Below are positions 1 through 32,000 of a stretch of DNA of 32,000 nucleotides, piece after piece (the first letter of the stretch is position 1; the number at the start of each line of letters is the position of its first letter). Below the pieces are notes generated by a model. It saw only the letters and a program-made list of their open reading frames with translations. It ran no database searches and had not been told where the DNA came from. The DNA lies in assembly GCA_942493095.1 (NCBI GenBank), contig OW818675.1, positions 1,470,001 through 1,502,000 on the forward strand. Reading direction: 5' to 3'. Position numbers and translations under genes: made by a program. The stretch comes from Candidatus Electronema halotolerans (lineage in GTDB: Bacteria; Desulfobacterota; Desulfobulbia; Desulfobulbales; Desulfobulbaceae).

Positions 1-555
1 GTGGCCGTGGTCTCGCTCCAGCCCAATTCAGTCGAGGAAATGTTCCGCTACTGGGAGGCGCTCGGCACCTTGAGCGGCCACGAGCCAGAGGCCAAGGAGA
101 TGATTGCCCGATTCGGCGCAGGCTTGGCTGCGATTGCCCGTCAAGTCGGGCAGGTGCCGGAAAGCCAGCGAAAAAAGGTCTATTTTGAGTCCATCCACAG
201 CCGGATGAAGACCTTTGCCACAACCTCAATGGCCATCTTTGTCTTGCAGTCCGCAGGCGGGATCAACATTGCCAATGATGCTGTGCAGGTGCGCTCCACC
301 AACATCGCCGAATACGGCAAGGAGCGCATTCTGGCCAAGGCTGATCAGATTGATGTCTTTCTTGCCCAGAAAGGACGGATGAATCCGGTGACACAAGAGA
401 TGATCATGAAGGAACCGGGCTTTCAGGTGATTAAGGCTGTGCGGCAGGGCCAAGTCTTTCTGGTGGATGAAAAAAAGGTTTCCCGGCCAACTATGGATTT
501 GCTGGAGGGCATTCAAGAAATTTTCGCCATCCTGCATCCAGAAGCCGGAGCCTGA
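1..555 (+). CDS. ABC-transporter periplasmic substrate-binding protein, C-terminal part (5' end outside window)
   Basis: The frame-1 ORF is open from base 1 and stops at 553-555. The C-terminal half looks like the siderophore/cobalamin/haem class of periplasmic binding proteins (tail ...AVRQGQVFLVDEKKVSRPTMDLLEGIQEIFAILHP). A hairpin plus T-run follows. Confidence 0.6.
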   Translation: MAVVSLQPNSVEEMFRYWEALGTLSGHEPEAKEMIARFGAGLAAIARQVGQVPESQRKKVYFESIHSRMKTFATTSMAIFVLQSAGGINIANDAVQVRSTNIAEYGKERILAKADQIDVFLAQKGRMNPVTQEMIMKEPGFQVIKAVRQGQVFLVDEKKVSRPTMDLLEGIQEIFAILHPEAGA

Positions 556-605
556 TTTGTCTGCATTTCAGCGGCAAAATAGGGTACAATGCCTGCACAA
601 ACCCG

Positions 606-628
606 GACGGAACGCGCTTCCGTCTTTT
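606..628 (+). terminator. Rho-independent terminator candidate downstream of the binding-protein gene
   Basis: The stem is GACGGAA (606-612) paired with TTCCGTC (618-624), with a 5-nt loop CGCGC. A TTTT run follows at 625-628. Confidence 0.6.
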
Positions 629-654
629 CCGGCCTTTGACCCGCACGCTTGGCG

Positions 655-2130
655 ATGAAATTTCACCTGCCCAATTTCACCAAAAAAAAGAAGCCTGACC
701 AGACGCAAGATGACTTCAGCACCCAGCAGCCCTTTGCCTTAGTCAAATATTTCTCCTTCACTTCCTTGGGCGTGTTCCTGCTCGCCACCCTGATCTTAGT
801 TTTGAGCTTTTCCGGCAATGCCCGCCGGACCATGCTGGAGCGCAGTGAAATCTACTCGCGCATGTTTGCCGAGAGCCTGAACCGGCAGGTCTTTTATCTC
901 TTTGTCCTGCCGACTTTTGTCCGCTACGGACGCATCGCCCTTTCTGATCCGATCCAGTTTGAGCAGCTGGACCTGATTGTCAGCGACATCATTCGCGGCA
1001 TGAAGATCAAGTCCGTGTCCATTTTTGACTCCAAGGAAAATATTGTTTCCTATTCGACCAAAGCCGAGCTGGTCGGGAAAAAAAACATTGGCGGGCTTGA
1101 GTACCAAGAGGCTCTGCGAGGCGAGAATTCCTCAGTGCTGATCGCCACCGGCTCCATGTTCAGCTTTCTGCCCGGCGCGCAGAGCGTGTCCTGCACCCTC
1201 AAGACCTATGTGCCTTTCCGGCAGGACAGCAGAAACGGCGGTTTGGGAGACATCATGGGCGTAGTTGAAGTGGAGCAGGATCTGTCCGGCGACATGGAGG
1301 CCCTGTTCTCGCTTCAGTTCAAAATCATTCTCCTCGCCCTGCTGGTGATGAGCATTCTCTTCTCCGTGCTCATCGCCCTTGTCATCCGGGCGGACCGGAT
1401 CATGGAAAAGAGAGCGCAGGAGCGGCGCGAATTGGAGCGGCAGCTACAAGAGTCCAAGCGGCTGGCCGCGCTCGGCAAGATGATCGCCTCTGTTTCGCAC
1501 GAGATCAAAAACCCCTTGGGCATTGTCCGTTCCACAGCGGAAATTATTGTCCGGCGGATCAGCAAGGTTGCGCCTGGCAACGAGCATTTGGCAGGAATTA
1601 TTGTTGAGGAAACCAGCCGTTTGGACAGAATTGTCCGGGAATTTCTTGATTTTGCCCGGCCCAAGGAACCAACGCTGGCCCACGGTTCGCTGAACGGGCT
1701 GATTGAGCGGCTTCTCACCTTTATGGAGCCAGATTTGCAGGCGAAAAATATCCTGCTCACCCTGCGCTTGGATGAAGATTTGCCGGAAGCGCTGATGGAC
1801 GGCGAGCAAATTTATCAAGTGCTGCTCAATATTGTCTTCAATGCGGTTCATGCCATGAGCGAAAACGGCGGCACCTTGACCATCCGCACTGCCGCGCTGC
1901 CGGAGGGCGGCGTTTCCGTGGCGATTGGCGATACTGGCTGCGGCATGGCGGAAGAAAAGCTGACTCAAATTTTCACCCCTTTTTACACGGATAAAAACCG
2001 GGGCACTGGTCTGGGATTGGCGATCACCAAGAATATTATTGACAAGCACGGCGGCAGCATTGCCGTGCAAAGCAAGGAAGGCGCAGGCACCACATTCACA
2101 GTCTCTCTGGGCGGCGGGAGCGCGGCCTGA
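655..2130 (+). CDS. Membrane sensor histidine kinase (HisKA + HATPase_c)
   Basis: ATG at 655 (the ORF track starts at TTG 649). Two hydrophobic helices flank a roughly 170-aa extracytoplasmic segment. H box SHEIKNPLGIV, N box LLNIVFNAVHAM, G boxes DTGCGM and GTGLGLAITKNIIDKHGGSI. Confidence 0.9.
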   Translation: MKFHLPNFTKKKKPDQTQDDFSTQQPFALVKYFSFTSLGVFLLATLILVLSFSGNARRTMLERSEIYSRMFAESLNRQVFYLFVLPTFVRYGRIALSDPIQFEQLDLIVSDIIRGMKIKSVSIFDSKENIVSYSTKAELVGKKNIGGLEYQEALRGENSSVLIATGSMFSFLPGAQSVSCTLKTYVPFRQDSRNGGLGDIMGVVEVEQDLSGDMEALFSLQFKIILLALLVMSILFSVLIALVIRADRIMEKRAQERRELERQLQESKRLAALGKMIASVSHEIKNPLGIVRSTAEIIVRRISKVAPGNEHLAGIIVEETSRLDRIVREFLDFARPKEPTLAHGSLNGLIERLLTFMEPDLQAKNILLTLRLDEDLPEALMDGEQIYQVLLNIVFNAVHAMSENGGTLTIRTAALPEGGVSVAIGDTGCGMAEEKLTQIFTPFYTDKNRGTGLGLAITKNIIDKHGGSIAVQSKEGAGTTFTVSLGGGSAA

Positions 2131-2132
2131 GT

Positions 2133-2513
2133 TCAGGCGGGCAGGTGCCGGGCCACGGTTTCCAGCACAATGTCGGCGGCAAAGGGCTTGAGGATGAAAT
2201 CGACCGCGCCGAGCTGTAGGCCCTGCCGCCGGTCCTCGGCATCCTCCTTGCCGGAGACGAAGATGACCGGAATATGAGCGGTGGCCGGGTCCGCCTTCAG
2301 TTCCTTGCAGACTGCAAAGCCGTCCATGCCCTCCATCATCACATCAAGCAGGACAATATCCACTGCCGCCGGGTCCTGCCGGACAATTTTCAGAGCAATT
2401 TCCCCCTTTGGCGCGGCCTTGACCGTGTAGCTCTTCTGCAGGATCATGTTGAGCAGCATGAGGTAGCTGGGCGTGTCGTCAACCGCCAGCACGCATTTTT
2501 TCCTTTGTTCCAT
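2133..2513 (-). CDS. Stand-alone CheY-like response-regulator receiver
   Basis: 126 aa. Has VLAVDD acidic pocket, the phospho-acceptor context DIVLLDVMMEGMDG, the conserved S/T in VIFVSG and the Lys in ILKPF. There is no output domain. Confidence 0.9.
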   Translation of the reverse strand: MEQRKKCVLAVDDTPSYLMLLNMILQKSYTVKAAPKGEIALKIVRQDPAAVDIVLLDVMMEGMDGFAVCKELKADPATAHIPVIFVSGKEDAEDRRQGLQLGAVDFILKPFAADIVLETVARHLPA

Positions 2514-2871
2514 TGTTCATCGTGTTATTTTGATTTGACGTGCGTTCAGCCGCCCGTGTGATCCGCTCTCTGAGGATGCGGACAATCTCGACTGTGCCTT
2601 GAAAATGCTCACCTTCCTCAAGCATGACCTGCTCATAAAACTTGCAGGCATAGCAGCTGCTGATAGTGCGGGCAAAAAGGCCCTGCACCTTTTCCGTCGG
2701 GCCGGACATGGTGCCGGTCAAGGCCCAGCAGGCCCGTCCGCCGTTGCTGCCGCTGTTGATGCCGTTGACTGCAGTCAGGGTGGAAGCCGGACACAGGCCG
2801 TGTTTTTTCACATTGACACCGCCGGGCTGCCGTCCGCAGCCCCTGAATTCCCAGCAATTTTTCTTTGTCAT
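2479..2871 (-). CDS. Small Cys-rich protein with two CW motifs (two-CW-type domain)
   Basis: 130 aa with six Cys (C6, C12, C27, C48, C73, C76), including CWEFRGCG and RACW. This matches my recollection of the NCBIfam two-CW domain seen in deltaproteobacterial signalling proteins. Its ATG overlaps the upstream stop (ATGA at 2868-2871) and its 3' end overlaps the receiver gene start by 35 nt. Confidence 0.65.
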   Translation of the reverse strand: MTKKNCWEFRGCGRQPGGVNVKKHGLCPASTLTAVNGINSGSNGGRACWALTGTMSGPTEKVQGLFARTISSCYACKFYEQVMLEEGEHFQGTVEIVRILRERITRAAERTSNQNNTMNNGTKEKMRAGG

Positions 2872-3443
2872 TCGCCGAGCCTCTGTTCAGGCTGAATCAG
2901 CAGACCGTCAAACATTTCGTCAATCTGTTTGTCATCCAAGAAATCAGCAACATGCTTGAGCTGCTCCTGCCGCTGCGCTGCTGTCTGCATATTATTCTTT
3001 TTCTGAGACGGCGCAGGCGCTGCTGTTTTCTTTTTCTTCTCTGCTGTCTCCTGCAGCCGGAAATCTTCCGCCAATGACTCAATCACCCGGTTGATCTCCA
3101 GCCGGGCAATGCCGAAACTGTCCGGGTTGTCCACCAGCAGGACTAAATGAATATGCGATTTTCCCGGCTCGGCCCGGAGCGGATTTCTGCCCTCATTGAG
3201 GCAGCGGAGCAGAATCAGCGCCTTGTCTGTATGCACACAGGTGAGCGCACAGTTGCCAAAACCCATGTCAAGCGCTGTTTTCTGGGCATTGACCAGCATG
3301 TTGTTGGCCAAAGTGGCAATCAGTTTAAGATCAATGTCAAACGGCTCGCATTTGGCCAGCAGACGGCCTTCCGCCGAGAAAAGGGCGGTTCCCAGAAAAC
3401 CATCTATTTCCGCTAACTGAGACAGTTTCTTCTGCACATCCAT
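2868..3443 (-). CDS. Roadblock/LC7 (MglB-like) domain protein with a charged Lys/Gln-rich tail
   Basis: 191 aa. The N-terminal ~115 aa fit the Roadblock/LC7 pattern (IDGFLGTALFSAEGRLLA...; HIHLVLLVD...). A strong SD AAGGAG (plus-strand CTCCTT at 3450-3455) lies 6 nt before the ATG at 3443. Confidence 0.7.
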   Translation of the reverse strand: MDVQKKLSQLAEIDGFLGTALFSAEGRLLAKCEPFDIDLKLIATLANNMLVNAQKTALDMGFGNCALTCVHTDKALILLRCLNEGRNPLRAEPGKSHIHLVLLVDNPDSFGIARLEINRVIESLAEDFRLQETAEKKKKTAAPAPSQKKNNMQTAAQRQEQLKHVADFLDDKQIDEMFDGLLIQPEQRLGE

Positions 3444-3505
3444 ACGATGCTCCTTGGCTTGTTTTCCGGCGGCGGAAATGAAAAAAGGGGCTTCCTCTGC
3501 TTTTT

Positions 3506-3533
3506 CTTATAACAGAAAAAAGAAGGCAAGCAA
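3506..3533 (-). promoter_or_regulatory. Sigma70-type promoter candidate for the Roadblock operon
   Basis: On the minus strand: TTGCTT (3533-3528), 16-nt spacer, TATAAG (3511-3506). The -10 element sits inside a 7-bp AT-rich inverted repeat, TTTTTCT (3501-3507) and AGAAAAA (3514-3520), which could be an operator. Confidence 0.3.
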
Positions 3534-3904
3534 AGGCGGATATGCGGGACAAACGCTCTGGCGCGGTGCGATCAATCACAGAGTGCCAGTGCTTTAATTA
3601 TGTTCGCGTCGCCAGATGACGAAGACCATAGCCCACTTTGGCATGTTTTCCGGCAGACTGACCTGCGCCTGCACACTATTGGCTTATTGAGCTGGGAGAT
3701 GTTCAGCTTAAACCTGAAGCACCCATGTCGCCAAAAGAATGGCTTAGGGATTTCATTGCAGCCAGTTTTGAGGAAGTATTTAGTAATATTTGAGGAATTC
3801 TGCGCAGGCAAGATAGTGATTGATGAGAAGGGCTAACCAATGGGTATAGCCGCTACTGCGACTGAACAGTAGCATCACATAGCAATATAGCTCTGCTTGT
3901 GTGC

Positions 3905-3941
3905 AACGAGAAAGCCGGGCCACAACACCTCGTGACCCGGC
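3905..3941 (-). terminator. Rho-independent terminator downstream of the HU-like/DUF4469 gene
   Basis: Minus-strand hairpin GCCGGGTCAC / GTGGCCCGGC (10 bp including one G-U pair, 8-nt loop) at 3914-3941. It is followed by TTTCTCGTT (plus-strand 3905-3913) and lies 17 nt after the stop at 3958. Confidence 0.6.
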
Positions 3942-3957
3942 CATCCAGCATCCTCCC

Positions 3958-5031
3958 TCACCCCATCTGCAAATCCAGCACATCCACCAGCCTGCCGTCG
4001 TAGTCATTGACGACCAGCGTCTTCAAGGCGGGGTAGTTGTCCACGCGAATGCTCAGGCTGCTCACTGTTGAGCCGCTGAAGCCGGGCAGGACAAATTCTC
4101 CGTTCCCGGTTGCCGGGACAATCATTCCTGCCGCGCCGCCGTCCTGCATATCGATCAGCTTGAAGGCCAGAATATCATCCTGCACGTTGTGCTCGACCTG
4201 CACCCGCAGCCGCGCATCCGCCGTTAGTTCGCCTGCAATGACAACCACATAAGGCGCAGCCGCGCTGCCGGTGAGAATGCCGGTCTCCGGCGGATTGGGA
4301 TGACCGAGTTGCGCCACGGTCAGAGGGCTGCGCAGTCTGCCGCCGTAGGTGCCGGTGCGCACCGACCCGTGTTCGGTGTACTGCGTGGTGATGGCTGCCA
4401 TGTATTCGTTGTTCCACGGGTGGGCCTGCGCCGGAATGTGCGGCACCAGCAGGATTTGGCTGTCGCTGACGCTGGCAAACTGGGTCTGCACCGCGCTGCC
4501 GCTCTCAGTTCCGGCCAGCACGCAGCGGCAGTCCGGCGACTGCCAGTCAAAGGCGAGATTGCTGCCGCTCAGGCGCAGCACACCGTCCGGGTTGAGGACA
4601 TTGCTCAGGCCGGTGGCAGTGTCCGCAGCCGCCAAGATCGCGGGCATCTTTTCTGTCCACGGCTCGCGCACCAAGGTCGCCTCAGCCTGAAAATCCTTGA
4701 CATACGGCTGTGAAGCCGAGATGTTCAGGCCGAGAAGCTGCTCCATAGGCGGCAGCGGCGCGTCCGGCGCATCCAAGCGGGCGTGAAAGGCGGGCCGGAA
4801 GGTCATGGCATCCTCCAAGGTGACTTGCAGGCCCTCCAGCAGCATGGCCTGTATCTCCTCCATTGCCGAGCGCAGATGGTTCTTGATCTGCTCCGCCGAG
4901 GAGCCGGGATTCTTCAGGGCGACACGGGCCGCCACCTCGTCGTAGCCGCCTGTGCCCTGCGGGACAAAGCGGAGCCGGTAGGAGGCGGGTTTGGTCAGGG
5001 GATTCCGCTCGATGCGATAGTGAACAGCCAT
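3958..5031 (-). CDS. HU-like DNA-binding domain protein with DUF4469-like Ig-fold region and an extra C-terminal domain
   Basis: The start is taken at ATG 5031 (MAVHYRIERNPLTKP...), preceded by SD GGGAGGA. The N-terminal ~90 aa resemble the HU_HIG type histone-like domain. The following region (…GVLRLSGSNLAFDW…ILLVPHIPAQ…) resembles DUF4469. The ORF-track extension to 5349 runs through a non-coding repeat array. Confidence 0.6.
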   Translation of the reverse strand: MAVHYRIERNPLTKPASYRLRFVPQGTGGYDEVAARVALKNPGSSAEQIKNHLRSAMEEIQAMLLEGLQVTLEDAMTFRPAFHARLDAPDAPLPPMEQLLGLNISASQPYVKDFQAEATLVREPWTEKMPAILAAADTATGLSNVLNPDGVLRLSGSNLAFDWQSPDCRCVLAGTESGSAVQTQFASVSDSQILLVPHIPAQAHPWNNEYMAAITTQYTEHGSVRTGTYGGRLRSPLTVAQLGHPNPPETGILTGSAAAPYVVVIAGELTADARLRVQVEHNVQDDILAFKLIDMQDGGAAGMIVPATGNGEFVLPGFSGSTVSSLSIRVDNYPALKTLVVNDYDGRLVDVLDLQMG

Positions 5032-5140
5032 GATGATGTCCTCCCTTGGGGATTTAAGATGCTGATGCAACCGGACAATGCGTTGATTTCCCAAAATACG
5101 GAGCAGCGGGCTTGCTGTCAAGACAAATATGGGCAAAGTC

Positions 5141-5301
5141 CATGCATGCATGGAGTGATTTTCGATGCTGGCATGGAGGATCACTCCAACGTAGCATGGA
5201 GAGGTGCTCCATGCTTGCTTTGAGATTTCCTTCATGCATGCATGGAGAAAAAGTCCAACGCAGCATGGAGATTTATTCCATGCTGGCATGGAGTGGAAGC
5301 C
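5141..5301. repeat. Seven tandem 23-bp units with core GCATGGAG (iteron-like array)
   Basis: Units start at 5141, 5164, 5187, 5210, 5233, 5256 and 5279. Core GCATGGAG is found at 5148, 5171, 5194, 5240, 5263 and 5286; the fourth unit is degenerate (GCTTTGAG at 5217). Units 1 and 5 share CATGCATGCATGGAG, units 2 and 7 share ATGCTGGCATGGAG, and units 3 and 6 share TCCAACG(T/C)AGCATGGAG. Confidence 0.9.
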
Positions 5302-5467
5302 CGGCCTTGATGGGCGTATAGGCGGGGTGCTGCTGCGGGAGATTTTCATAGTTGACGTGGGGGAATATGTGCTGTAAATACTGGATGGATTGCAGAGGAG
5401 CAGTGAAAAGAACGATTGGCAAACAGACTGTCATAAGTCTTTTAAGTTTTATGAATAGGAGATATTT

Positions 5468-5782
5468 ATGGACGAGCAACTGCTTCAGGAAAGAGCAAAA
5501 GAATTGATCGACATTAAAAGGCAGATCAAAAAGCTGCTTATTAAAGAAAAAGAGATGAAAGGCGAGCTGTTGCCGTTAATCAAAGAATATGGGGCCGTTA
5601 ATTTTGATTATGGCAGAGTTTATTACGTAGCATCGAAGGGAGCTGAGACCTTTAGCAGAAAGGTTGTTCTTCAGTATCTAAAAGAAGCCTATGGAGAGGC
5701 TTTAGCTGATCAAGTAGACAGGGATTGCACGAAGCATAATGAGTCAAAAGAGATATTGTACATAACGGTAAATGATTTGTAA
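5468..5782 (+). CDS. Hypothetical 104-aa protein, N-terminal coiled coil (possibly phage- or plasmid-derived)
   Basis: Strong SD AGGAG 6 nt before ATG 5468. The gene is AT-rich. It has a Lys/Glu-rich helical N-terminus (ELIDIKRQIKKLLIKEKEMKGEL). I recognise no family. Confidence 0.6.
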   Translation: MDEQLLQERAKELIDIKRQIKKLLIKEKEMKGELLPLIKEYGAVNFDYGRVYYVASKGAETFSRKVVLQYLKEAYGEALADQVDRDCTKHNESKEILYITVNDL

Positions 5783-5802
5783 CCACTTATGTAGTCGTGC
5801 AG

Positions 5803-5940
5803 TCAGGCAGGGCATATCCCACACGCCGCTTGAACCGACAACTCCTGCGCAATCTCCGCAATAAGCTGCTGCAAGTGCGGTTCGGCCTGCTGCGCCGCCG
5901 CAACGATGTCCTTCAGCAAAATCGGGGCAAGACCCGTAAG
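5803..5940 (-). pseudogene. Possible 3' remnant of a gene (45 codons, no start codon)
   Basis: This minus-strand frame reads LTGLAPILLKDIVAAAQQAEPHLQQLIAEIAQELSVQAACGICPA*. It is a GC-rich, helix-like sequence bounded upstream by an in-frame stop (5941-5943) with no ATG or SD. It is too short to appear in the ORF track. Confidence 0.25.
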
Positions 5941-5976
5941 TCACGCTGAGGAACGCCCCGCACTCTGCAACCTTCT

Positions 5977-6025
5977 CTCCATGCTGCCATTGAGGAACAC
6001 TCCAACGCAGCATGGAGCAGAGGCT
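5977..6025. repeat. Outlying copy of the 23-bp unit, arranged as an 11-nt inverted repeat GCAGCATGGAG
   Basis: CTCCATGCTGC (5977-5987) and GCAGCATGGAG (6007-6017) are perfect reverse complements separated by 19 nt. CACTCCAACGCAGCATGGAG (5998-6017) matches 5182-5201 of the main array at 19 of 20 positions. Confidence 0.85.
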
Positions 6026-6060
6026 CTTCCCTGATGTGTATATATTATCCTTTGGTAATT

Positions 6061-6363
6061 ATGAACATCTTAAAAGGAACGGGAGTGCTTGTGCTGATGG
6101 TTGCATCCTTCCTCGCGGGCATACTATGGAGCAAACACCACCTGTTAGAATCAGGCCCCATGCTCTTGACCTCGTCTCTCACCTTGGCATCAGCGTCAAA
6201 CGGCAAAGGCACGCTCCCAGAGGGCACAATTCTGTATCCATATTCCAAGCACGACACGAATACCTATGTTGTTTTTGTCAACACCAAGAACCTTGATTTG
6301 CTGAAGCCAATATCCTTTGAACAGTATTTAACCGTAGCACCGATCACTGGTTATCGGGAGTAA
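6061..6363 (+). CDS. Hypothetical small membrane-anchored protein
   Basis: Starting at ATG 6061 gives MNILKGTGVLVLMVASFLAGILW (N-terminal TM or signal anchor). There is no clear SD and ATG 6034 is an alternative start. The gene is AT-rich and I recognise no family. Confidence 0.4.
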   Translation: MNILKGTGVLVLMVASFLAGILWSKHHLLESGPMLLTSSLTLASASNGKGTLPEGTILYPYSKHDTNTYVVFVNTKNLDLLKPISFEQYLTVAPITGYRE

Positions 6364-6463
6364 CAGTCAAGCAGAGCGCATTGCTGCTCGAACACAACCA
6401 ACGTGTGGACTATGGCAGCAGGCTCCTGCATGCAGAACAAGCACCATGCCCTTGCCTTGGTGC

Positions 6464-9400
6464 TTAGAACTGGCCGTGCCCTTGCACGACAATCTTTACG
6501 CTGAAGCTGTACGGCTTGCGGGCAATACCGCTGCCGTCAGTCAGCGTCAGGGTGACAGTATAAGCACCCGGCTTCTGGAAAACGTGGCTGACCGCTTCGC
6601 CCTCAGCTTTGCTGCCGTCGCCGAAATCCCAATGGCATATCCAGCTGTCCTGATCAGCATACAAATCCGTGTAAAAGAGCACCTCATCTCTGGCCCCGCC
6701 GCTGAAGACCTGCTCCGGTTCGTGGAGAATTCGCAGCTCCGGCGGCGGCAGAACGGTAACGGCAATTTCTTTTTCAGCAGCAAGACAAGCTGGTTCCTCT
6801 GAGCTGCCGCTGATGCGCAGCCGGACTATGTACTTGCCCGGCTTGCTGTAACTGTGACGGAACGCCCCGCCCTCCAGCGTCTTGCCGTCGCCAGTATCCC
6901 AACTGAAGAGCGGCTGCACACTGCTTTCCTCCAAGAGCACCGGCGTGATGCGCAGCTCCTCGCCGACAAGCACGGTGAGCTGCTCCGGCAGAGCAAGCTC
7001 CGGCAGACTGAGCACCTGCACGGTCAGTGTCGGGCCGGGCTGGCCGTCCACCACAGTGTGGATTTCCCGCCTGCCGCTTTGCGTGAAGGTCATGCGCACC
7101 GCCCTGCCCTGCTCGTTCAGCCCATTGCCGAAATCCCAATGCACCTGCTCGGCCTCGCCGGTCATGGCGTATTGGACTTCCTGATTGACGCAGACCTGGT
7201 CCGGCCCGTCAATCTGCAAGGCTGGCTGGCCAATAACAAAGACGGGCAGCTCGGTCTGCGCCTTGCCGCAAGATAGATCAGCGTTGTCATCCTCCACGGT
7301 CAGGCGGACGGCATACTGGCCCGGCTCCTTAAAGCTGTGCTGAACAAACCAGCCTTCAGCCTGCTGACCATCGCCGAAATCCCAGCTTGCCTTGCTGACC
7401 GCTCCGTCCTCATCAATGCTCTCGGCAGCGGAGAAATGCAGCACGGTGTTGGGCAGCACAGCCTGCGGGGTTTCAAAGCTCATCGCCTTCCCAGCCGCGC
7501 TCCAGCGGATGCGGGGCACAGGCGGCTGATTGATCTTGATTTCCCGGCTGCTCTCCGAGCTGCTACAGACCGAGTTCTCCGGCTTGTCAGCCTTGAGACG
7601 GACAGTGTAACGCCCTGCCCTCTCATAGCTGTGCCCCGCTGAGACCCCGTTGCCAGTCGCGCCGTCGCCAAAATTCCAGCTATATCGGGCTGATTCCCCA
7701 TTAACCGCCGTTGACCCGGAAGCGTCAAAGGTCAGCTTCTCGCCGACGCAGCCGTCGCTGGCCTTGAAATCCGCCTGCGGCGCAGCCAGCACCCGCACCT
7801 TGCGTTCATCCTCAGCCTGATTGTTGCAGCGACTCAGCTCAGGGGTTGTCACGGTCAGTCTGGCCACATACAGACCCGGATCTTTGTAGATATGATTGGT
7901 CTTGGCCAGCACATCCGTGCTGCCGTCGCCAAAATTCCACGCATAGCCGATGATGGGCCGTTCGCCGCCGCTGGAGGCCGTGCCGTCAAAAGCTGCCGGC
8001 GCATTGCTGCACACCTCAATATACTCGCCAGCTCTCGCCACCGGCGCGGCAATGAGCTGAATGTTTTTCCGCGCCTGACCCGCGTTGCATTCCAGACCGG
8101 AATCATCGAGCACGGTCAGATTGATCGGATAATCGCCCGCCTTGTCATAAACCCGGATCGGATTTGACCCTTCCACCTGCTGGCCGTCGCCAAGGTCCCA
8201 GAGATAGCGCAGCGGCCCGCCCTCCGGGTCATTGGACAACGAGCCGTCAAAGAGGACATGCTCGCCGACGCAGAACAGCTCGCCGGCCGTACGGATCACC
8301 GCTTGCGGCGGATGATTGATCTGCACCGTAATCTGCTTGGCATCGCTGCTGTTGCCCAGCCCTGTCTGATCATCCACCCGCAGGCGCACCGGATAGAGAC
8401 CCGGCGCGGCAAACTGGTGGCTGACGGCCACGCCTTGGCCGCTGCTCTGATCGCCGAAATCCCAATGATAGGCCAGCGGGTCTTGGTCAGGGTCAATGCT
8501 GGCCGAGCCGTCAAATTGCACGAACTGTTCGCAGGTATGCACATCCTTGCCCGGTTCTGCTTTAGGCGGGAAATTGACGGCCACAGTCTGCCGGGCGGTG
8601 GAGGTGTCATTGGCTGCGCCGCTCTCATCCTGCACCGTCAGCACGGCCTGATAACGGCCCGGTTCAGCATAGACATGCTTGACCTGCCTGCCCTCGCCCT
8701 TGCCGCCGTCGCCGAAGTCCCAGCTGCAGGCAGCAATGCCGCCGTCCGCATCTGTTGAGCCGGAAGCATCAAGCAGGACTTCCTTGCCCGGCTCAACACG
8801 CGGCAGAGCCTGCATCCGGGCAACGGGCTGGCTATTGACGGTCACGGTCAGATAATCACTGTGGCTCGCGCCGTCGTTGTCAACAACGGTCAGGCCAACC
8901 TGATACTGGCCGGGCTGGTCAAACTGATGCGCAAACTTTGCTTCCGTATATTTTTTGTCCTCAACCTGCCACGTGAAAGAACTGATCGTGCCGTCCTGAT
9001 CTAAAGAACGGCTGCCGTCAAACTGCACGGTTTCGCCCGGAGCGATGAGCTGATCTGCTCCGGCATCAGCAACTGGTGGCGCATTGACCCGGATGGCCTG
9101 CTGCGCCGACTGCGTCGCGCTGGCCGTGCCGGAAGCATCGGTCACGCGGAGCTGCACCATATAGGTGCCGGGCAGCGGATAAACATGACTGACGTTCACG
9201 CCTTCAGCCTTGCCGCCGTCGCCGAAGTCCCACGTATAACCAATGATCTTGTCGTCCGCATCGCTGGACTTGGAGGCATCAAAGACGACTTGGCTGGTGT
9301 TGACAATCTCCGGCATGGTGATGACCGGCACCGGCGGTGCATTGATCCGCACGGTCTGTTCTGCGAACTGACTTGCATTGCCGACCCCGGAGTCATCCTT

Positions 9401-11302
9401 TGCCGTCAGCCGAACCGTGTACAGGCCGGGTTCTTTGTAGGCATGACTGACCTGCCCGCCCTGCCCTGCTGCCCCGTCGCCAAAATCCCACGTATATAAA
9501 CTGATGCCGCCGTCCGCATCACGGGACTTGTCCGCATTGAAGCTGACCGGGACATTGGCGGCAGCCACTGAGGCCGAGGCCGTGATGACCGGCACTGGGG
9601 CGGCATTGATTCTGATGCTGCCGAGCATCTCGCTGCTGCTGTTGCTGAGGCCGGAGTCATCCTCAATTTGCAGCCGGATGCTATAGAGACCGGGCTGCTG
9701 CCACGCATGCTTGACCGTCTCACCCCTGCCCTGCTCGCCTTTTTCGCCGAAATTCCATCTGTAGGCCGTGATCGTGCCGTCACTGTCCAAGGACTGGCCC
9801 GCATCCAGCATCACTTCCTCGCCCGGCGCAGCCACCCGCTTGAACGTGAATTTCGCCAATGGCGCGGCATTGATCAAAATGCTGTGCTTGGCCTGATCAG
9901 TCGTGCAGAGACCCGGCCCGTCGTCCTCCACGATGAGCCGCACCTGATAGAGGCCGGGGCGGGCAAAGCTGTGCTCAATGGCCGGGCCGTTGTCTTCCCG
10001 GTCTTTGTCAAAAATCCAGCGGTAACGGATGAGTCTGCCGTCGGCATCTGCGGATGCGCTGCCGTCAAAGCGCACTTTTTCACCGGGAGCAGCACTGGCC
10101 GGGGCGGCAATCTGCGCCTTGGGCGGGGCATTGATGGTTATCGGCACTTCCACGCCCGCCTGATTGGCGACAAAGCCGGAGTCGTCCCGCACGGTCAGCT
10201 TGGCCGTGTATTTGCCCGGCTCTTGAAAATCATGAGTGATGCGGCTGCCGGTCGCGGTGCTGCCGTCGGCAAATTGCCATTCAAACTGGAGCTGGTCATC
10301 ATCCTGATCAACCGTGCCAGAGGCATCGAGCACGGCGGTATTGCAGGCGGACAACGGCGTGACCGTGACTTTCGGCTCCGGTATATGGTTGGCAGGAGCA
10401 AGAAAGGGCGGCAGCTCCAACGGAATTTCCCGGCCCTGATCATCCTCCAGCCAGAGCTGGACATAATTCACCTTGGCCGAGGAGAGCAGCACGGCAACAG
10501 TCTGGCCTTTTTCCTCGTTAAGGAGAGTGATCTTGGCGAAATCCGTGCTCTTGTCCTCCGAGCTTTTGAGTGCCACCTTTGGCCGCGCTGGCGAGGAAAA
10601 AGAGATGCGACCGCCGAAATTAGCAGTGTCAGCGTCAAAATTGGTGATTTTAAACGATTGACTTGCGGCTGGAATCGTGAAACGGATTTCTGTGTTCAAA
10701 GCCGAAGCATCCGGCACCTGCACATTCACTGCCGGAGCATAAAGGCGAAGACCGGGAACAGCCGTGTTCTTCTTTTCATCCGCTGAGATGAAGAGCTGAA
10801 ACTTGTTGCTGCCCGGGCCGGAAATGCCGTCAACCACGAGCTGAAAGAGAATCCTCCCGTCCGGGAGCCTGCCGTCCGCAGGGTTCAGAGCGGCAATAGT
10901 CCGCCAGCGGCTGTCGTAGAACGAGTTTTCGCCCAGCTCCAATGAGGCCAGCGGCGAAGCTTGGGGCAACGGCTCATCAATTTTGCGCAGATTCTGCTTG
11001 ATGGCTTGGCCGCCATAGACCAGATAGCGCACCTTGGAATTGTTATAATCAAGATCAAGCGTGCCGCCGAAATCAGCATCAAAAATGCGGACAAAAAGTT
11101 TGTCCGCAGAGCTGACATCGACTGAAAAATAAAAGACAAACCGCTGAAAATTCTCCTCAGTGACTTCCGGGCCAGTGGTGATGAGGAAATTCTGCTTTTC
11201 CGCTGCCATGACATTGCCTGCGGAGAGCAGCAGAAAAAGAAGGAGGGCGGCAATATAACGCATAATTGATCTAACAGCGGTTGGAATGCTTTGGTGAAAC
11301 AT
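6464..11302 (-). CDS. Giant secreted protein: signal peptide, ~270-aa unassigned N-terminal region, 15 tandem PKD domains
   Basis: 1612 aa. Signal peptide MRYIAALLLFLLLSAGNVMA (alternative start ATG 11263). There are fifteen W-x-F/L-G-D-G type PKD signatures (e.g. YTWDFGDG, CSWDFGDG, YHWDFGDQ, CHWDFGDG), each followed by the PG-Y-V-L-V-D pattern. I see no C-terminal anchor or sorting motif. Confidence 0.9.
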   Translation of the reverse strand: MFHQSIPTAVRSIMRYIAALLLFLLLSAGNVMAAEKQNFLITTGPEVTEENFQRFVFYFSVDVSSADKLFVRIFDADFGGTLDLDYNNSKVRYLVYGGQAIKQNLRKIDEPLPQASPLASLELGENSFYDSRWRTIAALNPADGRLPDGRILFQLVVDGISGPGSNKFQLFISADEKKNTAVPGLRLYAPAVNVQVPDASALNTEIRFTIPAASQSFKITNFDADTANFGGRISFSSPARPKVALKSSEDKSTDFAKITLLNEEKGQTVAVLLSSAKVNYVQLWLEDDQGREIPLELPPFLAPANHIPEPKVTVTPLSACNTAVLDASGTVDQDDDQLQFEWQFADGSTATGSRITHDFQEPGKYTAKLTVRDDSGFVANQAGVEVPITINAPPKAQIAAPASAAPGEKVRFDGSASADADGRLIRYRWIFDKDREDNGPAIEHSFARPGLYQVRLIVEDDGPGLCTTDQAKHSILINAAPLAKFTFKRVAAPGEEVMLDAGQSLDSDGTITAYRWNFGEKGEQGRGETVKHAWQQPGLYSIRLQIEDDSGLSNSSSEMLGSIRINAAPVPVITASASVAAANVPVSFNADKSRDADGGISLYTWDFGDGAAGQGGQVSHAYKEPGLYTVRLTAKDDSGVGNASQFAEQTVRINAPPVPVITMPEIVNTSQVVFDASKSSDADDKIIGYTWDFGDGGKAEGVNVSHVYPLPGTYMVQLRVTDASGTASATQSAQQAIRVNAPPVADAGADQLIAPGETVQFDGSRSLDQDGTISSFTWQVEDKKYTEAKFAHQFDQPGQYQVGLTVVDNDGASHSDYLTVTVNSQPVARMQALPRVEPGKEVLLDASGSTDADGGIAACSWDFGDGGKGEGRQVKHVYAEPGRYQAVLTVQDESGAANDTSTARQTVAVNFPPKAEPGKDVHTCEQFVQFDGSASIDPDQDPLAYHWDFGDQSSGQGVAVSHQFAAPGLYPVRLRVDDQTGLGNSSDAKQITVQINHPPQAVIRTAGELFCVGEHVLFDGSLSNDPEGGPLRYLWDLGDGQQVEGSNPIRVYDKAGDYPINLTVLDDSGLECNAGQARKNIQLIAAPVARAGEYIEVCSNAPAAFDGTASSGGERPIIGYAWNFGDGSTDVLAKTNHIYKDPGLYVARLTVTTPELSRCNNQAEDERKVRVLAAPQADFKASDGCVGEKLTFDASGSTAVNGESARYSWNFGDGATGNGVSAGHSYERAGRYTVRLKADKPENSVCSSSESSREIKINQPPVPRIRWSAAGKAMSFETPQAVLPNTVLHFSAAESIDEDGAVSKASWDFGDGQQAEGWFVQHSFKEPGQYAVRLTVEDDNADLSCGKAQTELPVFVIGQPALQIDGPDQVCVNQEVQYAMTGEAEQVHWDFGNGLNEQGRAVRMTFTQSGRREIHTVVDGQPGPTLTVQVLSLPELALPEQLTVLVGEELRITPVLLEESSVQPLFSWDTGDGKTLEGGAFRHSYSKPGKYIVRLRISGSSEEPACLAAEKEIAVTVLPPPELRILHEPEQVFSGGARDEVLFYTDLYADQDSWICHWDFGDGSKAEGEAVSHVFQKPGAYTVTLTLTDGSGIARKPYSFSVKIVVQGHGQF
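6467..10375 (-). repeat. Coding tandem repeat region (15 PKD-domain units of about 85-90 aa)
   Basis: The domain periodicity is visible in the translation. There are also DNA-level identities, e.g. the 25-mer CCTTGCCGCCGTCGCCGAAGTCCCA at 8698-8722 and 9208-9232 (offset 510 nt, equal to two units). Confidence 0.8.
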
Positions 11303-11324
11303 CCGCAGCCCAGGGTGAGATGCG

Positions 11325-13442
11325 TCAGTCTTGGAGTTGCTTCTCCGTCTTTTTGGCGGTATGGACCACCAAGGCCGGTTTGCCGCAGTTGTGCAGGACT
11401 GCGTCCGCCAAGGTGCCGAACAGCCTGCGCTGCAAACCAGAGACCCGGTCGGCGGTCATGATGATCAGGTCGTGCTCCTCTGCTTCCCGGAGCACGGATT
11501 CCAGCCGGGAATCGGTGATCTCGGCTACAGAGCGGGGCTTTTCCAGTCCGTAAAAACGGGCGGACACCCATGCTTCCAGAGCCTGCGCCGCTTCGGCCTC
11601 CTCATCAAGGGAACTGTCCGCAGGCAGGAGATGCTGAAAGGTCAGCTTGGAGCCGCAGGCCGCCGTCATCGCCTCCAGCACCGGACGCAGGCTGTCTAAT
11701 TCCTGCGGATGGATGAACGGCACTAAGATGCGCTGACAGATCATGGAGCCGACAAAGCGCACCGCAATCACCGGACAGGAGACCGTGTCCGTGATCCGTT
11801 CCATCATCTTGTGAAATTTGAGCGGATTGCGGCTGACCGGATAGCCGATCACCAAAGCGACCGCCTGATGCTCCTGCGCTGCCGCTGCCAAGGCCACGTC
11901 GATCTTGTCCGCATGAATGAGCTTGGTCTGGAGCTGATAGCCCAGCATCCTCGCCTCGTCAATCTCAGGAAAGCAGAGGTTTTCCTGCTCTTCACAGACC
12001 AATCCTGGGGCTACAGGTGAAATCACCCGCACGGACAGGGGCTGCGCGCCGAGATGATCAGCAAGAATGGTTGCCGCTCTGGTCAGGGCGCGGACTGTGG
12101 CAAAATGGGCCGCCCCGATCAGAACCGTGCCTGTCGGGTTGGCATTGGGATGAAGCTGCTGCTTGGTCCACGGCTCCAACCTGAGACGGCTGCGCTTGTG
12201 TTTTTTGCCGAACAGGGCGGCTATGCCGGAAGCCTCATCCTCCGCCTGCTTCTTTATTTCTCCGGCCTTGTTCAGGGTGATGCCGACCAGCAGCGGGCCG
12301 AAAATCTCGGAGAGCATCACCCCGGCCAGGACCACGGGCGTGACAATGTCAGCCCATTGCGAGAGGCTGGCATCCGCGCTGACCAGAAAGACAAAACCAA
12401 TGGCCATGCCAGCTTGAGGAATAAAGGCCAGGCCGAGATAGTTGCGCACCATGCTCTCTGCCCCGGCCAGCCAAGCTCCGAGCCAGCTGCCGCAGTATTT
12501 GCCGATCATCCGGGCAAGGAAATAGACCAGTCCCAGCCAGCCTGCGGCCATCAGGGCCGAGAGATTGAGATGCGCTCCGGCCAAGGTGAAGAAGAGCACG
12601 TAAATCGGCGGCTCAAAGCCGTTGATGATCCGAAAGAGCCGCACATCCCGCTCGGCATTGTTGATGATGATGAAGCCGACCGCCATGCCGACCAAGAGCG
12701 GGGAAAGTCCTGCCAGCCGGGACAATTCGCCGGCAAGCAGGAGCAGAGCCAAGCCAGCGGTGAGCATCTCGCCCTGGCTGCGCAGCTTGTCAAGAATTTT
12801 GTCCAAGAGCAGACCTGCGCTGATGCCGACCGCAAGTGAGCCGCCAGTCTCATAGAGGCACAGCAGCAGCCCTTGGCCTGGCCCGGCCAAATTGCGGGCA
12901 GCGGACAGGGCCATGCCAAAGATCATGATGGCCAGCGCGTCGCCGACCGCCACTGAGGCCATCAGGGTGGAGGTCAGCGGGCCGCGTGCGCCCAGCTCCT
13001 GGACCACGTGCAGCAGGGTGGCCGGGGCATTGGCGGCGGCAATCGCGCCAAGGAGCAGGGCCAAGGTGAATTGGCTGCTGCTGTCCGCAGTTCCGGGCAG
13101 CAGGCGGAGCGTGGCAAAGACTGCGCCTGTGACCAAGGCAAAGGCGGCGACAGACTGGACAGCGGCAATCCAGAGCACGGTGCGCTCCATGCCTTTGAGG
13201 CGGCGCAGCTCCACGTGCTCGCCAATGCCAAAGGCGATCAGCATCAGGGCGATGCTGGTGAAATGATCAAGCTGATGGCCCATCAGGTCATCAGTGACTA
13301 AGCCGAGACCTGACTCGCCCAGCAGCAGGCCCGCAAGAATGAAGCCGGTCACAGAGGGCATACGAAAAAGCTGGGCCAGCTTGGCGGCGGCCAGTCCTGC
13401 GGCCAGCAGAACGGCTATGCCGAGGGCGGCATCATGGATCAT
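11325..13442 (-). CDS. CPA2-family cation:proton antiporter fused to a C-terminal Usp-like cytoplasmic region
   Basis: 705 aa. The N-terminal ~400 aa are polytopic, with the Na_H_Exchanger-type start (…AKLAQLFRMPSVTGFILAGLLLGESGLG). The soluble C-terminal ~300 aa have Usp-like strand/helix patterns (…ALVIGYP…, …DLIIMTA…). The stop lies only 22 nt upstream of the PKD gene start. Confidence 0.8.
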   Translation of the reverse strand: MIHDAALGIAVLLAAGLAAAKLAQLFRMPSVTGFILAGLLLGESGLGLVTDDLMGHQLDHFTSIALMLIAFGIGEHVELRRLKGMERTVLWIAAVQSVAAFALVTGAVFATLRLLPGTADSSSQFTLALLLGAIAAANAPATLLHVVQELGARGPLTSTLMASVAVGDALAIMIFGMALSAARNLAGPGQGLLLCLYETGGSLAVGISAGLLLDKILDKLRSQGEMLTAGLALLLLAGELSRLAGLSPLLVGMAVGFIIINNAERDVRLFRIINGFEPPIYVLFFTLAGAHLNLSALMAAGWLGLVYFLARMIGKYCGSWLGAWLAGAESMVRNYLGLAFIPQAGMAIGFVFLVSADASLSQWADIVTPVVLAGVMLSEIFGPLLVGITLNKAGEIKKQAEDEASGIAALFGKKHKRSRLRLEPWTKQQLHPNANPTGTVLIGAAHFATVRALTRAATILADHLGAQPLSVRVISPVAPGLVCEEQENLCFPEIDEARMLGYQLQTKLIHADKIDVALAAAAQEHQAVALVIGYPVSRNPLKFHKMMERITDTVSCPVIAVRFVGSMICQRILVPFIHPQELDSLRPVLEAMTAACGSKLTFQHLLPADSSLDEEAEAAQALEAWVSARFYGLEKPRSVAEITDSRLESVLREAEEHDLIIMTADRVSGLQRRLFGTLADAVLHNCGKPALVVHTAKKTEKQLQD

Positions 13443-13495
13443 GAGGTCAGTTTTGTTATGCTCTGGAAAGGGGAAACGGTCTGTTGGTCAAAGAG

Positions 13496-13525
13496 ATTGT
13501 ACCCCAGCTGACTCGTTTTGCTCAA
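13496..13525 (-). promoter_or_regulatory. Sigma70-type promoter candidate for the antiporter gene
   Basis: On the minus strand: TTGAGC (13525-13520), 18-nt spacer, TACAAT (13501-13496). This is about 55 nt upstream of ATG 13442. Confidence 0.35.
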
Positions 13526-13785
13526 GGGCAAGATGGCCTGGCCGCCGCCTGTTTTTTCCGCTGACCTGCTCCGGGGCTGCGGGACAAGATGTTGCCTCCA
13601 CGCTGCCGTATTACCTAACTGGCAGCAATCACTGTTCATCCAGTTCAAGCCAAGGCGTGACTCCTCACGAGGAGAGATCATCGGCACATTGCCGTGAATT
13701 CTTTTTTCTCTTGACAATCGTTCTTTTTTTTCAGAGGATTACGGACATGCAGAAAGATCAATTTTTATCTTCAAGGAGGATTCTT

Positions 13786-14154
13786 GTGAAAATCAACCAG
13801 TTCTGCTGTGTTTCGGCCCTGACCGCAGCCGTTTTGCTCACCGGTTTGACCTCAGCGGATGCCGAGACCTTTTCCGGCACGGTGCTTGCCCTGACCAAAG
13901 GCAACAAAGCGACCGTTATTGAAATTGCTCCAGAGCGTGCCGGAAATCCGCCTTCATACCGCTGCACCGTCTCCACCGAGTTCCAAGAAATTGCGGACAT
14001 GCTGATGCAGACTATGAAGACCAAAGACTCTGTCATCGTCACCAGTTCAGACAACTGCAAGGCGACAGGAATGCTGCGCGACTGCGGCAGCGTGGTCACA
14101 GTTGAGATCATCAGAAAGAAAATAACGCCTCAGTCGCAAGGGATGAGGTATTGA
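13786..14154 (+). CDS. Small secreted hypothetical protein
   Basis: GTG 13786 lies 6 nt after AGGAGG. It gives the signal peptide VKINQFCCVSALTAAVLLTGLTSADA with an A-x-A-type cleavage site. ATG 13747 is an alternative start. The ORF-track extension back to 13294 overlaps the antiporter gene and is rejected. Confidence 0.55.
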   Translation: MKINQFCCVSALTAAVLLTGLTSADAETFSGTVLALTKGNKATVIEIAPERAGNPPSYRCTVSTEFQEIADMLMQTMKTKDSVIVTSSDNCKATGMLRDCGSVVTVEIIRKKITPQSQGMRY

Positions 14155-14304
14155 TATATACTGTTTGTCAGCCGCGCCTCGCCTCAAAGGGCGGGGCCTT
14201 GCTGAAGAGCACGTTGCTGTCACGCCGCAGGCACCGGAGTGCCAGACCCGCATCACGTCGTTTTTCTGTGCGGCAATTTTTTCTTTCTCAGGAGAACTCA
14301 ATTC

Positions 14305-15366
14305 ATGGCGATCTTAGACAAGGTGTTCAAAGCGGCGGTTGATCTCAAGGCATCTGACATCCATGTCCTGCCGGGTGAGCCGTTCATGGTCCGGCGGCTG
14401 GGCAAGATGATCCGGCTGAAAAGCCAGCCCCTCACCGACGCGAGCTGCCGCAAGGTGATCATGGAAATTCTCAGCCCGGAGCAGCAGCGCACCCTGCGCG
14501 AGCAGCTCCAGATAGATTTTGCCTACGAGATTCAAGGGCTGGGCCGCTTCCGGGGCAGCGCGATGTTTCACAACAACGGCCTGAGCTGCATTTTCCGGGC
14601 CATTCCCGGCAAGATTCCCTCGTTCAAGGAACTGGGCATCCCGGATGTGATGTACAAAATCTTGGAAAACCACCAAGGCATCATCTTGGTCACTGGCGCG
14701 ACCGGGCACGGCAAGACCACCACGCTCGCTTCAATGGTGGATTATATCAACAGCAACCACGCTCACCATGTTCTGACCGTTGAAGACCCGATTGAGTTTG
14801 TCCATCCGCTCAAGAAAGGAGCGATCAATCAGCGGCAGCTTGGCAAGGACACCATGTCATACGCGAATGCCCTCAAAGGCGCGCTGCGCCAGGACCCGGA
14901 TGTGATTGTCATCGGCGAGCTGCGCGATTTGGATACCATATCGCTGGCCATTTCCGCCTCTGAGACCGGCCACTTGGTCATCGGCACCCTTTCGACCTCC
15001 AGCGCGCCCAAAACGGTTGACCGGGTTATTGACTCCTATCCGGCAGGCGAGCAGAACCAAGTCCGGGCCATGCTCAGTGAGTCGCTGAAAGCGGTCTTCA
15101 CCCAGCGGCTCCTGCCCGGTGCGGACGGCACAGCCATGCACTTGGCTGTGGAGATCATGATCGGCAACCTGTCCATTGCCAATCTGATCAAGGACAACAA
15201 GACCTTCCAGATTCGCTCCACCATGCAGATGGGCCGGGCCGTGGGCATGAAGCTGATGGACGAATCAATCATCGAGATGCTTCAAGCAGGCAAAATCACC
15301 TACGATACTGCCAAGGCCAATATTGACAAGAAAGAGCTGCTCAGGCCCTTTGCCCCTAAAGCGTGA
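14305..15366 (+). CDS. pilT: PilT-family type IV pilus retraction-type ATPase (His box lacks the distal His)
   Basis: ATG 14305 follows SD AGGAGA. N-terminus ...KASDIHVLPGEPFMVRR, Walker A GATGHGKTT, Asp box LTVEDPIEFVH, Walker B DPDVIVIGELRD, PilT-type IANLIKDNK motif. The His box reads TGHLVIGTLST where canonical PilT has ...TLHT. Confidence 0.85.
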   Translation: MAILDKVFKAAVDLKASDIHVLPGEPFMVRRLGKMIRLKSQPLTDASCRKVIMEILSPEQQRTLREQLQIDFAYEIQGLGRFRGSAMFHNNGLSCIFRAIPGKIPSFKELGIPDVMYKILENHQGIILVTGATGHGKTTTLASMVDYINSNHAHHVLTVEDPIEFVHPLKKGAINQRQLGKDTMSYANALKGALRQDPDVIVIGELRDLDTISLAISASETGHLVIGTLSTSSAPKTVDRVIDSYPAGEQNQVRAMLSESLKAVFTQRLLPGADGTAMHLAVEIMIGNLSIANLIKDNKTFQIRSTMQMGRAVGMKLMDESIIEMLQAGKITYDTAKANIDKKELLRPFAPKA

Positions 15367-15371
15367 CTGCC

Positions 15372-16043
15372 ATGAAAAGAAAAATCATCGCCATCAATGA
15401 AGAGCTTTGCACTGGCTGCGGCGACTGCATCCCCAACTGCGCGGAAGGCTCGCTGCGGATCGTTGACGGCAAGGCCAAATTAGTGGCAGACAATCTCTGC
15501 GACGGCTTGGGAGCCTGTCTTGGTCATTGCCCGACTGGGGCCTTGTCAGTGATTGAACGGGAGGCGGATGCCTTTGATGAGGAGGCTGTGGAGCAATTCT
15601 TGGCAGAGGAAGGGGAGAAGGAGCCAAGCACCTGTCCTTCCGCGCAGGCGAAAACAGGCTCGTGCGAGAGCGCGAATTGGCCGGTGCAGATTCGGCTCGT
15701 CCCTCCTGCCGCGCCGTTTTTGGAAAACTGCGACCTGCTCATTGCTGCTGACTGCACGGCTGTTGCCTGTCCAAGCTTGCAGCAGGATTTCATCCAAGGC
15801 CGCAAAGTGATGATGGGCTGTCCCAAGTTTGATGACCAGCAGCTCTATGTTGACCGCTTCACCGAGCTGTTCAAAACCAGAAAACTGAACAGCGTCACCA
15901 TGCTGATCATGGAGGTGCCCTGCTGCGCGGCCATGCTGCAAATTGTCCGCAGAGCGCACAGCCAAGCTGGTGCCACGGTGCCGGTGCGGCAGGTGGTGAT
16001 TTCCACCCAAGGCGCAGTTCTCGACACGCAGAATTGGCTCTGA
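15372..16043 (+). CDS. 4Fe-4S dicluster-type iron-sulfur protein with a Cys-rich C-terminal domain
   Basis: Ferredoxin motifs CTGCGDCIPNC and CDGLGACLGHCP. The C-terminal part has further Cys (ADCTAVACP, GCPKFDD, EVPCCAAM). The start is either ATG 15372 or GTG 15363, which overlaps the pilT stop (GTGA). Confidence 0.7.
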   Translation: MKRKIIAINEELCTGCGDCIPNCAEGSLRIVDGKAKLVADNLCDGLGACLGHCPTGALSVIEREADAFDEEAVEQFLAEEGEKEPSTCPSAQAKTGSCESANWPVQIRLVPPAAPFLENCDLLIAADCTAVACPSLQQDFIQGRKVMMGCPKFDDQQLYVDRFTELFKTRKLNSVTMLIMEVPCCAAMLQIVRRAHSQAGATVPVRQVVISTQGAVLDTQNWL

Positions 16044-18392
16044 TTACTGTTGTTTGCCTTCAACCTGCTTCAGTCTGTTCTGAATGCCGACATTCTTTGG
16101 GTCAATGAGCAGAGCCTGCTTGTACTCTTCAATGGCCCGGTCATCAATGCCGCTGTCTCGATAGAAATCGCCCAAGTAGATATGAAAGGGCGCATAGTCA
16201 GGCAGATAACGGATGCCCTCCCGCAGAACTGCCGCCGCCTTGTCCTGCTCCTTGAGCTTCCGATAATGCTGGAACACAGCCATAAAATAGTATGGTTTTG
16301 GCTGCGGCTCCTGCGCAATGAATGCAAGAGCCTGTTCAAGGAAATAGCCGCTGTCCTCCTCCTTGCCTGCGGCCCGGCTCAGATTGGCGGTATCAATCCA
16401 CGCTGAAGTCAGGTCAGGAAGAATGCTGGCTGTTTCCTCTTTGGAGAAGTCCTGCGCTGTCAGCAGCGGAAAGACGCTTTTCAGCAGCCGGGGGTCATGC
16501 CGCAGCTCCTGGCGCAGAACCTTGAATGCTTCGGTCCAGTGCTTGCGAGACAGCTCAAAGTCAACCCAAGTGCTGAAAGGCCCTTCTTTCAGTTTGGCGC
16601 GGGCATAGCCGGTCTGCACTAACTTGCGGCCTTGGTCCAAATCAGTTTTGGCCACTTCCAAGCCAGCAGCCTGCAAATAATAACCCTCCATTGGCTCCAT
16701 GCGGGCGGCTTCCGTGTAGAACTGCAAGGCCTCATCATTTTTTTGCTGATATTGCCTGATATTGCCCAAGGCATAGCGGTAGTTGCTGCTGAGAGGAGCT
16801 TTTCGGGCAGACTCTTCCAGCAGTTTGTTCAGAATTGGCAGCTGTTGCTCCAAATCAAAATTGGTTGATTCAGAGACGGTTCGTGCTTGGTTGTAATAGC
16901 GGTCAGCAAGAAAAAAGCTGCCTTGCAGGCGCAGCATGGCCAAAAGGAACACGGCGGCAGTGGCAAAGATGACAATGCGCGTCGTTTTTGGGGAAGCGGA
17001 CAAAGGCAGCAGAGTGGGCCGTTTCCGGTAATGCTGCCGGGTATGACCGGCTGAGACCAGCAGGCCGCAAAGCAAGAAAAAATACAAGCTGTTGGCCCAG
17101 TTGTGCAAATTGAAATCCGTGAGGCTGAAGAAAAGCAATCCGGCAATGCCGCTGAAAGCGCCAACAGCGGTCAGAACAGACAGCCGTTCATGCCGCCGGA
17201 AAATCATCCGCCAGCCGCTCTGCAGCACAGCCATGACAAACCAAGCTGCCAAGAAGAATGCGATCAGGCCGCCGTCACTGAGCAGCTCTAAATAATCATT
17301 ATGAGCATGATCATAGATCAGGCTGTCAGCAAAGCTCTTGTATTTGGGAAAAATATCGAGAAAGGTGCCAAAGCCGGTGCCAGTGAGAGGAAAATCAGGA
17401 ATGATTTTGACTGCATCTTTCCAGATGGTCAATCGCGCATCCTGAACAGCCCCTTCATTGAAATCAACCGCCCGTTCAAACTTGGCAACAATGGCATCCC
17501 AGCTGAACCAGCCTCCGGCGGCCAGCAGGCCGAGAAGCAGGAAGAGCAGGGTCCATGTTTGAATCTTGCCCTGACTGCGGGCCAAGATGAGAAAAAAGAG
17601 CAGCATGGCAAAGGCGAGACTGAGAAAACCGCCTCGTGACTGGGCCAGCAGCACCGAGGCGATGACCACAATCACGCCAAAGCCGAAAAAGAGATGCAGA
17701 CTGGCTCCGGTGCCAGAAAAGAGATGCAGGAGCCGCTCCCGGAAGGGTTCGTCAGGGTCAGCAATTGGACGATGCCGCAGGAAAAGGGCCAGCAGCAGCG
17801 GGCAGGTCATGACCATGAACCCGGCGTACTGATTTTTATAGACCCAAGGGCCAAACGAGCCATGCACGTGCTCCATTTTCCGAATAAAAAACAAGCTGTC
17901 CGGGGCGGCGGCCCGCTGGAGCATGGAGACAAAGGCGATGAACAGGGTCAGCCAGACCACGCTGGCGACTGTTGCCGACAGCCGCCTGCTGGAGGTGAGA
18001 AGCTGAATTGTCAGCAGATAGAAGAGGAGATAACTCGTGAAGCGCAGGGCTTCAAACAGCGTGGCCTGCGGATTGATGGTCAGAGGTATCCACGAGTCCG
18101 GCGGCAGGAGATCAAGAACTGGCTGATAGACAGCAACCGTCTGCGGTGAGATGACTTGCACCGCCCCCACTGGCAGCGGCACAAGCTGAACATAGCTCCA
18201 GACAAGGAAGAGCAGAAAAGGCAGCAGGCCGGGAGACCGATAAAACTGTGCTTTGCGGCCAGGCCTGGGCCGGAACCAGAGCAGAACAGCCACGCCCGCC
18301 AGCAGCTGGGCAATGACCGTTGACCAGACCTCTGTGGTGCCAAAGGCCAGCGGGGCAAAAAAAAGAACAATGAGAAAAACAGCAAAAGCCAT
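16044..18392 (-). CDS. O-antigen ligase/polymerase-like (Wzy_C) membrane protein fused to a C-terminal TPR domain
   Basis: 782 aa. About 12 TM helices with the Wzy_C signature region (...YDHAHNDYLELLSDGGLIAF...). The last ~300 aa are TPR-like (…ALQFYTEAARMEP…, …AIEEYKQALLIDPKN…). Its stop abuts the convergent Fe-S gene stop (16043/16044). Confidence 0.8.
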   Translation of the reverse strand: MAFAVFLIVLFFAPLAFGTTEVWSTVIAQLLAGVAVLLWFRPRPGRKAQFYRSPGLLPFLLFLVWSYVQLVPLPVGAVQVISPQTVAVYQPVLDLLPPDSWIPLTINPQATLFEALRFTSYLLFYLLTIQLLTSSRRLSATVASVVWLTLFIAFVSMLQRAAAPDSLFFIRKMEHVHGSFGPWVYKNQYAGFMVMTCPLLLALFLRHRPIADPDEPFRERLLHLFSGTGASLHLFFGFGVIVVIASVLLAQSRGGFLSLAFAMLLFFLILARSQGKIQTWTLLFLLLGLLAAGGWFSWDAIVAKFERAVDFNEGAVQDARLTIWKDAVKIIPDFPLTGTGFGTFLDIFPKYKSFADSLIYDHAHNDYLELLSDGGLIAFFLAAWFVMAVLQSGWRMIFRRHERLSVLTAVGAFSGIAGLLFFSLTDFNLHNWANSLYFFLLCGLLVSAGHTRQHYRKRPTLLPLSASPKTTRIVIFATAAVFLLAMLRLQGSFFLADRYYNQARTVSESTNFDLEQQLPILNKLLEESARKAPLSSNYRYALGNIRQYQQKNDEALQFYTEAARMEPMEGYYLQAAGLEVAKTDLDQGRKLVQTGYARAKLKEGPFSTWVDFELSRKHWTEAFKVLRQELRHDPRLLKSVFPLLTAQDFSKEETASILPDLTSAWIDTANLSRAAGKEEDSGYFLEQALAFIAQEPQPKPYYFMAVFQHYRKLKEQDKAAAVLREGIRYLPDYAPFHIYLGDFYRDSGIDDRAIEEYKQALLIDPKNVGIQNRLKQVEGKQQ

Positions 18393-18404
18393 GCCAAATG
18401 GAGA

Positions 18405-20747
18405 TCAGGCTTCCTGTTCAGGTTCTGCTTTTTTTTTCTTCTTTTTTTTGCCGCTGTCCTCCTGATAATAGCTGCTGTAGCCGCTGTAGCGCGAATAATG
18501 GGAATAGTAGGAGTAATACCCGTAATAGCCCCGATCTACATGTTTTTTCTTCAGGCGGTTGAGAACGATGCCCAGCAGATGGCCATGTCCTTCCCGCAGC
18601 CGCTTGATGCCGCTGTCCAGCATCTCGTAGGTGGTTCTGCCTGCATGCACCACTACCACAGTGCCGTCGGCAATCGGCGACAGGGCCAGACTGTCTGTGA
18701 CCTGCTGCACTGGCGGCGAATCGAGCAGAACAAAGTCGAACTGCTCTTGGGTTTCCTTGACAAGCTGGACCATTCTGGTCGAGTTGAGCAGCTCCGCCGG
18801 ATTGGGTGGCACCGGCCCGGAGGTGATCAGATAAACTTCGCTGTCCGGCACTTGATGAATCAGAGTCTTATTTTCCTCAACATTGCCGGACAGATAATTG
18901 CTAAGACCGTAGTTGTTGACAATACTGAACATGGAATGCTGCCGAGGCCGACGCATGTCACAGTCAATGATCAGCACTTTCTTGTCGTTCTGGGCCAGAA
19001 TATGAGCCAAGTTCTTGGTGGTGGTTGACTTGCCCTCCTGCTGCACCATGCTGGTCATCAGAATGACTCTGGGCGGATGCTCAGGCGTGGAGAGCAGCAG
19101 GCCGGAGCGGATCAGGCGGTAGCTTTCCGCAGTCGGTGTCAGAGGATTGTCACGGACAAAGGTTTCAATATTATGCTTCTTGGGATTCATGTCCTCGACC
19201 GACCCAAGGACTGTCAGGCCGTAGCGCGTCTCAATTTCCGAACCGGATTTGACTGTGTTGTCCAAATAATCCAAGAAGAAAATCAGTCCCAGTCCGCCGC
19301 CCAAGCCGAGCACCAGACCGACTAACAGATACATTTTTTTATTCGGCTTGGAAGGAAATTTTGGCAGTTCCGCTTTTTTGACCGCCCAAATTTTGATGTC
19401 CATAGACTGGGCAGTGACATCTGTGGTCTTGATGCTGGAGGCGAGCGCTTCATAGATGGTGCGGTTCATCTCCTTGTTCCGATTGAGAATCGAATACTGG
19501 GCAAACCGTTCGTTCGTGTTCTGTAGTTCAGCCTTGGTTTCCTCCATCATCTCCTTGATGTCCCGCACTTTGGCCTTGGCCAGCTCATAAGCGTTTTTCG
19601 CCGAGGCCGTGATCCGGTCTATTTCCTGCCGCCGCGCCTGCTGCAGCACCCGCCGCTCCCCCAGAGCCTGCTGCATGGCCGGATGCTTGCGCCCGTATTT
19701 TGCCGACAGCTCCCGCACCTTCTGCTCCGAAGTCACGAGCTGAGTGCGAATCTGCCGCAGAACAGTGCTGTCAGCAAAGAGCGGAATGGTCTCCAAGGCA
19801 TCGTAATTTTTCCCGGCCCGCTCAATCTGCCGATAGATGGCCTCCTGCTCCTTTTCTTTGGTTTGCGCATCAGACAGCTCTTTGCTGAAGCCGGACAGCC
19901 GCTCCGGCAGCACCGTGAGCCGGTTCTCCACCGTGACAATGTCATTCTTGCGCATGTAGTCTTGGAGCGTCTGCTCTGCTTGGTCCAGCTTTTTCCGCTC
20001 CTCCTCAGCCTTGGCGGTCATCCACTGGAGGGCATTCCGGGCTGTGCTGGTTTTGATGTCCATAGTTTCATCAATATAGGCCTGGACCAGCGCATCCGCC
20101 ACGAGCTGGGCCATCTCCGGCTTCTCGTGAGTGTAGAACACATCTGCCAGCTTGGTGTTCCTGACTGGACTGACATCAATATTCTGCTGGATGATCTTGG
20201 CGATCTTTTGCGTGTCACTTTCTGGTTCGGCAACGATTTTTTCACTGTCGTCCTCATCTCCAGCCGCCAGCAAGGCTGCCTCCTCCTGAGCAAGCTGCGG
20301 GCTGACCAGTCCCTCAAGGGCGGCAACCGCATCACTGATCAACGAGGAGAGCCAGTCAATGACCTGAGCAGGCAGGCCCGGCTCCACTGGTTTGTCGGTA
20401 AGAAAATAATGCCGGTATTTCGTGTCAAGATGCAGGTTTGTCACCACCCGCAAGACAACGCTCTGGCTGAGTATCGTCTGAAATTGGGTTTCTTGAAAGC
20501 TGGGGTCCCAGCCTGCATACGGGCTGTTCGCGCCTTCAATCCGGCCCATGTCAAAATTTTTGTCAATCAGCACTCTGGTGGAGGCGGTGTAAAGCGGGAC
20601 TTTGGAAAAAGCGGACAGGACAGCGGCAATAACACAAATGCTGACGATAGTCACCAGCAGCCCTTTGCGTTTGGAGACAATGCGCAGATAATCACGCAGG
20701 TGCAGCTCCTTCTCCGGCCCTTCCTGGAGGGTGTCTTCAGAATGCAT
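18405..20747 (-). CDS. Polysaccharide co-polymerase / tyrosine autokinase (Wzc/GumC/EpsG-like BY-kinase)
   Basis: 780 aa. Wzz-like N-terminus with a TM helix, a long coiled-coil periplasmic region and a second TM helix. P-loop kinase domain: Walker A QQEGKST, Walker A' VLIIDCDMRRP, Walker B FDFVLLDSPP. Tyr-rich tail GYYGYYSYYSHYSRYSGYSSYY followed by K7. Confidence 0.9.
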   Translation of the reverse strand: MHSEDTLQEGPEKELHLRDYLRIVSKRKGLLVTIVSICVIAAVLSAFSKVPLYTASTRVLIDKNFDMGRIEGANSPYAGWDPSFQETQFQTILSQSVVLRVVTNLHLDTKYRHYFLTDKPVEPGLPAQVIDWLSSLISDAVAALEGLVSPQLAQEEAALLAAGDEDDSEKIVAEPESDTQKIAKIIQQNIDVSPVRNTKLADVFYTHEKPEMAQLVADALVQAYIDETMDIKTSTARNALQWMTAKAEEERKKLDQAEQTLQDYMRKNDIVTVENRLTVLPERLSGFSKELSDAQTKEKEQEAIYRQIERAGKNYDALETIPLFADSTVLRQIRTQLVTSEQKVRELSAKYGRKHPAMQQALGERRVLQQARRQEIDRITASAKNAYELAKAKVRDIKEMMEETKAELQNTNERFAQYSILNRNKEMNRTIYEALASSIKTTDVTAQSMDIKIWAVKKAELPKFPSKPNKKMYLLVGLVLGLGGGLGLIFFLDYLDNTVKSGSEIETRYGLTVLGSVEDMNPKKHNIETFVRDNPLTPTAESYRLIRSGLLLSTPEHPPRVILMTSMVQQEGKSTTTKNLAHILAQNDKKVLIIDCDMRRPRQHSMFSIVNNYGLSNYLSGNVEENKTLIHQVPDSEVYLITSGPVPPNPAELLNSTRMVQLVKETQEQFDFVLLDSPPVQQVTDSLALSPIADGTVVVVHAGRTTYEMLDSGIKRLREGHGHLLGIVLNRLKKKHVDRGYYGYYSYYSHYSRYSGYSSYYQEDSGKKKKKKKAEPEQEA

Positions 20748-20818
20748 TTCTTTGAGAGGCTAAGTATAAAAAATCGGAATGACAAGCGGAACCGGCCTGA
20801 CCGACCGGTCAGACATGC

Positions 20819-21637
20819 TCAGAAAAAGCTTTCCGGCACTTCGATGACATCATCTTGCAGCACTTTTGCATCTAAACTGACATGTTCCAGCACCTGCTTT
20901 TTTCCGTTGACAATCCGGTTGATCTTGATGCGTGAGTCCGCTGCCATGCCGGTGAAGCCGCTGGCCAAGGAGACCACTTTGAGCACGGTGATATTTTCTA
21001 TCCACGGGTAGGAGCCGGGACGTTTGACTTGTCCAGTGATGTAGCAGACCGGCGGCTCGCCCTCGGCCACTGCCACTGTTTCGCCGCCCATGATGGGAAT
21101 GTTGCTGGCGGCATCGCTGTCTTCAATCAGTTTTTTCACATCAAGGGTGACAGTCTTGCCGTTCTCGCTGGTCACTGTAATGGTGTCGCCTGCGTCTTTG
21201 CTCAAACCGCCGGCCTTGGAAATCAATTCCAGTAGGGTGGTCGGCCCGCTCAGTTCAATCAGGCCCGGTCGGTTGAACGGCCCCAGCGCGGCCACCTTCT
21301 TGCTTCTGAATTCTTCAATGTAAATTTGCACCTGCGGATTGACTATGTAGCCATCAGCAAGCATGATTTCAATTTTTCTCGCTGCGGCCGAGGTCTTGAT
21401 GCCGCCGACCCGCACGGTGCCGATGAGCGGAAAATCAATGTCTCCACTTTCTGAAACCCGGACTTTTGTCTTCAGTTCGTCGTAGCCATAAACAGAGATG
21501 GAGAGCACGTCTCCTGCGCCGATCTGATAATCCTCGGCTGCTGCGGGCAAAGCCGGCAGCAGCAGACGGCAGAGCAGAAACAGGGAGAAGATTTTCAGCA
21601 GCAGGCCAGCCGAAAAGAAGGAAGAACGTGTTTTCAT
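20819..21637 (-). CDS. Wza-like polysaccharide export protein (Poly_export + SLBB)
   Basis: 272 aa. Signal sequence, then DYQIGAGDVLSISVYG (Poly_export signature) and an SLBB-like C-terminal part (…ITGQVKRPGSYP…). Confidence 0.85.
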   Translation of the reverse strand: MKTRSSFFSAGLLLKIFSLFLLCRLLLPALPAAAEDYQIGAGDVLSISVYGYDELKTKVRVSESGDIDFPLIGTVRVGGIKTSAAARKIEIMLADGYIVNPQVQIYIEEFRSKKVAALGPFNRPGLIELSGPTTLLELISKAGGLSKDAGDTITVTSENGKTVTLDVKKLIEDSDAASNIPIMGGETVAVAEGEPPVCYITGQVKRPGSYPWIENITVLKVVSLASGFTGMAADSRIKINRIVNGKKQVLEHVSLDAKVLQDDVIEVPESFF

Positions 21638-21749
21638 AAGTAGGAACAGATGTTGAGGAATCTACAGACACATTCGCGTGCTCATCTTCTCCGTCTGCCC
21701 TGCGGCGGCACAGGCGAAAAAGATGAGCAGCAATTCAATCAGATGCAGC

Positions 21750-23159
21750 TCAGAACGATCCCCGGACACCAAAGCCGATGGTGCTGGTGTCGTAATCCAG
21801 CCCCTCGTAGTCGGAATCTTTGGTGTCGTAGCTGAAATAGGCGTTCAGGAACAGCCACTTGTTGACAGCGAACTGCACCTGCGGCTTGAAGTACCAGCGG
21901 TCATCATTGCGGGTGCCGCCGCCGAACTGCGCATACTCAGAATCTTCATAGACAAGATTGACATCGCCCCGGAGCCGGTCTGTGAACCGGTGATCAAGGG
22001 CAACCCGGAAGGAGAGCACGCTCTTGTTCTGAGCCATCTCGCTGTCTGACTGCTCAATGCTGTACTTGGCATTCAGCAGCAGGTTGCTTTTCACGGTCGC
22101 ATGCCATATTCCTTGGGTCTCGAAGTAGAAAGTTGAGTCGCTGTCATCGTAGGTGGTGTAGTAATACGGACTGCTCGGACTCAACTCGTCGTAATCAACA
22201 GACTGGATGCCGGCTTTGGCCATCAGGTTGGTTTTGACCGTGGCCTGCCAGTTGATGCCGCCTGCGAGGAAGTTGTTGTCGTTATCCGGCATTTGCTCCT
22301 CATCATACGCGGCAACAAGATACTGATATTGAGCAAAGAAGTTGGTCTTGCCGCTGTACTCGTAATAAACGGCGAGATCAAAGCCGTTGTCTGTGCGGTT
22401 CATGTAGTCATTGATATCCTCGTCATACTCCAAGAAAAAGTTTCTGTACGCCGCCTTGGCGGAAAACTTGTCCTTGGAATACCATGCCGCGCCCAGACCG
22501 AACACGTTTGAGTCATAAATACGGTCGTTCTCCTGGGTTGCCTCGGCAATGTTGTAAATATCCTGACTGTGGGTATATTTGTCCAGAGCTTGGAAGGTGA
22601 GCTTCTCGCCGGGCCGGTACTGGAACATCGCCTCAAGGTCGCCTTCTGTATGATTCAGGTCAGAATTCTCCGAGTAGGCCTTGTAGTCAAGTCCAGCGGC
22701 AAGATACGCCTGCATCCTGGTGTACACATCTGTGTCAGGCGGAGAATATTGCAGGCCGCCAATAGCAGTGTTGTCAGAGACAAGCTGGATGGGCCGCTTG
22801 GACCGTCTCGGCAGTGTCAGCCAGACAGACGGTGATATCTGGGTCAGAAAATTGCTCTTCTTGTCCGCATCGGTGTTGTAGATGTTGTCTGTCCACTCGC
22901 CCCTCGCGCCCAAGGCGGCATGAACATAGCCATTGCGATAGCCGAAGACATAGCCCTCATCAGAATCAGAAGAGGCATCCTCCTCGCCCGCATCATAAGC
23001 ATCAGCAGGTTGAGCTTCCTCTGGGCGATCCACTATGGTTGTCATCTCCTGACCGCCAGCCTCGCCGCCAGCGTCACTGCTGACCGTTGCTTCTGTCTGT
23101 GCCTGGGCCTGAGCCGCAAGGAAGAGCACCAGCACACCTGCATAATATTTCTTCATCAT
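21750..23159 (-). CDS. Outer-membrane beta-barrel protein (EPS-locus associated)
   Basis: Start at ATG 23159 or 23156, after AAAGGAGAG. Signal peptide MMKKYYAGVLVLFLAAQAQA. Alternating aromatic/hydrophilic strands throughout, with a terminal ...GFGVRGSF (C-terminal Phe). The position next to wza/wzc is like the barrel proteins of exosortase-type EPS loci; that comparison is from memory. Confidence 0.7.
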   Translation of the reverse strand: MMKKYYAGVLVLFLAAQAQAQTEATVSSDAGGEAGGQEMTTIVDRPEEAQPADAYDAGEEDASSDSDEGYVFGYRNGYVHAALGARGEWTDNIYNTDADKKSNFLTQISPSVWLTLPRRSKRPIQLVSDNTAIGGLQYSPPDTDVYTRMQAYLAAGLDYKAYSENSDLNHTEGDLEAMFQYRPGEKLTFQALDKYTHSQDIYNIAEATQENDRIYDSNVFGLGAAWYSKDKFSAKAAYRNFFLEYDEDINDYMNRTDNGFDLAVYYEYSGKTNFFAQYQYLVAAYDEEQMPDNDNNFLAGGINWQATVKTNLMAKAGIQSVDYDELSPSSPYYYTTYDDSDSTFYFETQGIWHATVKSNLLLNAKYSIEQSDSEMAQNKSVLSFRVALDHRFTDRLRGDVNLVYEDSEYAQFGGGTRNDDRWYFKPQVQFAVNKWLFLNAYFSYDTKDSDYEGLDYDTSTIGFGVRGSF

Positions 23160-23195
23160 TCTCTCCTTTGATTTTGCGTTCATTGTCCAGACAGC

Positions 23196-23756
23196 TTACG
23201 GAATGCTCGGGCTGACAGGGGGAGGCAGCGGCGGCGGCATTATTGACGTGCCGCTGCTTGAGCTGCTTGTTCCAGAACCGCCGCCAGATGAACCGCCCGC
23301 CGTTCCGCCAGTATTGACAACCGGAGGAACTTCGGGGACATTAATGCCTGTCGGAGGAGTTCCCGGCAAACCGCTGTCTCCAGAAGGAATTTCTGTTTCC
23401 AAAATATCCCGGTCGGTTAAGGCGATTTTCGAGCCGCACTCCTCAATGCTCTGCTGCAAGGCGGATTTGATGTCTTTAGGGATGATGCCCAGCGCGCTGG
23501 CAGCCCGGTCAACAACATCGACATCCACACCAGCGCAGTACAGGGCTTTCATGGAAAGCTGCTCGCTGAATTTTTCCCTGTTCTTCAGCACATAATCCAA
23601 GATGGCCTGCGGCGTGACATCATCGGCAAGGGCGTTCTCTATGGCCACATCAAGGCCAAACTTGTCATAATCCTTTGTAAAATCTTCAGTCCAAGCGGCA
23701 AAGGCCTGCCCGCTCATCAGCAGAAAAAACAGAGCTGCTGCCAATGCTTTTTTCAT
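23196..23756 (-). CDS. Secreted hypothetical protein with Pro/Gly/Ser-rich C-terminal tail
   Basis: ATG 23756 follows SD AGGAGA. Signal peptide MKKALAAALFFLLMSGQAFA. A ~110-aa helical domain is followed by a low-complexity GGTAGGSSGGGSGTSSSSSGT...PPPLPPPVSPSIP tail. Confidence 0.6.
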   Translation of the reverse strand: MKKALAAALFFLLMSGQAFAAWTEDFTKDYDKFGLDVAIENALADDVTPQAILDYVLKNREKFSEQLSMKALYCAGVDVDVVDRAASALGIIPKDIKSALQQSIEECGSKIALTDRDILETEIPSGDSGLPGTPPTGINVPEVPPVVNTGGTAGGSSGGGSGTSSSSSGTSIMPPPLPPPVSPSIP

Positions 23757-23810
23757 CAGCGTTCTCCTGTGGTGATTGTGATTGTTCCTCTTGGCTAAGA
23801 ATAGCATTTT

Positions 23811-24344
23811 TTATACTTTCTGCCCACAAGAAAAACAAGTTTTTTCACCCTCTGGCTGTGTGAAAGAAAGCAGCACTGACTTGCGTTCCGGCACAAACTG
23901 CCTGCATGACACGCCTGCCTTGGCAAACATGATTTTTGCCGCCCTGACTGAATCTGTGTCCTTGTACTTGTCCGACAAGTAGATGATCTCCCGGATGCCG
24001 GACTGAATGATCACCTTGCCGCATTCATTGCAGGGGAACAGGGCCACGTAAATTCGGCAGTCGTGCAGGTCGCGGGCAGTTGAATTGAGCACCGCGTTCA
24101 GCTCGGCATGACAGACATAAGGATATTTGGTCTCCAAATACGCGCCTTCGCGGTCCCAAGGCAGCTCGTCGTCTGAGCAGCCCCACGGGAAGCCGTTATA
24201 GCCCACACCAATAATTTTATTGGATGAATTTGCCACACAGGCCCCGACTCTGGTGTTCGGGTCTTTGGAGCGCAGCCCGGAGAGCAGGGCCACGGCCATG
24301 AAATATTCGTCCCAAGAAAGATAATCCGTGCGCTTGCCAGCCAC
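23811..24344 (-). CDS. Deoxycytidylate (dCMP) deaminase
   Basis: GTG start follows a strong SD AAGGAGGA. Zinc-binding motifs HAELNAV and PCNECGKVI. The N-terminus has the typical SWDEYFMAVALLSGLRS. Confidence 0.9.
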   Translation of the reverse strand: MAGKRTDYLSWDEYFMAVALLSGLRSKDPNTRVGACVANSSNKIIGVGYNGFPWGCSDDELPWDREGAYLETKYPYVCHAELNAVLNSTARDLHDCRIYVALFPCNECGKVIIQSGIREIIYLSDKYKDTDSVRAAKIMFAKAGVSCRQFVPERKSVLLSFTQPEGEKTCFSCGQKV

Positions 24345-24346
24345 GT

Positions 24347-25276
24347 CTATTCCTCCTTGTCTTGCTGCGCGTCTTTGAACTGTTTCCGCCGCTTGCGCCA
24401 GTCGTCCGCACCTGTGGCCTGCCGGACAAAACGGCTGACAGCCTGAAAATAGTATTTGCCGCCCACGGCAATCAGCGAGTTATGGTCTGCGCCCGGCACA
24501 ACTTGCAGCTCCTTGCTGCGCGCCCCGCATTCGGCGTGCAGCTTTTCAGCCTGCCAAAGCGGAATCAGCGTGTCGTTGTGGCCGTGCAGGAGCAGCGTCG
24601 GCTTGGTCACTTTGCGGATTTTGCCGACATTGTTGAAGGTCTGCTCCTCAGTGAGAGGAATTTCTTTGAGCAGATCGCCCATGCCCAAGGTGGCCGCCAG
24701 TGGCAGAGTAAGGGCAAAGCCGCTGTCAATGATCAGGCCGCTGATCTCGCTGTTGTACGCAGCAGCCAGCTCGATGGCCGCTGCGGAACCGAGCGAGCGG
24801 CCCATCAGGAACAAAGCCGGGTTGCCGCCGTTTTCCTGCAAATGCTCTTGCAGCCACTTGTAGAGAACATGACTGTCTGCGAGCAGATTGGAGAAGCTCG
24901 GACTGCCGCCGCTCCAGCCGTAGCCCCGGTAATCCGTGACAAAAAAACTGAGGCCCTGTTCCACGTAAAACGGGCCGATCTCGTCATAATCTGAAACAAT
25001 TTCACCGTTGCCGTGAAAAAAAAGAATGGTCGGCGCGGCCTTGTCGGCCATGAACAGGCGGCAGCCAATGCTGATGCCCGGCTCGACTTCAACAGCAAAA
25101 TCTGCGGCCCCGGGCGGCAGAGAGGTGCGGGCGGCAGCGCGGGGCCGGAAGAGGACGTGCTGCACTTCAGGACGATTCATGGGATTGCTTTCTGTTTCCT
25201 TGGAATGCTCCGGGCCGGTGCAGCTCCAAAGCAGGGCAAGGAGCAGAATCAGCCGGAGTCCTTTTGTGTTCATCAT
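24347..25276 (-). CDS. Alpha/beta-hydrolase lipoprotein
   Basis: ATG 25276 overlaps the upstream stop (TGATG). Lipobox LLWSC. HGNGE oxyanion region, nucleophile elbow GRSLGS, and Asp/His candidates in HGHNDTLIP and GADHNS. Confidence 0.8.
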   Translation of the reverse strand: MMNTKGLRLILLLALLWSCTGPEHSKETESNPMNRPEVQHVLFRPRAAARTSLPPGAADFAVEVEPGISIGCRLFMADKAAPTILFFHGNGEIVSDYDEIGPFYVEQGLSFFVTDYRGYGWSGGSPSFSNLLADSHVLYKWLQEHLQENGGNPALFLMGRSLGSAAAIELAAAYNSEISGLIIDSGFALTLPLAATLGMGDLLKEIPLTEEQTFNNVGKIRKVTKPTLLLHGHNDTLIPLWQAEKLHAECGARSKELQVVPGADHNSLIAVGGKYYFQAVSRFVRQATGADDWRKRRKQFKDAQQDKEE

Positions 25277-26106
25277 CAACGAGGCTGCAGCAGTCGCTCT
25301 TTTTTGCGGATGCCAGGCAGATTGGTCACTTCCGCAGACAGCTCCTCAATCGACTTGCCCTCGGTATGGACAAGCTGAATGCCGTGCTGCATATAGAGCT
25401 GCTCGGCCTGCTGCAATTCCGCCTTGCAGGTGGCAAGCTGGGCATACTTGCTGCCTCGGTAGCGCTCCTCGCGAATGCGATGAAGAAACTGCGGCGTGAC
25501 CGTCAGGCCGACAGCGCGGGCTTTGTTGCGGATGATATCCGCAGGCAGCTCGTAGGCACCCAAATGATCGGCAGTCATGGGAAAATTGGCTGCTTTCAAG
25601 CTCATGTGCGTGGCAATATAGACAGAGACCGGCGTTTTGCCGGTGCGCGACACCCCGACCAAGATGATGTCCGCCTGATCATAGCCCTCGGTCTTTTTGC
25701 CGTCGTCATGATCCAAGGTGTAGCGGATCGCCTCCACCCGTTTTTCGGTCTTGGCATCGTCGCGGTTGCGGTAAAAGCCAGGCTGATGCAGTGCCCTGGC
25801 CTCCAAAATATCTTCGAGCCGGGCAAGAAAGCCGCCGTAGAGGTCAATCATCTCAACTTCTGCCGTGTCAAAGACACGCCGCACTTCAGCCTCCATGATG
25901 GTGCAGAAAATCAGCGGCTGGAGGCCGCCGGACTGCTTCATGATCCGGGCCAAGGCCAGTTCTGCGTCCCGTTTCTCGCGGACAAAGGGTATTTTTTCCT
26001 CATGAAAGCCGATTTCCGGGAACTGGCAGAGCAGGGATTGGCCGATTTCCTCAGCCAGCAGGGCCGTGGAGTCGGAAATATAATATACATCTTTAATATT
26101 CCACAT
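25276..26106 (-). CDS. ppsR: PpsR-type bifunctional kinase/pyrophosphorylase (DUF299 family regulatory protein)
   Basis: Start at ATG 26106 (MWNIKDVYYISDSTALLAEEIG...). The P-loop ADIILVGVSRTGKTPVSVYIA closely matches the PpsR/PDRP family. Confidence 0.85.
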   Translation of the reverse strand: MWNIKDVYYISDSTALLAEEIGQSLLCQFPEIGFHEEKIPFVREKRDAELALARIMKQSGGLQPLIFCTIMEAEVRRVFDTAEVEMIDLYGGFLARLEDILEARALHQPGFYRNRDDAKTEKRVEAIRYTLDHDDGKKTEGYDQADIILVGVSRTGKTPVSVYIATHMSLKAANFPMTADHLGAYELPADIIRNKARAVGLTVTPQFLHRIREERYRGSKYAQLATCKAELQQAEQLYMQHGIQLVHTEGKSIEELSAEVTNLPGIRKKERLLQPR

Positions 26107-26110
26107 AATT

Positions 26111-26377
26111 TCAGGTCCGTTTATGACAAAACAAGCAGCGGTAGGTGGCAGGATGCTCCTTGGGCAGCGGCATTTTTCCCGTGCCATGACATTCGCCGCA
26201 GTGCTTTTCCGCCTCTTTTTTATCTATGGTCAAAAGCTGCTGGTGATGTTGGTCATGGGGAAGATGAGCCGTGGTCTCTGGCGGCGCATTCCAGAGAAAG
26301 AGGAAAATTCCTGCGCAGACCGCGACAAAAAGCAGATTGTACAGCAGAATATTTTTTTTCTTTTTTTCGTCCGCCAT
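26111..26377 (-). CDS. Small membrane-anchored dihaem c-type cytochrome
   Basis: 88 aa. An N-terminal TM helix (ILLYNLLFVAVCAGIFLFLW) and two CxxCH haem-binding motifs (CGECH, CLFCH). Confidence 0.65.
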   Translation of the reverse strand: MADEKKKKNILLYNLLFVAVCAGIFLFLWNAPPETTAHLPHDQHHQQLLTIDKKEAEKHCGECHGTGKMPLPKEHPATYRCLFCHKRT

Positions 26378-26383
26378 GAGCAG

Positions 26384-27430
26384 TCACGAATGTTGAGGAG
26401 CCATTTCCAAGGCCTGAAAATTGAGCAGCCGGACGCGGAGGAGGAGGATGAACAGCTCCATCAGAAGCAGGGAGCAGGCTGGATGGCGGGCAGCAAGGCT
26501 GATGATCCGGCGGTGCTGCTGCTGGCGGCGGAGCAGAGCAATCAATGTGCTGTCATTGCTCTGCGGATCGAGAATCAGGCGGGCGGCGGCCTCGCCGGAA
26601 ATGACTGCCGAATAAATGCCCTCGCCAGTCAGTCCGGAGGCCAGTCCAGCGGCATCGCCGATCAGCCACGTTGCCCCGAACTGATGCCCCCGGTAATCGT
26701 AATTGATCAGGGCGGCCTGACAGGGCAGCTCCTCAAGCTGGCGGAAGCCGTGTTTTTCAGCCCAGCGAATCAGGCTGCGCTTCAATCGGCCTGCGGACAT
26801 CCGGCCCTGCGGGCTGTACGCGCCCACAGACACCGTGTGCTTATGCGGGAATATCCATGCGTAGCCGCAGCCGAAACTCTTGGTGCTGAGATGCCACTCC
26901 ATCTCTGCCGCCGTGCCTGGTACCTGAAAATTGATGCCAATGCCCCGCGCCTCCGCAGGCAGATCAAGATTGTGCCGGACAAGGGAATTGGCTCCGTCCG
27001 CGCCGACAAGCTGCGAGCAGATGAACGTTTTGCTTGCCCCGTCACAGGAGGCTGTCACTCGCAAACCATTGACCGCATTGACTTTGCAGTTGGTGATGAT
27101 TTCCGCCCCTGCCTGCCGCGCCTGCGCCGCCATCCATTGCCCCAGAACCTTGCGGCTGACTGTGGCGACAATTGGATTTTCTTCCTGCACCACGGTCTGC
27201 TGGCAGGAGGAAAAAATATGCTGTTCACAGAAGCTCCGCTCGATCAGTTCTTCCGGCAGCAGCCGGAGCAGGCCGTTCCAAGTGATGCCGCCCGCGCAGA
27301 CCTTAGGGCCGATTTCTGGCCGCCGCTCCAGCACCAGAACTTTGCGGCCCTGTTCAGCCAGGACCTTGGCGCAGGCCAAGCCGCCCGGCCCGGCTCCGAT
27401 AATAAGAATGTCTGTGCTGATCGAGGACAT
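26384..27430 (-). CDS. FAD-dependent oxidoreductase, geranylgeranyl-reductase-like
   Basis: Dinucleotide fold DILIIGAGPGGLACAKVLAEQGRKVLVLER, and a GDAAG motif in LIGDAAGLASGLTGEGI. 348 aa. Confidence 0.8.
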   Translation of the reverse strand: MSSISTDILIIGAGPGGLACAKVLAEQGRKVLVLERRPEIGPKVCAGGITWNGLLRLLPEELIERSFCEQHIFSSCQQTVVQEENPIVATVSRKVLGQWMAAQARQAGAEIITNCKVNAVNGLRVTASCDGASKTFICSQLVGADGANSLVRHNLDLPAEARGIGINFQVPGTAAEMEWHLSTKSFGCGYAWIFPHKHTVSVGAYSPQGRMSAGRLKRSLIRWAEKHGFRQLEELPCQAALINYDYRGHQFGATWLIGDAAGLASGLTGEGIYSAVISGEAAARLILDPQSNDSTLIALLRRQQQHRRIISLAARHPACSLLLMELFILLLRVRLLNFQALEMAPQHS

Positions 27431-27534
27431 GACTGGTTTCTTGATTCAAACGGAAAAAACAGCCGCTTCTTTTTACCAGTCAAGATCACGTTCCGCAACT
27501 GCAAGGAAAAAGCGCAGGCCTGTTTTCCGCGCCT

Positions 27535-29253
27535 TCAGCGGACATAGCCTTGCTCCTCCAGATAGAGGAAAATTTCCTGCACCGCCTCTGCCGGGGTCAG
27601 CTTGGAGGTGTCAATGACGATTTCTGGGTTGGCAGGCGGAATGTAGGGATCAGAAATGCCGGTCACGCCCTTGACCAAGCCAGCCCGCGCCTTGGCATAC
27701 AAGCCCTTGCGGTCGCGCTGCTCGCAGACCTCCAGCGGCGTTGCAACATAAACTTCAATGTAGCCGCCGTACCGGCTGATCAGATGCCGGTTCTCCTGCC
27801 GCGACTCCTCATACGGGGCAATGGGCGCGCAGAGGGCAATGCCGCCGTTCTTGGTGATCTCGCTGGCCACATAGCCGATCCGGGTCACATTCAGATTGCG
27901 GTGCTCTTGGGAAAAACTCAACTCTGAGGAAAGATTCTTGCGGACAATGTCGCCGTCCAGCAGGGTGACAGGCCGGTCGCGCAGCTCCATGAACCGCACC
28001 ATCAGGACCTTGGCAATGGTCGATTTGCCAGACCCGGACAGGCCGGTGAGAAAAACTGTGAAGCCCTGTTTGGAGCGGGGCGGAAAGGAGCGGCGCAGTT
28101 CCGCAACCACGCCGGGAAAGGAAAACCATTCAGGAATTTCCAAGCCCCATTCCAGCCGGTGCCGCAGTTCCTTGGAACTGATGCTCCGCACGGTTACCTC
28201 CGTGCCGGTTTCCGCGAGCGGAACATAGCAGGAACGTTCCTCAACATAGCCCATTGCCTGCTCCGGCACCATCTCGATGCCGATTTCCTCGGCCAGCGAG
28301 GCCACTAACTGCTGGGCCGCGCCCAGCGGGTAAAAGGGTTCCATGTCGCAGTCAGCAAAGGGGTCGCCGTGATTCGCCGCAACCATGAAATGGGTGCAGC
28401 CGTAATTGCGGCGGATCAGGGCATGCCAGAGGGCCTCTCTCGGACCAGCATGACGGTCAGCCAAGGGAATGATGCCGAGCTGAATCATGTTGGCTGGAAA
28501 CTGGCGGACAAATTCCTGATAGCAATGAACATGGGTGTAATGCTCCCGATTGCCCGGATGATCCAGGCCCAAGGCGGGCTGGAGCAGGATGGCGCAGCCT
28601 GCCTGCCGGGCGGCGGCCAGTACCATTTCCCGATGGGCGCAGTGCAGATATTTTTTGGTATGAACACCAAGCACTCTGCGCCAGCCCTGCTGGAGAAAGC
28701 GGCGGCTGGTTTCCGCCGGAGTCAGACGCAGTTCCCGGAAATCATAATGAATGGGCAAAGTCAAGCCCTCCACGCAGCCGCCAAGGCACCAGTCCTTGAC
28801 TTGGGTGAACAGGGTCTGCACGCCCGGATGCCGTCTGGCCTCAGCAGTGCCATAGACCGCCTCAGCCTCAGCCTGCTTGTCCCGCTGCCAGATATCTTGG
28901 ACGGTCAGCACGGCTAAGAGAAAGCCTTCATTGTCGTTGAGAGCCACCCGGTCGCCGGGATGCAGTTTGGCGGCAAAAGCCTCGTTCACATCCAGACAAA
29001 TCGGCAGCGGCCAGACCGAATCGTCAGCCAAACGCATTTTCTGGAGAACCGACACATAATCTGCTTGACAAAGAAAGCCATTTAGAGGATAAAAGGCCCG
29101 GTTGAGCAGCCCTTCCAGATCGCAGAGCTGCCGCTGGTTCAAGTCGAGCGAGGGGAGCTGCACGGCTTCGGCCCGCAGCTGTTCAGCCCGGCGGAAATGG
29201 ACCAGCAGGCTTTCTGAATAGGGGGCGGCAAAAGAAAGAACAGGTGAGGTCAC
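27535..29253 (-). CDS. ATP-sulfurylase-like domain fused to APS kinase (Sat/CysC-type), sulfurylase motifs non-canonical
   Basis: GTG start. The N-terminal and central regions align with ATP sulfurylase (…QRQLCDLEGLLNRAFYPLNGF…, …HAGPREALWHALIRRNYGCTHF…). The C-terminal APS kinase has P-loop GLSGSGKST, LLDGD, KGLYAKARAG and GISDPY. Confidence 0.85.
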   Translation of the reverse strand: MTSPVLSFAAPYSESLLVHFRRAEQLRAEAVQLPSLDLNQRQLCDLEGLLNRAFYPLNGFLCQADYVSVLQKMRLADDSVWPLPICLDVNEAFAAKLHPGDRVALNDNEGFLLAVLTVQDIWQRDKQAEAEAVYGTAEARRHPGVQTLFTQVKDWCLGGCVEGLTLPIHYDFRELRLTPAETSRRFLQQGWRRVLGVHTKKYLHCAHREMVLAAARQAGCAILLQPALGLDHPGNREHYTHVHCYQEFVRQFPANMIQLGIIPLADRHAGPREALWHALIRRNYGCTHFMVAANHGDPFADCDMEPFYPLGAAQQLVASLAEEIGIEMVPEQAMGYVEERSCYVPLAETGTEVTVRSISSKELRHRLEWGLEIPEWFSFPGVVAELRRSFPPRSKQGFTVFLTGLSGSGKSTIAKVLMVRFMELRDRPVTLLDGDIVRKNLSSELSFSQEHRNLNVTRIGYVASEITKNGGIALCAPIAPYEESRQENRHLISRYGGYIEVYVATPLEVCEQRDRKGLYAKARAGLVKGVTGISDPYIPPANPEIVIDTSKLTPAEAVQEIFLYLEEQGYVR

Positions 29254-29585
29254 TTTATATTTTTTCTGTGAAAATTAGCTGTTACAGTCTGCGCGGGCAG
29301 AATTGGCAAAAAAAATAGTTTGCGGTTCAGTAAAAAATATTGAACTTTCTTCAAAAATACTGTATGAATTTTAATATAAGGAAGAGGAACGTTTGCTTTG
29401 GAGGAAGCAGACGGATTCGCCCGCTGCATGAAGAGGAGAGAGAGAATGAGTTTCCGCGATGCTGTTCATATCCTGATGCTGAGTCCCATCTATTTTTATC
29501 TGCCAGTGCCGCAGCGTCTGCTGCTGGCAAAGGAATACTGTCAGAGCATCAACAGGTTAGCCTCCACCCTCCGCATCTGAGTCGG

Positions 29586-30389
29586 TCAGTTAAGCTGTGC
29601 CGGGCGGCGGAGCGGCTGGCTCTGCGGCGGTTGCCAGTCAGCCTTCAGCTCGTGCAGTTTGGCGTATTTATACCATGTTCCTTCAAAATTTCCCACTGCA
29701 ATAACAAAGCCGGGCCAGCCGTCAAGAATGCCTTTCTTCACAATATACATCTGAAAAAAGGACCAAAGGCCCCGGCTCAGGGCAGTGAACATGCCCGCGT
29801 TCCGGCCCCGCTGGCAGAGCTTTTCCGCTCCGAGGCTGGAATAGCGGTTGGCCTTGCGGGCCACTTCTTCCAGATTTTTATAGGGAAACTGCCAGATCGG
29901 CTGGCAAAGATACGCGGCAGGCTTGTCTGAGACAATCTCGTATTCCTCATGCACGGGATCGTTGCGGAAGCGCAGCGCGCCCTTGCGGAAGAGCTGCGGC
30001 TGACGGTAGTCTGGCCAGAAGCCGGAATGCCGGATCCAGCGGCCCATGAAAAAGTTGCGCCGGGGAATATAGTAGGCATCCGCCGGGCGGGGCTGGGCAA
30101 TGGCCGCCAAAATTTCATCCCGTGCTTCCGGGGTGCAGCGCTCGTCGGCATCCAAGGAGAAAATCCAGTCGTATGCGCAGGCGGCCATGGCCTGATTGCG
30201 CAGGTCGCCAAAGCCTTTGAAGTCAAGCTGCACCACCCGTGCGCCCAGCGCGGCGGCCATTTCCGCTGTGCCGTCGGTGCTGAAGGAATCAGCTACAACA
30301 ATTTCATCCGCCCAGAGCACAGAATTGACTGCGGCCTGAATCTTGTCCGCCTCGTTCCACGCTATAATGTATGCGGAAATTCTGCTCAT
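29586..30389 (-). CDS. Family 2 glycosyltransferase
   Basis: 267 aa. N-terminal ISAYIIAWNEADKI...VVADSFSTDGT and a DxD-type SLDADE. Its ATG overlaps the upstream ATPase stop (ATGA at 30386-30389). Confidence 0.85.
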   Translation of the reverse strand: MSRISAYIIAWNEADKIQAAVNSVLWADEIVVADSFSTDGTAEMAAALGARVVQLDFKGFGDLRNQAMAACAYDWIFSLDADERCTPEARDEILAAIAQPRPADAYYIPRRNFFMGRWIRHSGFWPDYRQPQLFRKGALRFRNDPVHEEYEIVSDKPAAYLCQPIWQFPYKNLEEVARKANRYSSLGAEKLCQRGRNAGMFTALSRGLWSFFQMYIVKKGILDGWPGFVIAVGNFEGTWYKYAKLHELKADWQPPQSQPLRRPAQLN

Positions 30390-32000
30390 CGCAGCGGCCT
30401 TGGCCCAGGAGGAGCTGGCCGTCTGGCCGCGCCGCCGCCTGCCAGCTGGATGACAATGTTGTCTGTCTTGCGCAGCCGCTTGGCCAGCGTCTTGAAAAGA
30501 TGATTGGATATCTCTGGATATTTTTCCAGCAATTCCTTCAGCTTGTCGCCAGGGTACTTTTTCACCTTGCTCCGGCCCACTGAAATGACTGAGGCGTAGC
30601 GGGGTTCTTGGAGCATGCAGGCCATTTCACCAAAATATTCGCCTGGCTCGGTAATTTCTGCGATTTTTTTGCCCTGCTTGAGCACTGCCACCTTACCGCG
30701 CACCAATTTGTAGAAATTGCGGTCGTCCTGATTGCCCTCCTGAATGATGATATCACCATCCTCATATTCCTCCACCGGCGGACTGACGAGATAGGGCGGC
30801 AGGGTGTCCTGATGGACAACTGTGCTGCCCTCCACCTCATCAAGACTGGTGACTCCCTGAACAGCCTTCAGAATTGCCGCTTGACGCAGGGTGTACATGC
30901 CTGACTGCACGGCGACCTTGCGAAGCTGCTCCTCAGAAACCTGCGCTTGGATGGCTTGCGCAACCTCGGTGGTGACTTCCAGCAGCTCAAAAAAGCCGAC
31001 CCGGCCCTTGTAGCCACGCCCGCTGCAGACCGAACAGCCCTTGGGGCCGTAGAGCTGAAAGCCTTCCTTGTCAATTTGCTCCTCACTGAAACCGATCTCC
31101 AGCAGCCTTTTCCGTTCGACTGTAATCGGCTGCTTGCACTTGGCGCAGAGCCTGCGGCCCAGACGCTGGGCCAGAACCATAGTCAGCGAACCTGCCAGAA
31201 TATACGGAGGAATGCCGATGTCAACCATGCGGCTGACTGTGGCCACTGCGTCGTTGGTGTGCAGGGTGCTGAAGACCAGATGGCCGGTCATGGCCGCTTT
31301 CATGGCAATCTCAGCCGTGCTGATGTCGCGGATCTCGCCGACCATGATGATGTCCGGGTCCTGCCGGAGAAAGGCCTTCAGGGCGGCAGGAAAGGTCATG
31401 CCGACCTCAACGTTGACGTTGACCTGATTGATGCCCTTGAAGTTGAATTCAACCGGGTCCTCGGCAGTGAGGATTTTTATGTCCTCGCTGTTCAAGGAGT
31501 TGAGTGCCGAATACAAGGTGACTGTCTTGCCGGAGCCGGTCGGGCCGGTGACCAAAAGCAGCCCTTGAGGCCGTTCAAGACAGCGTCTGAGGGCGGCAAA
31601 GGTTTCTTCCTCAAAACCGAGCTTGGTCAGGTTGACGTTGAGCGAGCCTTTGTCCAAAATACGGAGGACAATGCCTTCGCCGTGCAGGAGCGGCAAGGTG
31701 GAGACACGAAAGTCAACCGCCTTGTTGCGGCCCATGCGGATGCTGATGCGGCCATCCTGCGGCACCCGCCGCTCAGTGATGTTCAGCCCGGCAAGAATCT
31801 TCATGCGGGCTGAGAGAGCGTTTTTGATGGTCAACGGCAGGTTCATGGCCTTGTACAAGGAACCGTCCTTGCGGTAGCGGACCTGCATGGTCTTTTCAAA
31901 CGGCTCAATATGAATATCGCTGACCCCTTCCTGCACGGCCTTGACCAAGATGCCGTTCACCAATTTGATGATCGGCGCGTCATTGGCTGAGAACTGACCA
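30386..32000 (-). CDS. GspE/PilB-family secretion ATPase with a C-terminal cyclic-nucleotide-binding-like domain (5' end outside window)
   Basis: The frame stays open to the window edge (…GQFSANDAPIIKLVNGILVKAVQEGVSDIHIEP). Walker A GPTGSGKT, Asp box LTAEDPVEF, Walker B DPDIIMVGEIRD, His box TGHLVFSTLHTND, tetra-Cys CAKC…CSVC. An extra ~140 aa follows, with DGDIIIQEGNQDD…GEYFGEMACMLQEPRYASV (about 30449-30811). Confidence 0.85.
   Translation of the reverse strand, partial: GQFSANDAPIIKLVNGILVKAVQEGVSDIHIEPFEKTMQVRYRKDGSLYKAMNLPLTIKNALSARMKILAGLNITERRVPQDGRISIRMGRNKAVDFRVSTLPLLHGEGIVLRILDKGSLNVNLTKLGFEEETFAALRRCLERPQGLLLVTGPTGSGKTVTLYSALNSLNSEDIKILTAEDPVEFNFKGINQVNVNVEVGMTFPAALKAFLRQDPDIIMVGEIRDISTAEIAMKAAMTGHLVFSTLHTNDAVATVSRMVDIGIPPYILAGSLTMVLAQRLGRRLCAKCKQPITVERKRLLEIGFSEEQIDKEGFQLYGPKGCSVCSGRGYKGRVGFFELLEVTTEVAQAIQAQVSEEQLRKVAVQSGMYTLRQAAILKAVQGVTSLDEVEGSTVVHQDTLPPYLVSPPVEEYEDGDIIIQEGNQDDRNFYKLVRGKVAVLKQGKKIAEITEPGEYFGEMACMLQEPRYASVISVGRSKVKKYPGDKLKELLEKYPEISNHLFKTLAKRLRKTDNIVIQLAGGGAARRPAPPGPRPLR

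Follow-up and report, generated by a model that had tools for sequence, protein, structure and literature searches.

A Roadblock and two-CW protein cassette without a GTPase in Candidatus Electronema halotolerans and its proposed place in a PATAN-type regulator cluster of cable bacteria

Roadblock/MglB proteins are textbook partners of GTPases, and the locus considered here raises the question of what such a protein does when its neighbours are a membrane sensor kinase, a Cys-rich two-CW protein and a CheY-like receiver. The four genes lie near one end of a window of 32,000 nucleotides (i.e. the whole stretch of DNA that was analysed) from Candidatus Electronema halotolerans, and an earlier note on this DNA had seen in them the four-slot logic of an actinobacterial conservon. 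The analysis leads to a different answer, namely that the cassette is not a conservon, but the last part of a regulator cluster of the PatA/PATAN type that recurs throughout the cable bacteria.

The sensor histidine kinase is encoded on the plus strand (655-2130, with an alternative TTG start at 649) and faces three genes on the minus strand, which encode the receiver (2133-2513), the two-CW protein (2479-2871) and the Roadblock-like protein (2868-3443, 191 aa). ORF calls and the sequence itself confirm the earlier placement of all four, including the gap of 2 nt between the kinase and receiver genes (2131-2132, with stop codons counted in the ORFs) and the ATGA at 2868-2871, which holds both the stop codon of the Roadblock gene and the start codon of the two-CW gene. 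The overlap of 35 nt that had been reported between the two-CW and receiver genes stands with ATG 2513 as the start codon of the receiver, but is reduced to 14 nt with the GTG at 2492, the start in the gene call of an identical contig (L008). A Shine-Dalgarno-like motif stands ahead of both the Roadblock gene (AAGGAG) and the two-CW gene (AGAGG), in the former case within the 5′ leader of the operon (3444-3486, minus strand), which is the final segment that is syntenic with the nearest relative, L097. Between the Roadblock and two-CW genes the spacing ranges from −4 to +5 nt in the Electronema loci, and from +11 to +44 nt in those of Electrothrix. Given at least one plausible start, the two-CW and receiver genes overlap in six of seven Electronema loci (the database gene call of L097 has a gap of 19 nt instead), and the stops of receiver and kinase are separated by −4 to +6 nt at each of the six Electronema loci with enough flank. 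Since the same junctions recur in independent genomes, they are not a matter of chance, and the Roadblock, two-CW and receiver genes form one tightly coupled operon, as the earlier note had also described them.

A promoter and terminator scan of 400-4000 yielded nothing above the shuffled expectation, and an anti-phage defence reading was dropped after PADLOC returned no matches to defence-system models for the four proteins. At its very start the window contains the 3′ part of a Peripla_BP_2 periplasmic binding protein gene (1-555, plus strand, 41.7 bits), which lies upstream of the kinase and is context only; its synteny is confined to the closest relatives, as this neighbour is shared with L008 and L097 and is not present in the loci L001, L002 and L004. 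For a 157-aa neighbour, the precomputed RdxA_C (PF27323) label was not reproduced with the Pfam or NCBIfam copies, and the protein may be V4R-like.

Both two-component proteins are of familiar kinds, in agreement with their earlier assignment. The kinase passes the curated thresholds for HisKA (50.3 bits) and HATPase_c (93.3 bits), and its translation contains two predicted TM segments around a periplasmic domain of ~170 aa, followed by the DHp and catalytic domains, with an intact H-box (SHEIKNPL, with the phospho-accepting His of a classical two-component kinase) and with the N, G1, F and G2 boxes. In NCBIfam it comes closest to the cores of AtoS and ZraS, under the equivalog cut-offs, and judged from its sequence it is an NtrB/AtoS/ZraS-like kinase of the canonical HisKA/HATPase_c type. 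Orthologues with 60-86% identity were found in Electronema, Electrothrix, Desulfobulbus propionicus and Desulfolithobacter, and the kinase is orthologous, with 60-68% identity, to an orphan kinase that is conserved throughout the Desulfobulbaceae. The orthologues of Electrothrix and D. propionicus (60-68% identity) stand in unrelated gene contexts; no Roadblock or two-CW gene was found near the orthologues elsewhere in the Desulfobulbaceae, nor a stand-alone receiver among the called genes around those outside Electronema. The stand-alone, CheY-like receiver (126 aa, or 119 aa if GTG 2492 is the start) passes the Response_reg threshold with 92.3 bits and its translation has all five canonical residues, i.e. 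the acidic pocket (D12, D13), the phospho-Asp (D57), the Ser/Thr (S87) and the Lys (K109), which predict a phospho-competent protein. Its identity is 78-86% at six further Electronema loci, and no receiver follows the two-CW gene in the Electrothrix loci examined.

The Roadblock assignment stood in one respect and fell short in another: Robl_LC7 scores 19.0 bits against a Pfam cut-off of 23 (E=1.2e-3), which is below threshold, but the predicted fold is a match. In the AF2 model, residues 1-130 (3054-3443, minus strand; block-mean pLDDT ~69-90) adopt an alpha-beta-beta-alpha-beta-beta-beta-alpha topology, and Foldseek matched it to chains of Roadblock, LAMTOR and MglB proteins (target TM-scores ~0.8-0.88, E-values 1e-7 to 1e-6). 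The matches include 9jue, 7f8m, the MglB entry 6hjm and the LAMTOR entry 5y39; Asgard Roadblock structures and 3kye, a Streptomyces Roadblock/LC7 domain, are matched as well. Against the MglB entries 6hjm, 6h5b, 3t1r and 1j3w, target TM-scores were ~0.7-0.85 with an rmsd of ~1.8-3 Å, and a jackhmmer search seeded with a bona fide Robl_LC7 protein recruits the cable-bacterial family. The protein encoded at 2868-3443 is thus predicted to have a Roadblock/LC7 fold of the homodimer type, with a family-specific loop (RCLNEGxNPLxAEPGKxHIHL). The domain is followed by a Lys/Pro/Gln-rich linker (~residues 131-165; 2949-3053, minus strand), which is predicted to be disordered (pLDDT < 50) and in the family alignment A1 is variable in length and not conserved, and by a conserved C-terminal motif, L..VA..LD...ID..FD.LL, which runs up to the stop codon (2868-2948, minus strand). 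Within this motif D179 and L181 are invariant and L169, F178 and L182 nearly so; it is predicted to be helical with low confidence, and is probably a tethered docking helix.

For the stand-alone two-CW protein (130 aa) the earlier assignment is firmly borne out by a score of 93.3 bits for NCBIfam NF045718 (cut-off 35) and by six conserved cysteines (C6, C12, C27, C48, C73 and C76), which include both Cys-Trp pairs (C6-W7 and C48-W49), in two alignments, a diverse one of 49 sequences (A3) and one of 12 sequences that was used for the genome scan (A4). A C-terminal helix follows the domain. The AF2 model has a pLDDT of 87.6 and a pTM of 0.74, and neither the fold nor the sequence search found a PDB counterpart; there was no significant Pfam match either, the family being absent from the Pfam-A copy searched, and nothing relevant on two-CW or DVU0259 was found in the searchable literature. 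The family is nevertheless large, with more than 1000 clusters at 50% identity in many bacterial and some archaeal lineages, mostly from uncultured genomes. Among 49 fused two-CW proteins, fusions were found to HATPase_c (14), HisKA (9), Response_reg (6), PilZ (4), GGDEF (2) and Pkinase (2), in orders such as 2CW-REC, REC-2CW and 2CW-HK, the last without any other detected domain. In such soluble histidine kinases (e.g. P0148, with the two-CW domain fused directly to a kinase core with an H-box of the NtrB-family type, AHEINNPL) it is the only non-kinase domain that the sequence search detected. Because it is so often fused to kinase cores or receivers, two-CW is a widespread signalling domain, and it is a candidate for a new sensor class.

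A general partnership between Roadblock and two-CW proteins can be rejected. In a scan of 185k species, 74 of 76 stand-alone two-CW loci outside the cable bacteria have no Roadblock gene within 5 kb (L031 and L033 are the exceptions), and the 65 same-strand neighbours of such genes show no dominant family (REC 5, PAS 3, HAMP 3, MCP 2). With neither a Roadblock gene nor another conserved partner at these 74 loci, the pairing must be regarded as lineage-specific.

Within the cable bacteria the pairing is strict. All 58 homologues found of the Roadblock protein belong to this group, and a metagenome scan with the Roadblock alignment returned five contigs of close cable bacteria and no distant relatives. 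In every locus that is long enough (~13 distinct loci) a two-CW gene lies 3′ of the Roadblock gene at a distance of 0-44 nt. Throughout the sampled cable bacteria the two genes form an obligate pair with translational coupling. At all other cable-bacterial loci with enough flank, the pair stands at the end of a cluster that encodes a hybrid kinase, REC-PATAN regulators and REC-PATAN-Roadblock regulators (REC, PF14332 (PatA_N/DUF4388) and a weak Robl_LC7). The gene set, whose conservation as a unit the earlier note had proposed to check, stays together across the Candidatus Electronema species, in which the four-gene block is intact while both flanks change, but not in Electrothrix, where the pair is present at the end of the PATAN cluster and neither the receiver nor the kinase accompanies it; a receiver with an abutting convergent kinase at the pair locus was found in Electronema only. 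In the present genome the linkage to the PATAN cluster is broken at 3487, where a blastn alignment of the window with L097 (652-3486) ends, and no PF14332/PATAN gene is present in the 32 kb.

The locus L031 of a relative, a single case, contains a Roadblock domain of the same type (136 bits to the family HMM) fused to REC-PATAN and followed by two two-CW genes; the C-terminal motif is missing from this fused protein. An origin of the Roadblock gene by fission of the short REC-PATAN regulator finds no support there, as the two regulators of L031 are the closest paralogues of each other and its 418-aa protein is nearer to the long than to the short cable-bacterial regulator.

The absence of a nearby GTPase, as had been noted, is confirmed. 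No ORF of the window, and none in the orthologous loci, matches a GTPase family, and none of the four Walker A ORFs of the window (a PilT-like ATPase, a PilB-like ATPase, an APS kinase and a PEP-synthase regulatory kinase) has an NKxD motif. The PilT-like and PilB-like genes lie 11-27 kb from the cassette and are not evidence of pilus coupling. In the window and within 5-9 kb at any orthologous locus there is likewise no GTPase, DUF742 or CvnA-type kinase.

In the Streptomyces conservon (kinase-like CvnA, Roadblock CvnB, DUF742 protein CvnC and GTPase CvnD) four genes likewise place a Roadblock protein beside a membrane kinase and two small signalling proteins, and the predicted fold would suit the CvnB position. 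However, there is no small GTPase of the CvnD type in the operon, the place of CvnC is taken by a two-CW protein, and the remaining partner is a phospho-accepting receiver; the kinase is a canonical HisKA protein on the opposite strand, convergent rather than co-oriented, with its own orthologues in the Desulfobulbaceae (the lineage here, as opposed to the Actinobacteria) and absent from the Electrothrix locus, while the conserved context of the pair is the PATAN cluster. As neither the window nor any orthologous locus has a GTPase, and DUF742 is absent, the analogy fails; the cassette is not a conservon, and its supposed four-slot logic has to be given up. The polarity module of Myxococcus xanthus (MglA, MglB, MglC, the receiver protein RomR and RomX/RomY) resembles it in combining Roadblock-fold proteins with a receiver-domain protein, in the C-terminal extension of MglB and in the output, which for the cassette is suspected to be type IV pilus polarity. 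That module centres on the GTPase MglA and has no two-CW protein, whereas no mglA homologue lies within about four genes of the pair in the window or the orthologous loci, and the identity between the Roadblock protein and MglB is ~17-22% in structural alignments. By the definition of ‘coupled’ in PMC4316618, the protein is an orphan MglB-like protein with the predicted homodimer-type fold. Such orphans are common (328 of 749 MglB homologues, or 44%), and MglA/MglB homologues recur beside PATAN genes (PMC4316618).

On another reading, DUF742 and GTPase would have been replaced in a conservon-like module, or the Roadblock protein would be the GAP of an MglA-like GTPase encoded elsewhere in the genome. 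The closest folds (MglB, LAMTOR and Asgard Roadblock) all belong to GTPase partners, the layout of domain, flexible tail and C-terminal helix is MglB-like, and at the unrelated locus L033 a kinase-GTPase fusion, a Robl_LC7 protein and a two-CW protein are encoded within 4 kb. Given the lack of GTPase, DUF742 and CvnA-type kinase in the window and at the orthologous loci, the canonical and independently conserved kinase on the other strand and the frequency of orphans among MglB homologues, we regard a GTPase-based module as highly improbable. The reading that we prefer, tentatively and with nearly even confidence, sees in the cassette the distal part of a PatA/PATAN-type cluster specific to cable bacteria, which uses Roadblock domains without a GTPase. 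Cyanobacterial PatA-type PATAN-REC regulators (PixG, PixE and PilG) have their counterpart in the REC-PATAN regulators, one of them with a Roadblock domain, that precede the pair in other cable bacteria, although the domain order there is REC-PATAN(-Roadblock), the locus lacks a chemotaxis-like CheA/MCP set and two-CW is an addition. The association of PATAN genes with MglB homologues is on record, reportedly in Makarova et al. (2006) and in Wuichet and Sogaard-Andersen (2015). Counting against the preferred reading are the physical separation of the cassette from any PATAN gene in the present window and the restriction of the pairing to one lineage.

If the PATAN-module reading is right, the six-Cys two-CW protein would bind a metal or Fe-S centre and report the cytoplasmic redox, O2 or metal state, a metal-sensor role that its conserved cysteines and its position in fusions suggest. 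It would dock onto the Roadblock dimer, which may act as a pairing platform as in MglB/MglC, and the Roadblock domain and its tethered C-terminal helix would engage the corresponding domains in the PATAN regulators. In Electronema, phosphorylation of the small receiver by the periplasm-sensing kinase could give a second input to the same complex, the pairing of the two being suggested by their adjacency. Alternatively, two-CW may modulate the kinase in trans, as PII does NtrB: a small stand-alone sensor acting on an NtrB-family kinase core would be a parallel to PII (GlnB), which is, however, a trimer of the ferredoxin-like kind with 2-oxoglutarate and ATP as its ligands, and is unrelated to a six-Cys domain without a solved structure. 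The output is probably motility, by analogy with cyanobacteria and Myxococcus, and the cassette would most likely control gliding, or its reversals, driven by type IV pili. The model is the PATAN domain of the cyanobacterial PixE and PixG, which is the output domain and binds PilB1/PilC (10.1101/2021.06.11.447907); coupling to pilus motor proteins is known for these two only.

Two further explanations concern the kinase and receiver. The four genes could make up an ordinary two-component system, in which Roadblock and two-CW serve as connectors or effectors, with no tie to PATAN or motility and with the PATAN cluster as mere synteny. The block is indeed intact here though it no longer has the PATAN cluster beside it, the receiver shares a transcript with the pair (as one operon) and is abutted by the kinase in all Electronema loci, and the 2CW-REC and 2CW-HK fusions link two-CW directly to two-component proteins. 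However, the Electrothrix pair still ends the PATAN cluster without receiver or kinase, which shows that the pair does not depend on this two-component system, and L031 joins the same Roadblock type to REC-PATAN; we therefore consider this explanation rather unlikely. The kinase is an old orphan, and its adjacency to the operon could also be a historical accident, in which a family-wide, unrelated kinase landed tail to tail with the operon in the Electronema ancestor and the receiver is served by another kinase, e.g. the hybrid kinase of the PATAN cluster. NtrB-type kinases are usually paired with NtrC-type regulators and not with lone receivers, the orthologues in D. propionicus and Electrothrix have other neighbours and no stand-alone receiver, and genus-level synteny would be enough to preserve the adjacency. 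Against this, the narrow range of stop distances (−4 to +6 nt) is kept in six species-level loci while the DNA on the far side of the kinase and that 5′ of the Roadblock gene are rearranged, and kinase and receiver have been gained or lost together, so that a coincidence seems unlikely.

The best reading is thus a GTPase-independent Roadblock/two-CW adaptor-sensor pair that feeds a PATAN-type, probably motility-related network. Hardly any orphan bacterial Roadblock protein is known to have been studied, and the cassette is a clean and conserved case, in which such a protein is hard-wired to two-CW, receiver domains and PATAN regulators; with partners so defined, GTPase-independent Roadblock signalling becomes experimentally tractable. 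Two-CW, in turn, is a large signalling family without a relative in the PDB that is fused to kinases and receivers. No relevant literature on cable bacteria together with Roadblock or MglA was found in the searchable literature, and a signalling cluster specific to their lineage offers a concrete starting point for the question of how these bacteria sense redox gradients and steer their gliding. A bolder possibility, which we regard as decidedly unlikely, is that two-CW is an unrecognised metal or Fe-S fold of anaerobes for redox or O2 sensing on a GTPase-independent Roadblock scaffold, through which the cytoplasmic redox state (and in Electronema a periplasmic signal) would be passed to the PATAN regulators and on to gliding direction or reversal. 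If true, it would supply the link that is missing between the electrical or redox status of the filament and its oxygen- and sulfide-seeking behaviour.

The four genes lie where the earlier note had placed them, as the ORF list and the sequence agree: a sensor histidine kinase gene (655-2130, +) faces an operon on the opposite strand, which encodes a Roadblock-like protein (2868-3443, −), a two-CW protein of 130 aa (2479-2871, −) and a CheY-like receiver (2133-2513, −). The described junctions are likewise present. The Roadblock-like and two-CW genes share an ATGA overlap at 2868-2871. Between two-CW and receiver the overlap is 35 nt, or 14 nt should the receiver start at GTG 2492, the start called in L008, an identical public contig. 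The convergent kinase and receiver ORFs are 2 nt apart, stop codons counted in. In Pfam searches the kinase matches HisKA (50.3 bits) and HATPase_c (93.3 bits) and the receiver matches Response_reg (92.3 bits). The two-CW protein has no significant Pfam match; its assignment is borne out by NCBIfam NF045718 ('two-CW domain'), where it scores 93.3 bits (cut-off 35). Since the translated kinase has an intact H-box (SHEIKNPL) and the receiver carries D12, D13, D57, S87 and K109, both look catalytically competent.

The Roadblock assignment holds by predicted fold and by iterative recruitment, but not by Pfam score, which at 19.0 bits for Robl_LC7 falls under the cut-off of 23. The AlphaFold2 model (built on 26 homologues; block-mean pLDDT ~ 69-90 over residues 1-130) has the predicted topology alpha-beta-beta-alpha-beta-beta-beta-alpha for the Roadblock domain, and its top Foldseek matches in the PDB are Roadblock-superfamily chains only, namely Asgard Roadblock (9jue, 7f8m), LAMTOR/Ragulator (5y39, 5x6u), Myxococcus and Thermus MglB (6hjm, 1j3w) and a Streptomyces Roadblock/LC7 domain (3kye), with E-values of 1e-7 to 1e-6, target TM-scores of ~ 0.8-0.88 and an rmsd of ~ 2 Å. 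In addition, jackhmmer pulls in the cassette family when seeded with a genuine Robl_LC7 protein (53 bits, Pfam). The protein consists of the Roadblock domain, whose loop RCLNEGxNPLxAEPGKxHIHL is specific to the family, a variable linker that is rich in Lys and Pro and predicted to be disordered, and a short conserved C-terminal motif (L..VA..LD...ID..FD.LL), a layout that we take to be like that of MglB with a C-terminal helix. Within the family C81, H97 and H99 are invariant and C32 and H71 nearly so, all on or near the neighbouring strands beta2-beta5; together they may make up a site for a metal or ligand, absent from ordinary Roadblock proteins.

The pairing of this Roadblock protein with the two-CW protein is obligate, lineage-restricted and housed in a cluster of PATAN (PF14332, PatA_N) regulators. 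The two proteins are identical to CAK8717164.1 (Roadblock) and CAK8717159.1 (two-CW) of Candidatus Electronema halotolerans. All 58 detectable Roadblock homologues come from cable bacteria (Ca. Electronema, Ca. Electrothrix, 'Desulfobulbus sp. F4') or metagenome contigs, and a metagenome scan with the family yielded just five more close relatives. Across the Electronema loci compared (Electronema sp. PJ, E. aureum, sp. TJ, a JGI contig and L097, the locus of the nearest relative) the order is a hybrid kinase on the opposite strand (REC-PAS-HisKA-HATPase_c), a short REC(-PATAN) protein (not called in L097), a REC-PATAN protein of 387-398 aa, in some loci a 157-aa protein pre-annotated 'RdxA_C', then the Roadblock, two-CW and receiver genes, and lastly the convergent kinase. 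By direct Pfam scans, the long regulators contain a receiver domain, PATAN and a weak Robl_LC7 match. The PATAN cluster is also found in Electrothrix laxa, E. aestuarii and E. aarhusensis, where it is followed by extra genes and then by the Roadblock and two-CW genes, with neither a receiver nor a kinase after them. The extra genes encode a 429-aa protein, in E. aestuarii and E. aarhusensis also a GATase_6 protein, and a small additional Roadblock protein (133 aa).

The Roadblock-to-two-CW junction measures −4 to +5 nt in Electronema and +11 to +44 nt in Electrothrix. In Electronema the two-CW and receiver genes overlap in six of seven loci under at least one plausible start (the gene call of L097 leaves a 19-nt gap), the receiver is 78-86% identical, and its stop lies −4 to +6 nt from that of the kinase in all six loci reaching that far. 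The conserved core is thus a Roadblock and two-CW pair closing a PATAN cluster, while the receiver and the abutting orphan kinase are a genus-specific addition. These two behave as one unit, given that what lies past the kinase varies from one Electronema species to another.

Some features of the Electrothrix clusters deserve mention in their own right. The 429-aa protein, without a match in Pfam or NCBIfam, occurs within the PATAN/Roadblock cluster of marine cable bacteria only (L006 5363-7471; also the Electrothrix loci L005 and L012), and in E. aestuarii and E. aarhusensis it adjoins the GATase_6 (class-II glutamine amidotransferase-like) protein, a pair presumably reminiscent of amidoligase/Ntn-hydrolase pairs. 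The 133-aa protein is encoded directly upstream of the long Roadblock gene (L006 7556-7957, L005 7524-7925, L012 3950-4351); it was found by iterative search only, being missed by Pfam, and was not seen in the Electronema loci.

In E. halotolerans itself the four-gene block is detached from the rest of the PATAN cluster, since homology to L097 ends at 3486 and no PATAN gene occurs anywhere within the 32 kb window. In the 3 kb that follow lie a 23-nt repeat array and a GC-rich 463-aa ORF (3958-5349, −), the latter weakly similar to HU-DNA_bdg and DUF4469; the GC content there is 0.64, then 0.47 in the following kb. It looks as if an insertion or rearrangement at 3487-6463 parted the cassette from the cluster. 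L008 ends at window position 4002. The array (5139-5316) repeats a palindromic unit, about TCCATGC..GCATGGAG, seven times in tandem at a period of 23 nt, and lengthens the apparent N-terminus of the 463-aa ORF on the opposite strand. One more copy lies 700 nt off (5978-6017), so that copies flank a 104-aa ORF (5468-5782, +) without a family match. Just past the segment, 6464-11302 (−) encodes a secreted-looking protein of 1612 aa with many ~ 90-aa repeats, PKD-like by eye.

The link between this Roadblock type and the PATAN regulators also appears outside cable bacteria, on L031, a 'Deltaproteobacteria' MAG contig reached via its two-CW gene. Here a 418-aa REC-PATAN protein ends in a domain of the cassette Roadblock type (RCLNEG...EPGKAHFH; 136 bits to the family HMM), beside a 396-aa REC-PATAN-Roadblock protein, with two two-CW proteins downstream. 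As Rosetta-stone evidence, from a single case, the fusion suggests that the Roadblock type acts jointly with REC-PATAN regulators. A simple gene-fission scenario was not supported when tested.

The two-CW domain itself is widespread and behaves as a signalling domain. An exhaustive HMMER search gave 1064 clusters (50% identity) at E ≤ 1e-3 and 545 at E ≤ 1e-10; of the 150 best, roughly two in three stand alone, with a length below 180 aa that is mostly 92-135 aa. Domains co-occurring in 49 longer two-CW proteins were HATPase_c (14), HisKA (9), PAS_9 (8), Response_reg (6), PilZ (4), Pkinase, GGDEF, PP2C, cNMP_binding and GAF (2 each) and STAS (1). In P0131, P0148 and P0150 two-CW stands straight before the kinase core with no further domain detected, and the H-box of P0148 (AHEINNPL) is of the same type as that of the window kinase. 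P0213 is a two-CW-REC fusion, matching the order of the adjacent cassette genes; P0090, P0164 and P0171 have the order REC-two-CW, and tandem two-CW also occurs. A scan of one genome per species confirmed at least 573 loci, the matches listed including Desulfobacterota, Nitrospirota, Ignavibacteriota, Omnitrophota, Planctomycetota, Acidobacteriota, Bacteroidota, Chloroflexota and methanogens, lineages that suggest mostly anoxic habitats. In alignments six Cys (C6, C12, C27, C48, C73, C76) and the two Trp vary little or not at all. The AlphaFold2 model is confident (pLDDT 87.6, pTM 0.74); it consists chiefly of loops and short helices and has no PDB counterpart by fold or by sequence, and a literature search found no mention of the domain. 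Outside cable bacteria, stand-alone two-CW genes have no conserved neighbour: no family dominates among 65 same-strand neighbours, and a Roadblock gene lies within 5 kb in just 2 of 76 loci (L031 and L033). Several JGI/IMG records call near-identical proteins 'broad specificity polyphosphatase/5'/3'-nucleotidase SurE', which is almost certainly an annotation error.

The earlier note had likened the cassette to an actinobacterial conservon with no GTPase nearby. The second part is correct: profile searches found no GTPase family among the window proteins, nor do the precomputed Pfam lists of nine orthologous loci contain one, though a GTPase may be encoded elsewhere in the genome. The window ORFs with a Walker A motif are only a PilT-like ATPase, a PilB-like ATPase, an APS kinase and a PEP-synthase regulatory kinase; the PilB-type T2SSE ATPase (30386-31963, −; 434 bits) carries a C-terminal cyclic-nucleotide-binding domain, and the separate PilT-like ATPase (14239-15366, +) adjoins a 4Fe-4S dicluster protein. 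The conservon comparison fails, as three of the four defining features of a conservon were tested and are absent from the cassette, and conservon identity was rejected. The only GTPase-containing Roadblock/two-CW neighbourhood seen is L033 (1526-5300), from an Ectothiorhodospiraceae MAG. There a 496-aa protein joins a Ser/Thr kinase to a small GTPase domain, and the genes behind it encode a protein of 220 aa without a family match, the genuine Robl_LC7 protein (53 bits), another protein of 284 aa and, last, a two-CW protein. Judged as Wuichet and Sogaard-Andersen define it, the cassette protein is an orphan MglB-like protein, and since 328 of the 749 MglB homologues in their survey are orphans, the absence of a GTPase is not in itself surprising (PMC4316618). 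A GTPase-dependent or conservon-like system is very unlikely.

The kinase shares 60-68% identity with orthologues in Electrothrix, Desulfobulbus propionicus and Desulfolithobacter that match it over its full length, the periplasmic domain too. The gene sits after ftsQAZ and a radical-SAM gene in D. propionicus and among unrelated genes in E. aestuarii, with no Roadblock or two-CW gene near it and no stand-alone receiver in either gene list; therefore it is an orphan kinase, old and conserved, rather than an analogue of CvnA that evolved alongside the cassette. In D. propionicus it is translationally coupled (1-nt overlap) to a 378-aa protein without a Pfam match (L090 6578-7714), followed by an ABC ATPase, a UPF0014 protein and a hybrid kinase, which may be its ancestral context. 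That the kinase serves the receiver, which it would then phosphorylate, is suggested by adjacency. A coincidental adjacency of the kinase seems unlikely; its orthologues in other settings speak for this reading, the near-constant junction in Electronema against it. A self-contained two-component system with two accessory proteins is rather improbable in our view, the Electrothrix core having neither kinase nor receiver.

We tentatively favour a composite model, in which a two-CW sensor, the Roadblock protein, the PATAN regulators and the kinase and receiver together would control pilus-driven gliding. The two-CW protein might be a metal or Fe-S sensor, given its six conserved Cys, its N-terminal place in soluble kinases, where nothing else was detected besides the kinase core, and its seeming abundance in anaerobic lineages, and it may bind the Roadblock protein, as translational coupling and 100% co-occurrence suggest. 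Roadblock domains form homo- and heterodimers (MglB, MglC, LAMTOR), so the Roadblock protein could pair with those of the PATAN regulators. A pilus output would agree with findings in Synechocystis, where PATAN is the output domain and binds PilB1 and PilC (10.1101/2021.06.11.447907), and with the recurrence of PATAN genes beside mglA and mglB, a neighbourhood already noted in the literature (PMC4316618).

What is new is an orphan Roadblock protein with a tethered C-terminal motif, whose obligate partner is an uncharacterised six-Cys domain of apparently novel fold, and, in one genus, the extension of this wiring by a CheY-like receiver and a conserved kinase. The wiring is specific and conserved, all of it in cable bacteria.

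Follow-up and report, generated by a model that had tools for sequence, protein, structure and literature searches.

A 23-bp tandem repeat array in the cable bacterium Candidatus Electronema halotolerans as the likely private binding array of a predicted HU-like protein

Results

The window analyzed here is a stretch of 32,000 nucleotides from the chromosome of the cable bacterium Candidatus Electronema halotolerans (contig OW818675.1), in which an intergenic tandem array separates two divergent genes. To the left lies 3958-5031 (- strand), which encodes a 357-aa protein with a predicted HU-like N-terminal domain and Ig-like domains (DUF4469, HU-HIG-like; hereafter HU-Ig). To the right lies 5468-5782 (+ strand), which encodes a 104-aa phage-like protein (phrog_6244, an uncharacterized phage family). 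The locus sits on a 3.2-Mb chromosomal contig among housekeeping genes, and its wider neighborhood comprises genes for a two-component system, a PKD-repeat protein, a Na+/H+ exchanger and exopolysaccharide functions.

A sequence-only reading of this DNA had described seven tandem 23-bp units beside an AT-rich stretch, and this observation is confirmed, with all seven units and the 23-bp register present as described. Tandem Repeats Finder (TRF) reports 5139-5293 with a period of 23 and 6.7 copies. The core GCATGGAG occurs 12 times in the window against 2.25 expected, and 0 of 100 shuffles reach 12. Each unit is better described as an imperfect 18-bp palindrome, CTCCATGC-NN-GCATGGAG, followed by a 5-bp A/T-rich spacer, so that the main array spans 5138-5293 with units starting at 5138, 5161, 5184, 5207, 5230, 5253 and 5276. 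The 18-mer with up to 3 mismatches gives 8 hits in the window against 0.44 expected, all at this locus.

Two features had been missed by that reading. Two further units 23 bp apart (CTCCATGCTGCCATTGAG and CTCCAACGCAGCATGGAG) form a mini-array at 5977-5994 and 6000-6017, which is 88% identical to units 2-3 and whose right flank resembles 5294-5320. This mini-array lies 43 bp upstream of 6061-6363 (+ strand), a small predicted membrane-protein gene without family hits that is a possible second target. In addition, a second half-site class, CTCCAACG, is present in units 3, 6 and 9, and forms the left half-site of units 3 and 6. A possible degenerate eighth unit (GCCCGGCCTTGATGGGCG) lies at 5299-5316, in the 51-bp spacer between the array and the promoter to its right. 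Other loci have a 28-bp spacer, exactly one period shorter, and the segment is conserved in two related loci, L016 and L032 (related loci are designated L followed by a number), but we hold this assignment with low confidence.

The array lies between two divergent sigma70-type promoters. The promoter of the HU-Ig gene, P_HU (5093-5121, - strand), has a -35 TTGACA at 5121-5116, a 17-bp spacer and a -10 TATTTT at 5098-5093; it lies 16 bp from unit 1, whose dyad is 25.5 bp upstream of the -35. On the other side, a GC-rich spacer is followed by an outward promoter, P_C (5352-5380, + strand), with a -35 TTGACG at 5352-5357, a 17-bp spacer and a -10 TAAATA at 5375-5380, as read from the sequence. 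The AT-richer segment at 5340-5467 is real (36.7% GC) and consists of this conserved promoter and the 5' leader of gene 5468-5782. The ORFs that read through the array are spurious: the true start of the left gene is 5031, where homologues all start, with a GGAGG just upstream.

Both promoters fire away from the array, so that neither transcript covers it. This makes an RNA-level role, in which the array would be transcribed into a string of hairpins such as a CsrB-like protein sponge with GGA motifs or an mRNA-stabilizing REP-like structure, very unlikely. In its favor, GCAUGGAG contains GGA, the units can form 6-bp hairpins, and folding is far better than for shuffled sequences. However, Rfam searches found nothing at gathering thresholds and only sub-threshold miRNA-like noise when relaxed, the GGA would lie in stems rather than loops, and the arrays of paralogues lack GGA and often lack dyad symmetry.

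The sequence-only reading favored an iteron-type plasmid origin such as R6K gamma, with a partition centromere or a multi-operator for a dimeric regulator as alternatives. A replication origin or centromere of an integrated or cryptic replicon is consistent with seven repeats of about 23 bp beside a 36.7% GC stretch, with the neighboring gene for a putative DNA-binding protein, and with the lower GC of the 5001-6500 region relative to its flanks. But the setting is chromosomal, the adjacent protein has a predicted HU fold plus Ig-like domains rather than a Rep or ParB fold, no DnaA box (TTATCCACA with up to 1 mismatch) exists in the 32 kb, and no Rep family hit was found in Pfam, NCBIfam or PHROGs. 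No ParA/ParM NTPase or ParB/ParR/ParG adaptor was found within several kb on either side, in the window or in more than 80 related loci. The units are dyads rather than asymmetric iterons, and dozens of paralogous protein/array pairs exist. An origin or centromere fails every test except the repeat period, and we regard it as largely refuted.

The protein encoded next to the array belongs structurally with the HU-HIG clade of the HU/IHF superfamily. Pfam and NCBIfam searches gave hits to HU-DNA_bdg, HU-HIG, DUF4469 and HU_rel that were all below the curated cut-offs; the DUF4469 hit (E 0.0033) is below the cut-off for this sequence, but the domain is precomputed for many homologues, which sources name "DUF4469 domain-containing protein". 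An AlphaFold2 model (pLDDT 83) shows beta-sandwich domains, and its top Foldseek match is 4FMR (E 3e-11, probability 1), the Bacteroides HU-HIG protein BVU_2165 with an Ig domain. The N-terminal domain matches HU structures 6n2l (TM 0.79) and 5l8z and the IHF structure 8flj. We found 631 homologues, nearly all from cable bacteria, and all those that a source names are from Ca. Electronema, Ca. Electrothrix or Desulfobulbaceae, outside the Bacteroidetes to which the clade was described as restricted. As in HU-HIG, the family shows lineage-specific expansion, variable gene neighbors with no conserved operon partner, and rapid divergence of the HU domain: the most variable part is the helical body of that domain (entropy 1.98 for residues 29-68), against 1.21 for the first Ig domain, the most conserved segment.

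We next asked whether the motif occurs elsewhere. Its presence at many unrelated intergenic sites had been named by the sequence-only reading as grounds for rejecting that reading. A scan of one genome per species with a strict 20-base pattern returned nine real loci, all from Ca. Electronema spp. or Desulfobulbaceae MAGs, and one chance hit in Faecalibacterium (L020). These included at least four loci, on four contigs, in the draft genome of Electronema sp. TJ and at least two, on two contigs, in MAG S01.Bin068, while only one array pair lies in the 32-kb window. All nine loci have 4-11 units at exactly 23 bp. Four of them (L017, L019, L022 and L023), like the window, lie directly upstream of an orthologue of the 357-aa gene. 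The other five (L015, L016, L018, L021 and L024), in genomes that carry this paralogue, lie next to unrelated genes: an AbiTii gene, a ThiC-family gene behind a cobalamin riboswitch, a hydantoinase-like ORF, an SH3-domain gene and an MqnA-like ORF. The motif is thus found at several unrelated intergenic sites per genome, although the copy number found with this strict pattern is low and the arrays travel with promoters.

The flanks of these arrays are conserved as well. The right-hand module, cggaaGC..(28 or 51 bp)..TTCTCTGTTGACGyGGGGGGATGTGCGCTGTAA, is P_C, whose promoter part is conserved next to arrays in at least 11 loci, and the left-hand module is P_HU. L016 has P_C-like modules on both sides, L018 has a copy of P_HU although no HU-like gene follows, and L017 has a P_HU/P_C pair with no units between them. 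In L016, P_C lies about 40 nt upstream of the cobalamin riboswitch, as expected of a working promoter. A logo of 81 window-type units from 12 loci is symmetric, C-T-C-C-A-T-G-C-[T/C]-[A/G]-G-C-A-T-G-G-A-G, with A5 and T14 invariant, and CTCCAACG appears in it as a discrete alternative half-site that can occupy either side. By contrast, the array is not linked to the 104-aa gene, whose homologues in Sedimenticola, Shewanella and metagenomes have no such array. This gene has low GC and appears to be variable cargo.

The decisive comparison came from more distant homologues of the 357-aa protein. The four examined first (71, 61, 60 and 51% identity) each have a 23-bp-period array 40-250 bp upstream of the gene, but with different units, roughly CTCGAACGTAGGTTCGAG, ATACATGCTAGCATGTAT (in two of them) and TTGATCGGGAGAGATACGCATCA. 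We then retrieved 80 metagenomic loci of the family. In the 68 with enough sequence, the best self-similarity lag (among lags of 8-59 bp) in the 450 bp upstream of the gene was 23 in 51, 46 in 5, 45 in 4, and 22 or 24 in 2, a total of 62 of 68. In controls, lag 23 was best in 1 of 75 coding regions and 1 of 46 downstream regions. TRF found arrays of period 22-24 or 46 in 43 of 63 loci. A promoter of the form TTGACA-N17-TAnnnT is near-invariant, being present at -82 to -108 from the ATG in 69 of 72 loci.

While the period is held, the unit sequences are not. Unit consensus sequences fall into 29 clusters among 47 delineated arrays, and these clusters follow the protein tree. Two paralogues only 8 kb apart on one contig carry unrelated arrays, one of the window type with P_C and the other of the TTGATCGG type. 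No single common factor can therefore read all the arrays by sequence, and the only locus-specific partner that diverges with the array is the adjacent gene, although some co-divergence of a gene and its upstream region is expected from ancestry alone. Dyad symmetry is enriched, with 22 of 43 consensus units having at least 7 of 9 complementary pairs against 4.6% of shuffles. This fits a homodimer, but about half of the paralogue arrays have units with little dyad symmetry, so that a simple homodimer-on-palindrome model cannot be general. The distance from the dyad axis to the -35 of P_HU, taken modulo 11.5, falls in 0.5-6.5 for all 16 dyad-symmetric motif types, and is 2.5 in the window. A second paralogue type (L027) also has a two-unit mini-array with a duplicated P_HU-type promoter in front of an unrelated gene, mirroring the mini-array at 5977-6017.

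We considered whether the array could be a dispersed selfish or structural repeat of the REP/BIME, BOX or MIRU kind, a modular promoter-(23-bp unit)n-promoter element that spreads by duplication or recombination without any specific relation to the HU-Ig protein. The multi-locus copies, the co-duplicated flanks, the variation in unit number from 2 to 11, the hypervariability between strains and the breaking of short-read contigs at the array edge are all compatible with this view. Insertion of a mobile repeat cannot, however, explain why 62 of 68 paralogous genes have an array at the same place, with the same period and register but with 29 unrelated unit types. Only a handful of copies were found, all upstream of promoters rather than at 3' ends, no transposase is associated, and nothing was found in viral contigs. 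We consider this reading unlikely, although the co-duplication of flanks and promoters shows that DNA-level spread contributes to dispersal, part of which may reflect duplication or mobility rather than selection for a regulon.

It is also possible, but again unlikely, that the array is a cis-acting promoter element not read by the adjacent protein, either a variable-number tandem repeat that tunes or phase-varies P_HU and P_C through copy-number change, intrinsic curvature or cruciform extrusion, or a site for an unidentified factor that recognizes shape rather than sequence. Differences in unit number between loci and strains, the fixed register to the -35, the strong single-strand and cruciform potential (z = -6.4) and the A/T-rich spacers fit this view. 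However, within-array homogeneity with symmetric and invariant positions points to sequence readout, many paralogue arrays are not palindromic, so that cruciforms are not general, and neutral slippage would not hold the period at 23 bp across 29 sequence types.

Discussion

A period held at 23 bp, a fixed register to a conserved promoter and within-array homogeneity coexist with complete turnover of the unit sequence between paralogues, a combination that indicates a structural constraint imposed by a locus-specific reader. We therefore propose, with moderate confidence, that the array is the cognate multi-operator, iteron-like in architecture only, of the HU-Ig protein encoded at 3958-5031. 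In this hypothesis, one homodimer would bind each 18-bp dyad, and neighboring dimers 23 bp apart, about 2.2 helical turns, would form a cooperative and probably DNA-bending nucleoprotein filament directly upstream of P_HU and P_C. The filament would set the expression of the protein's own gene and that of a small regulon, comprising variable cargo genes behind P_C and genes behind extra "array + promoter" modules such as the two-unit site at 5977-6017. Our comparisons establish the anatomy of the locus, the family-wide association, the co-divergence, the fixed register and the conservation of the promoters, whereas binding by the HU-Ig protein, its oligomerization and the sign of regulation are inferred on purely comparative grounds. 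The sequence-only reading is thus partly supported: its architectural comparison and its secondary suggestion of a multi-operator hold up, and the 3958-5031 product, one of two that it named for binding assays, is the best candidate binder, but its main reading as a plasmid-type origin or partition centromere is not supported.

This proposal departs from current views of the HU-HIG clade. Burroughs et al. (2017, PMC5499826) described it as a fast-diverging expansion in Bacteroidetes with no operon partners and no known function, and judged its members unlikely to be sequence-specific transcription factors. They also noted that in 4FMR, the only solved relative, the Ig domain occupies part of the canonical DNA saddle. 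The proteins studied here share the N-terminal HU-like domain fused to an Ig-like domain, but are longer (357 aa, with additional beta domains), occur in Desulfobulbaceae cable bacteria, and are tied to a tandem DNA array that has not been reported for HU-HIG. In the literature library searched, we found no paper that mentions DUF4469 or these arrays in cable bacteria.

Tandem operator arrays placed next to the gene of their binder have precedents. The iteron/Rep modules of theta plasmids (R6K gamma, pPS10, F, P1, RK2) also have binding sites of about 17-22 bp at a period of about 22-23 bp next to the gene of the presumed binder, with a conserved period, family-specific sequences and expected autoregulation. 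Here, however, the protein is HU-fold plus Ig rather than a winged-helix Rep, the units are dyad-symmetric, there are no DnaA boxes and no DNA-unwinding element, the array lies between two promoters on a chromosome whose lineage carries many paralogous pairs, and there is no evidence of a replication function. The centromere/operator arrays of type Ib and type II partition systems and of omega (R1 parC/ParR, TP228 parH/ParG, pSM19035 omega heptads) are likewise short repeats at the promoter of the binder's gene, and cooperative binding of dimers would in both cases build a superstructure that also autoregulates. They differ in their ParA or ParM partner, their ribbon-helix-helix fold, their plasmid location and their shorter unit, the unit here being 23 bp with an 18-bp dyad. 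REP/BIME, BOX and MIRU repeats are also intergenic, multi-locus arrays of short, often palindromic units with variable copy number and modular flanks, and BIMEs are bound by IHF, which has an HU fold. In our case the copy number found is low, the position is always upstream of promoters, and each of many unit types is tied to its own paralogous gene at a conserved period. The architecture works like iteron/Rep modules or centromere/ParR-type operator arrays, but the locus is not a member of those families, because their defining partners were tested for and are absent. What we propose is an autoregulatory tandem operator array, but for an expanded HU-Ig family with private specificities.

More speculatively, cable bacteria may carry a large set of mutually orthogonal pairs, each consisting of an HU-fold/Ig protein and its own 23-bp array, which would build sequence-addressed nucleoprotein filaments at defined chromosomal sites, together with portable "array + promoter" modules wired to accessory genes. 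If so, the HU-HIG type of nucleoid protein would be a sequence-specific, fast-evolving DNA-recognition system, contrary to the published inference, whose specificity could be reprogrammed by concerted evolution of the array and the HU domain. Possible roles include locus marking or insulation in a multicellular filament, or self/non-self conflicts. This extended view remains tentative.

HU-HIG/DUF4469 proteins form a large, fast-evolving family with no known function or target, and our results provide a concrete candidate target in front of nearly every family member in cable bacteria. If binding is confirmed, HU-fold proteins can evolve many orthogonal sequence specificities, and a natural set of protein/array pairs with a common geometry becomes available, both for studying how specificity evolves and as orthogonal parts. 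Cable bacteria, which cannot yet be grown in pure culture, would gain a new layer of gene control or chromosome organization.

Several other associations were examined. PADLOC gave no defense-system hits. No HU-Ig relatives were found in IMG/VR, and the 13 viral hits to a two-core DNA pattern carry no palindromic arrays and are chance matches. A reading of the N-terminal hairpin tip (N-P-L-T-x-P) as the HU intercalating arm was set aside, as most paralogues have Ala instead of Pro there. A PDB sequence search with an HU-like query, meant to reach the 4FMR sequence and the Bacteroides HU-HIG genes, returned only classical HU and IHF. For the GC-rich stretch at 5783-5976, the only match found was one of 28 bp to L017.

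Finally, the array turns over much faster than its flanks. One metagenomic contig (L004) carries a seven-unit array in the same place that keeps the unit architecture but is only 76.9% identical to that of the window, while the next 174 bp are 99.4% identical. Several short-read metagenome contigs that encode the identical 104-aa protein end exactly at the array edge, and our results explain why short-read contigs of these organisms break at these arrays.

Sequence features around the array and its cargo

The cargo segment of the window that holds the 104-aa gene is bracketed by two similar pieces of array end and flank (positions 5253-5320 versus 5977-6044), which are 71-88% identical. This suggests that the segment was inserted or duplicated by recombination between array units. 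The 104-aa protein itself (5468-5782) matches phage family phrog_6244 and has 59-80% identical homologues in Sedimenticola, Shewanella and metagenomes, some of which lie next to integrase or IS genes. The GC content of this gene is 38.7% against 56% for the window, and it was therefore probably acquired horizontally. It is followed by a GC-rich stretch (5783-5976, 59% GC) within an otherwise low-GC region. On the minus strand this stretch has an open frame ending in ILLKDIVAAAQQAEPHLQQLIAEIAQELSVQAACGICPA followed by a stop codon, but without a start codon far enough upstream. It is probably a gene remnant, and the only match found was one of 28 bp to L017, a locus where a window-type array lies upstream of an orthologue of the HU-Ig gene. 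Elsewhere in the window, a minus-strand cluster (2133-3443) encodes a response regulator, a two-CW-domain protein (NF045718) and a Roadblock/LC7-like protein, and lies next to a histidine kinase gene on the plus strand (649-2130).

The window-type arrays (those of the window and of loci L015-L019, L021-L024 and L109) were compared for an alternative half-site, CTCCAACG, which differs from CTCCATGC by three linked changes. It recurs in most of these arrays, on either side of the dyad, and is the dominant half-site in the Electrothrix orthologue (L025). As judged from sequence alone, this suggests either two recognized half-site classes or a second binding partner.

Variation at related loci

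In L017 (about 1985-2080), a divergent pair of promoters resembling P_HU and P_C, the promoters that flank the array in the window, was found with no repeat units between them. The P_HU-like copy faces a lamin-tail-domain gene (1274-1924, minus strand), and the pair represents an array-less version of the module. In L016, where a window-type array lies next to a ThiC-family radical SAM gene, a cobalamin riboswitch (3328-3498, 79.5 bits) is located between the P_C promoter and this gene, which is therefore more likely to be a benzimidazole (Bza-type) synthase than a thiamine ThiC.

The last ∼34 codons of the HU-Ig gene are duplicated 0.7-1.4 kb downstream of the intact gene in L017 (2340-2441) and in L022 (3643-3744 and 3741-4398), another locus where the array precedes an orthologue of this gene. 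In L022, a nucleotidyltransferase/HEPN-like toxin-antitoxin pair sits between the two copies. This arrangement looks like an insertion into the 3′ end of the gene, with duplication of the target.

Repeats of other kinds were also observed. In Ca. Electrothrix gigas (L026, 1-1927), the gene upstream of the HU-Ig paralogue contains about 15 tandem repeats of 126 bp (42 codons) at 88-90% identity. In L024, one of the loci with a window-type array next to an unrelated gene, an unrelated repeat with units about 105 bp apart (TTCCTTGCTGGCAATGAG) lies at 2950-3370, in a region whose ORFs encode reiterated MPHCQ-type peptides.

Follow-up and report, generated by a model that had tools for sequence, protein, structure and literature searches.

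The gene that reaches the far edge of the analysed stretch of DNA (32,000 nucleotides, referred to here as the window) is identified by its sequence as pilB of the cable bacterium Candidatus Electronema halotolerans. Genes of this kind encode the hexameric ATPase that extends type IVa pili, and the product here ends in a cyclic-nucleotide-binding (CNB) domain. This protein, PilB-CNB, may be a pilus extension motor under direct cAMP/cGMP control, a reading to which we assign a probability of about 55% and which draws on synteny, on the in-frame conservation of the fusion, on purifying selection, and on the domains and intact motifs identified below. If the reading is correct, the CNB domain fused to PilB lets cAMP or cGMP switch the motor directly. 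The fusion is fixed in an order of ecological importance, to which sulfate reducers as well as electricity-conducting cable bacteria belong. The second messenger known to control pilus and secretion ATPases is c-di-GMP, which acts by way of MshEN domains or FimX/PilZ adaptors, and where cAMP is known to control pili, it does so at the level of transcription, through regulators of the Vfr/CRP type. Literature searches for a PilB/GspE-CNB fusion found no paper describing the architecture, in line with the original prediction, which knew of no characterised C-terminal fusion of this kind.

The window contains the 3' 71% of pilB (30386..32000; the minus strand applies to all feature coordinates given here) as an uninterrupted minus-strand frame of 538 codons including the stop, running from the window edge at 32000 to a TGA at 30386-30388. 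The N-terminal residues, approximately 217 in number and comprising the MshEN/N1 region, lie past the window edge and are available from the full-length protein P0001, a 754-residue entry named "PilB [Candidatus Electronema halotolerans]" to which the window product is 100% identical over 537 residues. P0001 scores 734.8 bits on TIGR02538, NCBI's equivalog model of PilB, the assembly ATPase of type IV-A pili (cut-off 675.65); the window fragment alone, missing the N-terminus, reaches 644.5 bits. The GspE model TIGR02533 gives 548 against a cut-off of 630. Because the full-length protein passes the PilB cut-off and GspE remains below its own, the gene is assigned to PilB rather than GspE, which narrows the GspE/PilB-type ATPase first proposed for it.

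The T2SSE motor core (N2D and CTD) spans 30830..31987 and matches PF00437 with an E value of 1.5e-133 over residues 5-390 of the partial product. Reading of the sequence places the Walker A motif GPTGSGKT at 31523..31546 (located by script), the Walker B region (Walker B/Asp box), DPDIIMVGEIRD, at 31325..31360, the His box, GHLVFSTLHTND, at 31250..31285, and the tetracysteine zinc-binding motif of PilB/GspE-type ATPases, CAKC...CSVC, at 31019..31147. All of these motifs are intact and invariant in alignment A3, including each of the four cysteines, and the canonical character ascribed to them from the sequence is thereby borne out. The closest solved relatives are the Myxococcus and Geobacter PilB proteins (E values of 1e-153 to 1e-148), and Foldseek aligns the full-length model to Geobacter PilB (5TSH/5TSG) at a target TM of 0.95-0.98, with 50% identity over the core. 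The PilB proteins of Geobacter metallireducens/sulfurreducens and Myxococcus xanthus (5TSG/5TSH, 5ZFR, 6OLJ, 3JC8) share the MshEN/N1-N2D-CTD layout, approximately 50% identity over the motor core, and the Walker A/B, His box and tetracysteine motifs. The solved structures all stop where the CTD stops, at residue ~611 in P0001 numbering, whereas the Electronema protein continues for approximately 143 residues as a CNB extension.

Among species genomes, a scan confirmed 382 matches; the 80 best of these, all from Desulfobulbales, were used for the locus counts. The extension is joined to the motor by a linker at 30779..30823 with the conserved motif L-P-x-Y-L-V-x-P, which occurs as LPAYLVNP or near variants in 80/80 of these loci, is retained in divergent fusions, and has a pLDDT of ~58 in the full-length AF2 model. 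The CNB beta-barrel follows at 30518..30772, where cNMP_binding (PF00027) matches residues 410-494 of the partial product with an E value of 2.2e-16 and 60 bits (gathering score 27.5), a threshold that is also passed by the divergent fusions P0128 and P0138. Linker and CNB module together occupy 30434-30823, in agreement with the cNMP-binding fold placed at ~30449-30811 by the original prediction.

The AF2 model of the CNB segment (pLDDT 86.4) forms an eight-stranded beta-barrel with hinge and lid helices, and Foldseek relates it with a probability of 1.00 to CRP, Vfr, MtbCRP, HCN, SthK and PKG, with a query TM of up to 0.81 against CRP/Vfr. The hinge and the long C-helix (alphaB/alphaC; helices 92-101 and 103-129 of the segment model) are encoded at 30434..30517 and superpose on the CRP C-helix region. 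Additionally, the family profile matches the CNB domains of PKG, PKA-R, HCN and SthK in the PDB. The barrel, phosphate-binding-cassette (PBC) helix, cassette, hinge and long C-helix are shared with CRP/Vfr/MtbCRP, PKA-R, PKG, HCN and SthK, but the N-terminal helical part (N3A) is cut down to a short helix, and in place of a helix-turn-helix (HTH) DNA-binding domain, kinase or channel, the output is an ATPase of the secretion superfamily located N-terminal to the CNB domain. On sequence and modelled fold, the C-terminal ~143 residues are a canonical CNB domain with its predicted cNMP ligand site intact.

That site is the PBC at 30590..30634, FGEMACMLQEPRYAS, in which the FGE and P-R-x-A positions and the peptide previously quoted for this region are present as FGE...PRYAS, matching the canonical PBC motif FGE[LIV]A...[PV]R[x]A (Kannan et al. 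2007, PMC2246266). The cassette G, E, R and A do not vary across 80/80 Desulfobulbales loci (best 80 of 382 genome matches), and fusions that are only 33-44% identical still show at least 90% conservation of the Arg. A cAMP-type ligand is favoured because these four residues are invariant, while families with other ligands replace the Arg (PMC2246266). The residue following the Arg is S, Y, F or T among the 80 loci, which leaves more than one candidate nucleotide. The cassette Glu is lost in the divergent members P0271 and P0130, and Gly and Arg are both lost in P0138, which indicates that nucleotide binding is not universal across the wider family.

These degenerate cassettes and the lineage-dependent residue after the Arg would also suit a CNB fold that operates outside cAMP/cGMP signalling, either by binding another small molecule or as a module for oligomerisation or partner docking of the PilB hexamer. 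The ligands of CNB-fold domains in the CRP/FNR superfamily include heme and chlorophenols, among others (PMC2246266), and the predicted long, CRP-like C-helix could pair protomers. We regard this explanation as unlikely, in that non-cNMP binders typically lose the cassette Arg that is present in every one of the 80 Desulfobulbales genomes, and the best profile matches of the family are true cAMP/cGMP binders. A CRP-type transcription factor was rejected: no HTH family is detected, and the protein stops 15 residues past the C-helix. The disordered, basic tail at 30389..30439, with a pLDDT below 50 for residues 739-754, is rich in Ala, Pro and Arg as originally described, and its sequence differs among orthologues.

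The fusion is in frame in 79/80 Desulfobulbales species genomes (best 80 of 382 matches), among them closed chromosomes and strains of Desulfobulbus and Desulfogranum in culture, and is present in every one of the best 120 database homologues. The exception is the draft genome of Candidatus Electrothrix aarhusensis MCF (L028), in which the junction is out of frame through an apparent frameshift. This draft, together with known stand-alone CNB proteins of ~250 residues and related sequence, is what could be cited for an artefact, that is, a frameshift, read-through or misassembly joining PilB to a separate small CRP-like gene. Given the continuous frame here and in the 79 independent genomes, the conserved linker motif and the strong purifying selection, the probability of such an artefact is negligible, and the worry that the extension might be absent from related genomes is refuted. 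The CNB part evolves with a dN/dS of ~0.03 relative to the nearest relatives L006 and L012, the only comparisons for which dN/dS is usable owing to saturation of dS beyond the closest relatives; it is under strong purifying selection. Judged by these sequences, PilB has gained a CNB domain at its C-terminus across Desulfobulbales, through a short conserved linker to the last CTD helix.

More divergent fusions, in other 50%-identity clusters, occur in Thermodesulfobacteriota and Candidatus Adiutrix. A homologue search with a divergent profile returned short fragments only, from Desulfobacterales, Thermodesulfobacteriota and, as a single CNB-only fragment, Nitrospinota, with coarse taxonomy. Some sources label fragments as "CRP-like cAMP-binding protein". 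Two uncharacterised proteins, P0164 and P0255, combine cNMP, MshEN and T2SSE families as well, but with the CNB domain at the N-terminus, and this architecture is probably an independent fusion event.

The original prediction contrasted the C-terminal domain with the N-terminal, MshE-type control known for this family; P0001, however, also carries an N-terminal MshEN domain, outside the window (PF05157, precomputed; NF053729 over residues 30-82, 45.5 bits with a cut-off of 38). The CNB domain has thus been added to the N-terminal domain and does not replace it. The c-di-GMP motif of MshEN consists of two 24-residue stretches, [RKPN]hGxxhhxx[GAS]hhxxxxhxxxhxx[QNKRYWST], separated by a 5-residue gap (PMC5013675). 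The 24+5+24 spacing is kept in P0001, with Gln at two hydrophobic positions of motif 1 and Ser for Gly3 in motif 2, and the strict regular expression matches neither half of its MshEN region. Judged from these residues, c-di-GMP binding by the domain is uncertain. Similar to MshE of Vibrio cholerae and other MshEN ATPases (PMC5013675), Electronema PilB has a predicted second-messenger sensor built into a T2SSE ATPase; the sensor of the MshE type is N-terminal and c-di-GMP-specific, whereas Electronema PilB adds a predicted C-terminal sensor of the cAMP/cGMP type. The mycobacterial acetyltransferase Pat, a weak NCBIfam match over the CNB region, is a comparable fusion, in which a CNB domain switches an enzyme allosterically; its catalytic domain is of another kind and its domains are ordered differently, and only the general logic is common to both.

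For a pilus motor under direct cyclic-nucleotide control, we infer ligand binding, the nucleotide concerned, and the direction and target of the regulation as follows. cAMP or cGMP would bind the canonical PBC, and the usual movement of the CNB hinge and C-helix would be passed to the ATPase CTD through the short linker or, alternatively, relayed by pairing of the C-helix with neighbouring protomers in a CRP-like manner. The full-length AF2 model has a pTM of 0.48 and does not confidently predict the placement of the CNB domain relative to the ATPase. The outcome may be an altered hexamer conformation, altered ATP turnover, or altered docking to PilC/PilM. A cyclic mononucleotide would thereby directly control how pili are extended, and so also attachment and surface or gliding motility, on top of whatever c-di-GMP signal the N-terminal MshEN domain may receive. 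The hypothesis is open to biochemical testing, as the gene is also present in cultured Desulfobulbus species.

A broader version of this reading, which we put forward tentatively, is that PilB throughout Desulfobulbales, including cable bacteria, is gated by two second messengers, with cAMP/cGMP acting at the C-terminal CNB domain and the other messenger at the N-terminal MshEN domain. The Tyr/Phe beside the cassette Arg is specific to cable bacteria and might retune specificity, and redox, oxygen or sulfide cues might be conveyed post-translationally, via nucleotide cyclases, to filament gliding and positioning. The role of pili in the motility of cable bacteria is still unclear (PMC10580974).

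Downstream of pilB, a gene at 29586..30389 encodes a GT2-family glycosyltransferase of 267 residues (PF00535, E value 1.7e-19, 70.8 bits against 23.3) with DAD as its DxD motif. The best relative in the PDB is GmaR (E value 9e-11), and no specific equivalog is reached in NCBIfam. The pilB stop and the GT2 start overlap as ATGA at 30386..30389, which the sequence reading confirms as proposed. An orthologue of the GT2 gene follows pilB in 75/80 loci by tblastn and in 72/80 by ORF clustering (best 80 of 382 matches), with the start within 25 nt of the pilB stop in 72/75 and the 4-nt ATGA overlap in 54/80 genomes. The scan for promoters and terminators in the pilB-GT2 region gives nothing above shuffled sequence, and the Rfam scan of the window returns zero matches. 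The GT2 gene is apparently co-transcribed with pilB and probably translationally coupled to it.

The pairing of the two genes with overlapping stop and start, conserved only within Desulfobulbaceae, raises the alternative that the ATPase serves not type IV pili but another process of secretion or assembly that is linked to the synthesis of glycans or the envelope, with the GT2 protein as a partner. In the window and in the Electronema and Desulfobulbus neighbourhoods read at the close orthologues L001 and L002, pilA, pilC and pilMNOPQ are absent beside pilB; an EPS export locus and a PAPS synthase gene lie downstream in the window, and EPS production is reported to be regulated by M. xanthus PilB (PMC5544727). 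We consider the alternative improbable, more so than a CNB domain with another ligand or role, in light of the PilB equivalog score, the failed GspE cut-off and the 50% identity of the core to Geobacter PilB. Additionally, divergent fusion lineages lack the GT2 gene, in one of them pilM adjoins the fusion gene, and the PAPS/EPS neighbourhood is confined to Electronema.

Reading the overlap as a link from the ATPase to glycan synthesis rather than to pilin genes, as the original prediction did, is an over-interpretation. In 49/80 loci the GT2 gene has as flanking neighbours a heptosyltransferase-like gene and a second GT2 gene, both of LPS-core type and on the opposite strand. The protein presumably resembles the LPS-core glucosyltransferases of the WaaE/LgtF type, a likeness taken here from synteny, and most likely belongs to envelope glycan synthesis of the LPS-core type and not to the pilus machine. 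A gene for a PilT-family ATPase is present within the window, 15 kb from pilB.

The open frame that enters the window at position 32000 and runs on the minus strand to a TGA at 30386-30388 (537 translated residues) is the 3' part of pilB, and its product matches the last 537 residues of a 754-residue protein from the cable bacterium Candidatus Electronema halotolerans (Desulfobulbaceae) at 100% identity. The T2SSE motor core is complete (Pfam PF00437, E 1.5e-133, residues 5-390 of the window product) and carries the Walker A motif GPTGSGKT, the Walker B motif DPDIIMVGEIRD, the His box GHLVFSTLHTND and a CxxC...CxxC zinc motif. The full-length protein, with the architecture MshEN (PF05157), T2SSE and cNMP_binding, passes the NCBI equivalog model for type IV-A PilB (734.8 bits against a cut-off of 675.65) and does not reach the cut-off of the GspE model (548 against 630). 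Among solved structures, it lies closest to the PilB proteins of Myxococcus xanthus and Geobacter (E 1e-153 to 1e-148); superposition of the modelled core (AlphaFold) on Geobacter PilB gives a target TM of 0.95-0.98 at 50% identity. All of these structures stop at approximately residue 611 in the alignment, whereas the Electronema protein continues and is therefore a PilB extended at its C-terminus by about 143 residues.

As the original prediction had proposed, a cyclic-nucleotide-binding (CNB) domain follows the ATPase core: Pfam cNMP_binding matches residues 410-494 of the window product (E 2.2e-16, 60 bits against a gathering score of 27.5). When an alignment of 14 diverse linker-plus-domain segments is used as a profile, the CNB domains of PKG, PKA regulatory subunits, and HCN and SthK channels are retrieved with per-domain E values to about 1e-13. 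The AlphaFold model of the linker-plus-CNB segment (pLDDT 86.4) combines a barrel of eight strands with a short helix, the cassette and hinge helices and a long C-helix, and Foldseek matches it to CRP, Vfr, MtbCRP, HCN and PKG at a probability of 1.00 (query TM up to 0.81). A CRP-type regulator is ruled out because the protein has no helix-turn-helix. The protein is almost certainly a PilB plus a true CNB domain.

The same three-domain architecture is present in all of the best 120 database homologues, each at least 78% identical, which include Electronema, Electrothrix, strain B35 and the cultured species Desulfobulbus propionicus and D. elongatus. A CNB-derived pattern, run against one genome for each GTDB species, yielded 382 matches confirmed by tblastn, and the best 80 of these are all from Desulfobulbales (Electronema, Electrothrix, Desulfobulbus and Desulfogranum). 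PilB core and CNB segment share one reading frame in 79 of these 80 loci. Only in the draft genome of Ca. Electrothrix aarhusensis MCF (L028) is the junction out of frame, at approximately 3998-4360; an error of sequencing or assembly is a more probable cause than a gene that is truly split. Against the nearest relatives, the CNB part has a dN/dS of about 0.03, and the ATPase core a similar value. The in-frame fusion in relatives and this low dN/dS refute the frameshift or assembly artefact that the original prediction had allowed for.

The cassette FGEMACMLQEPRYAS agrees with the canonical motif, including the Arg that binds the cyclic phosphate and is replaced in families with other ligands (PMC2246266). 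All 80 loci keep the cassette G, E, R and A without change, and the linker motif LPAYLVNP is almost as constant; judged from the sequence, the domain is likely to bind a cyclic mononucleotide. The residue after the Arg of the cassette (cassette at window 30590-30634, minus strand; loci L006-L085 in related genomes) is Tyr or Phe in the listed Electronema and Electrothrix proteins, Ser in Desulfobulbus, and Thr in some others, including Desulfobulbus proteins. Other CNB domains contact the nucleotide through this position, and a change in ligand preference is therefore possible; with such variation by lineage, cAMP or cGMP cannot be named as the ligand.

An exhaustive HMMER search among 50%-identity representatives reveals much more divergent C-terminal fusions (P0125/P0271, P0126, P0128, P0135, P0138 and P0129/P0277), of which those with a named source come from Thermodesulfobacteriota or Ca. 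Adiutrix. In some of them the cassette has decayed, with loss of the Glu or of both Gly and Arg. That the CNB fold of the Desulfobulbales PilB, with its invariant cassette, serves another ligand or oligomerisation alone is unlikely. P0129/P0277 (Ca. Adiutrix sp.) also carry a further low-complexity Ala/Pro/Gly-rich extension of ~190 residues beyond the CNB domain. The reverse architecture (N-terminal cNMP_binding, MshEN, T2SSE) exists in the representatives P0164 (843 residues) and P0255 (797 residues), which suggests more than one origin for the CNB-PilB combination. The representative library also contains tandem proteins of ~1000 residues with two complete T2SSE domains (P0150, P0151, P0168, P0173, P0181, P0182, P0194, P0227, P0228, P0241, P0246 and P0249).

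No mention of a PilB/GspE-CNB fusion was found in the literature, and the scheme by which Kannan et al. classify CNB domains contains no such class (PMC2246266). The domains are already visible in automated annotation, which has precomputed Pfam matches and calls the D. propionicus protein "cyclic nucleotide-binding protein". The fusion joins a known motor and a known sensor in an unstudied combination that is fixed in a whole order, including cable bacteria, in whose motility the role of type IV pili is still open (PMC10580974).

Given the observed domain assignments and conservation, and by analogy with CNB domains elsewhere, the cassette would bind cAMP or cGMP, and the hinge and C-helix would then shift. 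The barrel begins only about 15 residues after the last CTD helix, so this movement could reach the ATPase and change protomer packing, ATP turnover, or docking to PilC or PilM, by which pilus extension would be gated; the geometry between the CNB domain and the ATPase is not confidently predicted (pTM 0.48). We give regulation of pilus assembly by cyclic-mononucleotide binding a probability of roughly 0.5. The original prediction set this fusion against the N-terminal c-di-GMP control of MshE-type proteins; the CNB domain is real, but an MshEN domain is also present, and the full-length protein passes the NCBI model of the MshE-related c-di-GMP motif (45.5 against 38). The published 24+5+24 layout is kept, both halves depart from the relaxed consensus and the regular expression fails; c-di-GMP binding by the predicted domain is possible.

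The pilB stop overlaps, as ATGA, the start of a GT2 glycosyltransferase gene (29586-30389, minus strand, 267 residues). Every element of the originally described arrangement is present, and the coordinates given for it hold. A GT2 orthologue follows pilB in 75 of the best 80 of 382 loci, its start lying no more than 25 nt from the pilB stop in 72 of the 75, and an exact ATGA or GTGA overlap occurs in 54 of the 80. In Electronema sp. V4 and D. propionicus, GT2 is the sole conserved neighbour, with a 4-nt overlap in both; their upstream genes are not the same, and neither locus has pil genes beside pilB. The pairing is real and old within the family, and could suggest that the ATPase powers a glycan-linked machine. 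However, a convergent heptosyltransferase-like GT9 and a second GT2 lie beyond GT2 in 49 of the 80 loci, and D. propionicus additionally has a Wzy_C ligase-like gene and an MsbA-like ABC exporter; these neighbours place GT2 at the edge of an LPS-core-type cluster. GT2 is absent beside the divergent fusion genes, one of which is followed by pilM and another by unrelated genes, and the window's order of GT2, bifunctional PAPS synthase and exopolysaccharide export locus is found only in Electronema. For these reasons, the adjacency stands, but it does not establish a role of the ATPase in glycan synthesis in place of pili, as had been proposed, and a glycan-linked motor is improbable.

The PAPS synthase (sulfate adenylyltransferase/APS kinase; 27535-29253, minus strand; NF004040, 830 bits) lies directly downstream of GT2, is kept there only in Electronema genomes (L006, L007 and L013, with remnants in L001 and L008) and hints at a sulfated glycan. 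The exopolysaccharide assembly and export locus (16044-23183, minus strand) encodes a Wzy_C and TPR protein, a Wzc-like tyrosine autokinase, a Wza/EpsE-like exporter, and a BBP2_2 outer-membrane barrel that weakly matches the PEP-CTERM-associated TIGR03016. A 1612-residue protein with 14 PKD repeats (6464-11302, minus strand) is presumably a surface protein. On the plus strand, at 14239-16043, the stop of a PilT/PilU-family retraction-type ATPase gene (TIGR01420, 423.7 bits against 319.1) overlaps, as GTGA at 15363-15366, the start of a gene for a 226-residue protein with 4Fe-4S dicluster motifs, and a pilus ATPase with a ferredoxin-like protein is an unusual pairing in an electroactive organism.
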